DNA of 64,000 nucleotides, taken from Promethearchaeota archaeon (GTDB lineage: Archaea > Asgardarchaeota > Heimdallarchaeia > Hodarchaeales > Hodarchaeaceae). Shown here piece by piece: positions 1-64,000 of the stretch. The number at the start of each line of letters is the position of its first letter. Position 1 is the first letter of the stretch. Under the pieces are notes generated by a model. It ran no database searches. It was not told the origin of the DNA and was given only the letters and a program-made list of their open reading frames with translations. The translations under genes were made by a program, and so were the position numbers. The stretch lies in the NCBI GenBank assembly GCA_048938105.1, contig JBHLMN010000009.1:96001-160000 (forward strand), read 5' to 3'.

Positions 1-19
1 AAATCTAAAGGAGACAAAA

Positions 20-661
20 ATGAATAAGGTCGTAGAAAAAGTTACTGCATTTATTACACGAAATAAAAAGGAGAAAAATGAGCTTCTTTTATTCATACAT
101 CCTAATGCAGGAATCCAAATTCCAGCGGGTACTGTTGAGAAAGGAGAAACCGTAAAAGAAGCTCTAATGAGGGAGGTTACGGAGGAGACAGGACTAAAAA
201 AAATTTCAATCAGGAATTATATTGGTTTCAAAGACCGTAAATTACCAAAAAATCAATTTTTTATATCAGAAAAAACCAAGGTATATTCACGCCCAACTTC
301 TAACAGCTTTGATTGGGCTGAACTCAGAAAAGGAATTACTGTTACATCTAATCGTACTTTAGATGATTATACACAAATAACTTTTAGAGAATATGATAGA
401 TATCCAGATCAGAACTATATAACATATCAAATTACAGGTTGGATATTGACTACAAATCTTTCAAAAAAAATGAGAAGACATTTTTTTCATATTGTAATCA
501 ATGAAGAAGCTCAGGATGAATGGGAAATCTTCGCAGACAACCATCTATTTAGAGTTTTCTGGTCTCCATTTATGAATCTACCAGATATTATTGCTCCACA
601 TCGTCATTGGCTTAAATATGTACAATATGAATTGAAATACAGTTTTGATGATCTAGCTTAG
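20..661 (+). CDS. NUDIX hydrolase with probable SH3-like insertion
   Basis: Nudix box GTVEKGETVKEALMREVTEETGL; RHFFH and FW motifs after a ~70-aa insert. Confidence 0.85.
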   Translation: MNKVVEKVTAFITRNKKEKNELLLFIHPNAGIQIPAGTVEKGETVKEALMREVTEETGLKKISIRNYIGFKDRKLPKNQFFISEKTKVYSRPTSNSFDWAELRKGITVTSNRTLDDYTQITFREYDRYPDQNYITYQITGWILTTNLSKKMRRHFFHIVINEEAQDEWEIFADNHLFRVFWSPFMNLPDIIAPHRHWLKYVQYELKYSFDDLA

Positions 662-691
662 TTTGTGTTGAATTAGAAACCTATCTAATGT

Positions 692-1024
692 TCATCCCTC
701 AATTCTTTCCACTTTGAATATAACGGGTCGAAACCAATCTGTGCAGCCAGTTATTACTGTTCCACGTTGTTTCAAACCAGGCATGTCACTCCCAAGTGCA
801 ATCATCAGTATATCTTTCCTAATGTCTGCCCAAGCCCAAGCACAAAAATCATTTGGTGGTCTAGAAACAGCGTCTCCTTCTAGTACAAACTCTTGATTAT
901 CTTTGAATTTGTCACAAGGTTTCATGTGGCTCCTATATTGTTCATCAATATATTCATCAATCAAATCTTGATTGATTGTTCTCTTTAATACAGTGATTTT
1001 ACATTTAGATATTTCTGAAGTCAT
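692..1024 (-). CDS. TIGR04076-family Cys-containing protein
   Basis: KITVLK...PC..F...FCAWAW...CTDWFRPVIFKVERIE family signature. Confidence 0.85.
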   Translation of the reverse strand: MTSEISKCKITVLKRTINQDLIDEYIDEQYRSHMKPCDKFKDNQEFVLEGDAVSRPPNDFCAWAWADIRKDILMIALGSDMPGLKQRGTVITGCTDWFRPVIFKVERIEG

Positions 1025-1045
1025 TAGACATCCTCCATTTAGCTA

Positions 1046-1456
1046 CTATCCCTCAATTCTCCCTCTTTCTATGTCAGTTGGGAATATTTTGTTAATAATG
1101 AGCCATTTGTCTCGAATTTTTAACATATGAAAAAAATCAATATATCTTTCGGTAATTTTATTGTCAATTCTAAATTCAAAATCAATTATCACTGACGCAG
1201 CATTACCAAGGATATTTAGAGCTTTAATAGTATAATTAGCAGTTGATGATTCAAAATCCTCACCTTCAGCTTGTGCTTTTTCAGCCATTTCTTTCCAATG
1301 ATCTCTGTACACATATTGAACTTCTCCCTTTACAGAACCACAACTGAGACCTTTCTCGAAAAATATTTCACTAATCTTATCATAATCTAACAGTCTAAGC
1401 CCCTCAACAAATTTGTTAAGAGATTTTTGAATATTTTCAACTTCTGAAATCTTCAT
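1046..1456 (-). CDS. NTF2-like / putative lumazine-binding (SnoaL-like) protein
   Basis: N-terminal helix then GNAASV...YIDFFHMLKIRDKWLIINK beta-strand pattern. Confidence 0.75.
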   Translation of the reverse strand: MKISEVENIQKSLNKFVEGLRLLDYDKISEIFFEKGLSCGSVKGEVQYVYRDHWKEMAEKAQAEGEDFESSTANYTIKALNILGNAASVIIDFEFRIDNKITERYIDFFHMLKIRDKWLIINKIFPTDIERGRIEG

Positions 1457-1925
1457 GTATATTCATACCCATAAAAAATATTACACCAATGGAAAAAAGC
1501 TGTAACTTCGCATTCCTAACTTCAACACCTTTCAAAGGATTTTAAAGGATAACGATGAAAGCAAACTGGAAAACTTTTTTGTTACCTTAAAAAATAAAAG
1601 CTATTATCTATATAAATCCTTTTTAAACCTGAATTCTTTGATAAATTCTCGTTTTATAGGAATATTCTACATTGTATTGAAAATTAGAAATAAAATATTT
1701 AATATTGACGATTTTCTTTATTTTTACCTCATTAACAAAGTATTTAAGGATACGGGAACATTCAGTTAATAACTGAATAGTATGTTCAACACAAAGCTTC
1801 CTCTTAAGTCAAATTTCTATGAGAATCGAGTTACTTGGTTTATTATTAGAAAAATATCCCATTAAATAATTATATCATATGAATAGAATGGCAAAAAGCT
1901 CATTTTCCATTATCAGGGAATTAAT

Positions 1926-2765
1926 ATGACTGATATAGAATTTCATAAAATAACTGATCATAGTATCGCAGCAATCTCGGAGGATTCAATATCAGGAGCA
2001 ATTTCTTTAGATAACTTTATTTTAGTAATTGATTCTACATTATTTCCGTTTACTGGCAGATTATTACGTAATCAAGTTAATGAAATTTTCAAACTACCAG
2101 TGAGGTTTCTTTTTTTAACTCATTATCATGGTGATCATTTCTGGGGAGTTAAATCCTTTAATGATGTAAGTATTCTTGGATCGGAACCAATTATTGAGAA
2201 TATTAAAGCTGAGAGAGAAATTCAACCAGCCAGATTCGATGAATGGAAAAGGGAAACCCCTAAAAAAGCTCATTTAATAGACGAAATTGATACTTCTTTT
2301 CTTCCTCATATAGTTTTTACAAAAGAGATAGAGATTTGTGATGGAGATATAATTGTTGAGCTTAACCATTGCGGGGGACATACATCCTGTTCATCATATG
2401 CCTATTTTCCTTATGAAAAGGTATTATTTGCTGGAGACTTAATATTTTCCAAACAGTGGCCTTGGGCTGGGGATCCAACTTGTAATCCTGATCATTGGAT
2501 CAATGCTCTCCAAAAAATGATTAACCTTGATATTGAATATCTTATCCCTGGACACGGACCAATAACATCTAAGAAAGAAGTGGAAGTACACTTGAACTTC
2601 CAAAAGATGTTGAAAGAAGAAATAATAGATACTCTTGAAAAAGGGGAAGAAATTGATAACGTCAAGATCCCTACTTTTTACCATGACAACACACCTGGAG
2701 AATGGGTGAAGAAAGATACACTCGAATGTTTTTACAACTTCTATAGTCGGCAATTCACAAAATAA
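1926..2765 (+). CDS. MBL-fold metallo-hydrolase
   Basis: THYHGDH, GGHT, AGDL, PGHG motifs. Confidence 0.9.
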   Translation: MTDIEFHKITDHSIAAISEDSISGAISLDNFILVIDSTLFPFTGRLLRNQVNEIFKLPVRFLFLTHYHGDHFWGVKSFNDVSILGSEPIIENIKAEREIQPARFDEWKRETPKKAHLIDEIDTSFLPHIVFTKEIEICDGDIIVELNHCGGHTSCSSYAYFPYEKVLFAGDLIFSKQWPWAGDPTCNPDHWINALQKMINLDIEYLIPGHGPITSKKEVEVHLNFQKMLKEEIIDTLEKGEEIDNVKIPTFYHDNTPGEWVKKDTLECFYNFYSRQFTK

Positions 2766-2807
2766 ATACATAAATATACAATAATCGTAGAGATAGGAGA
2801 TTTTCAG

Positions 2808-3116
2808 TTGACAACTATAAAAATAACAGTAATCAAAAAATTTAGCCCTGAAGAAATTTTTGGGCAGGAAATTATAAGACATTCAACAGGCAAAGCAATA
2901 CCTATTTGCAGCATGGAAGAAGGAAAGGAATATTTTGTAGAAAGTGAATATGAAATGCCTGATGATTTCTGTCCTCGTTTTTGGTATGATACTCATGATA
3001 TTATCACGATGTTCATCTGTGGTGGTGATTTCGAGTATCCAAAGCCAAATGTAACGTATGTTCCATGTAGAGACGGTGTAAGACCAGTTATATTTAAAAT
3101 AGAAAAAATTAATTAA
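2808..3116 (+). CDS. TIGR04076-family protein (second paralogue)
   Basis: KITVIK...C...PDDFCP...PCRDGVRPVIFKIEKI; TTG start preceded by GGAG. Confidence 0.8.
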   Translation: MTTIKITVIKKFSPEEIFGQEIIRHSTGKAIPICSMEEGKEYFVESEYEMPDDFCPRFWYDTHDIITMFICGGDFEYPKPNVTYVPCRDGVRPVIFKIEKIN

Positions 3117-3179
3117 GCTTCTATTTGGTAACACAAGTATAACGAATTAAAAACCTCTATTAACTGGAAGAGATATTGG

Positions 3180-3518
3180 ATGGCTAAAAATATGAACTCT
3201 TCTTTTTCTCAAAGAGTAAAAGATATTATCAAGAAGATCCCAACAGGTAAAGTTGCTACATATGGTCAAATTGCGACATATGCGGGCAATCCTCGTGCTT
3301 CACGTCAAGTGGCTTGGATATTACATTCCTCATCGCAAAAAGACAACCTTCCTTGGCATAGAGTAATTAACAGCAAGGGACGAATATCATTACCTCACAA
3401 TGGTGGTTATGAAATCCAAAAAGAACTATTAGAGAAAGAAGGCATTGTTTTTAGCGTAAACGACAAGATTGATTTTAACTTATATCTTTGGCAAATCTTC
3501 GAAAAACAGCAGATTTAA
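3180..3518 (+). CDS. Alkyltransferase-like protein (ATL, MGMT family, non-catalytic)
   Basis: IPTGKVATYGQIA..AG.PRASRQV and PWHRV (Trp in place of the catalytic Cys of PCHRV). Confidence 0.9.
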   Translation: MAKNMNSSFSQRVKDIIKKIPTGKVATYGQIATYAGNPRASRQVAWILHSSSQKDNLPWHRVINSKGRISLPHNGGYEIQKELLEKEGIVFSVNDKIDFNLYLWQIFEKQQI

Positions 3519-3535
3519 TCTAATCACAAACCCCT

Positions 3536-4345
3536 TTAAGTTTGACTCATCAATTTATCCCGATTAAAGAGAGAGAGTGCGAGCTTGTAAGTTAAGATAT
3601 CAAATACTCCTAAGATAATGATACCTATTATTATCAACCAGATATTAATGAATATAATTAGGAGTTGGCCAGTGATTAGAAATAGTGCTGGTAACACGAA
3701 AAAACCTGTAAGCTGTTGAGCATCACGGGTAGATGAAACTCTGGAGCTAATCATAACAACGAATGTAGTAGTACCAAAACCGAGTAGGGGAGTGAAAAGA
3801 GTCATCACAAGAATGAATTGTAAGTTTGGAAGATAAAGTCTTCCCAAATGAGGGAATGTAATAATATCAACAATAAACGTATAGAGAATCCCCATGATTG
3901 AAGTTAAAATGAGTACAGGGATGAGAGTGGAGCTAATCTTCGCTAATAGAATTTCTGAGTCAGTTACAGGTAAGATTAACAATCCTTCTATCGTTTGCCT
4001 CTCTTTCTCACCAACAATTGTATCAGCACTAACAAAACTAGCAATCATAACAGGCACAAGAAGGAGGAATATCTGACCAAAAATTGCTGATATAATTAGC
4101 ATCTGAGCTCTTTCGGAAAGTTGATTCCAATCTGATGTTATTGGAGGTAATAATTCTGTAAATACATCAAATCCAACATTTGTGCTGCCCATAGGGGCAA
4201 AGTTCAAAGAAAGCATTAAAATAACTGGAACACCAAGTGCTAAAAGCAATGGTAAGAAAGTAGTTGACAAGAGTATCTGTTTTGATCGAAAAGCCTCGGC
4301 CCAATCTTTTTTTATCAACTCCCAAATCAGTTTAAGCTGCATCAT
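3536..4345 (-). CDS. ABC-2 type transporter permease
   Basis: About 6 TM helices; GEKERQTIEGLL..P motif; overlaps the ATPase gene. Confidence 0.9.
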   Translation of the reverse strand: MMQLKLIWELIKKDWAEAFRSKQILLSTTFLPLLLALGVPVILMLSLNFAPMGSTNVGFDVFTELLPPITSDWNQLSERAQMLIISAIFGQIFLLLVPVMIASFVSADTIVGEKERQTIEGLLILPVTDSEILLAKISSTLIPVLILTSIMGILYTFIVDIITFPHLGRLYLPNLQFILVMTLFTPLLGFGTTTFVVMISSRVSSTRDAQQLTGFFVLPALFLITGQLLIIFINIWLIIIGIIILGVFDILTYKLALSLFNRDKLMSQT

Positions 4346-5300
4346 GACTCAAACCACCGTTTGAAAAATCCATTATATGTTTGTAAATATCTTCGAGAGA
4401 TTTTTTAATTGGTCGTACTTCTAGTATAGAAGCGCCAGAATCAACAAGATTTTTAACGACTGTGGGAGTAGTATTATTTATATTATCTACATCTATTTCA
4501 ATTGAAATATCATCTTCTAGAATATGAGTAGAAATAACTCCATCGATGTCTGATATTAGTTTTTGATATTCTGACACTTTATTTTTGCATGTAATGACTA
4601 ATTTGGAGGTTTTTGAGACCTTGGATCTAAGTTCAGAGGTACTACCGATCGTTAATAATATTCCCTTATCTATCACACCAATTTTGGTTGCTAACTTCTC
4701 CGCTTCGGGTAAATTATGAGTTGTCAAAAAGATCGTCGTGTCGAGGTCAACGGCAGCCTGTTCTATCGTTTCTCTTACACTAGATTGAGCCAAAGGATCC
4801 AATCCCGCGGTTGGTTCATCTAGAAACATGATTGGAGGTGAGTGAATCATTGCACGCAAAATACCTAATTTCTGTTTCATTCCTTTACTATATGAACCTA
4901 CTGGAGAATCAAGCCTTTTAAGTAAATTAAACTGTTTTGCTAACTCATCGATTCGCTGGGCTGCTTCTTCATGAGTTAGGCCATACATTTTGGCAAAAAA
5001 TGTTAAATTCTTTCTCGCAGATAAACGTAAGTAGAGGTTAGGCCTATCAGTTAGTACACCCATATTTTTACGAAGCTCTTGTGGATTCTTTAATATATCA
5101 TGTCCATTAATTCTTGCAGAACCACTCGTTGGTATTAGAAGTGTTGTCAATAACCTGACAGTAGTTGTTTTTCCAGCTCCATTAGGTCCCAAGAAGGAAA
5201 ATATTTCCCCTTCTTTAATAGCAAAGGAAATCCGATTTACTGCAATTATATCAGGTGGAAAAACCTTGGTGAGGTTTTTGGCTTCTATTGCTATACCCAT
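4332..5300 (-). CDS. ABC transporter ATP-binding subunit
   Basis: Walker A GPNGAGKTT, signature YSKGM, Walker B FLDEPT, H-loop TTH. Confidence 0.95.
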   Translation of the reverse strand: MGIAIEAKNLTKVFPPDIIAVNRISFAIKEGEIFSFLGPNGAGKTTTVRLLTTLLIPTSGSARINGHDILKNPQELRKNMGVLTDRPNLYLRLSARKNLTFFAKMYGLTHEEAAQRIDELAKQFNLLKRLDSPVGSYSKGMKQKLGILRAMIHSPPIMFLDEPTAGLDPLAQSSVRETIEQAAVDLDTTIFLTTHNLPEAEKLATKIGVIDKGILLTIGSTSELRSKVSKTSKLVITCKNKVSEYQKLISDIDGVISTHILEDDISIEIDVDNINNTTPTVVKNLVDSGASILEVRPIKKSLEDIYKHIMDFSNGGLSHDAA

Positions 5301-5586
5301 TATTTTTACACCTCTTAGATTCTATTATTTCTATCTAATATAATACGAGAATCAATCATAACTGATAAATACCAGTATTATTACCATAAATACTATAATA
5401 AGACTATTTTATAAGTCTATTGCTTTTGAAATGTCCTGAAAATATGTAAAAAATCTTTTACCTTAAGGAAAAATATTTTTACAATGACTAAAGAGATTTT
5501 TACTGTATAAATTCTATAAGATATAGATTTAGTACTTAATCAACATCAAACAAATACATTTTTAACTAAAATTCTGGAGATATATA

Positions 5587-6066
5587 ATGCCACAATTAGC
5601 TAAGGGAGGCAAGTATGTTTATGGATGGTCTATTGTTCATCCAATTGGAAAAATATTAATACCAAAAGAAGCATATGACGAATACCGATTCAATGAGTTT
5701 GATAAAATTATTCTTTTGGCAGGAAATTCAACTTCAGGTGGGTTTGGTATAGCTAAGGTTAATCAACTTAAAAAAGGACCTTTTAAAGAGATATTGAATT
5801 TTCTAAATTACACTGAGGAGGAGGACTCCTTTAAAATCCCTGAATTAAAACTAATGAAATATAAAAATAAGAGATATTTTTGTTGGTCGAGATTAAAAAA
5901 AGATGGATATTTCATTCTCTCTCCAGAAATTCTCAACGTATATGGAGTGAAAATAGGAGAGAAAGTGCTTGTGGTAAAAGGTAGTGGTCGTGCACTTAGT
6001 TTTATCATCAGAGGGCCTATCATTAAGGCTGCAAGAATGCACCCCGAGTTAAAAATATTCAAATAG
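5587..6066 (+). CDS. Tandem AbrB/MraZ-like swapped-hairpin protein
   Basis: Two repeats: GKILIPKEAYDEYRF...IILL and GYFILSPEILNVYGVKIGEKVLVV. Confidence 0.55.
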   Translation: MPQLAKGGKYVYGWSIVHPIGKILIPKEAYDEYRFNEFDKIILLAGNSTSGGFGIAKVNQLKKGPFKEILNFLNYTEEEDSFKIPELKLMKYKNKRYFCWSRLKKDGYFILSPEILNVYGVKIGEKVLVVKGSGRALSFIIRGPIIKAARMHPELKIFK

Positions 6067-6138
6067 GAAAACAGTGTTGAGTTTGCAGATCGTCTAAGAT
6101 GAAGTTAGATACTTGGTTCGCGAATTTGAGGGTAAAAG

Positions 6139-6615
6139 ATGGAAGAAAAAGATAACAATAACCAAAAAAAAGTGGGAATAGGTGAGATTACTAGTAACTT
6201 CCAAGTATCTATACCACCAGAAGTGCGAAAAAAGCTAAAACTGAAAGTAGGGGATTGTTTAACTTTTGTGGAGAAGAATAAAGATATAATTATATCAAAA
6301 GCAACAGAAATAAGTCAACTAGATGACTTAATTCAGAATTTAGTTACTATCGCTCTCCAAGATGGTGAAATCACTAAAGAGGAAAAAAAGATGATTAAAT
6401 CCATATATGAGAATATAGCTAATTTTAAACAAGCCTATAGAAAAGCCTGGGAAGATGAAATAATAACACCAGAAGAAAAAAGTTTATTAACTCATTTATG
6501 GAAAAGAATTTATGATAAAACAGCTGAGAGTATCCAAAAAGATAAAAGAATCACATTAGACGAAATGAAATTATTGATGAGCGTTTTTAGAACAATTTAT
6601 CACCCAGAGATGTAA
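6139..6615 (+). CDS. AbrB/MazE/SpoVT DNA-binding domain fused to TerB/EF-hand-like helical repeats
   Basis: ITSNFQVSIPPEVRKKLKLKVGD, then DGEITKEE, DEIITPEE, DKRITLDE. Confidence 0.75.
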   Translation: MEEKDNNNQKKVGIGEITSNFQVSIPPEVRKKLKLKVGDCLTFVEKNKDIIISKATEISQLDDLIQNLVTIALQDGEITKEEKKMIKSIYENIANFKQAYRKAWEDEIITPEEKSLLTHLWKRIYDKTAESIQKDKRITLDEMKLLMSVFRTIYHPEM

Positions 6616-6691
6616 ATAATGGGAGTGGAGATAATGAAGAATACAGAGATCAATCTATAGAAGACTAAATTAACCATAGGAGAAGCAACTA

Positions 6692-7246
6692 ATGACTTTA
6701 TTTATACAGACTGTAGAAGAAATCATTGCACATCTAAAAGAATATCTTGCGTCATCCACAGTTGAAAAGGAACTGAAAAAATCAATTGAAATTTTACTAG
6801 GAGCGGAGAAAATCTTTATTTTTGGCGCAGGCCGTTCAGGAATGGTTGGAAGGATGTTTGCTCAAAGATTAATGCATTTAGGATTCCCTTCCTACTATTT
6901 ATCAGAGACAATAACCCCAAGATTCACATCTAAAGATTGTTTAGTTGTCATAAGTGGTTCTGGTGAAACAATTTCTCCTATTTCGATATCTAAAGGTGCA
7001 AAGGAAATTGGGGGAAACATCATTGCACTGACAGCTAATCCTCTTTCAACCATTGGTAAGATTGCTGACCAAATTATCAATGTGAAAGGCCAGACTAAGG
7101 ATGTAAAACAAGAAGCTTTAGCTCCCTTCACTTCATTATTTGATATTACTGCTTTGGTTGTTCTTGATGCAATGACACGGGTAATCATGAACAAAATCGG
7201 AAAAACGGAAGCAGATATTCATAAGACACATGCAACGCTAGAATAA
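6692..7246 (+). CDS. hxlB: 6-phospho-3-hexuloisomerase-like SIS-domain sugar isomerase
   Basis: GAGRSG, FAQRLMHLG, ISGSGET, C-terminal HATLE. Confidence 0.88.
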   Translation: MTLFIQTVEEIIAHLKEYLASSTVEKELKKSIEILLGAEKIFIFGAGRSGMVGRMFAQRLMHLGFPSYYLSETITPRFTSKDCLVVISGSGETISPISISKGAKEIGGNIIALTANPLSTIGKIADQIINVKGQTKDVKQEALAPFTSLFDITALVVLDAMTRVIMNKIGKTEADIHKTHATLE

Positions 7247-7251
7247 ATCAG

Positions 7252-8220
7252 ATGATCTACATGGGAATAAAAAACACAAAAGAAGGTGAGATTGACGTCT
7301 TAGGTCTTGGGGAAATTGTAATAGATCTATTATTGAAAATTCCTCGATTTCCAAAACCAGATGAAAAGCTCTATATCATTAGCAGCCAAAAGCAAGCAGG
7401 AGGAGTGACAGCTAATTTTTGTGTGGGGGTCGCTCGTCAAGGATTACGAGTCGCTTTCTTCGGTGGAGTGGGAGATGATGATGAAGGGGTGTTTCTGAGA
7501 AAAACATTACAAAAAGAAATCGTTGAGGATAAATATCTCTTCACACTGAAATTCAAAACGACCCCTGTTAACATCGTTATGATAACAGATGATGGAGAAA
7601 AATCTATCTTACAATCAGAACACATGCGATTAACACTTCCTCCAAAAGAGTTGATCACTGAAGAAGTAATACGAGAGGTACGTCACATACATTTAACTGC
7701 TATTAATTACGAAACAGCTTTGAAAACAGTGAAATTAGCTAAAGAACTAGGATTAACCACTAGCTTAGATCTAGAGTCTCAAGTAGTTCACGAATATTCA
7801 AAACAAATACCACAATTATTAGCTTACATTGATTTCCTTCTTCCCAATAAAGGAGGAGCTTACGAGCTTACTCAGACAATAAATCCCCGAATGGCATCAA
7901 GAAAGCTATTGGAATATGGCCCAAAAGCTGTATTACTAACATTAGGTTCAGAGGGAATCCTATTATCTACAAATGAGGAACAAAGATTATTTCCAGCATT
8001 TAAAATTGATAATGTGATCGATACAACTGGCGCAGGGGATGCTTTCAATGCTGGTTTTATTTCATCCTTCTTAGAAGATAAATCATTAGCTGAGTGCATC
8101 AGAAGAGGGCAAGCAACTTCAGCAATAAAAATTCAAGGACTAGGAGCCCAAACTCCCCTCCCTTCAAAACAGGAAGTAAATGAATTCTTGCGAAATTTTA
8201 ACCATGATTCAAGTATCTAG
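7252..8220 (+). CDS. PfkB/ribokinase-family carbohydrate kinase
   Basis: GGVTAN, GVGDD, DTTGAGDAF. Confidence 0.92.
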   Translation: MIYMGIKNTKEGEIDVLGLGEIVIDLLLKIPRFPKPDEKLYIISSQKQAGGVTANFCVGVARQGLRVAFFGGVGDDDEGVFLRKTLQKEIVEDKYLFTLKFKTTPVNIVMITDDGEKSILQSEHMRLTLPPKELITEEVIREVRHIHLTAINYETALKTVKLAKELGLTTSLDLESQVVHEYSKQIPQLLAYIDFLLPNKGGAYELTQTINPRMASRKLLEYGPKAVLLTLGSEGILLSTNEEQRLFPAFKIDNVIDTTGAGDAFNAGFISSFLEDKSLAECIRRGQATSAIKIQGLGAQTPLPSKQEVNEFLRNFNHDSSI

Positions 8221-8397
8221 ATCTTTGTTATTTCGTTGGTCTAGATTTAAACATTTTTTAAGAAAAAAAATATCATTACTAAAGAATATGTTCAATTTAT
8301 TCAATTTTTACACCCTTTAGAAACAGTACCAGAGGAAGCTATTTAAGTAAAGGGGATAAGAAACGGAAAATACTAAAATTACCGAGAATGATGGAAA

Positions 8398-10143
8398 ATG
8401 GAAGAACAGATATGGCATAAATTTAAATGGCCTAAGACAGTAAAAAAATCCTTAGAACCCTATCCCAATGAACTCCTTCACAAAATACTTGAAGACACTG
8501 CGGCAAAAAGTGGTGATTTACCGTATTTAAAATTTATGGGAACAACAACGACCTTTGCAGAAACAAATACGATGGCAAATCAGGTTGCAAATTATCTTAT
8601 AAGCAAAGGAATAAAAAAAGGGGATAAAGTGGCAATATTCTTACCTAATACACCGCATTACCCAATAGTCTTTTTCGGCATCTTGAAAGCAGGAGCTACA
8701 TGTGTTACATGCAATCCCACATATACTGCGGATGAGTTAAACTATCAACTTAAGGATTCAGAAGCAGTCATGGTCTTTGCTTTTGATCATGAGAGATTTG
8801 GTCCTTCAACTTACAAAGCGATTAAAGGAACGCAAGTTAAACACGTGGTCATTTGCCAGACAAAGGATTTTCTTCCTAAGTTAAAAGCGATAATTGGAGG
8901 ATTACTAGGAAAAGTACCCAAGAGTCCTTTTTATGAAGAAGCAATCACCTCCTTTTTCTCCGAAATTCTGGTTTATGAGCCAATAAAGCCAAATGTGGAA
9001 GTAAACCCCGATGAAGACTTGGCTATGCTTATTTATACTGGTGGCACCACAGGCTTACCTAAAGGAGTAATGTTATCGCATAAGAATATTTATTCAAACG
9101 TTTTACAAATCAATGAATATGTTAGGATAGATCCAGAGGAGACTGGGGAATCCCAACCTTTTCGTTATGGAAAAGAAGTCTTCATTGGTGCTCTTCCATG
9201 GTATCATTCGTATGGACTTACTCTTACAATGATTGGAGGAGCCTATATCGCTGCGACGGTAATTCCTATCCCTGATCCTCGTGCCGGTAAACCTCCGCTT
9301 TCAGTAATCCTAGAAGCGATTAATGACTACAGAGGAACTGTCCTCCATGCTGTCCCAACGATTTATTCAGCAATTGTTAACCATCCGAATGTTGAAAAAT
9401 ACGATCTCACTTCAATTATCGGTTGTGGTTCAGGAGCAGCTCCGTTGGCACCAGAGTTAGCCAAAGATTTTGAAAGAATAACTGGGAGCTGGATCGTAGA
9501 GGGATATGGACTTTCAGAAACATCACCAACGACGCATATGAATCCAACAAACAAAATTCAAAGGAAGTTTGGTACAGTTGGACTCCCTATGCCTGATACT
9601 TATGTTAAAATTGTGGATTTAGAAACAGGATTAAAAGAATTACCTCAAGGGGAAGATGGAGAAATAGCTGTCTCTGGTCCGCAAGTTATGAAAGGATATT
9701 GGAAGAAAAAAGATGCAACAGCAGAAGTATTTCGAGAAATTGATGGTCGAAATTACTTCCTGACTGGAGATATTGGATTTCTTGATGAAGAGGGATTCAC
9801 TGTCATAACAGATCGGAAAAAGGATATGATTATTGTTGGTGGACTGAAAGCTTACCCTAGAGAAATCGAAGATATCTTATATGAAAACCCAAAGGTCAAG
9901 CTTGCTGCTGTTATCGGCCTACCAGATGAAGAGAAACCAGGTAATGAATATGTTGCTGCTTATCTTGTATTGAAGGAAGGGGAAACAGCAACAGAAAATG
10001 AAATTATTGATTGGTGTCGAGAACGAATGGCGGGGTATAAACGCCCCAGAAAAGTTGAGTTCCGTGAAGATCTGCCTTTAAGCACAGTTGGAAAGGTCTT
10101 ACGTCGTGTGATTAAAGAAGAAGAATTAGTAGGTAAGGAATAG
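8398..10143 (+). CDS. Long-chain fatty-acid--CoA ligase (AMP-forming)
   Basis: YTGGTTGLPKG, GYGLSE, TGD, DRKKD, GKVLRR. Confidence 0.93.
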   Translation: MEEQIWHKFKWPKTVKKSLEPYPNELLHKILEDTAAKSGDLPYLKFMGTTTTFAETNTMANQVANYLISKGIKKGDKVAIFLPNTPHYPIVFFGILKAGATCVTCNPTYTADELNYQLKDSEAVMVFAFDHERFGPSTYKAIKGTQVKHVVICQTKDFLPKLKAIIGGLLGKVPKSPFYEEAITSFFSEILVYEPIKPNVEVNPDEDLAMLIYTGGTTGLPKGVMLSHKNIYSNVLQINEYVRIDPEETGESQPFRYGKEVFIGALPWYHSYGLTLTMIGGAYIAATVIPIPDPRAGKPPLSVILEAINDYRGTVLHAVPTIYSAIVNHPNVEKYDLTSIIGCGSGAAPLAPELAKDFERITGSWIVEGYGLSETSPTTHMNPTNKIQRKFGTVGLPMPDTYVKIVDLETGLKELPQGEDGEIAVSGPQVMKGYWKKKDATAEVFREIDGRNYFLTGDIGFLDEEGFTVITDRKKDMIIVGGLKAYPREIEDILYENPKVKLAAVIGLPDEEKPGNEYVAAYLVLKEGETATENEIIDWCRERMAGYKRPRKVEFREDLPLSTVGKVLRRVIKEEELVGKE

Positions 10144-10154
10144 TTCCTCTTAAT

Positions 10155-10166
10155 CCCTTTTTTTTC
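10155..10166 (+). terminator. Oligo-T archaeal terminator candidate
   Basis: CCCTTTTTTTTC just after the acyl-CoA ligase stop, between convergent genes. Confidence 0.45.
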
Positions 10167-10181
10167 TAAGTTTTATGGGGA

Positions 10182-10487
10182 TTAATGACGTACAAAAGCT
10201 TTTGATGTAAGCCTATATACTTTTATACTCAAGGGATCCTTCTCAATACAGTTTTCCTTCTGAGGACAACTACGACAAACGACTGGATTCAGTTCATCTT
10301 CCCCTTCATAATGCTTTATCTCCTCTATGAATCCTAATTGAAGTAACTGTAATTTAATAATGTCTAGTTGCCCTTCTGATAAATCCAAGTCTTTTTTTAT
10401 TTGATAAAAAGAGAAATTACCTCCTTTTTCTTTAATATAAGATAATATTTCCTCTATCAACCTAGGTTCCCACCAAGTTCTGTTCAA
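10182..10487 (-). CDS. FeoC-like winged-helix protein with Cys cluster
   Basis: wHTH pattern (LLQLGFIEE...YRLTSKA) with CRSCPQKENC; last gene of the feo operon. Confidence 0.65.
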   Translation of the reverse strand: MNRTWWEPRLIEEILSYIKEKGGNFSFYQIKKDLDLSEGQLDIIKLQLLQLGFIEEIKHYEGEDELNPVVCRSCPQKENCIEKDPLSIKVYRLTSKAFVRH

Positions 10488-10911
10488 TAGACTGAATGTA
10501 TTTATATGGTATTAAGCTTAAAATTCCAATAACTATTATGAAGGAAAAATTCTCAAAAATTTGATTATAAGCATTTAAAAGCGAAAAATCCTCTAAAAAT
10601 GTTCCTAAACCACTATTAACAATCAAATTTAGAAAAGACAATCCACCTAGAATTAACCCCATAATAGCTGCAACAAAAACAAATGCCATACCCGTCCCAT
10701 CCTTGCTTTTTAGTTTTAGAAAACCCCGAAAATAGACTATAGCAGCGAGGATTAGTAATAATGGTTCAAGTGGATCCTTTACAAATGTAATAAATAAGAA
10801 TACATTAAACAACAAAGAAAATAGCCCAATTATGCCAATAGCAAAAAAGAGGGTAGCATAAATCCCCGAAAGATAGGTTAATCCCTTAATGTTCACTTTC
10901 ATTATTTTCAA
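10462..10911 (-). CDS. Small multi-pass membrane protein in the feo operon
   Basis: About 4 hydrophobic helices; 10 bp downstream of feoB; overlaps the next gene. Confidence 0.7.
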   Translation of the reverse strand: MKIMKVNIKGLTYLSGIYATLFFAIGIIGLFSLLFNVFLFITFVKDPLEPLLLILAAIVYFRGFLKLKSKDGTGMAFVFVAAIMGLILGGLSFLNLIVNSGLGTFLEDFSLLNAYNQIFENFSFIIVIGILSLIPYKYIQSIEQNLVGT

Positions 10912-10921
10912 TCCTATTTCA

Positions 10922-12940
10922 CTAAAAATTTAAAGCTAATAATAAAACTCTGAAAAATAACGCTACAAAATAGGCAATTATGATATAGCCAATTGTTAAG
11001 GCAGCCGTGATTTTCCAAGATCCTGTTTCAGCTTTAATAACCGATATTGAAGCAGCACAAGGTACATAGAGTAATATAAAAACCATAAATGGAAAAGCCT
11101 GACTCAAAGTAAGAGAGCTAGCTAAAAATGTGTCAAGAGAAGCACCCCCAAGGATACCTAAAGTCGCTACGACAACTTCTTTTGCTATTATACCAAGTAT
11201 TAAAGCAGCAATAAATTCCCAATTCCAGTTAAATGGTATAAATAAGGGCTGCAAAACTTTTCCTATCATAGCTAGGAGTGTATCCTCAATAGGTGCACCA
11301 AAAGGTATATTACTGAGAAACCAAACTAGCAATGCTGCTGCTAAAATAATAGTTCCTGCTTTTTTAATAAATAATGACCCTCGATTCCACATTTCCCTTG
11401 TTGCCACGGTTAGTTTGGGTCTTTGAAATTCAGGCAATTCCATTATGAATACCTTATCTTCATGAGTAAAATATAACTTATTTAACACAAGGGCGCTCAA
11501 AATTGCTATTATAATACCAAGAACATACATAGTAAGAATTGCAAACCCAGGATAATCAGGAAAAAACACACCAGCAAATAAAACGTATACTGGTAACCGT
11601 GCTGAACAGGACATAAAAGGGGCAATTGAAATTGTTATTAAACGATCTTCTTTTTCTCTTATCGATCGTGTAGCCATTATGGCTGGTACAGTACAACCAA
11701 ACCCAAGCATTAAAGGAATGAAGGATTTTCCATGTAAACCAACTTTCTCCATCCATTTATCTACAACAAATGCTGCTCGTGCTAAGTATCCAGAATCTTC
11801 AAGTACAGCCATAGCAAAGTATAATAAAAAGATTGTTGGAACAAAAACAAGAATGGCGCCTATCCCGTCTATAGCACCTGAAAATATTGAAGCAACTAAT
11901 GAATTAGGGATTAATGATGTTGCTTCTGTTGATAGCCAAGAAAAAATGTTTTCTAGAACATAGACAAAAGGTTCAGAAAGGGTGAAAGTGAACGTAAAAA
12001 TGACCCATAAGCTTGCTAAAAAGATAGGAATTCCGAGATACTTATCGGTTAAGACTTCATCTAGCATGGCAGTAATATTTGTAGAAGCGGTTCCTCTTTT
12101 AATAATTATTTCATTTGTGAGATCTTCAATAAGATGATATCTCCGATTTGCTATATATATAGCTGCGTCTGATGCTCCCATGTCGTTTTTAAAGTTGTTA
12201 ATAACTGTTTCTATAAGTTCCCAATGAATTTCTTTCTTTTCTGGATTTGCTTTCGCTATTGCATCATAAACTATCTCCATAATTACCGAATCTTGTTCTA
12301 GAAGTTTTAGTCCAAGCCAATTATAATCATAATTATCTAAGGAAGCAGCACCATCGTGTTTTCTAATAATCTCTGCTATTTTGTCCTCATAAGGCTTAAG
12401 GGAGGCATCTACCAAAAATTGATAATTTCTATCCTTTCCATTTTTTGAATATTCTAAAACCACATCAAGAAGCTCAACTACTCCTTCACTTTTTGTTGCA
12501 ACCATAGGAATAACAGGAGCATTTAATTTCTCTCTAAGGCTTTCCACATTGATTTCAAACCCTTTGGATTTAGCAATATCTAGCATATTTAATGCAATGA
12601 CAATAGGTAGCTTCAACTCTAATAATTGAATTGTTAAGAATAAATTGCGTTCTAAATTCGATGCATCAATCACATTTATGATTAAATCGGGTTTCTCATT
12701 GATTAAATATTCTCTAGATACGAGTTCATCTTCAGAGAAGCTACTTAAACTATAAGTACCTGGTAAATCAATAACCGTAATTGTGCTACCTGCAAAAGTA
12801 CATTTCCCCTCTTTATGTTCAACAGTACATCCAGGAAAATTAGCAACATGTTGATGGGATCCAGTTAAAACATTAAAAATAACTGTCTTTCCTACATTAG
12901 GATTTCCAGCCAATGCGATTTTCAATACGAAAGGCACCAA
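10922..12940 (-). CDS. feoB: Ferrous iron transport protein B
   Basis: GNPNVGKT, DLPGTYSL, NMLD; LEDSGYLARAAF, GFGC, PFMSCSARLPVY, LYVPC. Confidence 0.97.
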   Translation of the reverse strand: MVPFVLKIALAGNPNVGKTVIFNVLTGSHQHVANFPGCTVEHKEGKCTFAGSTITVIDLPGTYSLSSFSEDELVSREYLINEKPDLIINVIDASNLERNLFLTIQLLELKLPIVIALNMLDIAKSKGFEINVESLREKLNAPVIPMVATKSEGVVELLDVVLEYSKNGKDRNYQFLVDASLKPYEDKIAEIIRKHDGAASLDNYDYNWLGLKLLEQDSVIMEIVYDAIAKANPEKKEIHWELIETVINNFKNDMGASDAAIYIANRRYHLIEDLTNEIIIKRGTASTNITAMLDEVLTDKYLGIPIFLASLWVIFTFTFTLSEPFVYVLENIFSWLSTEATSLIPNSLVASIFSGAIDGIGAILVFVPTIFLLYFAMAVLEDSGYLARAAFVVDKWMEKVGLHGKSFIPLMLGFGCTVPAIMATRSIREKEDRLITISIAPFMSCSARLPVYVLFAGVFFPDYPGFAILTMYVLGIIIAILSALVLNKLYFTHEDKVFIMELPEFQRPKLTVATREMWNRGSLFIKKAGTIILAAALLVWFLSNIPFGAPIEDTLLAMIGKVLQPLFIPFNWNWEFIAALILGIIAKEVVVATLGILGGASLDTFLASSLTLSQAFPFMVFILLYVPCAASISVIKAETGSWKITAALTIGYIIIAYFVALFFRVLLLALNF

Positions 12941-12948
12941 TCTTTCTT

Positions 12949-13206
12949 TTATAAAGGATTCTCCTGACTAATAATTCTATTTTTGATCCTCTTACAAAAT
13001 ATTTTCATAGCAATTCCTCGTCCTATTGCTATTCTACATCCTTTCAATTCTACAAGTATTGGACCCGCCTTAATATTCCTAATCATCCTTATACGACTCC
13101 CAGGATAGAACCCAAGTTCATTAACCCTCAAAATCACTCCTCTTCCACCATATGTGTGGGAAATCTCTGCTTCTTCTCCTTCATTGACAAGACCAAGAGG
13201 AATCAT
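12949..13206 (-). CDS. feoA: Ferrous iron transport protein A
   Basis: RVNELGFYPG...GPILV...RIAIGRGIAMKI; directly upstream of feoB. Confidence 0.92.
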   Translation of the reverse strand: MIPLGLVNEGEEAEISHTYGGRGVILRVNELGFYPGSRIRMIRNIKAGPILVELKGCRIAIGRGIAMKIFCKRIKNRIISQENPL

Positions 13207-13231
13207 TTTACTCTTTCAACTCATTATCCAA

Positions 13232-13260
13232 GTTCACAATTGTGAACAATCTCTTATAAA
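13232..13260 (-). promoter_or_regulatory. feoAB promoter: 16-bp perfect palindrome operator plus TATA box
   Basis: GTTCACAATTGTGAAC at 13232-13247; TTTATAAG on the minus strand at 13253-13260. Confidence 0.65.
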
Positions 13261-13484
13261 GTGTTCGGTTTATACTATTTATCGTAAAACTTTTAAAGAA
13301 TACCATGGGGAAATTTTTGATATATTTGACATTAATTAAGGGAAGGAACTGATTTGAAAGCTGGCTCCAACAAGTTGAATCCACTACATTTTCTCAATTG
13401 AAAACTTAATTTTCTATTTTTACTACTATAACAAAAATGAATTTCTTTATAATAACATAAATCATTTAATTCCTCTAATATGCT

Positions 13485-13630
13485 TCAATTTTCAGTTTCT
13501 TTTTCAAACTTCCCTGTCCATTCCGTTAATGATTCTGGTGGCCATCCTCGTGGGACATTTTTATTTTTTCTTATATATCGGTAGTCGCAACAATCTCCCC
13601 CATTAGCTAGAGTTGAAATATTTTCGTCCT
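13485..13630 (-). pseudogene. C-terminal remnant of an L-2-amino-thiazoline-4-carboxylate hydrolase-like (ATC_hydrolase/V4R-like) gene
   Basis: Minus-strand frame reads STLANGGDCCDYRYIRKNKNVPRGWPPESLTEWTGKFEKETEN*; in-frame TAG upstream and no start codon. Confidence 0.6.
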
Positions 13631-13788
13631 GCTACCACCCAAAAGGCTTCGGAATAAGATAATATTCTTTCTCTGATTAGGAGATAAATTGCTCATGGTA
13701 ACCATATCACATTAACATCTCATTTTCCAGTAAATATTAATTTAAAAAAAGAACTGTATAATAAGAGTATAAATATTCAAATGATACC

Positions 13789-14613
13789 CTATTTTCCAGT
13801 TACAATTAGTCTTAAGAAAGCGCCTAAATCTTTAACTTTAGGTAGAAAAGCTGGTGTACTTTTTACATAGTCCTCGAACGTTGAACCATACCTACGAATT
13901 AGCTCTTTGTCCTCCGAACGAGCAATGAAATAATAACATATAGTCGCTAATATAGCTAGAACCAGTGCAATTATATTCTGCGACAATAAGGCGAGGCCAA
14001 AACACATGTAAACTCCTTCAGCATAATGAGGATGCCGTATATACTTAAATACTCCTCCTTGCAACTTTTTAGCCTTTTCAGGATAAATAATATAAAGAAA
14101 AAGTTCTGTATCTAATGTAAATCCGCCATTAACAGCGTCACGACCCATTAATGGATACAATCCGATTAATAGAATTGCTAAAGGAAAAGCTATCTGCCAG
14201 GGGATAATAGTTTGGTAAAGGAGGTTATTCTGGTATGCGGGGTAAAGCATTGGAATGAAAGTGTTGTTCTCTACCATGATAATCAATATCATTGTCATTG
14301 TATTTGGTGGTATCACAGGAATAAGGTAGTAGTAGAAAAATTTCGTATAAGCGCGGTCTTCATACTTATTCCGATAATTTTCACGGATTTTTTCCGCATT
14401 TCGCGAAATCCGTGACATAGTCCAATATGCAAGCATGTAAATGACAATTGCAATTAGTAATGGGGCCCACCAATCAATCATATTCAGAAAATGAACCAAA
14501 AGAAGCATTGTTATTGAAGAAAAAATTATGATAAAAATAGTCTTAACACTAGTAATCTCAGGCATATATTCTTTGAGTAAATCAAGGCCAGATTTTTCTG
14601 TACTAAGTTCCAA
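13789..14613 (-). CDS. Isoprenylcysteine carboxyl methyltransferase (ICMT/PEMT)-family membrane protein
   Basis: GVFKYIRHPHY...EDKELIRRYG..F.DY...P.FLP. Confidence 0.85.
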   Translation of the reverse strand: MELSTEKSGLDLLKEYMPEITSVKTIFIIIFSSITMLLLVHFLNMIDWWAPLLIAIVIYMLAYWTMSRISRNAEKIRENYRNKYEDRAYTKFFYYYLIPVIPPNTMTMILIIMVENNTFIPMLYPAYQNNLLYQTIIPWQIAFPLAILLIGLYPLMGRDAVNGGFTLDTELFLYIIYPEKAKKLQGGVFKYIRHPHYAEGVYMCFGLALLSQNIIALVLAILATICYYFIARSEDKELIRRYGSTFEDYVKSTPAFLPKVKDLGAFLRLIVTGK

Positions 14614-14767
14614 AGCAAATTACCTTCAAATGTTAACGTATGTGAACTTTTTAAAATGACATTAAAATACCTTCTGATTGACAAAACATACAGGTTTATT
14701 CATAATCAAATAATATTAGAATAATTTTGAAGAATTCCGAGGTAGATAAATAGGTGTTGAAGAATAA

Positions 14768-15379
14768 ATGACATTTTTATCCATTTTTACTGTCCTAGGA
14801 TTGTTAATAAGTTCTGTGGGGTTTCCTACATTATTTATCATTTCTTTTCTAATTACTCGACTTCGACTAGGAGAAATCCCACCCCATAGACATGATCTCA
14901 CCATTATTATAATAGCAACTCTTTGTATCATTTGGGTTATCCTCTGCTTTTATTGTGTCTTAGATCCAACAATTATCACATTTTTCGGTGAATTGTCACT
15001 GCTAAAAAATATATGGATTGAAATTGTTGCTCTACTATTTTGTTTATCAGGATTCTTGATTCTTATGGCTGCTTTTTTTGAAATGGGTAATTCTTTCAGA
15101 ATGGGTATTCCACCAGAAGAAGAAACACCAGCAGCTTTAATTACAACTGGGATTTTCAAGTATATCCGAAACCCTGGTTTTTTGGGAGTGAATTTGGCTG
15201 TTCTTGGAACTTTTTTTCTGGTACCATCAATTCTATTTTGTATTCTAGTAGTCTTATCTTTGATCTCCTTTCATATTCAGATAAAAAAGGAGGAAGTATA
15301 CCTCCAACGAATGCACGGAGACCTATACAGACGATATATTCAACAGACTGGACGATATTTTCCAAAACTTTTCAAATGA
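14768..15379 (+). CDS. ICMT/PEMT-family membrane methyltransferase
   Basis: LITTGIFKYIRNPGF...EEVYL...G..Y..Y...GRYFP. Confidence 0.88.
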   Translation: MTFLSIFTVLGLLISSVGFPTLFIISFLITRLRLGEIPPHRHDLTIIIIATLCIIWVILCFYCVLDPTIITFFGELSLLKNIWIEIVALLFCLSGFLILMAAFFEMGNSFRMGIPPEEETPAALITTGIFKYIRNPGFLGVNLAVLGTFFLVPSILFCILVVLSLISFHIQIKKEEVYLQRMHGDLYRRYIQQTGRYFPKLFK

Positions 15380-15484
15380 TCTTAGTTTTAAGAAATTTTT
15401 TTCAGTATGACTGAGTTAAGGAAAATTAATGAAGAAGTTATTAGAATTTGAAAGAAACTTTAAAAGCTCTTAGGAGACTCTATA

Positions 15485-16516
15485 ATGTTTCATCATGAAA
15501 AATGTACACTTTGTGGGGAGTGTCTTATACAGTGTCCCTATTTAGCTTACCCTGAGGAACAAGCTATAGAAGAATTCAAGAAATTGATAAACGGTGAACC
15601 AACCCCAGTTACTACAGAGTGTATTACCTGCGCTGCGTGTAATATGTTTTGCCCTGAAGCAGCAAATCCCTTTGACTTAATAAATGAAAGACAAGAAGAA
15701 ACAGGAACTTTTCAGGCTACAAACCAAGCATTAGAAATGTTTAATATGGCATCAATGATGCCTTCTGAAGTAATAAAGGGCGAATCAGACAAACCAACCA
15801 TTAATCTTTGTACAGTAACTGATTTTCTTCCAGGGGTCATTGAGGGACAGCTTTTTGATGGATTGACTCTTCTTAAAGGTGGGGATTATTTCTGCTATTT
15901 TGGCTGGATACACATTGGAAAACCTGGAATAGTTAGGGAAAATGCTCAGAAATTTGTTGATAATCTCATAAAAACTGGTGCAGAGGAAATAATTTGTTTC
16001 CACGATGATTGTTATGCTATGTTAACAAATAAAGTGAGAGAATTTGGAATATCAATTCCATTTAAACCGATTCACATTATTGAGTATCTCCGAGACTTTG
16101 TTAAAAACCACGATGATCAAATAAAAAAATTAAACCTGAAGATCGCTTATCAACAACCTTGTGCCTCAAGATTTACATTTGAGAAGGACAAAATCCTTGA
16201 TGAGCTCTTTGAACTCATTGGTGTTGAGAGAATGGATAGAAAATATGACCGTATGGGCGCTCTCTGTTGTACATCCGCTATGAGTGCAATGCAAAATCTC
16301 ACACGAGACTATATTGAGGAATGGAGAATGAAGAACATTCTGGATGCAAAAGAAGCTGGAGCCCAAGCAATGGTGTTTTTATGCCCACTTTGTGTTCTTC
16401 CTTTAAGAAGTAGAGTAAAAGCGCAAGGATTGGAGCCTTACATCCTGAGTAATCTCGTACGTCTCGCTTTGGGAGAGAAACTCACATTTGGAGGAGCAGG
16501 CAAAATCTATGATTGA
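15485..16516 (+). CDS. Fe-S oxidoreductase (2x[4Fe-4S] ferredoxin plus CCG-like domains; HdrD/GlpC-like)
   Basis: CTLCGECLIQCP, CITCAACNMFCP, QQPC, LCC, CPLC. Confidence 0.85.
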   Translation: MFHHEKCTLCGECLIQCPYLAYPEEQAIEEFKKLINGEPTPVTTECITCAACNMFCPEAANPFDLINERQEETGTFQATNQALEMFNMASMMPSEVIKGESDKPTINLCTVTDFLPGVIEGQLFDGLTLLKGGDYFCYFGWIHIGKPGIVRENAQKFVDNLIKTGAEEIICFHDDCYAMLTNKVREFGISIPFKPIHIIEYLRDFVKNHDDQIKKLNLKIAYQQPCASRFTFEKDKILDELFELIGVERMDRKYDRMGALCCTSAMSAMQNLTRDYIEEWRMKNILDAKEAGAQAMVFLCPLCVLPLRSRVKAQGLEPYILSNLVRLALGEKLTFGGAGKIYD

Positions 16517-16525
16517 TAAAAGTTT

Positions 16526-16560
16526 GGAAACTATCCCTAAAGGGTTTTTTTCCAATTTTT
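16526..16560 (+). terminator. Short hairpin plus oligo-T terminator candidate
   Basis: CCCT-AA-AGGG followed by T7 just after the Fe-S gene. Confidence 0.45.
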
Positions 16561-16638
16561 TCCCTAGTACACAAGATTTTTCTATTGGTTTTGCTCACAC
16601 AGTACACAGAGGATTAAAACAAGGATAAAAACTTATAT

Positions 16639-17274
16639 TTATAGTGTTATTACTCTACCTACACCCCCTTTAATATATTTTAAAGGGTATAAAGCTTTTA
16701 TTTTTAACTTATGTTTAGTACAATGAGCAGGACAAATATATTGTAATTCTTTGATTAAGTCAAATCTATTGAATCCATGTAATCCTCCAATGAGTGCCAT
16801 TATATTCCCAAATTGTGATACTACATTTAGAATAGCATTAACTCCTGGATGTGAACATCCAACAATTACAACTATTCCCTTCTCTGTATTAATCATGAGA
16901 GATTGTTCAATACCTTTGAGTTCACCTGTGGAAAAAATATTTTCAGAAATTTTAAGTATACCTTTAACTTTAACTATTTCTATTCCTTTCATATGAATTG
17001 AATATGAATCTGGAACATATACTGGAACTTGATGCATTCTAAGAATGTCTCTAAGTCCACCTGTATGATCCCCATGTGCATGTGAGATGAAAATCAAATC
17101 AATTGCGATCAGATCTATATTGAGCTTTTTCAGGTTCTCAAGAAGCATCGTGCCATTACTGCCAGTATCAAAAAGGATTTTCTTCCCATATGCCTCTACA
17201 AGACACGAGAAACCCCAAGATGCTCTCAGTCCTTCTGTCCACAAGTCATTATCAAATACGATTGTTATTCTCAT
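16639..17274 (-). CDS. MBL-fold metallo-hydrolase (archaeal MJ0448-like)
   Basis: WGFSCLVE...LFDTG, SHAHGDHTGG, GCSHPG, GGLH, PAHCT. Confidence 0.88.
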   Translation of the reverse strand: MRITIVFDNDLWTEGLRASWGFSCLVEAYGKKILFDTGSNGTMLLENLKKLNIDLIAIDLIFISHAHGDHTGGLRDILRMHQVPVYVPDSYSIHMKGIEIVKVKGILKISENIFSTGELKGIEQSLMINTEKGIVVIVGCSHPGVNAILNVVSQFGNIMALIGGLHGFNRFDLIKELQYICPAHCTKHKLKIKALYPLKYIKGGVGRVITL

Positions 17275-17425
17275 GTAATTTCTCCCAATTCATGAATTAG
17301 TCATACCCGTCCGAAGATATGGGAAAAAATCATGATGTTCAGATAAGTGAGTAAAGGTTAACTTACATATTTAACTATAAAGATAGAGAAGTTAGCGATA
17401 TTTGAGTAAAACACATTCAAGGCTT

Positions 17426-17953
17426 TCAACTTGTATTACTCTTAAAAAATAATTTTAGGAGTGAAGATGGATTGGGAATCCATCTTGGAACCTCTTTTTG
17501 ATATTCAAAATACTCATTCCCAAAAATTCGTTCCAATTCTTTTTCTTCAAAAATAGCGATTTTATTATAAAGAATGAACGTTATAATCCATGGAATGACA
17601 GAAATCACCGACAATGATAGGAATATAAGCCCGAGATATAATACGAGTGTACCGAAATACATAGGGTGACGAACTACTGCAAATACATCATCTGATATTA
17701 ACCTAGAAGGTTGGTTTACACCTCCAAATAGCCTATTATGTGATGTCATACCAAATCTTACAGCTAGGATCAAAAAGATTAGAAATAATAATATTTGAAT
17801 AATAAGAAGGTTACTTATTAGAATATCATTAGGTAGTTGAACAAGAATTAAATCTAATAACCATATAATCAAAAATGCCAAACCACAACCAGCTTGAATT
17901 AGATGTGATTGGGGATGCTCTTTTCCAATCCCATGTTGATGAGAGTTTTGCAA
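17426..17953 (-). CDS. ICMT/PEMT-family membrane methyltransferase (third paralogue)
   Basis: VRHPMYFG...EEKELERIFGNEYFEYQKEVPRWIP. Confidence 0.88.
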   Translation of the reverse strand: MQNSHQHGIGKEHPQSHLIQAGCGLAFLIIWLLDLILVQLPNDILISNLLIIQILLFLIFLILAVRFGMTSHNRLFGGVNQPSRLISDDVFAVVRHPMYFGTLVLYLGLIFLSLSVISVIPWIITFILYNKIAIFEEKELERIFGNEYFEYQKEVPRWIPNPSSLLKLFFKSNTS

Positions 17954-18097
17954 TTTTCTTCACCTCAACAAGAATGCTACTCTTATAATATCCTTTTTTT
18001 TCAGGCTAGTGATCTCATTATAGTAATGTTTTTACGCTCTATAACAGTGTAAAATCATTTTATATCCCAAGTTATCCTATTTTTCGAATTATTTCTA

Positions 18098-18523
18098 TTA
18101 ATATTTCATGTTTTGTTGGACTTTTTCAGCCATTTTTTCAGCTTCGGCCTTTGAACCGCAAATAATCGCTTTATACCCATGTTTCGAGTTGGAAACTTGC
18201 TGCAAATCCGTTACTGAAGCATCTGAAACTATTCTAATAGTTGCACCCATTTTTGTTTCTACTGCTGTTCCCATTGTTTTACTTAGAATCTCAAGATTAT
18301 CTTCTGACGCAGGTACATAACCACTAACATCGGAGATTGCGAGGTAACCAGGTTTAAGCTTATTTGCTTCACGTCGAAGGTCATCAGGCAGAGTTAAGAT
18401 GTCTTCCCTAGTAAGATATCCTCTTAATGTCGTATAAAGCCGATTTTTCTCTATATTAGCTTTGACAGAGACTTCTTTTTCCTTAACCATCTTTATTCCA
18501 TCTCTTTTATCAAGGTTAAACAA
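18098..18523 (-). CDS. Hypothetical protein (possibly STAS/SpoIIAA-like)
   Basis: KNRLYTTLRG...ISDVSGY...SKAEAEK pattern; probable start at M12. Confidence 0.5.
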   Translation of the reverse strand: MFNLDKRDGIKMVKEKEVSVKANIEKNRLYTTLRGYLTREDILTLPDDLRREANKLKPGYLAISDVSGYVPASEDNLEILSKTMGTAVETKMGATIRIVSDASVTDLQQVSNSKHGYKAIICGSKAEAEKMAEKVQQNMKY

Positions 18524-18527
18524 ACAT

Positions 18528-19685
18528 TTAAACTGTTAAAGAAGATAAATCTTTAGGAAAATCGGTTAATATTTTATAACTATCCTCAGTAACAAGAACA
18601 GTGTCTGAGTGCCGCATTCCACCAAATTCTGGAATATAGATCCCTGGCTCTACTGAAAAAATGTGACCTGGTTCTAAAATTGTTGGATCTTCTTCTTTTA
18701 AAGAAGGTCGTTCGTGAAGTTCCAATCCGATTCCATGTCCTGAGCGATGGATAAAGTATTTCCCAAATCCAGCTTTAGTAATGATTCCCCTAGCAATTCT
18801 ATCGAGCTCAGAAACCTTAGTTCCAGGTTTAATAGCATTAATTATTGCTTGTTGCGCTGTACACATTGTTTCAAACATCTTTTCCTGTTTCTGCGATGGT
18901 TTCCCTATAATGAATGTTCTTTCACATTCTCCATGATATCCACTTAATGATACGACACGTGTGTGAATTACAGAATCTCCCTCTTTGAGCTTTCGAGATG
19001 TGGAAAAAACATGAGGAAGGGCACTTCTAACTGGACCAGAAGGGCTCATGTTAACGGTAAAACGTAATACAGATTCTGGAAAGTCAATACTACTTCGTTC
19101 TAAAATGGCATTGTTTCCCATAGTATCTAATTGAATTTCTGTTAGTCCTTCTGTTGCTTTTTCAATAGTTCTAGAGACTCCATAAGCAGCTAGTTCTGCA
19201 GCTCGTGTGACTGCTTCAATTTCATTCCTAGATTTAACCATTCTTAACTGCTCAATTATTTCAGAAGTATCTGAAAAGGTGGCTTTGGGAAAAATAGTCT
19301 TTAGTAAGGATATGGAAGAAAGAGGACAATATTTCTCTTCAATTCCGATATTTCTTTTGTGAAGTCCAAGAGTTTCTACTACTTGTTTAGTTATTTGAAA
19401 GGGATCAGTTTCTTTCTTTTCCTCATCTTTCTCTAAAGGGAATTCAACATAGGAACGAATGTCATTTATTACTGATTCTTTTTTCGCATGTTCTTCATCA
19501 AGAGCAGGGACAATTAATGTGGGTTCTTGCTCCAGAGGGAAGATAGTAATTATGGGTCTAGAATAAGTCAAAGCAAAAAATGTGCTTAAATAGACGGTAT
19601 GGGGAGGATGCCAAGTTATGAGAACGCTGATATCCTTTTTTTGCATTTCTCCTTTGATTTTATTCCATCGTTTCATATAATCCAA
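18528..19685 (-). CDS. Xaa-Pro (M24) aminopeptidase/dipeptidase
   Basis: Creatinase N-domain; HRSGHGIGLELHE, VEPGIY, GMRHSD. Confidence 0.9.
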   Translation of the reverse strand: MDYMKRWNKIKGEMQKKDISVLITWHPPHTVYLSTFFALTYSRPIITIFPLEQEPTLIVPALDEEHAKKESVINDIRSYVEFPLEKDEEKKETDPFQITKQVVETLGLHKRNIGIEEKYCPLSSISLLKTIFPKATFSDTSEIIEQLRMVKSRNEIEAVTRAAELAAYGVSRTIEKATEGLTEIQLDTMGNNAILERSSIDFPESVLRFTVNMSPSGPVRSALPHVFSTSRKLKEGDSVIHTRVVSLSGYHGECERTFIIGKPSQKQEKMFETMCTAQQAIINAIKPGTKVSELDRIARGIITKAGFGKYFIHRSGHGIGLELHERPSLKEEDPTILEPGHIFSVEPGIYIPEFGGMRHSDTVLVTEDSYKILTDFPKDLSSLTV

Positions 19686-19741
19686 TTTGAAATCATCTTT
19701 ATTTGAGTATATTACTGGACTAAAGGCTTTTGAAAATAAAT

Positions 19742-20509
19742 TCAGGGTAGAATGTCAATATCTAGATATTTTTTGTCATGGGGAGCAATTATTATATCTG
19801 CAATGTCTTGAATTTTCCTTACAGAGTCATATGCCTGAAGTGAATCAATGTGTATTCCTGGAGCTATCGCTACCACTCCCATATCTTTCATTTGTTGCGG
19901 GGGGTCGTAATTTTCTTGGATTGAACACAAACCGCTGATACAAACCTTTCCTTTATCAGTTTCAACTAGAACGCTTTGATTACCAGGTGTATGCCCAGGC
20001 GTCTTGATAATTTTAACTCCTGGGGCGATCTCTTTATCACCATCAACAACCTCTAGATTTGTTTTCTCAGGGGGAATAATAAACCACCCTGTTTGTGTTG
20101 GATGGGGATTTTTAGCATATTCTAATTCATCTTTCTGAACATACACTGTTGCGTTCTTGTATTTAGCAATATCCGCTGCATGGTCAGTGTGAAGATGTGT
20201 TAATATTAATATATCAATATCATCCACGGATAAACCGACTTTTTCTAAAGCTTCCTCTTGTGTCTGGCCATCAATCCCTGGAAAGCCAGTACTTCTAATT
20301 AATTCACCTGAACAGCCAGTATCAACTAAAATATTTTTATCAGCACCTTTTATTAACCAAGAATAAACACCTAAGGTAATCTCCGTACCGTGACCCATTA
20401 AATAAGTCATAAATCCCATATCAATAGGAGATTCTGTAGCAATTGGTAGTGGAATAATATTCATCATTATAACTCCTTCTTTATTGGATAGAGAACATCT
20501 TTTAAACAA
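19742..20509 (-). CDS. N-acyl-homoserine-lactonase-like MBL hydrolase
   Basis: VDTG, THLHTDH, TPGHTPG, PHD. Confidence 0.85.
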   Translation of the reverse strand: MFKRCSLSNKEGVIMMNIIPLPIATESPIDMGFMTYLMGHGTEITLGVYSWLIKGADKNILVDTGCSGELIRSTGFPGIDGQTQEEALEKVGLSVDDIDILILTHLHTDHAADIAKYKNATVYVQKDELEYAKNPHPTQTGWFIIPPEKTNLEVVDGDKEIAPGVKIIKTPGHTPGNQSVLVETDKGKVCISGLCSIQENYDPPQQMKDMGVVAIAPGIHIDSLQAYDSVRKIQDIADIIIAPHDKKYLDIDILP

Positions 20510-20650
20510 ATCAATTCTCTAATAAACATTTCTTAGTTTATTGTTTCTGTGTAATTCTTTATAATGATTAAAATTTCATTGTGAGAATTCCCGTATAAGA
20601 TGATAAAAGCGTATTCATTTAGTTAAGCCATATTTTTCAGGAGATTAATA

Positions 20651-21436
20651 ATGATAGAGATAAAAAAACTGAAAACAGTTGAAGAATTCAAACAAACCTT
20701 CGAAATTCAAAAGAACGCTTGGGGGATTAGTGATTTAGAAATAGACCCTCATTTTTTAATGAGTAGAGTTCAAAAATATGGTGGCTTACTTCAAGGACTT
20801 TTTATAGATACAAAATGTGTTGGTTTCACTTATGGCATTCTTGGAAAATGGCAGGGAGAGATCTTTTTTTTCTCCTATATGGCAGCAGTGATGAGGGAAT
20901 ACCAAGGGCAAGGATTTGGATTCCTATTAAAAAAAGCTCAAAGAGAAGAAGTCCTAAAGATGGATTATAATATCATTCGGTGGAATTTTGACCCACTAGA
21001 ATCCTTAAATGCTTATTTTAACTTTCATAGACTGGGAGTAATCAGCTCAGAATATGAAAGAAATATTTATGGAGTGGGGGATAGAGGACTTGACAAAGGT
21101 CTCCCAACCGACAGATTACTTGTCACCTGGAATTTAACCTCTGAACGAGTGATCAAAAAAATGGAAAAAAAAGAAGCAAAGATTATAGAAATGATTCCTA
21201 CCGCAAAAATAGGGGAGTTTAAAAACAAAATTGCTTATATCGAAATCCCTAGAGATATCCGTTCTTTGAAAAAGAATGATTTAAATCAAGCATATGAGTG
21301 GAGAGCGAAGACATGTGAACAGTTTGAGTTCGCTTTTAGAAGCGGATTTGTTGCTGAGGAAATCGTTTTTTCAGAGGATCAAAAGAGAATCTTCTATAAA
21401 TTAACCAAGAAGGATGATGATGTTGAATCGGATTAA
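20651..21436 (+). CDS. GNAT acyltransferase (D-amino-acid N-succinyltransferase-like)
   Basis: YQGQGFGFLLK..QR, WNFDPL..NAYFN..LG, YG...LPTDRL; overlaps the NSAR gene. Confidence 0.85.
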   Translation: MIEIKKLKTVEEFKQTFEIQKNAWGISDLEIDPHFLMSRVQKYGGLLQGLFIDTKCVGFTYGILGKWQGEIFFFSYMAAVMREYQGQGFGFLLKKAQREEVLKMDYNIIRWNFDPLESLNAYFNFHRLGVISSEYERNIYGVGDRGLDKGLPTDRLLVTWNLTSERVIKKMEKKEAKIIEMIPTAKIGEFKNKIAYIEIPRDIRSLKKNDLNQAYEWRAKTCEQFEFAFRSGFVAEEIVFSEDQKRIFYKLTKKDDDVESD

Positions 21437-22547
21437 TCATATCGATTCTATAGAATTATTCATTGTTAAGCTTCCTCTTGTGGAACCTTTTGAGACTAGC
21501 TTTGCAATTGAGACCCACAAGGAAGCTCTTCTATTGAGAATAAGCTCTGAAGGAATAGATGGCTGGGGTGAATGCGTGGCTTCTCCAGATCCCTATTTCA
21601 GTAGTGAAACTAATGAAACTGCCCTTCATATAATTCGAACTTATTTATTATCATTAATTACAAAGATGAAGAATTTCTCACTTCAAGAGGTTCTAGAAGC
21701 GTTCGAGAGGATCAGGGGCCATAATATGGCGAAAGCAACTGTAGAAAATGCTCTTCTTGATCTTCTAGCTAGAAAACGAGGTCTCCCCCTGTATGAGCTC
21801 ATTGGCGGAGAAAAAAAAAGGATTATGTCAGGTATTAGTATTGGGATCAAACAAGACATAAATGATCTTCTAGAGACCATTAAAAGAGCATTGAGTAAAA
21901 ACTATCACAGAATCAAGATTAAAATAAAAAAAGGAATGGAAATTGAACCCTTAACTAGAGTACGGGAGAATTTCCCAGATATCAAAATCATGGTAGACGC
22001 CAATGCTGATTATTCCATTAAAGATATCAGAATCCTCAAACAACTCGATAATTTTGATCTAATGATGATCGAACAACCGTTAGAATATAATGACCTCTAT
22101 TTTCATTCATTAGTTCAGAAAGAATTACAAACACCGATTTGCCTTGATGAATCAATTGAGAATCTCAACGATGCTAAAACTGCTATTAATTTGGGAAGCT
22201 GTCAATTCATTAATATTAAACAAGGACGTGTAGGGGGTATTTTGAATGCAAAAGTCATTCAAGAATATTGCAGTAAAAATGGTATAAAAGTCTGGTCTGG
22301 AGGTATGCTAGAAACAGGTATCGGAAGAGCTTTTAATATCCATTTACAAACGCTTCCTGGCTTTTTATTGCCAGGTGATACTTCTGAAACCTCCCGCTAT
22401 TTCCAAAAGGATATTGTTGAACCCTCAGTAAAGCTTCGAGCAGATGGGTTTATTGATATACCTGAAGGTGAGGGGATAGGGGTACGAGTCATCCCAGACA
22501 GATTGACGCGCTTCACAGCCTTTTCTGAAAAGATAGAATGCAAGTAA
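21414..22547 (+). CDS. menC: N-succinylamino acid racemase / o-succinylbenzoate synthase (enolase superfamily)
   Basis: PFETSF, GWGE, KIK, DAN, EQP, DES, NIK, GGMLETGIGRA, PGDTS. Confidence 0.9.
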   Translation: MMMLNRINHIDSIELFIVKLPLVEPFETSFAIETHKEALLLRISSEGIDGWGECVASPDPYFSSETNETALHIIRTYLLSLITKMKNFSLQEVLEAFERIRGHNMAKATVENALLDLLARKRGLPLYELIGGEKKRIMSGISIGIKQDINDLLETIKRALSKNYHRIKIKIKKGMEIEPLTRVRENFPDIKIMVDANADYSIKDIRILKQLDNFDLMMIEQPLEYNDLYFHSLVQKELQTPICLDESIENLNDAKTAINLGSCQFINIKQGRVGGILNAKVIQEYCSKNGIKVWSGGMLETGIGRAFNIHLQTLPGFLLPGDTSETSRYFQKDIVEPSVKLRADGFIDIPEGEGIGVRVIPDRLTRFTAFSEKIECK

Positions 22548-22549
22548 CT

Positions 22550-23908
22550 CTATGTATCAAGATATTTTATCCCCGCTTTACCCCAAGAATCTAATGCTTG
22601 TTGTAATTCTACGTATTCGTCCTCGTGGTCATCTAAGTAATCTTCAAGATCCTCAGCTGCTTCATCTAAGTGAGTCATACCAATATCAATGACCTGCCGA
22701 AATGCTTTTGCTCCTGCCCGGGTACCTTTTGGATGCGAATGAATTCCAACACCTGCTCCAATCATAATATCGTTACCTAAATCCTTCATGATACGTAAAG
22801 CAATTCCTGGTGTTACTCCTCCTGATGGCATAGGTAATACTGGTTTTAACGAACCGAAGGGATAACGGAGTGCTTTTGCACAGGCAAGATATTTATCCCG
22901 AATAAAAGGTGCTTTGCTATATGCACTAGGGTAGACTAGTGCATCAAGCCCCGCCAACCGAGCGAGCTTTCCCATAATTAGGAATGAAGACATACCAGAC
23001 ATTGAAGACTCATAGTACACTCCAGCAAAATCCATATGCCCTAAAATAGGAACTTTAATACTCTCATCAGCAGCTAACTCCCGTACAACAGGAAGGCCTG
23101 CAGTTAGATAATTAACCATGAGTCCATTAGTCCCAAAATCAAGCGCTTTTTGGGCATTTTCTAAAATTTTCTGAGGTTCAGCTGTTATATTCACCATATA
23201 GATGGTATCTTCTCCTGTTTCATCTTTAGCTTTATCTTTCATCTCCATGTAGGTAGTAACCCTATCCTCTAATGGTAAATACTTAATATCACCAGCTGTA
23301 CTTTCATCGTCTTTGATGAAGTCAGCGCCGCCCATCGCTGCTTCATAAAAAAGGGCTTTCCCATCCTCCAAGGTGTAGGCATGATCAATATTTGTTAAGA
23401 AAGGCCGTTTTGGCACAGCAAGTTGTTTTCTAATGCCTTCAATCCCAAATTTCGGTCCTTTGAACTCAGATAGAAAACGTTGGGGGAAAATAACGTCTAG
23501 AAGTTTGACTTTGCCACCCATACTAATGTTACCCAGTAGAGTAGTCAATAGTAATGGAAATTGGGTGTCTAATCCTTCAAGAGGGTACGCGACTTGAATA
23601 ATATATTGTCGTTCTTTCACTTCGTTTGGAATGCCTATTTCATAAGGAGGAATTTCATACACACCAATGACCTTACCTGAGAACTTTCGAAGGATTTCAC
23701 GGGGGTCACTATGAACTGGATAATAAGAGCCAACAGTTTGTTCTTGAATAACTACTTTTCCCATATACCAGGGGTCAAGAGTACTACTAAATGCAGTATA
23801 GTATATTCCAATCACATAATCCTCGGAATTTATAGACTCTTGTAGTCCCTCAGGGTAATATCCCCATTTACTATCAGCATAACTATCAAATTTCGATTTC
23901 TTTACCAT
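22550..23908 (-). CDS. RuBisCO-like protein (form IV), deviant active site
   Basis: EQTVGS, LGNISMGG, GPKFGIEG, GGADFIKDDE, PMPSGG, GAGVGIHSHPKG; lacks the IKPK motif. Confidence 0.9.
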   Translation of the reverse strand: MVKKSKFDSYADSKWGYYPEGLQESINSEDYVIGIYYTAFSSTLDPWYMGKVVIQEQTVGSYYPVHSDPREILRKFSGKVIGVYEIPPYEIGIPNEVKERQYIIQVAYPLEGLDTQFPLLLTTLLGNISMGGKVKLLDVIFPQRFLSEFKGPKFGIEGIRKQLAVPKRPFLTNIDHAYTLEDGKALFYEAAMGGADFIKDDESTAGDIKYLPLEDRVTTYMEMKDKAKDETGEDTIYMVNITAEPQKILENAQKALDFGTNGLMVNYLTAGLPVVRELAADESIKVPILGHMDFAGVYYESSMSGMSSFLIMGKLARLAGLDALVYPSAYSKAPFIRDKYLACAKALRYPFGSLKPVLPMPSGGVTPGIALRIMKDLGNDIMIGAGVGIHSHPKGTRAGAKAFRQVIDIGMTHLDEAAEDLEDYLDDHEDEYVELQQALDSWGKAGIKYLDT

Positions 23909-23992
23909 TTGTTGAGCCTCATCCTTAACTATAAAATGTGTTTAAAAAATTATTATAGGTCTGATTCACATCGATTTTGTTGAGGATATCCA

Positions 23993-24331
23993 ATGAAAAA
24001 CCAACTTTTTGTTTTATTTAATAATAATAAAGGGATCTTCACTCATATCCTTTTGAACGTCTTTGATTTGGCTGAAAAAGGTTACAATGTTGGGATAGTA
24101 TTTGAGAGTGAGGCATGTAAACTGATCACGGAATATGAAAACAAAAAATATGAGAAATTTGAAAAGTTAAAAGAAAAAAATTTAGTCGCTGCTGTTTGTA
24201 AGGTTTGTGCAAAGGCAATGGGTGCATTAGAATCTGCAGAACGGCAAGGATTCCCTATTGACGACACTTTACATGGCCATCCTTCATTAGAATCTTGGAT
24301 TAACAATGGATTCAATGTGATGCTTATTTAA
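23993..24331 (+). CDS. DsrE/DsrF-like protein
   Basis: VGIVFESEA...AVCKVCA..MG...GHPSL. Confidence 0.75.
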   Translation: MKNQLFVLFNNNKGIFTHILLNVFDLAEKGYNVGIVFESEACKLITEYENKKYEKFEKLKEKNLVAAVCKVCAKAMGALESAERQGFPIDDTLHGHPSLESWINNGFNVMLI

Positions 24332-24386
24332 TTTTTATCAATTCTCAATCAAATACAAATGAATGAACTGAGGAATCTATGACTAA

Positions 24387-26378
24387 ATGAATGATCATCA
24401 AATTCTTTATGGAGATGTTTGGGCAAGTCTTTCCACATTAGAGGACAATTTTGTCGATTGTGTTATCACCTCCCCTCCCTACTGGTCACAAAGAGATTAT
24501 GGATTTAATTCCCAAATAGGGATTGAATCTACTCTTAATAATTATCTTACAAAATTAGTCACTATTTGTAATTTACTCCGCCAAAAATTAAAGCCCAAAG
24601 GAAATTTTTACTTAAATATTGGCGATAAATATGTTAGCAAATATGGTAACACCCCTTTAGCAATGATTCCCTATTTATTAGCTTATTTTCTAGTCAGAGA
24701 CGGTTGGAAATTAAAGGATACTTTAATCTGGTATAAAACGAATCATATGCCAGCTCCAGTTAAGAACCGATTAACTAACACTTATGAGCCAATATTTGTG
24801 TTCTCTAAGACCAATAGGAATTATTATAGCGATTATAGACAAACAGTGAATGTTTCTAATATTTTGAAAATACCTCTCCAACCTGTTCCATATAAACATA
24901 TAGCTACTTACCCTGAGAAGCTTGTTGAAGCAATATTGAGATTTGGTCTCCCTAATGATGCATTAGTACTAGATCCATTTGCAGGCTCAGGAACTACCTG
25001 TAAAGCAACCCAGCATATATCTGAGGGATACTTCAATCCAATCAAAATGCGTTCGATTATGATTGAAGCATATAATGAGTACATCAAGATCATTAGAAGA
25101 CGATGTAACATCAAAAAGGGAAATATTCGGAAAATTCCCTTCAGATCTTATCAAGTCCCTCCTCTTATCAATAACTTCGTCATCCCAGAAGCAGAAAACA
25201 AAATTCCTGATGATTGTAAATTTGAATCCAGTAATGTGATTATCAAGGTATTTCAAAAGTCAAAAGATTTTCATTCATTTCTTCCCTTTCTATTTAATAC
25301 CGTTATTATTGATTCCTTAGATGACGATGGGATTTTGTTCCTAGGATTACCAAACCATGATATCGAGGATATTTTCTCAATCACACAACTAAATGATCAT
25401 GGATGGATTATTCGAAATATGAATGTTGTTCCTCGAGAAAAAGACTGGATTCCTATCTTCATGATGGTCAAAGATATCAAGTCTGTAAGATACAAATTCA
25501 ATCTTGATAAAATTAGAGTTGATCATCAATATGAGAGTACAGAAAATTGGAACAGTATTGATTTCACTGGGTATCGAGTGGAAAAATCGCAAGCGTTGTA
25601 CAAAAAACCAGATACAGGCCTGATTGGTAAAGTTCTCTCATGTCATCCAAATGGATTACCTCATTGGATTGTAGTTAAATGGAAATCACGAGGATACTCT
25701 GTCGAAGAAGTTATTACTGGTTCTGGCCAAAAAAAGAACATTAAAATGTTTTGTCCAGAGTGTAAAACGGAATTACTGAAATATTATCATTATAAAGATG
25801 TAATTTCATGTCCCTCGTGCTTACTACAACTATGGCAAGATACAAAGAGCATCCCGATACTTGTGGAAGTTAATCCATTTAATAAACCTGAATATCAGCA
25901 TGAAAACATTGATGTTTTAGAGAAGAAAACAAAAAAAGAATACGAGGGGAAGTTTAAAGATATGGATAGAATAAATATTGGACAATCCCCTGGAGCTAGA
26001 GTTTCCATTGAAGATCAGTTTTTTTCCGTCAAGAGGTACTATACTGTAAAACAAAGCATGATTTCCGATTATCTTAATCTCCATAGAACGAAGAATAGTC
26101 TATCAAAGAATGCTTTAACTCAAAAATTCCCTCCCGAGTATAAGCACACGGTTGGCCATTGGTTACGAAAGGATATGGGAGGGTCTCTTCCTAAATATGA
26201 GGATTTAATCAAGTTGAATGAATTTCTACACTTGGATCAATCTTATATTAATTATATCAGTCGAACAGGGTTGAATTTGCAGACTGTTATAACAGATGCT
26301 AAAGGAAAAAATCCAGGAGACTTTCTAGATTACCCTTTACCACAAGTAATTACCATGTTAAAAAGAGTTGGTGAATAA
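24387..26378 (+). CDS. Orphan beta-class N4C/N6A DNA methyltransferase with long C-terminal extension
   Basis: Motif IV TSPPY precedes motif I DPFAGSGTT; C-terminal CPEC/CPSC, SPGAR, GKNPGD. Confidence 0.85.
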   Translation: MNDHQILYGDVWASLSTLEDNFVDCVITSPPYWSQRDYGFNSQIGIESTLNNYLTKLVTICNLLRQKLKPKGNFYLNIGDKYVSKYGNTPLAMIPYLLAYFLVRDGWKLKDTLIWYKTNHMPAPVKNRLTNTYEPIFVFSKTNRNYYSDYRQTVNVSNILKIPLQPVPYKHIATYPEKLVEAILRFGLPNDALVLDPFAGSGTTCKATQHISEGYFNPIKMRSIMIEAYNEYIKIIRRRCNIKKGNIRKIPFRSYQVPPLINNFVIPEAENKIPDDCKFESSNVIIKVFQKSKDFHSFLPFLFNTVIIDSLDDDGILFLGLPNHDIEDIFSITQLNDHGWIIRNMNVVPREKDWIPIFMMVKDIKSVRYKFNLDKIRVDHQYESTENWNSIDFTGYRVEKSQALYKKPDTGLIGKVLSCHPNGLPHWIVVKWKSRGYSVEEVITGSGQKKNIKMFCPECKTELLKYYHYKDVISCPSCLLQLWQDTKSIPILVEVNPFNKPEYQHENIDVLEKKTKKEYEGKFKDMDRINIGQSPGARVSIEDQFFSVKRYYTVKQSMISDYLNLHRTKNSLSKNALTQKFPPEYKHTVGHWLRKDMGGSLPKYEDLIKLNEFLHLDQSYINYISRTGLNLQTVITDAKGKNPGDFLDYPLPQVITMLKRVGE

Positions 26379-26408
26379 GAAAATGAAAAGGCCTATTATA
26401 AGTACCAA

Positions 26409-27371
26409 TCATCTTTTAATTTTTCCAGGGAGGTAAAAATCATACTGTCTACGAAATAGTTTTGTTTGAATATAGCGGTCAAGACGTCTAGCATTTTGAA
26501 AAATAACCCAAATTTGCTTATCCTCATCATAATATTTCTTTACTTCACCATATGTAAGAGGAGTAATTCCAAATTCTGCTGCTTCTTGACTGAAGAACCT
26601 ATTGATTACCTCAAGCACACCAGGGATTAACTCTGGCCTCTGTTCTTTGAAGAAATTCGCTATTAAATCTATAGTGACCAAACGCCAATCATAGTAGCGA
26701 CCGATGACCTCTTCAAGAAATAATGCTTTTAATAACCATCGGAGAAAAAAAGGAGCACTTTTTAAGAAAAGAACTGGTTCCATGCCTTCTATGCCGTGTT
26801 TTCTGAACATAGGTGTGGAAGTATCTAAATAAATAAGTTTATCATCTACTGAGATTTTTGGGTTCTGAGGATCATAATCCATAACAGCCCAGTTTGAAAT
26901 TTGACCATCTAAACCAACCTTTAAGGTCTTGCTTCGGTTATTAAAAGACCAAATTTTATACATCTCTCGCATGATAAGGAGAATTAGAGTGTGAATTTCT
27001 CTCTGACTAATTGAATGATGAATAATTTTATGCCCAACAGAATCTCCAAGTATTTTTTCTTGGGCACAATATAATACTATTTTTCCCGCTTGAGATTGTA
27101 TCCAGACTGCATCATGAGCTGGAACGTTGAATCCAAGCTTTTGAAGAATTTGGTGATAGATATTATAAGCATAAATGTGTCGTTTTACTTGAACTTCTGT
27201 ATCAAAAATGGGTAGACGTTTATAAGCTATTTTTTGATCGTCATTCATGAGTTCAAACACTAAACTGATCTCGCCATAACCGAGAATGCTTATTGGGACT
27301 TCTCCTCTTTCAGGATAAATTGTATCAATGGTATTCTCAAATTTCCATAATAGACTCGTGTTGATCTTCAT
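26409..27371 (-). CDS. DUF6206-like protein (kinase-like fold)
   Basis: LGYGEISLV..AYKRLP...GLDGQISNW...YLDTSTP. Confidence 0.65.
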   Translation of the reverse strand: MKINTSLLWKFENTIDTIYPERGEVPISILGYGEISLVFELMNDDQKIAYKRLPIFDTEVQVKRHIYAYNIYHQILQKLGFNVPAHDAVWIQSQAGKIVLYCAQEKILGDSVGHKIIHHSISQREIHTLILLIMREMYKIWSFNNRSKTLKVGLDGQISNWAVMDYDPQNPKISVDDKLIYLDTSTPMFRKHGIEGMEPVLFLKSAPFFLRWLLKALFLEEVIGRYYDWRLVTIDLIANFFKEQRPELIPGVLEVINRFFSQEAAEFGITPLTYGEVKKYYDEDKQIWVIFQNARRLDRYIQTKLFRRQYDFYLPGKIKR

Positions 27372-27583
27372 AAAAATCCTTCATATATAATGTTTTACAG
27401 ATATTAAAGAAGAATCCTTAACATTTCCTAAAAAATTTATCTGATATTACTTCAGTAAGATCCAATTAACACATTCTTTTGAAGAAACGTATTATTATCT
27501 TAGAGAGAAGATTAAGAGAAAATAAGTTTGTTATAGTAATCAACCTGGTTTTTATTTTGACTTTAAATTTATGAATCCAATTG

Positions 27584-27596
27584 AAAAAAAGGGGGG
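27584..27596 (-). terminator. C6-T7 terminator candidate of protease copy 1
   Basis: AAAAAAAGGGGGG on +, downstream of the 27622 stop; mirrors 34236-34250. Confidence 0.5.
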
Positions 27597-27621
27597 AAAG
27601 GAAGAAAAGGCTTTATTTGAT

Positions 27622-29724
27622 TTAGTTTCCAACATAGGTAGTTGTTACCTGGAAACCATAATCAACATGACCTACAGGTTGTATTGGACTCACCACTAGG
27701 TAAACATAGCTTGGTAATTCCATCTCAATGTCAATTTGACCGCTATGAAGAACATCTAAATCTAAATCAGTAATTGTGTATTTTGTACCAAATTTATTCT
27801 TACCTTTGAGTTCGTAGATCAACGATACCTGGAAATCTGATCCTGGATAAGGATAATTAGGAGCTAAATCTAGTTGTTGACCATCAACACTTGCTTCTGA
27901 GATATACCAACCCTCATATGTTGTGTACCAGTCAGTTATATAACGGAAACCAACGAGAACTTCTTGCCCAACGTAATCTGAAAGACTGAATTCCATAGTA
28001 ATCCAGCCATCATCATCATCGTCGAAGTACACGCTCCAGCTCGTTAGGCCAGGTTGATAATATAGAGTCTCCCAACGAGTGTCAGGATCTGGAGGAATGA
28101 TGGTGTATTCATTTGCTAAGGAAGTCCATGTTACTCCACCATCAGTGGATACTTGGATAAATCCATAGTCCCATTCATCTTCTATATCCCAATAAGTAGT
28201 TATTTCTAGCACTGAATCTACTGAATCGATATATATTTCCTCGTCTGCAACAAGAAGTAAGTTCATCCAATCGTAATCATCTGACCACCATAGATCTGGT
28301 TGAACCTCTTGCCAACCAAAAATGGCGATATCACCGCCATCAAAGTAAAGTGTCTCGGCCCAATCTTCAGAGATATATTTTCCTGCGTCAAATCTTATAT
28401 AATCCGTACCGAATGGTTTAACCCTTGTTTTACCTGTATCATAATCTAGGATGGTTATTGTTGATCCAAAGTCTGATCCCGTCATCCAAGGAACTGGAAG
28501 CTTTGGAACTTCATATAACCTAGCTTGCTCTACATCTTTACCATTAAGATCGATTGACTTGTAATTATACAGTCCGTCGCCCCAATGAATTAGATTAGCA
28601 ATCCGCCAATTATGATAAACCTCAAGAAATGAGGTTTCAAATGGTTCTAAACCTAGAAAGTAATTGAGGCCATAAATACCTGGTAGTCCTGATTGCACGA
28701 ATGTGCCTAAAAAACTTTCTCCGTAATGATCATTTAGGTAGATAGCAAATAATAATGCTGCACCATAATCAGCTAAGATATTAATTCCACCATGATCACT
28801 CCACTCGGTAAGAGAGTTATCGGGCGTAGCTAAATAGCTGTTGATTTTAGGCCAATCAGCTCCATACCCACAAAGCATTTCTGCAAAGAGAGAGCAGCCC
28901 TCGTTCATGAAGGTGTCATCAGAAGGGTTGTGATCAGCGTGGATGAGATGCTGCAATTCGTGTGCAACTGTGCTTTCATATTGATATGGTCCACCACCAT
29001 CTGGATTTACCCAATTTTCCCAGTTGTAAGAATCTATAGTAATCATGTTACGGTCAAAATACGCTTCAAAAGTTCCCCAGTAAAAACCAATGATGAAGTA
29101 GGGATAACTGGGATCATAATACATATCGTCTCGCACATTAGAGACCATAACGATGTCTTTCCCTGTTTCACTATAATAATAACCTGGTGGAACTAATCCC
29201 CAAGCTTCAAGTAAAGAATTGCTTCCATCGTGGGGGTCAATAGGCCCAAAGTATCCCGTATCTATGGGATGTATATTACTATCATATTCATTGAGAATGT
29301 ACTGTGCTTGTTCGTCTGTAATCGGATCAGTGTGACCGTCTGGATAGCTTCTGTCAGCTTGAATCCAAACTTCCGTGAATTCACTTTCAGCTCTCAAATA
29401 ATATAGATCCCAGAATACACCCCCGTAATAATCATCGTAAGTAAACCACACTTTTTCATCGAGTATTGTTTCTGTCGCTGATGTGGATAAACCACTGGCA
29501 CTAGATGCATCACCCTTTATCTGTATTGTATCAGTGTCAAGGCCTCTCAGTTTTGGACCAATATCAAATGGCTCATAAGTTGACGCGTTACTGACATTTC
29601 CTGTCGATATTATTGCAACACCTAGAGTACTTAATATTAGCACCAAAACTACAATCATTGATATAATTTTCTTTCTCATTTTTGATCTCTCGTATCTTTT
29701 TAGATATTCTAGAATTTTTCCCAT
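27622..29724 (-). CDS. Secreted zinc metalloprotease (M30/immune-inhibitor-A-like), copy 1; likely true start 29679
   Basis: Signal peptide MRKKIIS..., HELQHLIH...NEG, C-terminal WDIEDEWDYGFIQVSTDGG domain. Confidence 0.85.
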   Translation of the reverse strand: MGKILEYLKRYERSKMRKKIISMIVVLVLILSTLGVAIISTGNVSNASTYEPFDIGPKLRGLDTDTIQIKGDASSASGLSTSATETILDEKVWFTYDDYYGGVFWDLYYLRAESEFTEVWIQADRSYPDGHTDPITDEQAQYILNEYDSNIHPIDTGYFGPIDPHDGSNSLLEAWGLVPPGYYYSETGKDIVMVSNVRDDMYYDPSYPYFIIGFYWGTFEAYFDRNMITIDSYNWENWVNPDGGGPYQYESTVAHELQHLIHADHNPSDDTFMNEGCSLFAEMLCGYGADWPKINSYLATPDNSLTEWSDHGGINILADYGAALLFAIYLNDHYGESFLGTFVQSGLPGIYGLNYFLGLEPFETSFLEVYHNWRIANLIHWGDGLYNYKSIDLNGKDVEQARLYEVPKLPVPWMTGSDFGSTITILDYDTGKTRVKPFGTDYIRFDAGKYISEDWAETLYFDGGDIAIFGWQEVQPDLWWSDDYDWMNLLLVADEEIYIDSVDSVLEITTYWDIEDEWDYGFIQVSTDGGVTWTSLANEYTIIPPDPDTRWETLYYQPGLTSWSVYFDDDDDGWITMEFSLSDYVGQEVLVGFRYITDWYTTYEGWYISEASVDGQQLDLAPNYPYPGSDFQVSLIYELKGKNKFGTKYTITDLDLDVLHSGQIDIEMELPSYVYLVVSPIQPVGHVDYGFQVTTTYVGN

Positions 29725-29827
29725 ATTTTTCTAAGAATCGGAATACCTAGAAAGTCAGTGTCTAGAAAAATCTGCGGAAAAATTCTCTAGAAATATCAAT
29801 TGCGAAATCAAGAATAATTCTACATAA

Positions 29828-29860
29828 TTTTAAAAGCTTTTCTAGATTCGTTCCGTTTTT
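29828..29860 (-). promoter_or_regulatory. Conserved upstream element of protease copy 1
   Basis: Minus strand AAAAACGGAACGAATCTAGAAAAGCTTTTAAAA, matching 31916-31946. Confidence 0.5.
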
Positions 29861-30061
29861 GTGATTTCTTTATCATTACAATCTGAATCTGACTTATTCT
29901 TTAGATGTAAAGTAAATAGTTGAAAATTCGATATGTGGAATCTTTTTACAGAGAGAAATTTGATTTAAATGAAAATAACTAAATTGTCTCTGTTCTTTGA
30001 GCCGTTTAATTTTGAGTGAATTTCATAATCTTTTTAAAAATGAGATATCTATTCATTCCAC

Positions 30062-30538
30062 ATGTCATTTAGGAAATTATATTTCTTCATATTCTGCATA
30101 ATTGTGTTTTCTACAATTACACCTGTTTTAGGCTGTGGTTCTATAACTTGTTTTAGTATTAACAGGAAAAATAATGTCACTTTAACCATTACAGATGCTT
30201 ATTATACGGATCTTGATAATGACGAGGTTTTCGATATCGTATCCTTCTTTGAACTCTCATTTAGTAGTTTTCATAGATTGAGGTATACAGTAAAAATTAA
30301 TGTTTATCTAATCCTTCCCTCTGGTTATGAATTTTCTTATAAATGGATTATTGGAACGAAACAATCAAAATACTTTGGTCAGATTGACTTCTATGATCAT
30401 GCTCTTGAGTCAGGCGACTATATTTTATTTTTTAAGATAAAACTATTCACAGGTGGAGTTACAACTGGAGTTGTTGGATATGAATTTGATCCACCTGGGG
30501 GTTCAGGTGGAGGAGATCCGTTAGCAATGTTAAGATAA
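30062..30538 (+). CDS. Hypothetical secreted/lipoprotein-like beta-rich protein
   Basis: Hydrophobic N-terminus with LGC; DLDNDE acidic loop; C-terminal FDPPGGSGGGDP. Confidence 0.65.
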   Translation: MSFRKLYFFIFCIIVFSTITPVLGCGSITCFSINRKNNVTLTITDAYYTDLDNDEVFDIVSFFELSFSSFHRLRYTVKINVYLILPSGYEFSYKWIIGTKQSKYFGQIDFYDHALESGDYILFFKIKLFTGGVTTGVVGYEFDPPGGSGGGDPLAMLR

Positions 30539-30582
30539 GAATAAGGAGTTCCATGATTCTATCTTGAAAGGCAGATAACATT

Positions 30583-31698
30583 ATGATTACCTCTGAAGAA
30601 TACAAAATTGTTCTCAAACTTGAAGCAAATCCCTTAATCTCCTATTCTGACCTGGCAGACGAGCTAGGAGTCTCATGGCCAACTGCCAAGCGGAAGTTAA
30701 AAGATCTTAAATCTCGGGGGGTGATCAGGACACCTGTAGCCCTCTATAACACTAGAACTCTTGGTCTTCAGCGGTTAACGGTTATTTGGTCACTTCAAGC
30801 ATTAGAAGATCTTAATCTGATGGAAAAACTATGTGATATCCATCCTTATACGCACTATCGTGTTCGAGGGTATGCGAATGGTTATGTTCTATTTGCACAA
30901 TTTGATATTCCATCACAGATCATCCCACTGATGAGAGAACTAAACAAAATCCTACTAGAAGAGAATTATTCTGTAACAACAGAAATGCTACAAAGTTCCG
31001 GTTATCAAGCTGAAACGTTTCCAAATGTAAATTTCTTTGATCCATATCTAAACAAGTGGAATTTTAATTGGTTAGAATGGCTCGATTTGATTGAGGATCA
31101 ACCTAGTGTTCTTCCTCCCCTAGATAATTCCAAAAAAATAGGATTAGACGAATGGAAACCCATTGATTTCAAAATTCTTAGAGAATTAACAAAAAATCCT
31201 GAAGTAAAACAAGCTGAATTAATGAGAAAGTTTAACCTAACACGAACAAATGTTCATCTTAAGTATAATTTAATTTTTGATAACTTGATCTCAAATATAA
31301 GGTCTCGAATTGATCGAATTCGATTTAATCTTGTTAATACACGACTATTTTGGATATCTAATCCAGATGAGAGGAAAATGTATCAGCTTTTCAACCTTAT
31401 TAAAAATGCTCCTCCTCCTTTTCGATTGGGAATGGATATCCTTCAAGATCATGGTTTCTTATTATGGGGAGGTGCTCTCCCAAGCTATCACGAGCATCAA
31501 TTAGCTTTTTCAATCTGGAAACTTTTTCAATCCTTTAATACATATACTTTGGATACTTCAATAGATACTTCAATGATTTATTGGTTTTATCCTAACAACT
31601 TTGACTTTGATACTCAATACTGGAAGATTAACCGTGAATATGTTGTGGAAAAACCACTTGAAGAACTTAGACAAGTAAAAAAATCATCCAAGATATGA
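30583..31698 (+). CDS. Lrp/AsnC-like tandem winged-helix transcription regulator
   Basis: ISYSDLADELGVSWPTAKRKL and second HTH DFKILREL...KQAELMRKFNL. Confidence 0.8.
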   Translation: MITSEEYKIVLKLEANPLISYSDLADELGVSWPTAKRKLKDLKSRGVIRTPVALYNTRTLGLQRLTVIWSLQALEDLNLMEKLCDIHPYTHYRVRGYANGYVLFAQFDIPSQIIPLMRELNKILLEENYSVTTEMLQSSGYQAETFPNVNFFDPYLNKWNFNWLEWLDLIEDQPSVLPPLDNSKKIGLDEWKPIDFKILRELTKNPEVKQAELMRKFNLTRTNVHLKYNLIFDNLISNIRSRIDRIRFNLVNTRLFWISNPDERKMYQLFNLIKNAPPPFRLGMDILQDHGFLLWGGALPSYHEHQLAFSIWKLFQSFNTYTLDTSIDTSMIYWFYPNNFDFDTQYWKINREYVVEKPLEELRQVKKSSKI

Positions 31699-31915
31699 TA
31701 CAAAGTCAATCTTATGATATTAGGTCCTATTCTTTTTATCTGAATATTTCTTGATCCTTTCACCCCCTATTCTATTAAAAAATTAAATATTCTCTCTCAT
31801 GTAACCTCTCATAAATATATAGTATAAAAAAAATGATAATTAAACATTTATAATCTTGTTTACATATTTTTCAAGATGTTTAGAAATATTACATAAAATA
31901 CACACCATAATGAAG

Positions 31916-31946
31916 AAAAGGAACAAATCTAGGAATATTTTTAAAT
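31916..31946 (+). promoter_or_regulatory. Conserved upstream element of protease copy 2
   Basis: AAAAGGAACAAATCTAGGAATATTTTTAAAT, matching 29828-29860 on the minus strand. Confidence 0.5.
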
Positions 31947-32117
31947 TTTTGATGAAAAATTTCAACTTTTAGGTATTATTTACTTGAACTATCGAATATT
32001 CATGAATAGTAATATCTTACTCATTGCCATATTAAAAAGTACAAACCTCCTTATTTTCTATAAAAACGTTGTGGTTGAGGAAAATTATAAAAATACTCTC
32101 ATGTAGCTAACCTAAGG

Positions 32118-34208
32118 TTGGAAATTCAACTGAATTTTCCAAAAATATTCTTACCTACAAGTGAGAGAAAAATAATGAGAAAGAAAAAGCTTGTATACTC
32201 TGTACTCCTGATACTAGCATTTAGTATTTCTAGTGTGGGATTTATAACAACAGTAAATGCAAGTCCCAGGCATACAGAGTATAAAACAATGGATATAGAC
32301 CCAAAACTCAGGGAAATCGAACTTCCCGCAGATATAGAGATTCCTGAGGGGTTATTATCCTCAGAAGGCCAAGAATATGGAGAAGATGGCCAATCAGATT
32401 ACTATGTGCCTGGTACTATCCTAGAATGGGCTACATATGATATCATGGATCCCTATCAATTCTATAGCATATATTTCACAGATTTTGAATTACGGGCCAT
32501 TGGTACTTACGCTGAAGTGTGGGTTCAAGTTGATCTGAGCTATCCTGATGGCACAGCAGATGTTGTCACAGATGAACAGGTGAACTACATTCTCAATGAG
32601 GTCGATAACAACATTTATCCAAACGACACGAATTTTTTCGGGACACCTTATTTTCATAATGGGTCCTTTGACTGGTACGGAGGTTTACATTACGAAGAAT
32701 CTGGCCGAAGTGTGATCCTCATCTCCAATGTAAGAGATACCCAATACTATGATCCAAGTTATCCATATTTCGTTATTGGCTTCTACTGGAGGAATTTCGA
32801 AATCTTATTTGACCGAAACATTATTACACTAGATAGTCTCGCATGGGATGTATTAACTGGTGATCCCCAATACGCATACGAAGCCACGACTGCCCATGAA
32901 TACCAGCACCTGATCCACGACGATTATAACCCTAATGATGCTACTTTCATGAACGAAGGCTGCTCAGTGTTTGCGGAGATGCTTTGTGGGTATGGAACGC
33001 CATGGAATGACATTAACAGTTACTTAGCCACACCAGACAACTCTTTGACTGTGTGGGAAGATCAACCTTACAACGACTTAGCGGATTATGGCGCAGTAGG
33101 TCTGTGGGCAATATACCTTACTGACCGATTCGGGGATGACTTTCTAAGCGGATTTGTGAAAGCAGGAATCCCTGGAATTGAAGGTCTTAATGATGCTCTT
33201 GCGCCCTTAACATTTGATGAAGTCTATCACGACTGGCGAATTGCGAACTTAATCCACTCGGACTGGCCAGGCTGCGGCAAGTACAACTATAAATCAATCG
33301 ATCTAGCAGAAGCAGACCCAGTTAGAACGTATGAAATTTCAGGACTACCAGTTGGAATAACTTACGGTACTGACTTTGGAAATACGATAACAATTTTAGG
33401 GTATGACACGGGAATTTCAAAATTAGCTCCATATGGATCAGATTATATTGTTTTCACAGATTGGCAAAGGAAAAAGTGGAGAAATAAATTCCTTTATTTC
33501 GATGGTGATGATATTGCTGTTCATGGCTGGACCGAAGTAGCTGATGATCTCTGGTATTCTGGTGCTTCCGACCTCTTTAACACACTTCTATATGGGGAAG
33601 TTACTGTAGATTCCGCTGATCCAACTCTGAAATTTACATCCTATTGGGATATTGAAGACTATTGGGATTTCGGGTTTGTTCAAGTATCGACTGATGGAGG
33701 GTCCACCTGGACATCATTGGAAAATGAATACACTACTGATTCCCACTATGAGGAGGCTCTCCCAGATATTATTGCCAATCTCCCAGGACTCACAGGTTGG
33801 AGTGTTGATTATCTAGATCTTACATTTGATCTCTCAGCGTACTCAGGACAAACAATCCTCGTTGGGTTCCGCTATATGACCGATTTGTACACTACATTTG
33901 AGGGATGGTATGTATATAATCCAACAGTGAGTGGCACAGCACTCGAACTTACACCAATCTACGATGAATTACATCAGACTGAAGCTGATTTTCAAGTAAC
34001 TCTTATTTATGTCTATGAGTTCAAGAATAAAGTCTATTACTTCGTCAATGACATGTGGTTGAATGATGAAACTGAATTCGGAATTACTTATGTATCATTA
34101 ATTAAACCTCAATATGCCTATCTAATTGTCAGTCCTATCAATGATGCTGGTTATGCAGATTATAGCTTTGCAGTACCCAAGTGGAAAAAGTGTCGATGGG
34201 ATAAATAA
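32118..34208 (+). CDS. Secreted zinc metalloprotease (M30/immune-inhibitor-A-like), copy 2; likely true start 32175
   Basis: Signal peptide MRKKKLV..., HEYQHLIH...NEG, WDIEDYWDFGFVQVSTDGG. Confidence 0.85.
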   Translation: MEIQLNFPKIFLPTSERKIMRKKKLVYSVLLILAFSISSVGFITTVNASPRHTEYKTMDIDPKLREIELPADIEIPEGLLSSEGQEYGEDGQSDYYVPGTILEWATYDIMDPYQFYSIYFTDFELRAIGTYAEVWVQVDLSYPDGTADVVTDEQVNYILNEVDNNIYPNDTNFFGTPYFHNGSFDWYGGLHYEESGRSVILISNVRDTQYYDPSYPYFVIGFYWRNFEILFDRNIITLDSLAWDVLTGDPQYAYEATTAHEYQHLIHDDYNPNDATFMNEGCSVFAEMLCGYGTPWNDINSYLATPDNSLTVWEDQPYNDLADYGAVGLWAIYLTDRFGDDFLSGFVKAGIPGIEGLNDALAPLTFDEVYHDWRIANLIHSDWPGCGKYNYKSIDLAEADPVRTYEISGLPVGITYGTDFGNTITILGYDTGISKLAPYGSDYIVFTDWQRKKWRNKFLYFDGDDIAVHGWTEVADDLWYSGASDLFNTLLYGEVTVDSADPTLKFTSYWDIEDYWDFGFVQVSTDGGSTWTSLENEYTTDSHYEEALPDIIANLPGLTGWSVDYLDLTFDLSAYSGQTILVGFRYMTDLYTTFEGWYVYNPTVSGTALELTPIYDELHQTEADFQVTLIYVYEFKNKVYYFVNDMWLNDETEFGITYVSLIKPQYAYLIVSPINDAGYADYSFAVPKWKKCRWDK

Positions 34209-34235
34209 TTGAAGAAATAATATTTTCCCTCATAT

Positions 34236-34256
34236 CCCCCCCTTTTTTTTATTTTT
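34236..34256 (+). terminator. C7-T8 terminator candidate of protease copy 2
   Basis: CCCCCCCTTTTTTTTATTTTT after the stop. Confidence 0.5.
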
Positions 34257-34371
34257 ACTTCTTGATATTTATTACCGATATTTGGATTTGGATGTCTAAG
34301 ATTTAATGGAGGTTGAATGCGAATATTAATAGATAACACTTCATTTTTATGGAAAATATGGTGTAGTTATC

Positions 34372-35145
34372 ATGAGATGCCAAATCGTTTTTAATACTTG
34401 GGAAAGTCGCGCATTCATTGCCAAAGCTATTATTAAACATCCACATGTAGAAAATGCTTTAAAAAATGGAGTGATAGCTTTAGGCCGAGGAATAACCAAC
34501 GCCTATATCCTTCGTGAAATGTTAATTTATACAGATAACACTGATTTTCAGATTGATGTTGATAATTATGTCGCAGGTGTGGTGGATGGTTCTCTATGGG
34601 CAAGTAATTCAAGCACGAGGACTCCTGAAGTGGCACTTTACAAGGGAAAGCCTAAGATTGAACCTATACATAAAACAATTGAAAAAGCAGATCTTATAAT
34701 GAAAGGAGGAAATGCTCTTGGACCCGATTGGATTGCAGGAGTGTTATGTGCACATCCAACAGGTGGAACGATAGGGTCTTTTTATGCCATAGCAATATCA
34801 AGAGGAATTAAGATTATTGTTCCAATCTCAACTGGAAAAATGATTCCTTTCTCTGTAACAGAAATTGTTCCAAACCTTGGAGGACAACAATCCATTGATT
34901 ATGTGAGGGGAATGCCAGTCAGTCTTTTTCCTATTGTCGGTGGTGAAGTTTTTTCTGAAATTGAGGCTTTAGAAATGATAGCAAAGGTCGAAGTTTATCC
35001 AATAGGCGCAGGGGGAGTTTATGATGGCGCTGGTGCTACAATCTTTGAAATTTCTGGCGCAAGTGAAGAGATCAGTAAAATTATCGATCTTTATGAAAAA
35101 ATTAAGAATACAAAACCTTTGAATGTTGACCTTCAACCACACTAA
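34372..35145 (+). CDS. Conserved hypothetical protein (possible NagB/RpiA/CoA-transferase-like fold)
   Basis: G.G.TNAY, KGGNAL, GGTIG, GAGG..GA.GA glycine-rich motifs. Confidence 0.6.
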   Translation: MRCQIVFNTWESRAFIAKAIIKHPHVENALKNGVIALGRGITNAYILREMLIYTDNTDFQIDVDNYVAGVVDGSLWASNSSTRTPEVALYKGKPKIEPIHKTIEKADLIMKGGNALGPDWIAGVLCAHPTGGTIGSFYAIAISRGIKIIVPISTGKMIPFSVTEIVPNLGGQQSIDYVRGMPVSLFPIVGGEVFSEIEALEMIAKVEVYPIGAGGVYDGAGATIFEISGASEEISKIIDLYEKIKNTKPLNVDLQPH

Positions 35146-35172
35146 ACAGCTTCAGTGAGGCGTTGGCTCGAA

Positions 35173-36468
35173 TTAATCAATTTCCCCCAATGTCTTTTCT
35201 ACCTGATGAAGAATTTCATCAATATCATTAGGTTGGATGATGAGTGGGGGGAGAAACTTGTTAGTAACCTTATAGTTACCACAGTAGTCACACCAGACAC
35301 CATTTTTGATCATCTTCAGTGTGAAATATAATGAGGTGAATTCATCTTGGAATTCAATACCCCACATCAATCCACGTCCTCTGATATCTACAACTTTCTC
35401 AGACGACTTTTGCTGAAGTTCCGTTAATCCTTTCCCAAATTTAATCCCCATATTTTGTACATGCTTTAAGAATCCAGGACGAGTTATAATATCTAACATT
35501 TTCATTGTAACATAACATCCCAATTCAGAACCACCTGTAGTAGAGATGTGTAAGAAAGGATCTTCCTCAAAGACTTCTTCGAATTTGGGTTTATAGCTAG
35601 TGGTTGAAAGTGGGTAAACTCCTGCACTCATCCCTTTGGCAAGTACAATCATATCTGGAACGATTTTCTCGTTAGGGTATAATCCTCCATATATTCCCCA
35701 CATTTTTCCTGTTCGGCCTAAACCGGTCTGAACTTCATCAACAATCATAACAACTCCTAAATCATCGCATAACTCTCTGACTTCCGCAAAATATCCTTCA
35801 GGAGGAATGAGAATGCCACCAGTGGCAGGGATGGTTTCAAATAATACACATGCTGTTTCCTCATCCATTGTTTTCCTAAGGTATTCAATATCTGCAAAAG
35901 GAACTTGTTGAAAATCAGGTAAACTCCAAAGAAATGGATCTTTAAAACTAGAAGCGCATGCACCGAGAGCAAATCCAGTAACTCCATGATAAGCTCTTTT
36001 GGCCGAGACTATTTTCTTTCTGTTGGTGAAAGCTCGGGAAAGTTTAATAGCTAAATCAATTGCTTCCCCTCCAGCTGCAGAAAACATTGTCTTACAAATA
36101 TTACCTGGAAGAAGATCAGCTAACTGTTTAGCTAATAATGCCCGTTGTTCACTTAGAATGTGATGATCTCCAATATCAAGGCCAGCATCTAAACCCTCTC
36201 TGAGTGCCTGATTGATTTCAGGATGATGGTGCCCTAAATTAAATACTCCTCCACTTGTATGACAATCAATTAATTCTAAAGGAGGTTCTCCATCCGCAGT
36301 TCCCTCCAGCATCTTTATTTTTACTCCCTTTCTTTCTCCTTGGATCACACCTAATCCAAGACTTTCAAAAAAGCCTACCTTATATTTTGAGACATAGTCG
36401 GAATATAATTTCACTAGTTCTTTTTGCCTAGCAGTACCAATGATTTTTTTTATTGTTGACATAATCAA
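35173..36468 (-). CDS. Class III PLP aminotransferase (acetylornithine/putrescine type)
   Basis: GGEAID, YHG, DEVQTGLGRTG, AKGM, RGRGLMWG. Confidence 0.92.
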   Translation of the reverse strand: MIMSTIKKIIGTARQKELVKLYSDYVSKYKVGFFESLGLGVIQGERKGVKIKMLEGTADGEPPLELIDCHTSGGVFNLGHHHPEINQALREGLDAGLDIGDHHILSEQRALLAKQLADLLPGNICKTMFSAAGGEAIDLAIKLSRAFTNRKKIVSAKRAYHGVTGFALGACASSFKDPFLWSLPDFQQVPFADIEYLRKTMDEETACVLFETIPATGGILIPPEGYFAEVRELCDDLGVVMIVDEVQTGLGRTGKMWGIYGGLYPNEKIVPDMIVLAKGMSAGVYPLSTTSYKPKFEEVFEEDPFLHISTTGGSELGCYVTMKMLDIITRPGFLKHVQNMGIKFGKGLTELQQKSSEKVVDIRGRGLMWGIEFQDEFTSLYFTLKMIKNGVWCDYCGNYKVTNKFLPPLIIQPNDIDEILHQVEKTLGEID

Positions 36469-36617
36469 AACCGTTTTTCTATCCTTGAGGTTTGCCTTTT
36501 GGGAATACGATGAGTAATAAGAAGCCTTTTGATTTGTCTTTCATTTTTATATCAGATAAAATATTATATTTAGTATTGTAGAAAATCTTTTTTATATAAA
36601 CAAGTAATACTCAATCT

Positions 36618-36863
36618 ATGCCTCTCTACATACTAGCTACTCGAATTGATTTTGATCAGAATGACTTAACAAAAAGGAAGGAATAGGGTAAAAAATGGCG
36701 AGAATTGGTCAAAGAAAAAGTTCTAGACATTAAGTGGATTGCACATTATACCATCTTAGGTCTATATGATTTTTTGGAAATTTTTGAGGCAAAAACAGAA
36801 ACAGCAAAGGTGTCTTTACTCTCACGAGCTGCAGGTAAAAGATGGTTGCTATTCTCTCCATAG
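36618..36863 (+). pseudogene. Degenerate duplicate of the GYD-domain gene at 37473 with in-frame TAG
   Basis: MPLYILATRIDFDQNDLTKRKE*GKKWRELVKEKVLDIKWIAHYTILGLYDFLEIFEAKTETAKVSLLSRAAG; TAG at 36684-36686; C-terminus lost. Confidence 0.85.
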
Positions 36864-37322
36864 AAAAAACATGAAAAGAGTAGACAACACACCACCAATT
36901 ATACCTCCCCAGAAAGCTCCCCCATACCAAAATTCCAGATCTTCAAGAATCATTTCAATGGCAACAATGAATCCACCCACAAGGCAAATTATTACTGTTA
37001 TCAAAGATAAAATGACTCCAATAAGGTAGAATTGATTTCTTGGAGGATTTTCTTGGTAAAGAAGTCCTAATAGAGAAATAATAGAGCAATAGAACAATCC
37101 TCCTGCTGCGAGAAAAAATAGAGGTAAAATAAAAATGGAATCAGGGAAGTTCTCTAAAGCTGATGGAAATCCAACCCAACCCCATCCGTACCCCATCCCC
37201 TAGACATACCAATACCAGCCAGCAAAATCATCAATTAGCACGAAAATCCCTCCTAATAGACTACAAATCAATCCCCCACCATATAGAATATTCTTATTTT
37301 CTAGTAATTTATTAAGGCTCAT
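36849..37322 (-). pseudogene. Membrane-protein gene interrupted by in-frame TAG (37200-37202)
   Basis: Frame extends beyond the listed ORF to ATG 37322: MSLNKLLENKNILYGGGLICSLLGGIFVLIDDFAGWYWYV*GMGYGWGW... Confidence 0.65.
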
Positions 37323-37472
37323 ACTCTTTCTTATGTATATTATTCTTTAAAATTTTTCGAATCTCTCATTATCAATAATACAAAAACTTATTTTTCATCA
37401 TAAAAAGAGGAAAAATCGATCTAATTTCACTAAGGAGAAAACCTTTTTACAGATCTAAAAGAGGTTTAAATT

Positions 37473-37769
37473 ATGCCTAAATACATACTTGTCACAAAAT
37501 TTGATTTTGATGAAGATGATTTAGTAAAACGAAAGGAACAGGGGAAGAAATGGCTTGAAATGGTAAAGGAAAAAGTTCCAAGTATTAAATGGATCTCACA
37601 TTATGCCATTCTAGGCCCTTATGATTTCCTAGACATATTTGAAGCAAAAGATGAAACTGAAGCTGCGAAAGTTTCTTTACTTTCCCGTGCAGCAGGGGCA
37701 TCTTTTGCTGAAAGCTGGACAGCCATTCCATACTCTGAATTCCTTGACTTGCTTGAGGATTTGAAATAA
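37473..37769 (+). CDS. GYD-domain protein
   Basis: MPKY....HYAILGPYDFLDIFEA.D...AAKVSLL...G...ESWTAIP. Confidence 0.88.
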   Translation: MPKYILVTKFDFDEDDLVKRKEQGKKWLEMVKEKVPSIKWISHYAILGPYDFLDIFEAKDETEAAKVSLLSRAAGASFAESWTAIPYSEFLDLLEDLK

Positions 37770-37931
37770 ATTATCTTTCTTGTCTCTTTAGATTTGGTTA
37801 TAAACAAATCAAATATTATGCATTTAAGAGTCCAGTGAAGGATTAATCCAATAAACTTTCTTATAAAGAATTTTTTCTAATTTCTGAAATCCAAACTGAA
37901 TATTCATTGATTCTTATTATTGGGTTGAAAA

Positions 37932-38258
37932 GTGACAGAAATTCCAAAATGGGTTACAGAGTGGATAAATAAAGACAGATTAGTTCGAAATAAATATAAA
38001 TTGAGCCGAAAGTATATTCAACATTCCAAACGTATTCAATTTGTTGAAGGTAAGAAAAGAGAGAATGGAGAATGGATATCTTTTCACTTCGTTGTCAATT
38101 CTCCTAAATTTGGAAAATATAATGTTACTTTTAATGATGGTGAATATCATTGCAATTGCCCTTTTTTTAAACATCGGCTTATATGTAGTCATATTTTTGG
38201 AATATGTCAAAAAACGGCCCTTTGGCCAAAAAAAACGACAGTATTTTCAAATGAATAA
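37932..38258 (+). CDS. SWIM zinc-finger protein
   Basis: YNV....YHCNCPFF....CSHI. Confidence 0.75.
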   Translation: MTEIPKWVTEWINKDRLVRNKYKLSRKYIQHSKRIQFVEGKKRENGEWISFHFVVNSPKFGKYNVTFNDGEYHCNCPFFKHRLICSHIFGICQKTALWPKKTTVFSNE

Positions 38259-38291
38259 AATTTCTGTCATCAAATATAAAGTGAAATTAGC

Positions 38292-39035
38292 TTGAAAATG
38301 AATGATTATCAATTAGCAGTGGAATGGATTTTAGAATCTAAATATACTGTTCTTTTTACTGGAGCAGGAGTTTCTGTTGAAAGTGGAATTCCGCCATTTC
38401 GGGGGGAAAATGGATTATGGAGTAAATATGATCCAACCTTTTTAATGACAAACTATTTTAAGAAACATCCAAAGGAATCTTGGAAATTAATAAACGAGAT
38501 ATTTTATAAATTTTTTAGTCGAGCAAAGCCTAATCAGGCACATTATATTATTACAGAGTTAGAAAAAAAAGGGTTAATTGATATAATAATTACTCAAAAT
38601 ATTGATAATCTTCATCAAAAAGCAGGAAGTAAGAATGTTATTGAATTTCATGGGACTTCAAGGACATTAACATGTATAAATTGTAAAAGACGTTTTGATA
38701 ATGATAAATTTTTAAATAAGTTACCACCACATTGCCCCAAATGTAATGGTCTATTAAAACCCGATTTCGTATTTTTTAATGAACCAATTCCATTGCAAGT
38801 TCACGAACTTTCAAATAAATGTGCTTTAATGTCCGATTTGTTTATATTAGTTGGGACTACTGGAGAAATAATGCCTGCTTCTTTAATTCCATATTTTGCA
38901 AGAGAAAAAGGAGCAAGAATTATTGAAATTAATATTATTCCTACTAAATATACTGATAGAATAGTAGATGTTTTTTTAGAAGGAAAAGCAACAGAAGTAT
39001 TCCTGAAATTAAAAGAATCTTTAGATGTTATTTAA
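38292..39035 (+). CDS. cobB: NAD-dependent protein deacylase (sirtuin)
   Basis: TGAGVSVESGIPPFRG, TQNIDNLH, HG, CxxC...CxxC, KPDFVFF. Confidence 0.93.
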   Translation: MKMNDYQLAVEWILESKYTVLFTGAGVSVESGIPPFRGENGLWSKYDPTFLMTNYFKKHPKESWKLINEIFYKFFSRAKPNQAHYIITELEKKGLIDIIITQNIDNLHQKAGSKNVIEFHGTSRTLTCINCKRRFDNDKFLNKLPPHCPKCNGLLKPDFVFFNEPIPLQVHELSNKCALMSDLFILVGTTGEIMPASLIPYFAREKGARIIEINIIPTKYTDRIVDVFLEGKATEVFLKLKESLDVI

Positions 39036-39097
39036 GAAATTAGAAACTCTAATAAGATTTAGATTAATAGACTTCAATGGTCGAATCTCTTCATAGC

Positions 39098-40015
39098 TCA
39101 TTTTGTTGTGTAAAGAAGCCCGAAAAGTATTCCTCCTCCTATACTAGTGAGGATTACAGTTTTCCACAGAAGAAGAGCTGCATCACGATTTTTTCTCCTT
39201 GCTAAATTACAAGCTAATACTAGTTCTATAGCTCCTAGTAAAAAAGGAATGAAATTCGGTATAAGGATACCCTCATTCATTAGTATCAGATTAACTATAG
39301 CAAATCCAACCACTCTAACACATATAATCGTAGAAGTGAGATAAGAAGCTTTATTCCACCCCAAAAGGACGGCTGTGGTCATTTCACCATTTTCTTGGTC
39401 TACTTCTAGATCTGTTAAAATGGTAGGTAAATGTATTCCTGTCACAAGTAGGATACAAAGAACAACGCCGTAGAATAATAACTGAGTGTCGACAATGGTG
39501 TCAAATCCTAATAATCCTATATAGAATGGAATAAAAACGCCAATTATTAGAACTGTGACAATTAAATCAAAATATGGCCTTGCTTTGAATCTCAAGGGAG
39601 GTACTGAATAACTAATAGATCCTCCTGCAGCTAAAAAATATGCCCCAAAAGCAAGCGGAAGTTTAGGAAAAGTTAATGAATTAGGGATAAAAAATATGTT
39701 TAAAGGAATAACTAAGAACCACAATATACCTACCCACAGATAAATTATTTTAGATGAAAGAAGATTTGAGGAAATAAGGGGATTCCGGAGAGAAAAACCA
39801 CGGGGATTTATTGTATCAGAATCTTTGTCAAAAAAACCATTAAGACTGAAATGACCGCAAGTAAATGCATATATGGATAACCAAGCCACTGAAAGCGAAG
39901 TTAAGGGTAATAGATATAAAAGACTTAACATGTAGGCCACACCAGCAAAAATAAACCCCCATTCGGGCCGGGAAAGAGTAAATAACTCCTGAATGATTCG
40001 TAAAGCTTTTTTCAA
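39098..40015 (-). CDS. UbiA-family prenyltransferase
   Basis: NGFFDKDSD..NPR, YSVPPLRFK, DLEVD...G..TTAV.LG. Confidence 0.85.
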   Translation of the reverse strand: MKKALRIIQELFTLSRPEWGFIFAGVAYMLSLLYLLPLTSLSVAWLSIYAFTCGHFSLNGFFDKDSDTINPRGFSLRNPLISSNLLSSKIIYLWVGILWFLVIPLNIFFIPNSLTFPKLPLAFGAYFLAAGGSISYSVPPLRFKARPYFDLIVTVLIIGVFIPFYIGLLGFDTIVDTQLLFYGVVLCILLVTGIHLPTILTDLEVDQENGEMTTAVLLGWNKASYLTSTIICVRVVGFAIVNLILMNEGILIPNFIPFLLGAIELVLACNLARRKNRDAALLLWKTVILTSIGGGILFGLLYTTK

Positions 40016-40039
40016 AGATTAATGCACCATAAAGTAGCG

Positions 40040-40546
40040 TTAAAGTTGTTTCATCAATTGAAAACCTGAATCTGTTGTCTGAACTACCTTATAACCAAGT
40101 GTTTCATAAAGGTGTTTTGCTATCTTATTTTGTTTGAAAACATGAAGAACAATTTTGTTTAATCCTATTGCTTCTACTTCAGTTTCTAATAATTTCAAAG
40201 CTTGTTTTGCGAATCCTTTTCTTCTATGTTCTTCAAAAATGATAATATCAGCAATAAGCATAACCTGTTTCATAAATGATTCGGGAGACGGCCAAAACCA
40301 GATGTAACCTACTCTTTCTTTACTTCCCTTTTTTATAATAAAATTAAAAAATCGATCGGGAGTTTTAAATCCTTCGGGAAGTGATCTCATATAAGCAGTT
40401 TCTGCATGTTTCATCGCAGCTTCGTGGTTAAGGTTAAAAAGGTCGGAAAGCTCCTTAGCAACCTCTACTAACCGATGAGAATAGATCTCCTGAAAATCTC
40501 TCTTGGTCATTTTCTCAAAAAAGATCATATCAGATATTCTCTCCAA
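40040..40546 (-). CDS. GNAT N-acetyltransferase
   Basis: VGYIW, HRRKGFA, LHVF..N..A..LYE.LGY. Confidence 0.88.
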   Translation of the reverse strand: MERISDMIFFEKMTKRDFQEIYSHRLVEVAKELSDLFNLNHEAAMKHAETAYMRSLPEGFKTPDRFFNFIIKKGSKERVGYIWFWPSPESFMKQVMLIADIIIFEEHRRKGFAKQALKLLETEVEAIGLNKIVLHVFKQNKIAKHLYETLGYKVVQTTDSGFQLMKQL

Positions 40547-40804
40547 TTCTTTCCATATGCTTTTTTAATAATATACTTCTTCTAGAATGTAACTAGGATT
40601 ATCATGATAAAGTAATAAAAAATAATTCCTGTTCTTTAAAGGTAAAATGGATTTTTATCTATATTCTACGAGCTAGCAAAACATTAATAAACTTATTTTT
40701 TGTTTCACACCAGTTGTCAACATCTATGATCAATTACCAACTCTACTACTACGTAAAATCGAAGAACCTAGCTAAAAAGGAATTTAAATGGAGGTAAAAC
40801 ATAT

Positions 40805-41251
40805 ATGGCTAAACCTGCTTTAAGATTAAAAGAAACTCCAGACGAATTAATCCTGAATATGGACGAAGAGCTATTTAACTACAAAAAAATGTCAATGCTT
40901 GCTATTGTAGTTGGAGTCTGTTTACTATGCATTTATTTGATAGGACTCATACCTATTGCTATTGGTGTTTATCGCATTAACCAATTAAATAATCGTCCAG
41001 AAGAAGTTGAATATGATATCAGAAGAAGAGCTGAACAAAAATCAGCAAGAAGAGGAAAAAGATTGACGATTATCTATAACCCTGAGGGACAACAGTTTTA
41101 TCGTCGTACACGGCGTCCGCGTCAACCACAGGCTCAATACACCCCTTATACAACACCTCAAGTTGAAACAAAATCCTCTTTCTGTCCTAATTGCGGAGCA
41201 GAGGTAAGTGAAGGTTTCAAGCACTGTATGAGCTGTGGAGCAAGGCTTTAA
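40805..41251 (+). CDS. Membrane protein with C-terminal zinc ribbon
   Basis: Two TM segments; FCPNCG.......HCMSCGARL. Confidence 0.8.
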   Translation: MAKPALRLKETPDELILNMDEELFNYKKMSMLAIVVGVCLLCIYLIGLIPIAIGVYRINQLNNRPEEVEYDIRRRAEQKSARRGKRLTIIYNPEGQQFYRRTRRPRQPQAQYTPYTTPQVETKSSFCPNCGAEVSEGFKHCMSCGARL

Positions 41252-41255
41252 GAAT

Positions 41256-44200
41256 CTAAGAGCAATTAACACAACGTGCAACTACTTCTTCATTTTTTAT
41301 CTTAACTTTAACCCTACCACATTCACTGCAGACCAATGCTTGACATTTTTTACAGGTAGACATATGATCAGGGCAAAAAGATCTGTGACAACCATCACAA
41401 GTCTTAGCAGTACTCTTCCCTTCTATTTGCCCACATTCAGGACAAGTGAATAAGTAGTCACCTTCACATTCCTCACATACAGGTTTCTGCTCAGTATGAC
41501 CCATCTTGTAAGGAACTTTCTCACTAAAGCCCTTTCCACAGACGATACAGGTCCAAGAGTGATCATTACAGAGGATTCCACCTGTTGATTCGTCAACAAC
41601 ACCACAAGTAGTACATAACGGCTTCTTACAAACAACACATTCCTGTGAATGGTCAATACAAACTTTCTTCCCGCAATCAGAACAAAACACAATATGCTCA
41701 CTGCAGAATGTCTTTAAGCATTCTAAACAAATAAAAGTAGGAGGAGATATTTCTGATTCTAGTAAGGATTGATAGTAATTCTCGGTACTAACTTGAGAAC
41801 CACATCCATCACAAGTAATATCAGCATTCCCATTATATAAGTTTAAGTTGATTATAAATTGCCTTTCTGGCCCCTCCTCCACGTTATCCTTCTTTAGTAC
41901 TATAGGTACCAATAATCTGGGAATCCAATATATAGCTTTTTCAGAAATGGAAACATCGGCCTTTCCTGGGCGAAGAAAATCTTGGGGAACCCCTCTCGCC
42001 TTTAACCTCGCGATTGCCTTATGAAATTCCTCATAAGCGGCCTCTTGCTCCTTCATTAAGTCTTGTCGCTGACTTTCTATATCTTTAATTTGATCACGTA
42101 GTTCACGAATTTTTTCTTCATGTCTTGTTATTTTTGTTTCACTAGATTCGATTGAACGTTCGGTCGCTTTACTTGATTTACCTTCAGCATCACGAGCGCG
42201 TTTCTCCGCTTGGAGTGTCTCCAATCTTATCATCGTTTCATCTAATTTTCGGTTCTCATTTTCCATCCTTTCTTCGAGGCGGCTTATTTGAGAGGATAGT
42301 TTTGATAATTCTTTTCTTACTTTTCTACCAGCCAATTTCTCAACTTCATTCTTCTCAAACTCTCGCAATTGATGATGATATATTACCTCTGCTTCCTTGA
42401 AAGGATTCTGTGTAAAATACCATATTATATTATCAGGTAATTTAGTAATAATCTCCTTATCGAGTTTATAAAACTGCACTCCATCCATTGGCTGGATTTG
42501 TAAGTCAGTAGGGGGTAATGCTGACGCATGAATCCCTTCAATCGTTGTAGCATTCCATTCAATCTTCCTACTTAGATCAAATGATCGGGTCATTTCTTCT
42601 GTAATGGCTACAGGAAAATCTAGACCCCCTTCTTTGATTGTCCGCTTAATGTTAATCTGAGTTGTTGAGTAATAGAGAGGCGAATAAAAATTCGTTGTAT
42701 TTCTAAACTGAACAGAAAATCCATCAATTTCAGGCTCCCCACTTATACTTAATCGATTAAAAATAATATTATCTAGCTGTTTTCCCTTTATTGGTATTTT
42801 AGGGTTAAGAAATCGTTCTGTGATTTTCCCCGTTGCTGGCTTTTTCTTACTGAATTCGAATTCTATTTCTGGCGCTTCTTCTACTACTTCAGCTTCAATA
42901 ACTTCTTTTTTTGGTTTTTTTCTCTTCGTTGGTTTTGGTGGTCTAAGCGTCAAAACTTTAATTTCATTATCCGTTAAAGGGCCTTTATGAAGACTAAGGA
43001 GCCATCGAGTTTTTAACCTATTCACTCCATATTTTGGATTATAAGCAATAAAATTACCTGGCTTTAGAGCTCTAATCTGCCCCATTAATTTTGAGAATTC
43101 TTCTGGTGTTCCACCAGCTCCTTCAAAAACTGGTTTCAATGCTCCTTCGACCTTTGCAATATCCTGATTCGTAGCTAACCTTCCTAAAACCCAAGTTGCA
43201 ATATTTGAAAGTCCACGATAGTCAAGGTCTCCGGGGTTTTGCGTGGCTAATACACAACCCAAACCTGCTGCCCGCGCTTGTTTCAAAATTATTAATAATG
43301 CGGTTTTAGAGGGTGGGCTTAGTGCACCAGCTGGCATAAAACCATAAAGTTCGTCAAAATAGAGTATTGCTCGTAAACGACTCGTACCGCCTTTCGACCA
43401 CGCCCATCTTTGTATTTCTCCTAATATTTCAGCAACGAAATTATTTTTTTCATCTGTGTCAGTTATCTTACGTAGATCAAAAACAATTATCGGTGTTTTG
43501 TTTTTCTTTTTAGCTAAAGCAATCATTTTATCAAAGTCTAGATCTACTCCAGGTACCGCCCGTACCATAAGCGCATTGATGTTCCTTGCCAATTCTGATC
43601 TCTTAGTTTTAGAAATAAACTTATCAACTTCTAAAGAACCAACCTTTTCGAATGGTGGGTTTTGAATACCCTCTATAAGTTGATCCAGTTCCACATTCCT
43701 TTGTTTACCTTCCTCCCAATAATTTCTGATAAGGTTACTCAGAAAAATTACTCTGTTATCAGTTGAAGAACTTGTCCCAATCCCACAGCGAGAGAGTAAT
43801 AACTGAATTTTGAGATCAAGGGTACTTAAAAGAGCATCAGGAGATTCAGTCATCAATTCATCATAGTTTGGTGGTTTTTCAAAGTTTGGAGTCAATGAAA
43901 TTTGGACACCTGCAGAATTTTTAGGGGTAATAAGAATGACAGCTACCTTATCAGAAAAATCTTTCTCAATATCTGCATATTCATCCCCAAAAGAGTCTTC
44001 TAGCTTGTCTTGATAAAGTTCTATCCATTCTTCAGCTATTTGTCTAGGATCTCCGCCCCCTCGATCTTCAGCTTCTACTTCCGCATGAACTAGCAACTTA
44101 TCTTTGGTGAATTCACCAAGTCCGATGCCAAGGGCACCAATATCTCCCTTTGGATCAACAGCAATAATGGGAATGTCCGCTCGAATCGCTTCCTCTACGA

Positions 44201-44348
44201 TAGACTTACATACTACAGTTTTCCCAGAACCACTCGCACCCAGAATAGCTGCATGAGTTAAAAAGGTAGTACTCGGTATTTTAAACTGCTCTTCCCCAAT
44301 TCTTCCTAGATAGAACTCTGGATCTGACATATCAACACCATTAACCAC
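41256..44348 (-). CDS. HerA/FtsK-superfamily (DUF87/DUF853-like) ATPase with coiled coil and multi-zinc-finger tail
   Basis: GASGSGKT, VDPKGD, FDELYG, KQARAAGLGCVLATQNPGDLD; ~100-aa heptad region; about 16 CxxC/CxxH knuckles. Confidence 0.88.
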   Translation of the reverse strand: MVNGVDMSDPEFYLGRIGEEQFKIPSTTFLTHAAILGASGSGKTVVCKSIVEEAIRADIPIIAVDPKGDIGALGIGLGEFTKDKLLVHAEVEAEDRGGGDPRQIAEEWIELYQDKLEDSFGDEYADIEKDFSDKVAVILITPKNSAGVQISLTPNFEKPPNYDELMTESPDALLSTLDLKIQLLLSRCGIGTSSSTDNRVIFLSNLIRNYWEEGKQRNVELDQLIEGIQNPPFEKVGSLEVDKFISKTKRSELARNINALMVRAVPGVDLDFDKMIALAKKKNKTPIIVFDLRKITDTDEKNNFVAEILGEIQRWAWSKGGTSRLRAILYFDELYGFMPAGALSPPSKTALLIILKQARAAGLGCVLATQNPGDLDYRGLSNIATWVLGRLATNQDIAKVEGALKPVFEGAGGTPEEFSKLMGQIRALKPGNFIAYNPKYGVNRLKTRWLLSLHKGPLTDNEIKVLTLRPPKPTKRKKPKKEVIEAEVVEEAPEIEFEFSKKKPATGKITERFLNPKIPIKGKQLDNIIFNRLSISGEPEIDGFSVQFRNTTNFYSPLYYSTTQINIKRTIKEGGLDFPVAITEEMTRSFDLSRKIEWNATTIEGIHASALPPTDLQIQPMDGVQFYKLDKEIITKLPDNIIWYFTQNPFKEAEVIYHHQLREFEKNEVEKLAGRKVRKELSKLSSQISRLEERMENENRKLDETMIRLETLQAEKRARDAEGKSSKATERSIESSETKITRHEEKIRELRDQIKDIESQRQDLMKEQEAAYEEFHKAIARLKARGVPQDFLRPGKADVSISEKAIYWIPRLLVPIVLKKDNVEEGPERQFIINLNLYNGNADITCDGCGSQVSTENYYQSLLESEISPPTFICLECLKTFCSEHIVFCSDCGKKVCIDHSQECVVCKKPLCTTCGVVDESTGGILCNDHSWTCIVCGKGFSEKVPYKMGHTEQKPVCEECEGDYLFTCPECGQIEGKSTAKTCDGCHRSFCPDHMSTCKKCQALVCSECGRVKVKIKNEEVVARCVNCS

Positions 44349-44560
44349 ATTAGAAAGATTAAATATTAATTAATATGATTTAAGAGTCTGTAATTCGAAA
44401 ATACATAAAGTAAGCTATTAAATAAACTTTATCAAACTGAGCTTAGTTATCATATGATATATTAAAAAATTCCTCTTAATTAATGCTAAAGTACTTGGAA
44501 GATACTTAAGTCCCTCAGGAATGCTTTATAGTATTAGGTTTAAAACCCACGGACTCTTCT

Positions 44561-45175
44561 GTGAATATAAATCGCGTCAGGATAGGTCGAACATTGGTCA
44601 ACATTGGTATTTTAGGAACAATGAATTGCGGAAAAACATCAGTCTTCGTGTCTTTTATGAATTCTTTAGCTAGCTCGGATGAAAAAATCATTGCTGGCGC
44701 CCCAGGTGGCCCAGAAATGTATACAACGCAGACAGTCGATTTTATTAGATTTACGTCAAAAGGATTCATCCATGTTCTCTATGGCACTGGTGGGCATCAA
44801 ACTCCTATCACTGATTATTATCGTGTTTATGTCTTAAGAAATGCTAATCGATTTCTTTGTATGTTTGATCTAAGTGAGGATCTTGAAGAACAATTTGAAT
44901 TTTATCGCGGATTTGATATTCCAACCAAATCAATTGTTGTTTATCTGAATAAATATGATCTAGCTCCTGAAAATTTGAAAAATTATCAAGAAAAAGTAAG
45001 TTCTTTCTTTATTAATGAGAAGAAAAAACTCATCAAAGATATTTTCCCAACAGTTGCATTAAGAACTGCTGATGAAGAACATGAGGAATATAAACAGAAT
45101 TGTTTGAAAGGGATATTAAGTCTATGTGATTTTGATCGGGATGCTTCTGCTTTTGATGTCTGGGAGGGGCAATAA
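44561..45175 (+). CDS. Divergent small GTPase (MglA/CvnD-like)
   Basis: G1 GTMNCGKTS, G2 TTQTVDF, G3 variant YGTGGH, G4 NKYD, G5 TVA. Confidence 0.8.
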   Translation: MNINRVRIGRTLVNIGILGTMNCGKTSVFVSFMNSLASSDEKIIAGAPGGPEMYTTQTVDFIRFTSKGFIHVLYGTGGHQTPITDYYRVYVLRNANRFLCMFDLSEDLEEQFEFYRGFDIPTKSIVVYLNKYDLAPENLKNYQEKVSSFFINEKKKLIKDIFPTVALRTADEEHEEYKQNCLKGILSLCDFDRDASAFDVWEGQ

Positions 45176-45205
45176 GAGTATAAGAAAGATATAGGATCAG
45201 ATAGT

Positions 45206-46117
45206 ATGACTTCCGAAGAAGATCCTTTTATTAAGCTTGTCGAAACATTAACAGTCTTGGAAAACTATAACCGAGCTCTTTGTCTAATAGCAGTATATTT
45301 AGGCCAAAGGGCTGATCAGAATACTGTTCAAGGAATTACAGATATTTTTTCAGCACTTTTGGGAAAAGAAACCGCAGCTACCCCCACAAAAGTTCGTGGT
45401 TTAATCACTTCATTAGTGAATGTTGGCATCCTTGAACGTGAAAGAGTAAAAATGATCAGTTCGACAAAGGTTTCTTTCCATTCAATTAGCTCTTTGGGTC
45501 TAATTACTTTATTATACATTTTAATTATTTATCTTATAAAAGATCCAATGCATGGAGTAGAATGGGATAACTTGATGTTTGTAGGATATATTTCTGGTGA
45601 TCGAGAGGATAATCTTGTCCGATTCCTAAACAATTCAATCATTGAGAGTAATAGAATAACAGAAAGATTTTGGACATCATTAAAAAGTGGAAAAGAACCA
45701 AAGAAGATTAGGATGAGTAAACCACTCGATTTAGATGTAATGAAAACCTTCAGTGGGAAAGGTGGTATTGACACTTTCAAGATTTTAGAAGAATTAGTGT
45801 GGGATCATCTGAATCTAAATACTGGCATTTCCCAAGATGAATTAGCAAGTCATTTTGAAGGATCAATAACAAGTAATCTCAAGAAATTAACTCCTCTTGC
45901 TTTAGAAGAACAATTAAACAAATCCAAGTATTATCGATTGTCTTCTTTAGGAGTATTTATTTTACCAGTTTTAGCATTAATGATAAAGGAATTATCAGTT
46001 GATCAGTCTATTTTCCAATCAATCCTGACAAAGGATGTAAACACAGAGGAAAATCCATGGGTTGTATTAATACGCCAAGCACGCTTCTTTTTCAAGAATT
46101 TGTATAGAATTCCTTAG
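45206..46117 (+). CDS. Hypothetical protein with probable tandem winged-helix domains
   Basis: LVNVGIL...FHSISSLG and ISQDELA...YYRLSSLG repeats. Confidence 0.55.
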   Translation: MTSEEDPFIKLVETLTVLENYNRALCLIAVYLGQRADQNTVQGITDIFSALLGKETAATPTKVRGLITSLVNVGILERERVKMISSTKVSFHSISSLGLITLLYILIIYLIKDPMHGVEWDNLMFVGYISGDREDNLVRFLNNSIIESNRITERFWTSLKSGKEPKKIRMSKPLDLDVMKTFSGKGGIDTFKILEELVWDHLNLNTGISQDELASHFEGSITSNLKKLTPLALEEQLNKSKYYRLSSLGVFILPVLALMIKELSVDQSIFQSILTKDVNTEENPWVVLIRQARFFFKNLYRIP

Positions 46118-46288
46118 TCCTAATTCTATAAATCCTTTTTTATTTCAAAGGTTTAATTTAATCAAAAAGACAAAAAATACTTGAGTTCATAACTTCAATA
46201 AATTTAATTAATTCGCAGGTAATAGATTACTGCTGTCGTAAACATCATCCCATTTGTGTTAACGAAGTACCCTAGGCTGTGATACAAC

Positions 46289-47683
46289 GTGATTGTCGTC
46301 TTAGATGAACAAGATTCACCATTTCATCTTCCTCTAGTTGATTTTCACACTCACATCGGTAGAGTTAAGATTGAGACTACAAAAGGGGCCTCCCAAAGAA
46401 TAAATCGTCCCCAAGATATCATCAATCTTTATGAAAAATTGCAGTATGAAATACATAGACGTATTTCTCTGAACCAATCAGATTATTATGTTACTCTACC
46501 AAAAGCAGAAGAACTTTCAAATCCTTTACTCCCTGCTGTACAGAAGTTATTAGAATTGAATAGTACTAAAAGTCGAGGATGGATCGTTGATCATATCGTT
46601 TGCTTCCCGTTTAATGATATTTTTCATACAAAGACGTCTCCAAAATTTATTAAAAGTAATCAATATGTACGTCATCAAACACAATCCTTTGATTTTTCAT
46701 TTCGGTTTATTCCATTTTGTAGGGTAGATGTGACTGATGAAGGAGCTGCTGAAGAGGTAAAGAACTCTATTGGTTTAGGAATGAGAGGATTGAAACTCCA
46801 CCCTATGTCACAAGGTTGGATCGAGAGCATTGTGTCATCCGCCTGCAAAGAGGTTTTACAAACAGCGGGAGAGCTTTCAATACCAATCATTTTTGATGTT
46901 CCTAATAAGGGAGTAGCTGTTGACATTACTACAATAGCAGAAGAAGCACGACAAGAGGTTGATTTTCCAATCAATGTCGTCTTAGGTCATTCTGCTTTTG
47001 ACTATAATTCGAAAGAAATCTTTGAATGTTTAACAAAAGATGAAATGTTTGCTGAAACATCAGGAATGAGGGGAAAAGATGTTGAGATTTATTTCAACAA
47101 TGTTGTAAATGTAAAGGGATGGGAAAATAAATTACTGTTTGGAACAGATTCAAATTACTTTGGTGTCTTACAGGCAGCTGATTTCATCACTTTTCTTTTA
47201 TCACAGAAATTTAAAGAGCTAGTTGAAAATACTAGCTCTAATATTGAACCATTAGATGCAGCTGGGAGAATACTTGGAGGTAATGCTCTTAAAATTATTC
47301 CCCCATCTTGGTTCAATAATTCAATTCCACTGAAAAAACATCGTTCGAGCTCTAAAGGATATTCAACAGATTTACTAATTTTACGATCAAATCTAAAAAA
47401 GATTCTAACAAAACAGAACAACACGGGAACAATTGATCTTGCTAAACCGCAGAGAAAAGAGATTTCGATTCAAGTTCTAACTATTGGGCAATTAGACAAA
47501 AAATTCTCTTATATTCTTGAAACTAAGGACAATTATCAAAATATCACACTCAGTCCAATTTCTAATCTTGATAGAATTAATGATTTACCCATAAAATCGC
47601 TAAGCCCTGTTGAATTGATTTCTAAATCGCGGAAAAGGAAACCACGCTTAAAAGATCAAACATTTCTTGAATTATTGGGGTGA
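46289..47683 (+). CDS. Amidohydrolase_2-family metallohydrolase with C-terminal extension
   Basis: DFHTH, GLKLHP, LGH, LLFGTDS, ILGGNA. Confidence 0.85.
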   Translation: MIVVLDEQDSPFHLPLVDFHTHIGRVKIETTKGASQRINRPQDIINLYEKLQYEIHRRISLNQSDYYVTLPKAEELSNPLLPAVQKLLELNSTKSRGWIVDHIVCFPFNDIFHTKTSPKFIKSNQYVRHQTQSFDFSFRFIPFCRVDVTDEGAAEEVKNSIGLGMRGLKLHPMSQGWIESIVSSACKEVLQTAGELSIPIIFDVPNKGVAVDITTIAEEARQEVDFPINVVLGHSAFDYNSKEIFECLTKDEMFAETSGMRGKDVEIYFNNVVNVKGWENKLLFGTDSNYFGVLQAADFITFLLSQKFKELVENTSSNIEPLDAAGRILGGNALKIIPPSWFNNSIPLKKHRSSSKGYSTDLLILRSNLKKILTKQNNTGTIDLAKPQRKEISIQVLTIGQLDKKFSYILETKDNYQNITLSPISNLDRINDLPIKSLSPVELISKSRKRKPRLKDQTFLELLG

Positions 47684-50646
47684 ATCGCTTGACTAATAAA
47701 GAGTACACACTTAAAACGGAATTATATTTCACCCACGGAATTGAAATAGAGAACCATTTAGTTTCACGAAAAACAGGGGAAGTTATTGTAGGAGATGAGC
47801 TTCTCAACGCGTGGGAGAAAATGTTTTCTGGAGCAGCAGAATTCTTACAGAAATTGAGAAAAGATAAGCACGTTCCTAAAGAAATCTTAAAGAAAATCGA
47901 AAAAGTAGAAGTTAAAGAAGAGGTTAAGAGAGAAAGACGGTTAAAATTCGTCTTTGTCAACTATAAGCTAGGAAAAAAGACTATCCGAGTCAATGTATTT
48001 GGGCCAGATCCCAATATTGGTCAAATCACTTGGTTACTCGAACTGGTGACTCCTCCTTGTGAGTATTTAGAGGAATTGGATTTCTGGATCGATACATTAT
48101 TTGCAGCAGGCCTTCAAGGCCTACCCTCTGATGTAGCTTTACTTCCGATTGGATTAAATCCAACAGAAAAAAGGGTAAGGAGTGGATTGACATGTGGAGA
48201 ACATCATCATATTGGGATGCCAAAACAAATACGTATTCCTATATATAATATGCTTAGAAATTATGTACCTCATTTAATCGCTCTTAGCACAACATCCCCA
48301 TTTTTAGATAAAAAACCAAGTGGTAAGGTTTTGATTCGAAAAACTGATGGAAAAAAACAGATTATAGGAAGATGTGTCCATTCGTACCGATTACTGAAAA
48401 ATAGTGGTCAAATGGGACCAAATATACCTAGTTATCTCCCCGTATTAGATAACAAGTCTACTAGAATGGATTTCGCTAAATCAGTTAGAAAGGCTCCTCC
48501 AGATGACCGAATGGTTGATTTGTATCCTTTTACTGATTACTCTACGATAGAAATTCGTTTTTTTGACGCTCAACCTTGGCCCGAGATCCGCTTGGCCATC
48601 GTACTCTTGATTCAAGCTCTTGCACAGAAAACAAAGAATTTAATTGAGAATAATGAAGAAGTCCCTAAAGTAGCATCCCGATGCCTTTACGAAAACCGAA
48701 GAAAATCTGTGCAATTTGGTCTACTTGCCCAATTTACCACTGACGATAATTTGGCTGATAACTTTTCCAAATTTTACAATTATGATATAACTACTGGTAA
48801 AAAAGCTTCAAAATTGATGCATTCCATAAAATCTTTGTTAGTTTATGTTCAGCATGAGCTCGAGGGATTTGGATCGGAGTTGGTGAATTATATTCTAATA
48901 CCTATCCTTGGTTCTAATGATTATGATCCCCCTCTCACTGTAGCAGAATATTTACTTTCTTTATACAAAATTGCTGATGATATTTCCTTCTTACCAGATT
49001 TATATTATTCTAAAGAAAATAGCTATCCTTTAGTTGTTGCCAGTGATTATACTTCTCTTCAACAGGTGGAAATAACGGATAAAATTGAAGAGACAGAAGC
49101 ATCCCTTCAACAATCATTACGTAAGGATTTAGCTAAACGGAAAATTTCAATCCCAAAAGTAGAGAAAAAACCAGTAAAACCTAAGGGAAAACCTCCTAAG
49201 AAACCACCTAAGAAGAAAGTTCCTCGGAAAAGACCAAAGAAAAAGGAGATTGAGAAACCTGTTATTACACCCACAATAAAGGTCGAAAAGCCACCAACTT
49301 TAGCAGCAATAAAAACTAGAAAACATGTTCCTAAGCCAATTCCACCTCCTACTGAAGAACCAATTGAAACAACAGAAGGGGAAATTAAAATATCTGCTTT
49401 TGAAGATAGTGAGGACCTCGAAGTATTCTCACCAACGATAGAAGTTGAAGCTAAATATCAGAAAATTGAATCTAGAATAGCAAATGTCATGCGAACTCGA
49501 CGTAAAGAAATAGAAGTAAAAAGGCGAGAATTTTTCTTAGATCATCTTAAAAAAGAACGTGTGGCTTTTAAACCCTCTCCAAAAAAGGTTGCCCCTATCT
49601 TTCCAGCCTTAGTATCAGGACCAGAAATATTTGGATACATTGAAATCAGTTTTCGTGATGTTAAAAGAGCCATGTATAAATTTCGAAATAATCCCATCAC
49701 ATTAATATTCAAAGCCAAAGAAAAAGGAAAACCAGTGAAGTCAAAGATAAACACCTCAATAGATATAGCCAGTCTTGAAGAAAGAGGAATGACTAGAATT
49801 CCATGCTCAATAAACCTGGGTGAATTATATGGAGATATAACGGTGAATATAGAGGCAGTTACTGCAACAAACGAAAGCCTATTACCAAAAAAGTTCTCAT
49901 TTAATCTAATCCGCAAGGATGAAATAGCAATAAATCCAAAAGAATTCTATGTTACTGGGAATTATGGCCTTGTAGAGTGTATCTTTCAAGCGGTCAATGA
50001 ATCAAAAGATTCAGAAAAAGGAGAACATGAAGTATTCCTCGTGACCCAGGCTTTAACAGATCCAGTCTTAATATCTTATACAAAATTTAATTTGAAACCT
50101 AAAGAAAATCTAGAACTAGCTCGGAGTATCGATTTATTAATAAATTATCAACACACACCCTTTTACATAGTATCTCAAATCACAATCGGACGATTTAAGA
50201 AGAATAGGTCATTTAAGACAATTGGACCAATAAAACCACTGAAAGAAATATGTGTAGATTGGAATTTCACGGTTGACCCAACAAAAAGAACTAATCTCTG
50301 GGAAGGAGTAGAACCAAAAAAGCAGTATGAAGTGAACTTTGTATTCCATTTTATTAAATCAATGCCGTATGCAACTATAACAATTCATGTGAATACTCTC
50401 CCTGGGGGGCAAACAAAACGATTAGTAAATTTTCGAATCAAAAGAGACATTGATGCAGGGGATGAATTCATCATACCGAATATTAAATTTAAAACACCAA
50501 AAGATTGTGGTTATCTCTATTTTGATGTTGAAATACGCAATGAAATGGGATTAATTCCACTGGATCTCATTTCTGGTCCAATTGGAGTCCAAAGTAAAGG
50601 TGAACAGGCAGCTACATATGAAGAGAGACTTGATTTGACGTTATAG
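47680..50646 (+). CDS. Glutamate-cysteine ligase 2 (carboxylate-amine ligase) domain + Pro/Lys linker + C-terminal beta-rich domains
   Basis: HGIEIE, LELVTPP, TCGEHHHIG, LIALSTTSPF, SYR, TIEIRFFD; GTGA overlap with the amidohydrolase. Confidence 0.8.
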   Translation: MNRLTNKEYTLKTELYFTHGIEIENHLVSRKTGEVIVGDELLNAWEKMFSGAAEFLQKLRKDKHVPKEILKKIEKVEVKEEVKRERRLKFVFVNYKLGKKTIRVNVFGPDPNIGQITWLLELVTPPCEYLEELDFWIDTLFAAGLQGLPSDVALLPIGLNPTEKRVRSGLTCGEHHHIGMPKQIRIPIYNMLRNYVPHLIALSTTSPFLDKKPSGKVLIRKTDGKKQIIGRCVHSYRLLKNSGQMGPNIPSYLPVLDNKSTRMDFAKSVRKAPPDDRMVDLYPFTDYSTIEIRFFDAQPWPEIRLAIVLLIQALAQKTKNLIENNEEVPKVASRCLYENRRKSVQFGLLAQFTTDDNLADNFSKFYNYDITTGKKASKLMHSIKSLLVYVQHELEGFGSELVNYILIPILGSNDYDPPLTVAEYLLSLYKIADDISFLPDLYYSKENSYPLVVASDYTSLQQVEITDKIEETEASLQQSLRKDLAKRKISIPKVEKKPVKPKGKPPKKPPKKKVPRKRPKKKEIEKPVITPTIKVEKPPTLAAIKTRKHVPKPIPPPTEEPIETTEGEIKISAFEDSEDLEVFSPTIEVEAKYQKIESRIANVMRTRRKEIEVKRREFFLDHLKKERVAFKPSPKKVAPIFPALVSGPEIFGYIEISFRDVKRAMYKFRNNPITLIFKAKEKGKPVKSKINTSIDIASLEERGMTRIPCSINLGELYGDITVNIEAVTATNESLLPKKFSFNLIRKDEIAINPKEFYVTGNYGLVECIFQAVNESKDSEKGEHEVFLVTQALTDPVLISYTKFNLKPKENLELARSIDLLINYQHTPFYIVSQITIGRFKKNRSFKTIGPIKPLKEICVDWNFTVDPTKRTNLWEGVEPKKQYEVNFVFHFIKSMPYATITIHVNTLPGGQTKRLVNFRIKRDIDAGDEFIIPNIKFKTPKDCGYLYFDVEIRNEMGLIPLDLISGPIGVQSKGEQAATYEERLDLTL
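49165..49350 (+). repeat. Pro/Lys-rich low-complexity coding linker
   Basis: KKPVKPKGKPPKKPPKKKVPRKRPKKK...VPKPIPPP. Confidence 0.7.
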
Positions 50647-50748
50647 ATGAAGAGTCAGTTTTTTTTGATATAAAATTAGTTTAAAAAAGATTAAGAATAC
50701 TGAAGTAGAATAATGTTAGTTAATGATTAAATTTGAAGAGGCTTAATT

Positions 50749-52032
50749 ATGGTTAAACTTAATGTTGTAAATGTTGGGAAGATCGAAGGTCGTGCATATT
50801 TACATCCGTCTGACATTAGTAGCGTTGGTGTTGAAGAATTTGATTTTGTTAAGATTTCAACAGAATGGGAGGATTGGGGGGCAGTTCAAATCCTATCATC
50901 TGATGAAGTTAGTAAGGGAACAATTGCTGTTGATGATAGTGTGTTAAATTCAGCTAATATTTCGGACGGAGACGTATGTGAAGTAGAACCTGCAAAAATC
51001 GCTGCAGGTATTAAATCAATTAAACTTGGGATTGAACCATTAGCAGGCCAAGAAGTCGAGGAAGCAATCTTATGGATTGCTACTGAATTTGAAGAATTAT
51101 CAAATATTCTTCGAAATCGGCCTGTATTTTCAGGATTACAAATTGCTTGGGAAGACTGTCCTATAGGTAGCATAACAGTCAGATTTATGGGCTCGGAACC
51201 AGCCATCCAAGAAAATGAGATTGGTATTGTCGATCCTACTGGTCGTGAAGTTGAAATAAACATCATTCCATTTACTGAAATGAGCTTTAATGCCGTTTTA
51301 GTACTTGATGTTTCAGGTAGTATGCAAAAAAAGGATATGAAGGTAAAGAATATTAGTGGGGCTTTGGAAGGACTTAAAAAAGGTTTAGAGGAGACCGGCG
51401 AACTAAATACATTTATTGAAAGGTTTGTAGATGGAAAAAAGGTGTCTCGCGTTGATGCCGCGGCCATGGCAATTATGTTATTCATGAGCCTGAAGATAGC
51501 AAAAGGGTGGGGTGAACAAGTCCAGCTTATAACCTTCTCTGGGGATGTGGAAAAATTCACTCTGGGTGATTCACAAGTGATTTCTTGTGTTGGTGAAACC
51601 AAAAAAGCTGGAATTGAAAGCATTATCGGTCACGTCGTCCAAAAAACCGAAGAAAGTTCAGGGCTTACATTTCTCAGTGGAGCTCTTGATGAAGCATATA
51701 GCAGTATTGAGAATTTTGATGAAAATCCCACCATTAACAAGCGAAATCCAACGATGATCATTGTACTTACCGACGGTAACCCAAATAAAGGCAATGGCCT
51801 AGGAGTAAATCCAATTCCCGTGGTTAGAAAGAAGGTTGAGGAAAATCCTGAAGCTGTTCTGTATGCAATCGGACTAGGAGAAGCTGATAGGCTGATGCTT
51901 CGTCGTGTTGGAGAAATTGGCCGAGGGGGATCATTGATGGCAGATGATCTCGAGACACTCATTGATTTTTACGATTCATTAGCTCAGAATTTCCAAATGG
52001 TAGTTAAAATGAAGAAACAGGAAGTAGAGTAA
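50749..52032 (+). CDS. CDC48/VAT N-domain-like (double-psi barrel) fused to VWA domain
   Basis: GRAYLHPSDISSVGVEEFDFVKI...GTIAVDDSVLNSANISDGDVCEVEPA...NRPV; MIDAS DVSGS...T...TDG. Confidence 0.78.
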   Translation: MVKLNVVNVGKIEGRAYLHPSDISSVGVEEFDFVKISTEWEDWGAVQILSSDEVSKGTIAVDDSVLNSANISDGDVCEVEPAKIAAGIKSIKLGIEPLAGQEVEEAILWIATEFEELSNILRNRPVFSGLQIAWEDCPIGSITVRFMGSEPAIQENEIGIVDPTGREVEINIIPFTEMSFNAVLVLDVSGSMQKKDMKVKNISGALEGLKKGLEETGELNTFIERFVDGKKVSRVDAAAMAIMLFMSLKIAKGWGEQVQLITFSGDVEKFTLGDSQVISCVGETKKAGIESIIGHVVQKTEESSGLTFLSGALDEAYSSIENFDENPTINKRNPTMIIVLTDGNPNKGNGLGVNPIPVVRKKVEENPEAVLYAIGLGEADRLMLRRVGEIGRGGSLMADDLETLIDFYDSLAQNFQMVVKMKKQEVE

Positions 52033-52210
52033 AACAAACCTTATTATCTTCCTTTTTTTCAGTTATTTATCAATTCCTCTCTGATTATTAACAATGATTC
52101 CCCAGAATCATATACTCAAGTTCTTAAGATAATTATCTAAGTTATATTTTTATAGAATAGCAATAATAGCTTCCCTCCCATTCTGAAAAGGATTTTGGTC
52201 TTTACTATAG

Positions 52211-53740
52211 GTGGGATTAATGCCTCAATTTATAATACGCGAAATCACGATAGAACCAAAAGATATCGTTATAATCTCTCGAATTAATAACGAACACCTT
52301 GTTACACAGGCAAAATTTATTCTTTCTTTTGGTCAGAGAAAAATTACACCTGAGCAGGTACTTAAAGTAGAGAATTGGGTTGGAGAAGATGAAATAGGCC
52401 TATCACACTCTCTGATTAAGAGTCTAGGAGCTAGCGAAGGGGATGAAGTAGTTCTACAAACGCAAAGCCATTCTGCTTCAACAAGCTATTCTTTAATAAA
52501 ACAACGGATTTTACAACCAGGTAAAACATTCAATAAAGCTGAAATTGATCAAATTATCGGCGATATTACAAGCGGAACCCTCACTCCTTTAGAATCGTCA
52601 GTTTTTATAACATCACAGATGTTTCAAGAATGGAATATTTCTGAAATTGAATATTTGACCAAAGCTATTGCATGCTCAGGTCAAACAATAGATTGGAAAG
52701 ATCGTATTATTTTTGACAAGCATAGCTTAGGTGGTGTCCCAGGAAATAAAGTTTCTCTGTTGATTGTACCAATTATTGCTGCGGCTGGATTGACAATTCC
52801 CAAAACAAGTAGTCGTGCTATTACTAGTCCTTCTGGAACAGCGGACACAATGGAAGCTTTGGGTTGTGAGATTGAATTTTCTATTGATGAAATAGTTGAA
52901 ATCACTAGCCGTACTAATGGACTCATTGCTTGGACAGGAGGACTCAATATTGCCCCAGCTGATGAGAGGATTATAAGAGACGTCCAGTTTCCTTTAGGTA
53001 TTGATCCTGAGCCAATGATGATGGCATCAGTCCTTGCCAAAAAAGTTGCTATGGGTATACACTTTTTAGTGTTGGATATTCCAACTGGAATTGGGACTAA
53101 GGTTGAGAATATGAAATCGGGGAAAAGAATAGCGCATAGATTTGCGGAATTAGGCCAAAATCTTGGTATTCGAGTAGAAAGTGGAATAACTTATGGAAGT
53201 AGTCCTGTAGGTCATGCGATTGGTCCTGCTCTTGAAGCTCGTGAGGCATTAAATGCACTGATTAATCCTCAACTAGCCTCAGATTCGTTAATCGGAAAAA
53301 GTACCTCACTTGCAGGAATTCTTCTAGAAATGTCTGGTAAAGCGATTCGAGGTAGAGGTCAAGATTTGGCACTTGAAATAATAAATTCAGGTAAAGCGTA
53401 TAGAAAGTTCCAAGAAATCTTGGAGGCACAAAATGCAGATCCTAAGATCCAACCAGAAGATATTGAGGTGGGGGAATGTATGTACGAATATATCGCTCCT
53501 CAAAGCGGTTGGATTGTGGAGATTAACAACAACGTTATTTCAAGAGCAACACATGCAGCTGGAGCCCCAATGGATAAGGGTGCTGGGATTCAATTTCTCA
53601 AAAAGAAAGATTCTGTTAAAAGAGGAGAAGTTATATTTCAGTTATATGCTCCTAATGAACAAAAATTACGAGCAGCGGAATCGGAATTAGTAAAAAATGT
53701 TCCTTTTATAATCGAAGGCATGTTACTTGCTCGTGAATAA
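52211..53740 (+). CDS. deoA: AMP phosphorylase (archaeal thymidine-phosphorylase family)
   Basis: DKHSLGGVPGNK, KTSSRAITSPSGTADTME, ASVLAKK, IGPALEAREAL, GAPMDKGAG. Confidence 0.92.
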   Translation: MGLMPQFIIREITIEPKDIVIISRINNEHLVTQAKFILSFGQRKITPEQVLKVENWVGEDEIGLSHSLIKSLGASEGDEVVLQTQSHSASTSYSLIKQRILQPGKTFNKAEIDQIIGDITSGTLTPLESSVFITSQMFQEWNISEIEYLTKAIACSGQTIDWKDRIIFDKHSLGGVPGNKVSLLIVPIIAAAGLTIPKTSSRAITSPSGTADTMEALGCEIEFSIDEIVEITSRTNGLIAWTGGLNIAPADERIIRDVQFPLGIDPEPMMMASVLAKKVAMGIHFLVLDIPTGIGTKVENMKSGKRIAHRFAELGQNLGIRVESGITYGSSPVGHAIGPALEAREALNALINPQLASDSLIGKSTSLAGILLEMSGKAIRGRGQDLALEIINSGKAYRKFQEILEAQNADPKIQPEDIEVGECMYEYIAPQSGWIVEINNNVISRATHAAGAPMDKGAGIQFLKKKDSVKRGEVIFQLYAPNEQKLRAAESELVKNVPFIIEGMLLARE

Positions 53741-53797
53741 TCTACATTTAATATAATAACTTGATGTGTCCAAACTGTGCGTGTAGGCTAGGTAATT

Positions 53798-54181
53798 GTG
53801 TCAGATCTTCAATTATTACTAACAAGATTCATTCAATACTGTAATGAACTTGGGAATGATGCTCTTTTCATCGTAGAGGGAAAAAATGATACTAAAGCGC
53901 TACGATCATTGGGTCTTATGGGACGAATTATAGAAAAAGGAGTGTTACCTCTGAATGAATTAACTGATCTTGTTTTCCATGCTCCTATTATCGTGATTTT
54001 AACAGACTTCGACCGAAAAGGAAAACATTTGAGAAAAATAATTATAAAAGAGGTTCAACATAGACAAAAGCATGGGAAAATTGATAATTACGCTAGGCAA
54101 TTACTTTATAGATTCTGTAGAGCTTATCGAATAACAGAAATTGAAAATCTAGATCGATTTGCTTTTAATATTCAGGATTAA
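53798..54181 (+). CDS. Small toprim-domain protein
   Basis: VEGKND..AL, LTDFDRKG. Confidence 0.88.
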   Translation: MSDLQLLLTRFIQYCNELGNDALFIVEGKNDTKALRSLGLMGRIIEKGVLPLNELTDLVFHAPIIVILTDFDRKGKHLRKIIIKEVQHRQKHGKIDNYARQLLYRFCRAYRITEIENLDRFAFNIQD

Positions 54182-54333
54182 CACTAAACAGCTTTCTTAA
54201 CAAGTCTATTGAAAAGGACATAAATGCTATTAATTGTATTCGCTGCACTTGAATCTAAACACTATTTTGTTTATACTCCTAGTAATGCGTTCAAAAAATC
54301 CTTATTTGTTATTAAACTCATCAGGTGTAAATA

Positions 54334-55410
54334 ATGCAGGCAATTATGAAGGTAAAAGAGGAAAAAGGGTTTGAAATTCGAGAAGTTCCCGAACCTGAGA
54401 TAACACATACGAATGAAGTTAAAATTAAAGTTGATGTTGCTTCCATTTGTGGTACAGATCATCATATGTGGGATTACGACCAATGGGCTCAAAAACGCTT
54501 ACCTCCAGCTATCCCATTTATCGCTGGTCACGAATTAGGAGGAGAAGTTATCGAAATCGGTACTGATGTCAAGAATCTTCAGATTGGGGACAAAGTTTCA
54601 CTTGAGTGTCATGAGGCTTGTGGTACCTGTTATCAATGTCGAAGTGATCGTATGCACATCTGTCGGTACACTAAGATTTTTGGTGTTGACAAAGATGGGA
54701 TATTCACAGAGTTTGCTGTTGTCCCCGAACTCAATTTAGTAAAAAATGATGCTAATCTTGATCCCGCTCTCGCTTCTCTTCAAGATCCCCTAGGAAATGC
54801 TGTCCATACAGTTTTTCCCAAGAATTTAACTGAAGACGAAGGGATTGCTGGGAAAAATATCTTTATAACTGGTTGTGGACCAATAGGTTTAATGGCCATT
54901 CCAGTTGTACAATCATTTGGAGCAGCCCAAGTCTTTGCTAGTGGTGGAGGTCGAAATTTACTAAGGCTCGAAATGGCGAAAAAATTAGGAGCAGATATGG
55001 TTCTTAATGCTCGTGAAGAAAAGAATATTCCTAAAATCATCAAGGATGCAACTGATGGAAATGGTGTTGACATCCTCTTAGAGATGTCTGGTAATGTTAA
55101 CGCTTTACGTCAAGGTTTGGAATCATTAACATTAGGCGGACGTGTCTCCTTATTAGGCTTCTTCCCTGGCCCAATCGAATTTGATATAAATTCACTAATG
55201 ATTAGTAAAGGTGCTAGTATATATGGGATCGCTGGCCGCCGGATGTTTGAGACGTGGCAAGTTATGGGGGGTATTTTAAAATCTAAAGAATTTCAGAATC
55301 AATTAAAGAAGTTAATAACACATCGTGTTAATATGGCTGATTGGGAAAAAGGAATGATCGAGATCCATGAGAAGAGAGCTGTGAAAGTTGTTATGGATCC
55401 GTTCAAATGA
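54334..55410 (+). CDS. tdh: L-threonine 3-dehydrogenase
   Basis: ICGTD.H, GHE, CGTCYQC...HIC, DPLGNAVHT, GCGPIG, GRRMFETW. Confidence 0.9.
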   Translation: MQAIMKVKEEKGFEIREVPEPEITHTNEVKIKVDVASICGTDHHMWDYDQWAQKRLPPAIPFIAGHELGGEVIEIGTDVKNLQIGDKVSLECHEACGTCYQCRSDRMHICRYTKIFGVDKDGIFTEFAVVPELNLVKNDANLDPALASLQDPLGNAVHTVFPKNLTEDEGIAGKNIFITGCGPIGLMAIPVVQSFGAAQVFASGGGRNLLRLEMAKKLGADMVLNAREEKNIPKIIKDATDGNGVDILLEMSGNVNALRQGLESLTLGGRVSLLGFFPGPIEFDINSLMISKGASIYGIAGRRMFETWQVMGGILKSKEFQNQLKKLITHRVNMADWEKGMIEIHEKRAVKVVMDPFK

Positions 55411-55420
55411 TTCTCAGAGT

Positions 55421-55738
55421 TTATTTTCCTAAAAATCGCCTTAATAACCCCTTCTTCTTGAAATGTTTATGCCATTGCCGTAGTATTTCATCGCTACAAT
55501 CATAAGGGCCAGTTAACGCATAGAATTCAATTCCTGTATTCACGGCGAGTTTTCTTAAGTATTCACGATCGAGTTGAGATTCATTTATTTCAATAGTTTT
55601 TAATTTCCTTCCAACGTTGAAAAAAGTTAAGCGATAACCCTCTTTGGTTCTTTGCATCTCACAATAGTGATTTCTACTTGAGGGAACCTGGAATCTAATT
55701 TTTTGGTTATTGGGTACCACAAAATCACAGCAAACCAA
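55421..55738 (-). CDS. Hypothetical protein
   Basis: Isolated 105-aa ORF filling an intergenic gap; basic C-terminus. Confidence 0.55.
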   Translation of the reverse strand: MVCCDFVVPNNQKIRFQVPSSRNHYCEMQRTKEGYRLTFFNVGRKLKTIEINESQLDREYLRKLAVNTGIEFYALTGPYDCSDEILRQWHKHFKKKGLLRRFLGK

Positions 55739-55922
55739 TTAATCTATAAATTTTTACCTATTTTACACGCTTTAGCTAGTAAAACATCCATTTTGAATGT
55801 TATTTTTATGTTCGATAACAATAAAAAATAACTACTTAGCTTTCATAACAATGAAAGTATTAGCTCCTTCAATAATTAATTAACCTTAGAGGGAATTAAT
55901 CCGCCTATGGGTGGCATAAGGA

Positions 55923-58900
55923 ATGTCAGAAATTCAAAAAGAGCTATCAAAAGCTAAAACAAATGAAGATGAAGGGAATTTTGAGAAAGCTGCTCAAAAC
56001 TACTTCAAGGCAGCTAAGCTGACAAATGATCTCAAACTTTACAATAAAGCCTTTTTTACTGCGAGAAAATCTGGTAGTACCAATCTAATGTTCCAAACAG
56101 GAAAAAACTACTACGATATATTAGATCAAGAGGATCAAGAGGAGAAGATTAAAGAATTAATTCCAACGTTCTTGGAAGTTTCGGGTCGTGAACGAGATCG
56201 TTTGTCTGAATCCCCAGAGGAAATGATTGAGGTTCTAGATTGGACTACTAAATTGTATCAACTAGTAGGAAAAACAGATGCTGCTTATGATATCTCTTTA
56301 CAAACTGGAGACTCTTATTTTTCTTATGGGCAGCACCTCTTAACTACAAAAGCGAGATTAGGCAAGGAAGAAAAATGGCAAAGAGGATTAGAGCTATTTG
56401 AAAAAGCTGTGGAAGCTTTTCAGAAGATAAGGTTAGATAGGCAATCGCTTGAGAAAATTCTTGAAGTTAAGCTTGATAAAATAAGCAAATTAATCGACAT
56501 TAATCGTCATGTGGAGGGGATTGAAGAGACTTCAACTTTAATGGAATTTTATAGATCTCAAGCAGCAGAAATTGTTCCGTATTCCCATGAAGTTTTGTCC
56601 CTAAAGATTGCTGAAACTTTAGCGGATAAAAGTCTTGTTGCTGCCCGAGATAAACAATTTACTATTGCAGATGTGTTAATGAAGTCAGCAAAGGCAGGTT
56701 ATGAGAATGCAGGGGAGTTTATTAAAGTAGCTCCTTATTTGTGGCAGTTAGCAGTAATTTATGATGAATTTGATCAAAAAGAACTCTTTTTCTCTCTTGT
56801 AGACACAACTTATGACACAGTTTTGAAGTATGAGGATGAATCAATCCAACAAACGATTTTAAATTATCTAGACAATCAAGCAAAAAGCATTTGCTCAAAA
56901 ATCATCAATTCTCGTCTTCTAATGGTTAAGAAAGGCCCAATAGAATTCCAAAACAATGATGGTGTGCAGTATTTATTAAAAAGTATAGATTTGGCTAAAA
57001 AAATTAATAATGTTGACATTCCTGACAAAGCACTTGAATTTCTCTTTCAATATGCGCAAACCATGTATGACAAGAAATTAACAAAGCGTTCTCTTCCTTA
57101 CTTAGAATTTTGCGCTCAAAACTGGTGGACCTTACCAGAAAGATCAAATAAGACACATGAAATCATTGCCTACCTAGAATCAAAATTTGGGAATTTAATC
57201 ACCGAGGGTAAATTTAATAAAGCATCAAGGCACCTTAGATGCATAATTTCGATTAAAATCTTTATGGAGGATTTTGAAAGTGCTGGAACTTCCGCCTATT
57301 CATTTGCTCAATCAGCAGGCCAGCAAGGAAAACAAGAGATAGAATTGGAATTTCTAGAACAGGCTTATGATGCTTTTAATTCTGTAAAAGCAACAAAGAA
57401 TTTACAGGATATGCTTAACTATGTTAACCAACAGATGGAACCACTTTTTAATTTGGATTCCAAATCACAAGAACCCAGAGAGAGTTTCATTCATTTAGGA
57501 GAATTAATTGCTGCAGCAATATCAGAAGAAACTCAAGGAGATTTTTTTCAGGGCACTGCCATAAAAGCTCTCAATTCTGGGTTAATTGACTTAGGAATCA
57601 GCTTTACTGATAAAACATTTGAAGTTCTGAAGACTTATGATCAACATGCTGCTGCTGATTTCTACTTCAATGTGGGCTCTATTCTGTTAGAAACTGATAT
57701 GGAAAAAGCATTTAATTTTATTTCAAAATCAACGGAATTTGCAACAAAATATGAACCCCTAAAGGATCTTGTAGATCGTAATCTTGATTATATCCAAAAT
57801 AATGCACTTACAAGTACTGATCTATCTGTTAAAATATTTTTAGTAAAGAAATTGGAACTTCTCTATGAAATAGTTGAGAGAGGTGATGTATTCAATGAAT
57901 TCCTTTTCATATTAGCTCAAAACCTCTCTGAAAATACAAAACAACCAAATTACTTCACTGAAATGAAGAATTATCTCTCTAAGTCTTTTTACGGTTTCCA
58001 TACTCAAGACCCTAATCATCCAAAACTCTCTGAGATCATTACATGGACAAATAATCACATTCTTGAAGCATATACGGATACAGAACATACTCAAATGTAT
58101 GAGCTTGCTATCCAAAATTTAGCATTTCATAAAGAATTGAACCAAATCCAAGAATATATTAATTTCTTTTGGGACCTTTTTAATAAGTTTGTATCAACTG
58201 AGGATTTCCCTCACGCAGTTGCTTATTTCAAACAGTTATATGAAACCCTTGATCAGTTAGAGCAACACACTGAAATTAAAAAGGAAATCACAGAGCAAGT
58301 AGCATCAAGTATAGATCGAGGTATCAAACCACGGATAGCTGATGAAAAATTTGATGAAGCTTGGCCTATCATTGAAGGATTATTCTCAATACTTGAGGAA
58401 GTAAATTCACATTCAGAAGCGATAAACCTTTATCAAACCAATGCTCAACTTTTTGCACCTCATCGCTTAGATCTAGCTTTAACTATGTGGAGTCAAGCTA
58501 TTAACAAAGCTAAGACAATTAACGATACTGATGACATAACCACTATTACAAAGGTTATTATTGATGATATTATACCAATTTATCTTGAAAGAGGAATTCC
58601 ACGGGCAGTAAACCAATTGTATTCCCAGGCTGCTTCTGCTTTCAATGCCTTAGGAAATAGCGCTGCTATGCTAGAAGCCATGCTAAATGTAACTAGGTAT
58701 AACTTATCTTTAAGTGATTTTGAAGCTGTTCATCAACTTGGGAAAAAAGGATTTGATTTAGCCACTAAATTTAAACTTGATGAACCACTGTTTGAATTCG
58801 CCAATATGTTTTTTGCAGTGGGCAGCGGCTTGTTAGTAGAAGATCCTGAGACTGGAGTCGAGTTGATAAAAACTGCTTCAGATTACTTAAGAGATTATGG

Positions 58901-59408
58901 ACCATCTGGTTATGATCATTATTGTATAAAGATGGCAGAAATTTACGAGGAATTATATAACACTCCCTTGACGCAACAAGTAGCGCAAAATGAACGAGAG
59001 AAGATATTACAGCATTTTAAGGATTCAGGAAAAAAGAAAGAAGAAGGACGTTTTCTCGTGAAGAGTGCAAATTTAAGTTTTCAAGCTGGTAATATAAATG
59101 AGGGATTAAACCTAATTTCTCAGGCTACAGGTATCTTAAAGGAGCTAGAAGATGAGGATGGCTTAAGTGAGATAGTAAGTACTTGTCTAAAAACAGCTGC
59201 AAACTATCGTGTTGGAACAGACGAGTATATAGCCCTTTCTCGTCATGCTGCCAGTGTTCAAGAGACAGCGACAGTTAAGATTTCTAAAGAAAAAACACAG
59301 GAAGCATTTACAGATCTTTTTGATGGATTATTAGATGATATGACAAGTCTAATGGATCCAAAAGAACGAGAAAAAAGAGAGAAGGAGAAGAAACGGAAAA
59401 GAAGATAA
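55923..59408 (+). CDS. Large alpha-solenoid (TPR/alpha-SNAP-like) protein
   Basis: 1161 aa of amphipathic helical repeats (GNFEKAAQNYFKAA, AKAGYENAGE, AADFYFNVG). Confidence 0.75.
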   Translation: MSEIQKELSKAKTNEDEGNFEKAAQNYFKAAKLTNDLKLYNKAFFTARKSGSTNLMFQTGKNYYDILDQEDQEEKIKELIPTFLEVSGRERDRLSESPEEMIEVLDWTTKLYQLVGKTDAAYDISLQTGDSYFSYGQHLLTTKARLGKEEKWQRGLELFEKAVEAFQKIRLDRQSLEKILEVKLDKISKLIDINRHVEGIEETSTLMEFYRSQAAEIVPYSHEVLSLKIAETLADKSLVAARDKQFTIADVLMKSAKAGYENAGEFIKVAPYLWQLAVIYDEFDQKELFFSLVDTTYDTVLKYEDESIQQTILNYLDNQAKSICSKIINSRLLMVKKGPIEFQNNDGVQYLLKSIDLAKKINNVDIPDKALEFLFQYAQTMYDKKLTKRSLPYLEFCAQNWWTLPERSNKTHEIIAYLESKFGNLITEGKFNKASRHLRCIISIKIFMEDFESAGTSAYSFAQSAGQQGKQEIELEFLEQAYDAFNSVKATKNLQDMLNYVNQQMEPLFNLDSKSQEPRESFIHLGELIAAAISEETQGDFFQGTAIKALNSGLIDLGISFTDKTFEVLKTYDQHAAADFYFNVGSILLETDMEKAFNFISKSTEFATKYEPLKDLVDRNLDYIQNNALTSTDLSVKIFLVKKLELLYEIVERGDVFNEFLFILAQNLSENTKQPNYFTEMKNYLSKSFYGFHTQDPNHPKLSEIITWTNNHILEAYTDTEHTQMYELAIQNLAFHKELNQIQEYINFFWDLFNKFVSTEDFPHAVAYFKQLYETLDQLEQHTEIKKEITEQVASSIDRGIKPRIADEKFDEAWPIIEGLFSILEEVNSHSEAINLYQTNAQLFAPHRLDLALTMWSQAINKAKTINDTDDITTITKVIIDDIIPIYLERGIPRAVNQLYSQAASAFNALGNSAAMLEAMLNVTRYNLSLSDFEAVHQLGKKGFDLATKFKLDEPLFEFANMFFAVGSGLLVEDPETGVELIKTASDYLRDYGPSGYDHYCIKMAEIYEELYNTPLTQQVAQNEREKILQHFKDSGKKKEEGRFLVKSANLSFQAGNINEGLNLISQATGILKELEDEDGLSEIVSTCLKTAANYRVGTDEYIALSRHAASVQETATVKISKEKTQEAFTDLFDGLLDDMTSLMDPKEREKREKEKKRKRR

Positions 59409-59532
59409 TAAGACCTAATTCAGCTCTCTCTGGATCTCTTACGACATGTGTTGTTTTTGGCACAACAATTCTTACAGTAATTTTATTAATTCATAAGGAA
59501 ATATTACGATCTACTTTATTATTTCTGTAGAT

Positions 59533-60987
59533 GTGTTTCAAATGAAAACTTCAGCCTATAAACCAGCCCGATTTCAAGCATTTAGTTGGTCCATCGCACG
59601 ATTTGGCGATTCAATTATGGGTAATGTTCTTTCTATTTTTGTGATCTTATTTTATTTACAAGAAGTATTAACTCGACCATCAAATTTTGATGCTCTTTTT
59701 GTCACAATAATTACTTTCTCAGCAAAACTATCTGAAGGTCTCATGAACGTACCAGTTGCTCGCATTTCAGACAATATACGCACAAGGTGGGGTAGGAGAC
59801 GCCCTTTTCTTCTTCTCGCTCCTTTGTGGAGTCTTTTCTTCATTCTTGTCTTTTGGTGTCCTTTTAAAGAAGATCAAATCCTTTTGGTTCTAGTTTGGCT
59901 ATTAATCACCTACGGTGGATTTCGATGGAGTAATGCTGCAGTTATTAATCCACATCTAGCATTACTTCCAGAGATTGCTCCTGAAAAGCATCAACGAACA
60001 AATTATCAAGCATATAAATCTTTTTTTCAACTTATAGGCACAATACTCGGTGTACTAATTTTCCCTATCCTTAGGAGCTTCATTGCATCCAATTTTTTGA
60101 TCAACGATCGTACTACTGCGGGTATAGCTGCGATTCCACTTGGAATCGTAGCATTTCTAGGGATGATGGTGACTTTCTTCGGTGTCCGAGAAAATGAAAA
60201 TGCTAGTTTAACCTATTTTGGTACAATTGAATCATTCAAAGCCACTTTTAAAAATGCGACTTTTTTTCCTAGCTACTTAGCAACGGCAGCAACAGTAATG
60301 TTAGCAGAAGCTATGTTACTTGCTGCCATTCCAATGATTGGAGTAAACATCATTGGTTTAAACCCAGATGATATAATGGTTTCTCTTTTGTCTGGTTTAT
60401 TTGTTATAACTGCAATTGCTGTGATTCCTTTTATTGTTTATTTTTCAAAACGAATGGGAAAAGCACGGCTATACTACTATTGTTTTCTCTTCTTTGGTAT
60501 ACTTTCTTGGTTAACTGTTTTAATTGGTCAAATACCATTCATCACTCCCATTAATACTGTCGAATTTCTTCCTGAATTAGTTGTTAGCCCAGATTGGCAA
60601 AGTTTTGTTATAATCCAAACCCTCTTGACTGTAATTCTAGTTGGAATCCCTGTTGGTGGCGTGATTGTCCTCCAATATTCAGTCTTTGCTGACGTGATCG
60701 ATGTTGATGAAGAATTAACAGGACAACGAAGAGAATCTATGTATTTTGCATCACAGGGGGTTGTTGATTGGTTTTTCGCCGCTTGTGGGGATTTAATGCT
60801 TGGTATCCTCCTCTTTCTTTTTGGTAGAGAATATTACTCCCCTAGTTTTGAAACAGAGGCTGGAATATTGGGTACAGGACCTTTAGGCCTGTTATTGGTA
60901 GGACCAGTGGCAGGAACAACTTTGATCTTAGGAGCTTTACTCTTTCGTCGCTATCCTTTGATGGAAGGGAAGGGGAATTTAAACTGA
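59533..60987 (+). CDS. MFS/GPH-family sugar:cation symporter
   Basis: SDNIRTRWGRRRPF, ADVIDVDEELTGQRRE; about 12 TM helices. Confidence 0.9.
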   Translation: MFQMKTSAYKPARFQAFSWSIARFGDSIMGNVLSIFVILFYLQEVLTRPSNFDALFVTIITFSAKLSEGLMNVPVARISDNIRTRWGRRRPFLLLAPLWSLFFILVFWCPFKEDQILLVLVWLLITYGGFRWSNAAVINPHLALLPEIAPEKHQRTNYQAYKSFFQLIGTILGVLIFPILRSFIASNFLINDRTTAGIAAIPLGIVAFLGMMVTFFGVRENENASLTYFGTIESFKATFKNATFFPSYLATAATVMLAEAMLLAAIPMIGVNIIGLNPDDIMVSLLSGLFVITAIAVIPFIVYFSKRMGKARLYYYCFLFFGILSWLTVLIGQIPFITPINTVEFLPELVVSPDWQSFVIIQTLLTVILVGIPVGGVIVLQYSVFADVIDVDEELTGQRRESMYFASQGVVDWFFAACGDLMLGILLFLFGREYYSPSFETEAGILGTGPLGLLLVGPVAGTTLILGALLFRRYPLMEGKGNLN

Positions 60988-61019
60988 GAAAACATAAGAA
61001 AATTCTCAAGCATCTCAAA

Positions 61020-61490
61020 ATGAGTGGTATTTCTGGAGGTGTCTGGATTGATGCTGGATGTGGGAGAGGAACCTATTCTTTCCCATTGGCAATGTTAGCG
61101 TCTCAGGTCATTGCAATAGACAAAGATCCATATGATATTTCGTTCCTTAAGACTCACCTCCCTCAAAAATCCAAGATTACTGTTTTTAAAAAAGATTTCA
61201 CTAAAGACCACCTTTCTCATGATTTGGTAGATGGTGTATTATTTGGATTTTCACTACACTACAGTCCTAATCCTATAAAAGCGATAATAAATGCCTTCAA
61301 CCACTTAAAACCTAGTGGGAAAATTATAATTTTTGAATATACTCATGAAGTGCCTTTACCTTGGGTTCCTTTCCCCATTCCTAAAAGGGAATTAATTTCA
61401 TTATTAGAAAAAACTGGGTTCCAAGAAATAACTATAATTTTCAATAATACTCGGTTTTATATCGTCCGAGGCAAAAAAGTATCTCATTAA
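61020..61490 (+). CDS. Class I SAM-dependent methyltransferase
   Basis: IDAGCGRG, AID, SLHY, LKPSG. Confidence 0.85.
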   Translation: MSGISGGVWIDAGCGRGTYSFPLAMLASQVIAIDKDPYDISFLKTHLPQKSKITVFKKDFTKDHLSHDLVDGVLFGFSLHYSPNPIKAIINAFNHLKPSGKIIIFEYTHEVPLPWVPFPIPKRELISLLEKTGFQEITIIFNNTRFYIVRGKKVSH

Positions 61491-63808
61491 GAATTGCATT
61501 CTTTCTTATTTTCAATAATTGGTAAATCAATAATAAAAGTAGATCCATACCCTAATCCATCACTTTGGGCTACAATTTTACCTTTATGAGCTTCTAGGAT
61601 TTTTTTAGACAAATACAATCCAATTCCAGTCCCTTTTGTAGCATAATTAGTAGAAAAGCTGATAAATTGTTCAAAAATACTTTCAAGGCGCTCGTGAGGA
61701 ATTCCTGACCCATTATCTTTGATTAAAATACGTATTTTATCATTGAAAATTTCTGATGAGACGATAATCCTTCTTTTATCTTTTGGGGTTTGTTTAATAG
61801 CATTATTCATCACATTTACCAATACTTGTTGGAAACGATCGGGATCTATAAGACAAAATAAATGAGTATAATCAGAACATCCATTATAGGAGAATTGATC
61901 TCCTAATGTAATTTTGTACTGATCAAAATGAGATTGTAAAAACGAACAAATTTCGATTCTCTTCTTTTCTATCTCGAATCGCCCTTGTTCAATTCGAGCA
62001 ACTTGAGAAATATCTTCAGTTAAACGTTCAAGACGATTTACATTACTTCTCAAAGAATTATATATTTCAGCTCTACGCTCAAGATCAATGAATTTATCGT
62101 GTCTTTCTAAAAAATCACAATATGCAGAAATAACGGCCAATGGGTTTCGTAATTCATGTGATGTCATTTTAATGAAATTGATACGTTTTTCCTCTGCCTC
62201 CTTCAATATTGTAATGTCTGTGAATACAACTAATGTCCCCGAGAAGTATCCCCTTGAAGAAAAGATAGGAGATGCAGTGATTAGGACAGGAACTACATTT
62301 CTATTCTTAGATAATATTTGGATTTCATAAGTACTTCCAATTCCTTTTGGGCGCTTATCTGATTCATGGTTAACAATAGTAAAATACTCTGGTGTGACAA
62401 GATCTCTCCAAGTCTTACCAATGAGTTCATTTTCTGAATAACCAAGTAATTCTGCTCCTTTTGGATTTACAAATGTTATTATACTTTCTGTATCCTCTAG
62501 GATTACTCCCTCTTGGAGCTTCTCGATTAATAACTGGTATTTTTCTTTAGCTTCCTTTAATGCTAATTCCGCTCTCACACGACCTATAAACCTACCAAGT
62601 TCTCTAGCAATTGCATCAATCAAATTTCGTTCTTCTTTAAGAAAAGGCCCTTCATCTGAAACGAGTTTTTCCTTAAGATAACACACTCGTATAAAGCCAA
62701 CCTTTTTCTTGACTACAAATATATCAGCAGATTGGCACCAAGGAGAATTTTGGAAATTGGCTGATACATATTTCTTTCTTTCAAATTCGAGATGAACGCA
62801 TACTATATCAGGATATTGCCATGCTGATGGTATTAAATCAATAATCAAGTTGAATACTTCATCTATTTCAAGATTTGGATCAGAAAGTAATTTTGAGACC
62901 TGATGAAGACAGTTTAGTTCTTTGATTCGCATAATAAGCTCATGAGTTCGCTTTCGTAGAATTATTTCTGTTTCTTTTTGTCTGGTAATATCAGTAACAG
63001 TTCCTAAAATGCCTTTATCCCCCTCAAAGTCAATTAATTTGGTTGTAAGTAAAGTATTGAATCGTTTCCCATTTTTGGATATTATTTCATATTCTATTGG
63101 TCCAACTTCTTCTCCTTTCATATGTTTTTGAAAGTTTGATACAATCTTTTCTCGAAATTCAGGAGCAACCAGAGTTAGAAAATCAAAATCGCTAGATTTA
63201 AATTCTTCCTGTGTGTATCCTAATAGCTCTTCACATCTTTTGTTTGTGTAAACTATCTTTCCTTTCTGATTAATAAAAATCATATTGGGGGATTGTTCTG
63301 CAAGATTTCTGAACTTTTTTTCAGACTCTCGAATTCTATTTTGAGTTCTTTTGATTTCAGTAATATCTCGAACAATCCCTTGAGTACCAAGAATTTTGCC
63401 ATCTTTGACAATAGGTGCCCCATTGATTTCTACATGTTTAATTTCACCATTTTTATGACAAACTTGTCGTTCGACTAAGTTTACAACTTTTCCCGAAGTT
63501 GCTTGCTTAAACGCCCTTATTGACTGGTTAAGATGAGAAGGTAGAATATACTTCTTAAAGGGAGTGCCAATCACTTCAGAAGGAGAGTAACCCAAGATTT
63601 GCGAAATTGATGGGGAGCAAAAAGTGATAATACCTTCGAGGTTGTTTTGAAAGATTGCGTCAGTGCTAGTCTCTATTATTACTCGGAAATGTTCCTCCTT
63701 CTCTTTTAATTGAGTCTCAATATCTTTTATTCTTTTCATCTCACTCCTAATAATTTTTTTAGCATCTTTAGGAATGTCATCTCTGCCTAGAAGGCTTGAA
63801 AAAGTCAT
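61487..63808 (-). CDS. Multi-PAS sensor histidine kinase
   Basis: Three PAS/PAC repeats (RDIT/TDIT) plus a GAF-like segment, SHELRNPL, NNAIK, DNGSGI, GTGIGL. Confidence 0.93.
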   Translation of the reverse strand: MTFSSLLGRDDIPKDAKKIIRSEMKRIKDIETQLKEKEEHFRVIIETSTDAIFQNNLEGIITFCSPSISQILGYSPSEVIGTPFKKYILPSHLNQSIRAFKQATSGKVVNLVERQVCHKNGEIKHVEINGAPIVKDGKILGTQGIVRDITEIKRTQNRIRESEKKFRNLAEQSPNMIFINQKGKIVYTNKRCEELLGYTQEEFKSSDFDFLTLVAPEFREKIVSNFQKHMKGEEVGPIEYEIISKNGKRFNTLLTTKLIDFEGDKGILGTVTDITRQKETEIILRKRTHELIMRIKELNCLHQVSKLLSDPNLEIDEVFNLIIDLIPSAWQYPDIVCVHLEFERKKYVSANFQNSPWCQSADIFVVKKKVGFIRVCYLKEKLVSDEGPFLKEERNLIDAIARELGRFIGRVRAELALKEAKEKYQLLIEKLQEGVILEDTESIITFVNPKGAELLGYSENELIGKTWRDLVTPEYFTIVNHESDKRPKGIGSTYEIQILSKNRNVVPVLITASPIFSSRGYFSGTLVVFTDITILKEAEEKRINFIKMTSHELRNPLAVISAYCDFLERHDKFIDLERRAEIYNSLRSNVNRLERLTEDISQVARIEQGRFEIEKKRIEICSFLQSHFDQYKITLGDQFSYNGCSDYTHLFCLIDPDRFQQVLVNVMNNAIKQTPKDKRRIIVSSEIFNDKIRILIKDNGSGIPHERLESIFEQFISFSTNYATKGTGIGLYLSKKILEAHKGKIVAQSDGLGYGSTFIIDLPIIENKKECNS

Positions 63809-64000
63809 TTATTCTCACTAGTAAAATGAATAACCTCATAAGATTTAAAGATTGTTTTTTACATATAGAGAAAAGCTTGAATGAGAATTAAAATCCAGTT
63901 AAAATTATCAAAAGTATAAAAGGAATAATTATATTTCTGGAAATATTCGTGAAGATCTATAACCTTGATCTATATCATATTTTCAAAGAAATTCAAACCT

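Follow-up and report, generated by a model that had tools for sequence, protein, structure and literature searches.

Organization of the locus

The locus lies in a Hodarchaeales (Asgard) genome, within the 64,000-nucleotide stretch of contig JBHLMN010000009.1 that was analyzed (the window) and to which all positions refer. Six large or unusual genes had been predicted to form one block there, and all six open reading frames were found where they had been placed. The gene on the minus strand (41256..44348) encodes a P-loop ATPase of the HerA/FtsK type (1,030 amino acids [aa]), which matched Pfam DUF87/HerA with 31.3 bits (cut-off, 23.2). Its Walker A motif (GASGSGKT, residue 37) is followed by a coiled coil at about residues 660 to 790 and by a Cys-rich zinc-finger tail, with 12 CxxC motifs and 28 cysteines within the last 210 residues. 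The other five genes are on the plus strand. A small P-loop GTPase of 204 aa (44561..45175) was recognized by its G1 (GTMNCGKT), G4 (NKYD), and noncanonical G3 (YGTGGH) motifs, all its family matches being under the cut-off. Directly 3′ of the GTPase gene, here and wherever it was found, lies a gene for a 303-aa protein (45206..46117). This protein matched no Pfam or NCBIfam family, which leaves its initial description as a winged helix-turn-helix protein unconfirmed. These three genes lie outside the core of the block, which is formed by the genes of a hydrolase (46289..47683), a ligase (47680..50646), and a Cdc48N-VWA protein (50749..52032), all on the plus strand.

The hydrolase and ligase genes overlap by 4 bp (GTGA, 47680..47683, plus strand), as had been noted, the hydrolase stop codon lying over the GTG start of the ligase. 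An alternative ligase start, a TTG at 47689 (9 nucleotides downstream), is used by the 985-aa gene call of the database. The junction is similarly tight throughout the species of the genus examined. The original prediction had also cautioned that T-runs near 46135 and 50659 may separate the transcripts. Both runs are present in the sequence, at 46136 to 46145 and 50659 to 50666, together with a third at 52053 to 52059, and they likely part the transcripts. The first, 3′ of the 303-aa gene on the plus strand, is a likely archaeal terminator between a GTPase/303-aa unit and a hydrolase/ligase unit; the second, a T8 run 3′ of the ligase on the same strand, is a likely terminator ahead of the VWA gene. 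The largest intergenic gap of the block is 212 bp, with no room for a small Pup-like open reading frame, and no proteasome or AAA+ gene was found linked to the three core genes, so that the proteasome-type reader proposed among them is conjectural.

The three core proteins

The first core gene encodes a 464-aa metal-dependent TIM-barrel hydrolase of the Amidohydro_2 branch. Its score against Pfam Amidohydro_2 was weak (18.5 bits; cut-off, 26.4), but fold and metal ligands were both confirmed, and residues H20, H22, K169, H171, D203, H234, and D287 are invariant among 25 relatives. The enzyme would be of the mononuclear-metal kind. An insert of about 70 aa (a hairpin and a helix) follows the HxH motif, and residues 358 to 425 form an extra alpha/beta domain. 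The best Foldseek matches of the structure model (pLDDT, 87) were LigI (4i6k), ACMSD (2hbv), and IDCase (4hk5), so that by this search the closest solved structures are those of a lactonase and of decarboxylases, not of amidases. Since the characterized enzymes carry out lactone hydrolysis and decarboxylation, the role of amide eraser first proposed for this protein is an assumption.

The second core gene encodes a carboxylate-amine ligase of 988 aa with a noncatalytic tail. Its catalytic domain (aa 1 to 486; 47680..49137) has the YbdK/GCS2 fold and the GhExE signature (G20-I-E22-x-E24), which is invariant, like 40 further columns, in an alignment of 32 sequences. Foldseek matched this domain to YbdK (1r8g) with an E value of 3e−13 and a TM score of 0.76 on the target. 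The score of the ligase against the YbdK/GCS2 equivalogs (63.8 bits) was far under their cut-off of 371. The Pfam Pup-ligase family gave no match. A disordered linker rich in Lys and Pro (aa 487 to 598; 49138..49473; pLDDT of <50) leads to three tandem beta-sandwich domains of macroglobulin/Ig-like type (aa 634 to 975; 49579..50604), assigned from secondary structure and from Foldseek matches to complement C5/C3, alpha-2-macroglobulin, and CD109. Sequence relatives of this tail were seen in Hodarchaeales-type proteins only, the tail varying by lineage. All forms of the ligase carry 500 to 900 noncatalytic residues (tether and beta-sandwiches) or adjoin a separate gene for a 600-aa scaffold.

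The third core gene encodes a 427-aa protein without an ATPase domain, in which a Cdc48N-like double-psi barrel (about aa 1 to 175) precedes a VWA domain (about aa 180 to 415). The VWA match was above the cut-off; CDC48_N was below it in the copy of the window (27.4 versus 35.1 bits) and was matched in 18 of 22 relatives. The MIDAS motif (DVSGS, 51307..51321, plus strand) is intact, with D187, S189, and S191 completed by T307 and D342, and all five residues are invariant in the 22 relatives. DEPDC5 was not recovered when PDB sequences were searched with a profile of the VWA family alignment, which did recover VWA and Cdc48N/DPBB chains, and Pfam IML1 gave no match for the protein.

Modeling predicts a complex between the VWA protein and the hydrolase. 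The model reached a median ipSAE of 0.84 over three runs, compared with 0.00 for the best of three controls. In the benchmark for the ipSAE mark, 58 of 80 solved complexes attained it, against 2 of 110 mismatched pairs; these numbers are only a rough guide here, as our own alignments were used. At least 48% of the contacts were common to the runs, with a partner pLDDT of at least 79. In the model, the interface takes in the GWGE loop, which is invariant in the VWA protein, together with the hydrolase loops that follow beta-strands 1, 2, 7, and 8, and the surface contacted on the VWA protein comprises the N-domain and the face opposite the MIDAS.

Co-inheritance across Asgard archaea

The three core genes were searched for in one set of 250 Asgard genomes. 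Of these, 133 had the ligase, 135 the VWA protein, and 132 the hydrolase; the full trio was present in 124 genomes and at least one member in 140. By family, the same 10 were positive and the same 18 empty for each gene. Because related genomes are not independent, this co-occurrence amounts to roughly ten cases at the family level. The genes are also linked in several arrangements. Hydrolase, ligase, and VWA follow each other on a single strand in family f1; hydrolase and VWA are co-oriented with a convergent ligase in f12, f23, and f10; and the order is VWA, scaffold, ligase, hydrolase in f29. In f11, the hydrolase adjoins the VWA gene and the ligase is about 10 kb away, and in f14 physical linkage is loose, the VWA gene lying 6 to 100 kb from the ligase.

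The ligase, hydrolase, and VWA trees have a common deep split and the same subclades (SH-aLRT, 99 to 100), and f12 and f23 have one complete set of each type. A single deep split in all three trees indicates that duplication and inheritance involved the trio as a whole. Moreover, a protein of 870 to 920 aa joins a hydrolase-like part (hhalign probability, 98.8; E = 7.5e−17) to a Cdc48N-VWA-like part (probability, 96.8; E = 3e−10). This old fusion, found in Thorarchaeia-type genomes, is apparently catalytically inactive, and it is retained in 36 of 41 f11 genomes. Taken together, the near-identical phyletic profiles, the linkage in multiple orders, the congruent trees, the conserved fusion, and the predicted hydrolase-VWA complex identify the trio as a functional unit whose members have been retained, duplicated, and lost jointly in Asgard archaea. 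A literature search found no paper describing it. The proposal of an undescribed system thus holds for the ligase, the hydrolase, and the Cdc48N-VWA protein; the co-occurrence analysis that it called for did not extend the unit to its three neighbors, which were seen beside the trio only in this genus.

Possible roles of the trio and its neighbors

All six genes had been read as one tagging or remodeling system, with a writer, an eraser, an adaptor, a GTPase switch, and a HerA motor. In favor of this, synteny of the whole block extends over about 12 species of the genus, among which ligase identity falls as low as 55%, and genomes G006, G007, and G010 lack the GTPase and 303-aa genes along with the trio. 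In G006, exactly these five plus-strand genes are missing between the AMP phosphorylase and HerA genes, but the HerA copy persists without them, and family f19, which lacks the trio, has full-length ATPase relatives. The 303-aa protein was found in 13 of the 250 genomes, solely in this genus, and the GTPase in 12 of the 15 genomes of the genus and in only 3 others, these 3 matches being weak and in families without the trio. None of the three neighbors was found near the trio at 20 loci from nine other families; in G002, of the same genus, the trio and the neighbor set are on different contigs with other genes between them, and in the window T-runs part the units. These data make a single six-gene system improbable, and the switch, the winged helix-turn-helix protein, and the motor drop out of the proposed unit. 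We lean toward the block being two unrelated units, A (41256 to 46117) and B (46289 to 52032), side by side by synteny only, A being a genus-restricted set in which the ATPase gene faces those of the GTPase and the 303-aa orphan, and B the Hodarchaeales copy of a three-gene module widespread in Asgard archaea. The three neighbors would then be bystanders, although the GTPase and 303-aa genes may have a genus-specific accessory role for the trio.

For unit B, we infer the chemistry, the direction of the reactions, and the substrate. In the explanation to which we give a little better than an even chance, the ligase writes a bond that the hydrolase-VWA pair edits or removes. The YbdK/GCS2-type enzyme, bearing its long Lys/Pro tether and three beta-sandwich domains, would activate a carboxylate with ATP and join it to an amine, giving an amide bond of the gamma-glutamyl or isopeptide type. 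The Cdc48N-VWA protein would be a fixed partner of the hydrolase, seated over the side of the barrel with the catalytic loops, and its VWA and Cdc48N domains may pick or hold the target via an acidic ligand, while the complex prepares, edits, or removes the amide bond. A protein or protein-bound group, at about even chances, is a more likely target than a free metabolite, for which the chances are appreciably lower. Less probable, though a serious possibility, is a small-molecule pathway of the FluG/NodGS type, in which a metabolite, once opened or decarboxylated by the hydrolase, would be gamma-glutamylated or coupled to an amine by the ligase, with the VWA protein confined to regulation or scaffolding. 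Both enzymes do have small-molecule enzymes as their nearest solved relatives (with gamma-Glu-Cys synthesis in the case of YbdK/GCS2), the block has no Pup-like open reading frame, and a known pairing of an amidohydrolase with a GS-fold ligase makes an unidentified gamma-glutamylated intermediate (PMC6478659). Yet the large noncatalytic parts or scaffold of the ligase, an obligate VWA/Cdc48N protein-binding partner, a conserved, apparently dead fused copy, and paralogous complete sets within one genome would all be unusual for plain metabolism. The long conservation of the dead copy is also what could be expected of a noncatalytic, regulatory complex in which bond formation is beside the point and the enzyme folds act chiefly to scaffold or to sense, with nutrients or metals as examples of what might be sensed. 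In all active copies, however, the MIDAS and the catalytic residues of both enzymes are invariant, which argues for selection on catalysis and makes such a complex quite unlikely.

Comparison with known systems

The closest enzymes to the trio ligase are the YbdK/GCS2 ligases (PF04107; YbdK of Escherichia coli, 1r8g, and the Salmonella protein, 1tt4), with the same fold and GhExE signature. This likeness leads one to expect ATP-dependent activation of a carboxylate followed by ligation to an amine. The trio ligase differs in being 2.5 to 3 times larger, with its Lys/Pro tether and three beta-sandwich domains, and in always being accompanied by the hydrolase and the Cdc48N-VWA protein. PafA and Dop belong to the same superfamily (PMC2588565), and in the Pup system of actinobacteria such a ligase (PafA) writes an isopeptide bond on proteins and its partner (Dop, a deamidase/depupylase) prepares and removes the tag (PMC2588565). 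In the trio, in contrast, the second enzyme is a TIM-barrel metalloenzyme and not a PafA paralogue, and there is neither a Pup-like open reading frame nor a nearby proteasome or Mpa gene.

In the FluG/NodGS fusion and in the matching bacterial gene pairs, a TIM barrel of the Amidohydro_2 type is coupled to a GS-fold amide ligase with an unidentified substrate (PMC6478659). The FluG/NodGS ligase is a GSI-like gamma-glutamyl ligase, whereas that of the trio is of the GCS2/YbdK branch. The trio enzymes are separate proteins encoded by tightly packed genes instead of a fusion, and the trio further includes a VWA partner and a tail on the ligase. The VWA adaptors of MoxR/AAA+ systems (CbbO, NorD, and CoxE) dock a MIDAS-bearing VWA domain on an enzyme, as is predicted for the trio; here no AAA+ partner is linked, and the VWA protein is predicted to sit on the hydrolase. 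Its N-terminal part is a double-psi barrel like the one that Cdc48/VAT uses as an N-domain to hold its partners.

Three of the six genes form an Asgard module

Near-identical proteins bear names that put the genome in Hodarchaeales/Heimdallarchaeia, within Asgard. The six genes that the original prediction had grouped in one block (41256-52032) are all present in the sequence as listed, and both the GTGA overlap between the hydrolase and ligase genes and the T-runs are real. They encode a HerA-type ATPase (41256-44348, minus strand) and, on the plus strand, a GTPase (44561-45175), a 303-aa protein (45206-46117), a hydrolase (46289-47683), a ligase (47680-50646; an alternative start, TTG, lies 9 nt downstream) and a Cdc48N-VWA protein (50749-52032). 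We conclude that the last three (the trio) are a real, undescribed three-gene Asgard module, lying beside three unrelated genus-level genes.

The whole block is syntenic in about 12 species of the genus, with ligase identities down to 55%. Since synteny within a genus alone shows no functional link, the comparison was extended to other families. In f4, a different family within the same class, the hydrolase and ligase genes alone are adjacent, the VWA gene lies 6 kb off among genes for PFK, a Ras-type GTPase and MetRS, and none of the ATPase, GTPase and 303-aa genes was found at the locus. The hydrolase, VWA and ligase genes also occur together, in other gene orders, at 20 loci of nine further families, and the remaining three genes were never found at these loci. 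The ligase neighbors in the Thorarchaeia-type family f11 (DUF92, ABC transporter and Band 7) were set aside as family-level synteny not common to other families.

The phyletic profiles of the trio, whose co-occurrence across Asgard genomes had been proposed as a check, were nearly identical. Among 250 Asgard genomes, the ligase was found in 133, the VWA protein in 135 and the hydrolase in 132; all three genes were present in 124 and at least one in 140, the 16 genomes with a partial trio being mostly incomplete assemblies. The apparent absence of the ligase from one of the compared genomes (G015) reflects a gap in the assembly, where the hydrolase gene is immediately followed by 100 N. The same 10 families were positive and the same 18 empty for each gene, which amounts to about 10 family-level cases of co-occurrence, because related genomes are not independent. 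A pattern scan for the VWA protein over 185,579 species, one genome each, gave 196 relatives; the best 80 of these 196 carried Asgard names (Hod-, Heimdall-, Jord-, Frey-, Sigyn-, Thor-, Hermod-, Odin- and Promethearchaeota), with a few bins labelled otherwise.

From 25 matched sets, one tree each was built for the ligase catalytic domain, the hydrolase and the VWA protein. The three trees have one deep split in common, and their subclades agree too (SH-aLRT 99-100). The type I clade holds f1, f4 and one set each from f12 and f23, families whose genomes carry two paralogous sets, each with all three genes. The type II clade holds the second f12 and f23 sets, f10, f28 with f11, and f29 with f27 and f14. 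The common split and subclades indicate that the trio was duplicated or transferred, and then inherited, as a unit.

The other three genes follow different patterns. The 303-aa protein turned up only in the genus of the window (13 of the 250 genomes), the GTPase in this genus and as three weak matches in families without the trio, and full-length relatives of the ATPase occur in this genus and in f19, also without the trio. In one genome (G002), separate contigs carry the two groups: the ATPase, GTPase and 303-aa genes are followed by 1.6 kb of other sequence, and the trio has 7.4 kb of other genes upstream. In another genome of the same genus (G006, contig C337, 6466-12397 of locus L058), AMP phosphorylase faces a divergent HerA (33% identical) and UbiA; the five plus-strand genes are cleanly absent, replaced by a 348-bp AT-rich spacer, and none of them was found anywhere in this genome (91% complete). 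That the GTPase/303-aa pair and the trio are missing together is consistent with one deletion having removed neighboring genes. The pair may still have an accessory role specific to the genus, so we do not rate the six-gene model at zero. Overall, the single writer/eraser/reader/switch/motor system first proposed contracts to the ligase, hydrolase and VWA protein, which profiles, linkage and trees join; the ATPase, GTPase and 303-aa protein drop out of it, given their other patterns and their separation in G002. The six-gene reading is thereby corrected, and the supposed link of HerA or the GTPase to the trio is not worth further effort.

Neighboring genes

The ATPase scored above the Pfam cut-offs of the HerA central domain (DUF87, 31.3 versus 23.2; HerA_C, 23 versus 22). 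It has a Walker A motif (GASGSGKT, residue 37), an SMC-like coiled coil and 12 CxxC motifs within its last 210 residues. It was the sole protein of the six to match PADLOC (mad8 and HerA models), and a reading of the block as a defense system was rejected, the other five having no PADLOC match. The motifs of the 204-aa protein (GTMNCGKT, NKYD and an unusual G3, YGTGGH) mark it as a P-loop GTPase; its family matches were all below cut-off. The 303-aa protein matched no family, leaving its earlier "wHTH" label unconfirmed.

Genes for a SIR2-family deacylase (38292-39035) and a GNAT acetyltransferase (40040-40546) lie directly upstream of the block. A 148-aa protein with a zinc-ribbon end (40805-41251) is convergent with the 3' end of the HerA-type gene across a 4-nt gap and had no counterpart in the compared loci of related species. 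Downstream, a 1,161-aa protein (55923-59408) with only a weak TPR match is syntenic across the genus (ADH, 1,161-aa gene, MFS), at 42-82% identity.

The ligase and the hydrolase

In the 988-aa ligase, a YbdK-fold domain (residues 1-486) is followed by a disordered Lys/Pro linker (487-598), then by a long helix and, at 634-975, by three macroglobulin/Ig-like beta-sandwiches. The GhExE metal/ATP signature defined for the superfamily (PMC2588565) is invariant in 32 sequences (G20-I-E22-x-E24). The catalytic-domain model, with a pLDDT mostly above 85 at residues 10-450, matched YbdK (1r8g; Foldseek E = 3.1e-13, TM 0.76 on the target). None of the YbdK/GshA equivalog models reached its curated cut-off (best score, 63.8 bits versus 371), and Pfam GCS2 matched over a 50-residue stretch only (24.8 versus a cut-off of 21). 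On these sequence scores, we assign the ligase to the GS-fold carboxylate-amine ligase superfamily rather than to the orthologs of YbdK or GshA.

The ligases of f14, f27 and f29 are short (about 570 aa), and a protein of about 600 aa of no known family (L045:11357-13198; counterparts at loci L044 and L046-L049) is always encoded directly upstream of them. It may substitute for the tail of the long ligases; blastp and HMM comparisons found no sequence similarity between the two. In f29, VWA, scaffold, ligase and hydrolase are four genes on a single strand. Elsewhere in the same assembly (G000), a 4.5-kb contig (C60:43-2609) carries a further ligase-hydrolase pair. It is of the short f14 type and shows 33-34% identity to the pair in the window, and no matching VWA gene was found in this genome. 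The pair could be a second set or a contaminant (assembly contamination estimate, 7%).

The 464-aa hydrolase is, from its structural model (pLDDT 87, pTM 0.90), an Amidohydro_2-type TIM barrel. Foldseek matched 4i6k (E = 1.9e-9) and 2hbv (E = 6e-8); the best matches were LigI, ACMSD and IDCase, which makes a lactonase and decarboxylases its closest relatives of solved structure. The metal ligands H20, H22, H171, H234 and D287, and also K169 and D203, are invariant in 25 hydrolase sequences. The Pfam model Amidohydro_2 (PF04909) scored 18.5 for the window's copy and 32.7 for the f4 ortholog, against a cut-off of 26.4. For both enzymes, single-sequence and profile searches of PDB chains gave nothing useful.

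The VWA protein and its predicted complex with the hydrolase

The 427-aa VWA protein combines a Cdc48N-like barrel with a VWA domain whose MIDAS residues (D187, S189, S191, T307 and D342) are invariant across relatives. Two Pfam VWA models scored above cut-off (VWA_2, 35.9 versus 27; VWA, 31.2 versus 23.8). CDC48_N stayed below it in the window's copy (27.4 versus 35.1), with a match in 18 of 22 relatives (best E = 1.9e-9), and a VWA-family profile search of PDB chains gave VAT, p97 and designed DPBB chains at E = 0.003-1.

The next gene (52211-53740) encodes AMP phosphorylase, and the N-terminal domain of that enzyme is matched by the N-domain of the VWA protein (TIGR03327, residues 3-107, E = 1.9e-6; PDB 4ga5, E = 0.18). 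This adjacency is seen in most, not all, species of the genus, the gene being missing at loci L013, L014 and L030. The VWA proteins of f27 and f29 (L044:14837-17131 and L049:12712-14769) are longer (685-764 aa), their Cdc48N-VWA core being preceded by an additional N-terminal barrel and a long linker rich in Pro. The f12 and f23 genomes carry a third Cdc48N-VWA paralog (L059:6905-12360, L060 and L061), at loci without the trio's ligase or hydrolase; its neighbors (MBL-fold hydrolase, Zn-dependent dehydrogenase, HAD hydrolase and radical-SAM genes) did not point to a function. A Zn-dehydrogenase related to this neighbor lies 2.3 kb downstream of the window's VWA gene (54334-55410).

Complex prediction, proposed along with the original prediction, supported binding between the window's hydrolase and VWA protein, with ipSAE values of 0.84, 0.83 and 0.84; the best of three controls gave 0.00. 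In the tool's calibration, 58 of 80 solved complexes came up to the mark, as did 2 of 110 mismatched pairs; these counts are only rough here because our own alignments were supplied. The runs had at least 48% of contacts in common, with a partner pLDDT of at least 79. To our knowledge, no similar hydrolase-VWA complex is known, and recall from a solved structure is therefore unlikely. On the hydrolase side, the modeled interface comprises the helix of the insert (41-61) and the loops that follow the strands carrying H20/H22, D101-P107, S258 and D287; on the side of the VWA protein, it comprises N-domain loops 67-74 and 97-100 and the invariant GWGE loop (252-255). The model supports hydrolase-VWA binding and would place the VWA protein on or beside the catalytic face, with the MIDAS free.

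The two proteins are also found fused. An 876-aa ORF near the ligase in an f11 genome aligns with the hydrolase family over residues 1-404 (hhalign probability 98.8, E = 7.5e-17) and with the Cdc48N-VWA family over residues 468-806 (probability 96.8, E = 3e-10). Since its HxH and MIDAS residues are substituted, the fusion is probably inactive. It is nevertheless retained as an open frame of 870-920 aa in 36 of 41 f11 genomes, at 28-37% identity, where it usually faces an active hydrolase-VWA pair, the ligase lying about 10 kb off. One copy (G177:C3:785286-787911) is broken by TGA and TAG stops and may be a pseudogene.

Possible functions and significance

Among known organisms, Asgard archaea stand closest to eukaryotes, and gene sets present in most Asgard classes and missing elsewhere are candidates for pre-eukaryote cell biology. 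We found no paper joining Asgard with the trio's ligase, hydrolase or VWA set, and ESM Atlas look-ups returned only the query protein's own Asgard clusters. Besides its ligase, which comes from the parent superfamily of the Pup ligase, the module comprises a metalloenzyme and a docking protein with MIDAS and Cdc48N parts, and it has a pseudoenzyme copy and paralogous sets of its own.

PafA is proof that the ligase superfamily can tag proteins, and a protein is our leading candidate for the target of the trio, held with about as much doubt as belief. Action on a metabolite is somewhat less probable, and some other kind of target is rather unlikely. A macromolecular target is favored by the tail of the ligase, by the obligate partner that docks on proteins, by the conservation of a dead copy and by the existence of paralogous sets. 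Against such a target, the relatives of both enzymes with solved structures have small molecules as substrates, those of the hydrolase being a lactonase and decarboxylases, and neither a tag-like ORF nor a linked proteasome or AAA+ gene was found. ATP-driven carboxylate-amine ligation is the reaction of the superfamily, and the ligase would likewise activate a carboxylate with ATP and then join it to an amine (PMC2588565). A module that writes and removes a bond on proteins would add a third chemistry to those by which prokaryotes tag proteins; one that acts on a metabolite would define an unknown Asgard compound.

A bolder reading, which we consider very improbable, is that the trio is a reversible protein-amidation system (gamma-glutamyl or isopeptide tagging), independent of ubiquitin and Pup, and that DEPDC5/Iml1 owes its N-terminal half to an archaeal forerunner, the trio's Cdc48N-VWA protein. 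DEPDC5 was not among the PDB chains matched by the VWA-family profile search, and the VWA protein had no Pfam match to IML1. If true, the eukaryotic GATOR1 nutrient-signaling complex would have a prokaryotic, enzyme-bound origin.

Comparison with known systems

The trio differs from pupylation (PafA/Dop/Pup) in that no Pup-ligase family was among the Pfam and NCBIfam matches of its ligase and no small disordered tag gene or proteasome/Mpa gene lies by the block, where intergenic gaps are at most 212 bp and the flanking genes are SIR2, UbiA, GNAT, AMP phosphorylase, toprim and ADH. Unlike Cdc48/p97/VAT, its VWA protein lacks the two AAA+ rings; the N-domain is followed by the VWA domain, and Pfam gave no AAA match in the protein. 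FluG/NodGS also pairs an Amidohydro_2 enzyme with a GS-fold ligase, its product being an unidentified gamma-glutamylated intermediate (PMC6478659). FluG/NodGS is one fused protein with a GSI-type ligase, whereas the trio's enzymes are encoded by two genes and the ligase belongs to the GCS2 branch, so that the pairing logic alone is common to both.

Follow-up and report, generated by a model that had tools for sequence, protein, structure and literature searches.

A divergent GCS2/YbdK-type ligase linked to an amidohydrolase and a Cdc48N-VWA protein in Asgard archaea

The ligase gene and its flanking partners

The window, a stretch of 64,000 nucleotides from an archaeal genome of ~35% GC, contains an open frame of 988 codons at 47680-50646 on the plus strand, as seen in the ORF list and its translation. 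The preliminary description took this frame for a single 988-aa protein, and we confirm it as a real gene of a Hodarchaeales-type Asgard archaeon: a 985-aa database protein is 100% identical to it, and full-length homologues with 40-88% identity are found in other assemblies. As residue 4 is the first residue of the database copy and of most homologues, translation may start from the TTG at 47689 instead of the GTG at 47680. Public databases label the proteins described here only as 'glutamate-cysteine ligase family protein' or 'hypothetical', and our literature search found no paper on the 988-aa ligase family.

The gene is flanked on the same strand by an upstream gene for a putative metal hydrolase, with an overlap of 4 nt between its stop codon and the ligase GTG such that the two would be translationally coupled, and by a downstream gene for a Cdc48N-VWA protein. 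The features of the locus, with the evidence for each, are as follows.

46289-47683 (+): partner 1, an Amidohydro_2-like metal hydrolase (Pfam, invariant residues, adjacency, phyletic pattern)
47680-50646 (+): whole gene for the ligase-tether-tail protein, 988 aa (ORF, translation, homologues)
47716-49074 (+): GCS2/YbdK-fold carboxylate-amine ligase domain, residues ~13-465 (Pfam, Foldseek, PDB profile search, pLDDT)
47737-47751 (+): GhExE motif G20-I-E22-I-E24, the putative strand-1 metal/ATP site (family conservation; definition from PMC2588565)
48202-48210 (+): H175-H-H177, corresponding to the strand-4 [HD]x[NH] motif (family conservation)
48517-48528 (+): D280-L-Y282-P283, equivalent to D-I-R-P of YbdK (family counts, YbdK alignments)
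48550-48567 (+): E291-x-R293-x-x-D296, corresponding to the strand-6 Ex[RK]xxD motif (family conservation)
49177-49383 (+): Lys/Pro-rich tether, predicted disordered, residues 500-568 (pLDDT, composition)
49384-49470 (+): acidic motif within the disordered stretch, residues 569-597 (alignment, HMM matches)
49474-49554 (+): predicted long helix, residues 599-625 (DSSP on both the full-length and the tail-alone models)
49579-49923 (+): predicted beta-sandwich domain D1 with a conserved TATNE loop, residues 634-748 (models, alignment)
49924-50247 (+): predicted beta-sandwich domain D2, Ig/CARDB/macroglobulin-like, residues 749-856 (structure alignment)
50248-50607 (+): predicted beta-sandwich domain D3 with conserved GDE and FKTPK motifs, residues 857-976 (models, alignment)
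50749-52032 (+): partner 2, the Cdc48N-VWA protein (Pfam, adjacency, fusion, phyletic pattern)

Catalytic domain, tether and beta-sandwich tail

The AlphaFold2 model of the full-length protein, built from a 34-sequence alignment, has a mean pLDDT of 80, with values mostly above 85 in the ligase domain and a confident prediction over residues 14-465. YbdK was the best match to this domain both in Foldseek (1r8g/1tt4, E 4e-11, TM 0.72 on the target) and in a PDB profile search (E 9e-13). The Pfam GCS2 family (PF04107) was matched at 24.8 bits against a gathering threshold of 21, with only residues 166-215 aligned.

The hallmarks of the superfamily are GhExE in strand 1, acidic residues in strands 2 and 3, [HD]x[NH] in strand 4, Ex[RK]xxD in strand 6, and two active-site arginines, one in a long loop and one in strand 5 (Iyer et al. 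2008; PMC2588565). The GCS2 motifs previously listed from the sequence (ExE, ELVTPP, CGxHxH, SYR and EIR) are all present, as GIEIE (20-24), ELVTPP (121-126), CGEHHH (172-177), SYR (235-237) and EIR (291-293), and these five and DLYP (280-283) are kept in our alignments of 34 close homologues and of 145 wider relatives. Counted over the family sequences that cover each site, G20, E22 and E24 are kept in 133-134 of 134, H175 in 142 of 144, H177 and the loop Arg R237 in 144 of 144, and E291-I-R293-F-F-D296 is invariant in all 141-142. D110 (141 of 142) and E121 (142 of 142) are, judging by the order of strands in the model, probably the acidic residues of strands 2 and 3 that make the Mg/ATP contacts.

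The strand-5 arginine differs. It had been suggested that DLYP replaces the usual DIRP, which is correct with respect to YbdK; however, among the shorter GCS2-like relatives that we retrieved, Thr (17) is more common than Arg (10) at this position. Within the family, position 282 is Tyr or Phe in 133 of 142 sequences, and R277, located five residues upstream and kept in 139 of 143, may substitute for the YbdK arginine. By its conserved residues, the domain appears to be an intact, very divergent YbdK/GCS2-type amide-bond ligase, and the gene product is probably an active ATP-dependent carboxylate-amine ligase; the retention of all catalytic residues argues against a pseudoenzyme.

The ligase nonetheless scores far below the cut-offs of all the curated YbdK/GshA families, with 61.2 bits on TIGR02050 (cut-off 176.4), 63.8 bits on NF010039 (cut-off 371), and 31-64 bits against cut-offs of 176-437 over all NCBIfam models matched (TIGR02050, NF010039-NF010045), whereas authentic members of the YbdK family reach 220-312 bits on TIGR02050. 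Grouping with GshA had been raised beforehand as a finding that would count against a role outside thiol biosynthesis; in our tree the ligase domain instead falls in a separate clade outside the YbdK/GshA group (SH-aLRT 100). Neither the PDB profile search (E up to 10) nor Pfam matched the ligase to PafA/Dop. Within the GCS2/YbdK superfamily, the ligase belongs to a clade of its own that is found almost only in Asgard archaea. Some relatives carry the ligase domain inside proteins of 2,232-3,944 aa, and in another form it is joined to a hydrophobic C-terminal segment resembling a membrane anchor.

Downstream of the catalytic domain, the long Pro/Lys linker, helix and beta-rich domains of the preliminary description were recovered by AlphaFold2 and DSSP as a stretch predicted to be disordered (487-597, pLDDT <50), a helix (599-625) and three beta-sandwich domains (634-976). 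The linker had also been called basic, which holds for the tether in this protein (500-568; K+R 30%, P 25%, net charge +13) but not for every homologue: among 34 homologues the tether varies in length (58-107 aa), K+R content (20-47%) and net charge (-2 to +31), and one subgroup does not conserve the basic charge. The acidic motif that follows (569-597, ISAFE..EDLEV..P.IE.E.KY, net charge -5) is well conserved despite its low pLDDT, and the corresponding HMM matches most full-length homologues with E values of 1e-22 to 1e-35 and the most divergent, P0082, with 2e-10.

When modelled alone the tail reached a pLDDT of 86 and a pTM of 0.79; the full-length model has a pTM of 0.53, and the placement of the three tail domains relative to the catalytic domain is undefined. 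In the alignment, T728 of D1 is invariant and A726, T730 and N731 are nearly so; D928, K938, P940 and K941 of D3 are invariant. The fold search agrees with the earlier characterization of the tail as Ig-like. D2 aligned with many Ig-like domains (VIA-align Z 8-10.3, ~100 residues, rmsd 2.7-3.3), and D2 together with D3 aligned with the two C-terminal barrels of transglutaminases (Z 9.1-9.5, ~200 residues, rmsd 5.8-7.6). As modelled, the tail consists of generic Ig/FN3/macroglobulin-like sandwiches, and matches at Z about 8-10 carry no functional information. Nor is the tail a unique fusion, the other outcome that had been named beforehand as counting against the proposal: D1, D2 and D3 are all present in every full-length genus-level homologue, and the ~1090-aa forms of sister family f4 exhibit weak co-linear matches to the tail domains. 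Other clades have tails with no recognisable similarity to this one, barring isolated weak single-domain matches.

Distribution of the three-gene module

The hydrolase has an invariant DxHxH motif, KLHP, D203, H234 and D287, and its nearest solved structures are decarboxylases and hydrolases, with E values of 0.04 or weaker. Characterised Amidohydro_2 enzymes have small-molecule substrates. Hydrolase and ligase genes adjoin each other in genus g1, family f4, both Jord/Frey paralogue sets and the short-form pairs. In the window's genome there are two paralogues of each, arranged as two adjacent ligase-hydrolase pairs. The Cdc48N-VWA gene adjoins the ligase gene in the Hod, Jord and Frey clades; in a Thor-like family, the VWA and hydrolase genes are side by side ~10-12 kb away from the ligase. 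In one metagenomic protein, P0126, an entire Cdc48N-VWA protein (residues 3-409) and the ligase domain (444-892) are fused in a single chain.

Among 300 Asgard genomes, the ligase was identified in 170, the hydrolase in 170 and the Cdc48N-VWA protein in 171, and their family-level distribution is identical, with 10 families possessing all three and 20 possessing none, although related genomes are non-independent samples and these counts overstate the number of independent events. The module is present in 62 of the 89 high-quality genomes sampled and is near-universal inside its carrier families, where a genome usually has one or two copies of the ligase. Across about ten Asgard families the three genes are acquired and lost jointly. 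The linkage, co-inheritance and fusion of ligase, hydrolase and Cdc48N-VWA protein are newly described here.

The neighbours scanned comprised the amidohydrolase, the VWA protein, a GTPase, a wHTH protein and HerA, with the GTPase occurring in the ligase neighbourhood only in genus g1. No thiol-biosynthesis or metabolite-pathway genes were recognised among these neighbours, and no Pup-like or proteasome genes in the neighbourhoods examined. The gaps between triad genes are short, at 100-170 nt, and the listed ORFs, of at least 80-90 aa, showed no small conserved frame next to the triad. We identified no tag gene, target or substrate.

Possible functions and relation to known systems

The explanation that we favour, with slightly less than even confidence, is that an ATP-dependent ligase is recruited to a protein or peptide target and that the hydrolase reverses or primes the modification. 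The ligase would operate in an obligatory three-protein module with the coupled hydrolase encoded upstream and the Cdc48N-VWA protein downstream, and the ~110-residue disordered stretch would tie its catalytic domain to the helix and the three Ig-like domains. The beta-sandwich tail and the Cdc48N-VWA partner would bind and position the target, with the acidic motif as a possible grip point for the VWA metal site; the ligase would then phosphorylate a carboxylate with ATP and couple it to an amine, yielding an amide or isopeptide bond, and the amidohydrolase would strip the modification or ready the carboxylate by deamidation. The N-domain of the putative Cdc48N-VWA adaptor is the same as that with which Cdc48/p97 and Ufd1 recognise clients. 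The overall logic would be like that of pupylation (PafA/Dop) or of C-terminal amino-acid ligation cycles, built from other parts. We infer the ligase activity, the macromolecular substrate and the roles of both partners. A macromolecular target, which the preliminary description had suggested from the tether and tail and which our results support in part, is indirectly supported by the co-inherited Cdc48N-VWA protein and amidohydrolase, the Cdc48N-VWA-ligase fusion, the occurrence of the ligase domain inside 2,200-3,900-aa proteins and in the form with the anchor-like segment, and the fact that no thiol gene was recognised among the neighbours scanned. It is possible, if doubtful, that the three proteins act as writer, eraser and adaptor in a hitherto undescribed, ATP-dependent Asgard system for the covalent modification of proteins or peptides, with a GCS2-type ligase instead of ubiquitin-like E1/E2/E3. 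Such a system would be the functional equivalent of pupylation in the archaea most closely related to eukaryotes.

The ligase and hydrolase could instead be a small-molecule pair, a reading that we consider well short of even but worth serious attention, in which the product of the ligase is a metabolite, either a gamma-glutamyl-type amide or a short peptide, such as a thiol precursor, osmolyte or cofactor intermediate, and the amidohydrolase degrades or recycles this product, leaving the tail and VWA protein with roles only in assembly, localisation or regulation. YbdK, the closest relative with a solved structure, ligates small molecules, solved Amidohydro_2-type members act on small aromatic acids, and no tag or target gene was found. 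However, the ligase lies outside all curated YbdK/GshA families and has replaced the YbdK strand-5 arginine, the pair is strictly co-inherited with a protein-docking Cdc48N-VWA module, to which the ligase domain is fused in one case, there are giant multidomain relatives, and no pathway genes were recognised among the neighbours scanned. A true GshA/EgtA-like enzyme that makes gamma-glutamylcysteine for thiol biosynthesis and has incidental extra domains would accord with the database name of the homologues and the weak Pfam GCS2 match; given the sub-threshold family scores, the separate clade and the fact that no thiol-pathway gene was recognised among the neighbours scanned, we regard this as the least probable explanation of all.

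Ligation directed at the ligase itself or at a partner, onto a C-terminus or side chain in the manner of RimK or tubulin tyrosine ligase, would be a sub-case of a macromolecular target and seems improbable. Its candidate targets are the ligase's own Lys-rich tether, a flexible segment that adjoins the catalytic domain; the C-terminus of the VWA partner, acidic in most clades and variable in sequence; and, in genus g1, that of the neighbouring GTPase, which ends in a conserved SAFDVW[ED]GQ followed by 0-2 residues. The details of these termini are poorly kept between homologues, the idea of a terminal Gln breaks down in family f4, and the GTPase is a neighbour only in genus g1. A role in conflict or defence, or as a scaffold without activity, is very unlikely. 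A HerA-like ATPase with defence-type matches adjoins the module in genus g1 and the distribution across families is patchy, but HerA is linked in that one genus only, PADLOC gave no match for the ligase, hydrolase or VWA protein, the module is near-universal in carrying families, and the conserved catalytic residues speak against an inactive scaffold.

No prokaryotes known are more closely related to eukaryotes than Asgard archaea, and the way in which these regulate their proteins bears on the origin of eukaryotic systems. If amide-linked groups are ligated to and removed from proteins by this module, it would add a third tagging chemistry to the ubiquitin-like and Pup systems of prokaryotes, and would provide a function for a large family that includes 2,000-3,900-residue proteins. 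If the substrate is a small molecule, the module would still mark an unknown, widespread Asgard metabolite pathway.

Compared with known enzymes, the ligase shares its fold and the GhExE, HxH, loop Arg and ExRxxD elements with YbdK (E. coli PDB 1R8G, Salmonella 1TT4; TIGR02050, PF04107), but is only ~18% identical to it, has a ligase domain of ~430 aa as opposed to ~370 and Tyr/Phe for the strand-5 Arg, and adds a tether and tail of ~520 aa and the hydrolase and VWA partners. The plant/proteobacterial glutamate-cysteine ligase of Brassica juncea (PDB 2GWC) has the same fold (Foldseek E 3e-8), yet it superposes poorly (rmsd 13.8), lacks a family-level sequence match, and differs in context and architecture. 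Transglutaminases (TG2, TG3, factor XIII, protein 4.2) are likewise amide-bond enzymes with Ig-like accessory domains, whose C-terminal barrels D2 and D3 fit, although their catalytic domain and chemistry are unrelated and the sandwich similarity is generic and implies no homology. PafA/Dop belong to the same carboxylate-amine ligase superfamily (PMC2588565) and also pair a ligase with a reversing or priming hydrolase, and under our proposal would share by analogy the logic of a macromolecular amide bond; here, however, the hydrolase is a TIM-barrel-type amidohydrolase and not a paralogue of the ligase.

The ligase and its catalytic domain

The ligase gene is an ORF of 988 codons without interruption in sequence of about 35% GC; its contig, C53, belongs to an assembly of 5.85 Mb that is 99% complete. 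A database search returned a 100% identical protein with a length of 985 aa, along with more than 70 homologues assigned to Hodarchaeales, Heimdallarchaeota and other Asgard metagenome-assembled genomes, which are labelled 'glutamate-cysteine ligase family protein' or 'hypothetical'. The start codon is ambiguous, being either GTG at 47680 or TTG at 47689; the latter corresponds to residue 4, where the database copy and most homologues begin. The full-length protein, modelled with AlphaFold2 on a 34-sequence alignment (mean pLDDT 80), is organized as follows:

Residues 14-465: N-terminal ligase domain, confidently modelled
Residues 487-597: disordered stretch
Residues 500-568: Lys/Pro-rich tether (30% K+R, 25% P, net charge +13)
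Residues 569-597: acidic motif
Residues 599-625: tail helix
Residues 634-748 (approximate): beta-sandwich D1
Residues 749-856 (approximate): beta-sandwich D2
Residues 857-976 (approximate): beta-sandwich D3

Pfam recognized GCS2 over only 50 residues of the protein (24.8 bits; cut-off 21). The NCBIfam models that it matched have cut-offs of 176-437 bits, and its scores with them were 31-64; with TIGR02050, genuine members of the YbdK family reach 220-312 bits. Foldseek matched the model to YbdK (1r8g/1tt4, E 4e-11, TM 0.72), with plant GCL as a looser match. When a profile of the family was compared with the PDB, YbdK was recovered at E 9e-13, and no match to PafA/Dop was found at E values up to 10.

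The catalytic motifs named in the preliminary description were all found in the ligase (GIEIE 20-24, ELVTPP 121-126, CGEHHH 172-177, SYR 235-237, DLYP 280-283 and EIR 291-293), and are invariant or near-invariant in an alignment of 34 full-length homologues. Superfamily features taken from Iyer et al. 2008 (PMC2588565) were then scored in 145 relatives. As GhExE, D110, E121, H175-x-H177, the loop arginine R237 and E291-x-R293-x-x-D296 are each kept in all or nearly all covering sequences (133-144), the domain is very likely an active ligase. The replacement of DIRP by DLYP, the sole departure from these features, was borne out: the position of the YbdK strand-5 Arg is Tyr or Phe in 133/142 family members, and R277, five residues upstream, is conserved. 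In shorter GCS2-like relatives the same position is Thr (17) or Arg (10); the substitution is thus genuine, although outside YbdK proper this position varies. In a maximum-likelihood tree of 72 domains (IQ-TREE quick search), the multidomain family, with membership set by profile score rather than taxonomy, forms a single clade (SH-aLRT 100) that is separate from both the relatives of about 350 aa and the YbdK outgroup.

Tether, tail and the wider family

The basic Pro/Lys linker reported previously is evident in the composition of the window's tether, but its charge is not universal, as the net charge drops to about zero in one subgroup of homologues. Among homologues the tether spans 58-107 aa and retains 20-47% K+R without retaining its sequence. 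The acidic motif that follows it is strongly conserved despite being predicted to be disordered, and in this respect behaves like a short docking motif.

When folded by itself the tail reached a pLDDT of 86 and a pTM of 0.79, and the three sandwiches are thus predicted to have a defined packing. Structure prediction and Foldseek confirmed the Ig-like sandwiches, with similarity that is generic: Foldseek and VIA-align yielded only tandem Ig/FN3/macroglobulin/CARDB-type likeness. In VIA-align, D2 resembled many Ig-like domains (Z 8-10.3, ~100 residues, rmsd about 3), and D2 and D3 together resembled two C-terminal transglutaminase barrels (Z 9.1-9.5, ~200 residues). Only sub-threshold leads (0.86-0.88; CARDB-like) were obtained from the ESM Atlas with the tail as query. 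Homology to complement C3/C5 or alpha-2-macroglobulin was rejected, given an rmsd of 14-20 and a likeness confined to tandem sandwiches, as was an origin of D1-D3 as internal repeats, for which hhalign detected no relation among the three domains. Polar motifs conserved in the loops of D1 (TATNE) and D3 (GDE and FKTPK) suggest specific binding surfaces. HMMs of the helix and D1-D3 matched every full-length genus-level homologue (E 1e-10 to 1e-59), which shows that the tail is not a one-off fusion. Weak co-linear D1/D3 matches (about 1e-4) were found in the ~1090-aa proteins of the sister family f4, and two isolated single-domain matches (E 2e-3 and 1e-2) in more distant long forms.

An exhaustive search of representative sequences identified 156 relatives. 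The ~430-aa domain occurs alone in proteins of about 470-570 aa, as the N-terminal part of proteins of 950-1,400 aa, downstream of N-terminal extensions of roughly 250 aa, and near the C-terminus of giants of 2,232-3,944 aa (P0122, P0218, P0136, P0134, P0132, P0125, P0149 and P0110). Pfam recognized the GCS2 stretch alone in the giants P0122, P0110, P0125 and P0136, and likewise in P0107, P0083, P0072 and P0060; P0110 carries an SbcCD-like annotation from its source. In P0112 the domain is joined to a C-terminal double zinc ribbon, and in P0116 to a hydrophobic C-terminal segment that resembles a membrane anchor. When each prokaryotic species was represented by one genome, a scan yielded 373 loci, the best 80 of which are almost all Asgard-labelled (Hod/Heimdall, Jord, Frey, Thor and Prometh/Loki), with a few labelled Bathyarchaeia, Thermoproteota or uncultured archaeon.

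A conserved three-gene module

The ligase is flanked by two genes with which it recurs across Asgard archaea:

46289-47683(+): amidohydrolase
47680-50646(+): ligase
50749-52032(+): Cdc48N-VWA protein

The TGA stop codon of the amidohydrolase gene (47681-47683) overlaps the ligase GTG by 4 nt, as is the case in most genus-level loci (e.g. L020, L022, L023 and L027-L033), an arrangement which suggests that the two genes are translationally coupled. An Amidohydro_2-like gene lies directly 5' of the ligase both in g1, the genus of the window, and in f4, a distant family, with 38-40% identity. In both paralogous sets of the Jord/Frey genomes the amidohydrolase adjoins the VWA gene and faces the ligase, and it directly follows the short-form ligases. 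The window's genome holds exactly two ligase and two amidohydrolase paralogues, each pair adjacent. The second locus (L019, G000:C60:1-4510) encodes, in order, a short ligase of about 467-491 aa (31-34% identity), a 513-aa amidohydrolase paralogue and a 406-aa protein that weakly matches coiled-coil families; as this contig is 4.5 kb long and the assembly has 7% contamination, its membership of this genome is not certain. The amidohydrolase retains DxHxH, KLHP, H234 and D287, and is very distant from all solved enzymes.

The Cdc48N-VWA gene adjoins the ligase in the Hod and Jord/Frey clades, and lies 6-8 kb from it in f4. In the Thor-like family f11 it adjoins the amidohydrolase, at a constant 10-12 kb from a ~1150-aa ligase on the same contig (e.g. 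G171:C11, G116:C8 and G208:C123), and the intervening genes, among them an oligopeptide ABC transporter, DUF92, SPFH and PfkB, are lineage-specific. In the metagenomic protein P0126, a complete Cdc48N-VWA protein (residues 3-409, aligned to 9-418 of the window's protein) is fused to a ligase domain (444-892). P0126 and P0219 are JGI metagenome proteins of 962-968 aa in which the fusion lacks the beta-sandwich tail; a metagenome scan for the P0126 fusion found no locus. The Cdc48N-VWA proteins of the window and of loci L020-L077 have short C-terminal tails that in most clades are acidic and that differ in their final residues among close relatives (e.g. ...KKQEVE, ...KKEPEE, ...AEEEEF, ...RLEV/RLEA/RLEVA). 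Such tails may be no more than ragged ends, or may be a site at which the C-terminus is modified.

All three profiles were run on the same 300 Asgard genomes, which span 70 genera and include 89 of high quality. The ligase and amidohydrolase profiles each matched 170/300 genomes and the Cdc48N-VWA profile 171/300, with 62/89 high-quality genomes and 34/70 genera in every case; related genomes are not independent in these counts. All three genes occur in families f1, f4, f10, f11, f12, f14, f23, f27, f28 and f29, and the remaining 20 families of the sample yielded none of them (e.g. 0/29, 0/19 and 0/11 genomes), though absence from incomplete assemblies is no proof. Distributions that agree over so many families, together with copy numbers that run in parallel, are hard to explain unless the triad forms one functional unit.

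Other neighbours are less constant. A HerA-like ATPase, a small GTPase and a wHTH protein lie around the window's triad; their linkage to it is limited to g1. Thor-clade neighbours (an oligopeptide ABC transporter, DUF92, SPFH/Band_7, PfkB, and proteins of 223 and 145 aa) were rejected as partners, as their synteny is mostly lineage-specific and none is in the window; the SPFH protein alone recurs, in two Jord loci. An AMP-binding ligase near some f4 and Frey/Jord loci was also rejected, being inconsistent and absent from the window.

Possible substrates and comparison with known systems

The best-supported part of the functional prediction is the chemistry, namely ATP-dependent carboxylate activation and amide-bond formation. 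We tentatively favour a macromolecular writer, eraser and adaptor module that acts on a protein or peptide, although the case falls short of even odds. A substrate of this type, with write-and-erase logic, is suggested by the tethered Ig-like tail and the docking-type acidic motif, by a partner composed of two protein-binding modules (the N-domain of Cdc48 and a VWA domain that bears a DxSxS metal-site motif), by the fusion protein and giant relatives, and by the lack of recognized metabolic pathway genes among the triad neighbours scanned. Against it, no target or tag was found for the ligase, the amidohydrolase family is known for small-molecule chemistry, and the similarities of the beta-sandwiches carry no functional information.

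A pair of enzymes that synthesizes and hydrolyses a small molecule is the principal alternative, which we consider rather unlikely. An ordinary GshA, a defence system and a pseudoenzyme each appear highly improbable: the NCBIfam scores fall far below the cut-offs expected of the first, and PADLOC returned no defence-system match for the ligase, amidohydrolase or Cdc48N-VWA protein.

In three separate clades (g1, f4 and some Frey/Jord loci), a gene for a small GTPase is found a few kb or less from the module:

Window:44561-45175(+): small GTPase, two genes upstream
L014:15957-17081(-): small GTPase
L045:5017-5565(-): small GTPase
L047:2120-2674(-): small GTPase

They belong to different subfamilies, and as proteins of this kind are abundant in Asgard genomes, their proximity may be due to chance. 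The window's GTPase has Gln as its last residue, and all 9/9 genus-level copies carry a C-terminal SAFDVW[E/D/N]GQ followed by 0-2 residues, an ending that recalls the GGQ end of Pup. A Pup-like terminal-Gln tag was rejected as a general feature, as the Ras-like GTPases of f4 end in unrelated, variable acidic tails. A search of the accessible literature covering Asgard GCS2/amidoligase-type enzymes, and COOH-NH2 ligases in combination with vWA or amidohydrolase, found no account of the ligase family or of the three-gene module. In comparison with known systems, what is new here is a GCS2-superfamily ligase that belongs to a new clade, has a new architecture and is part of a new conserved three-gene module.
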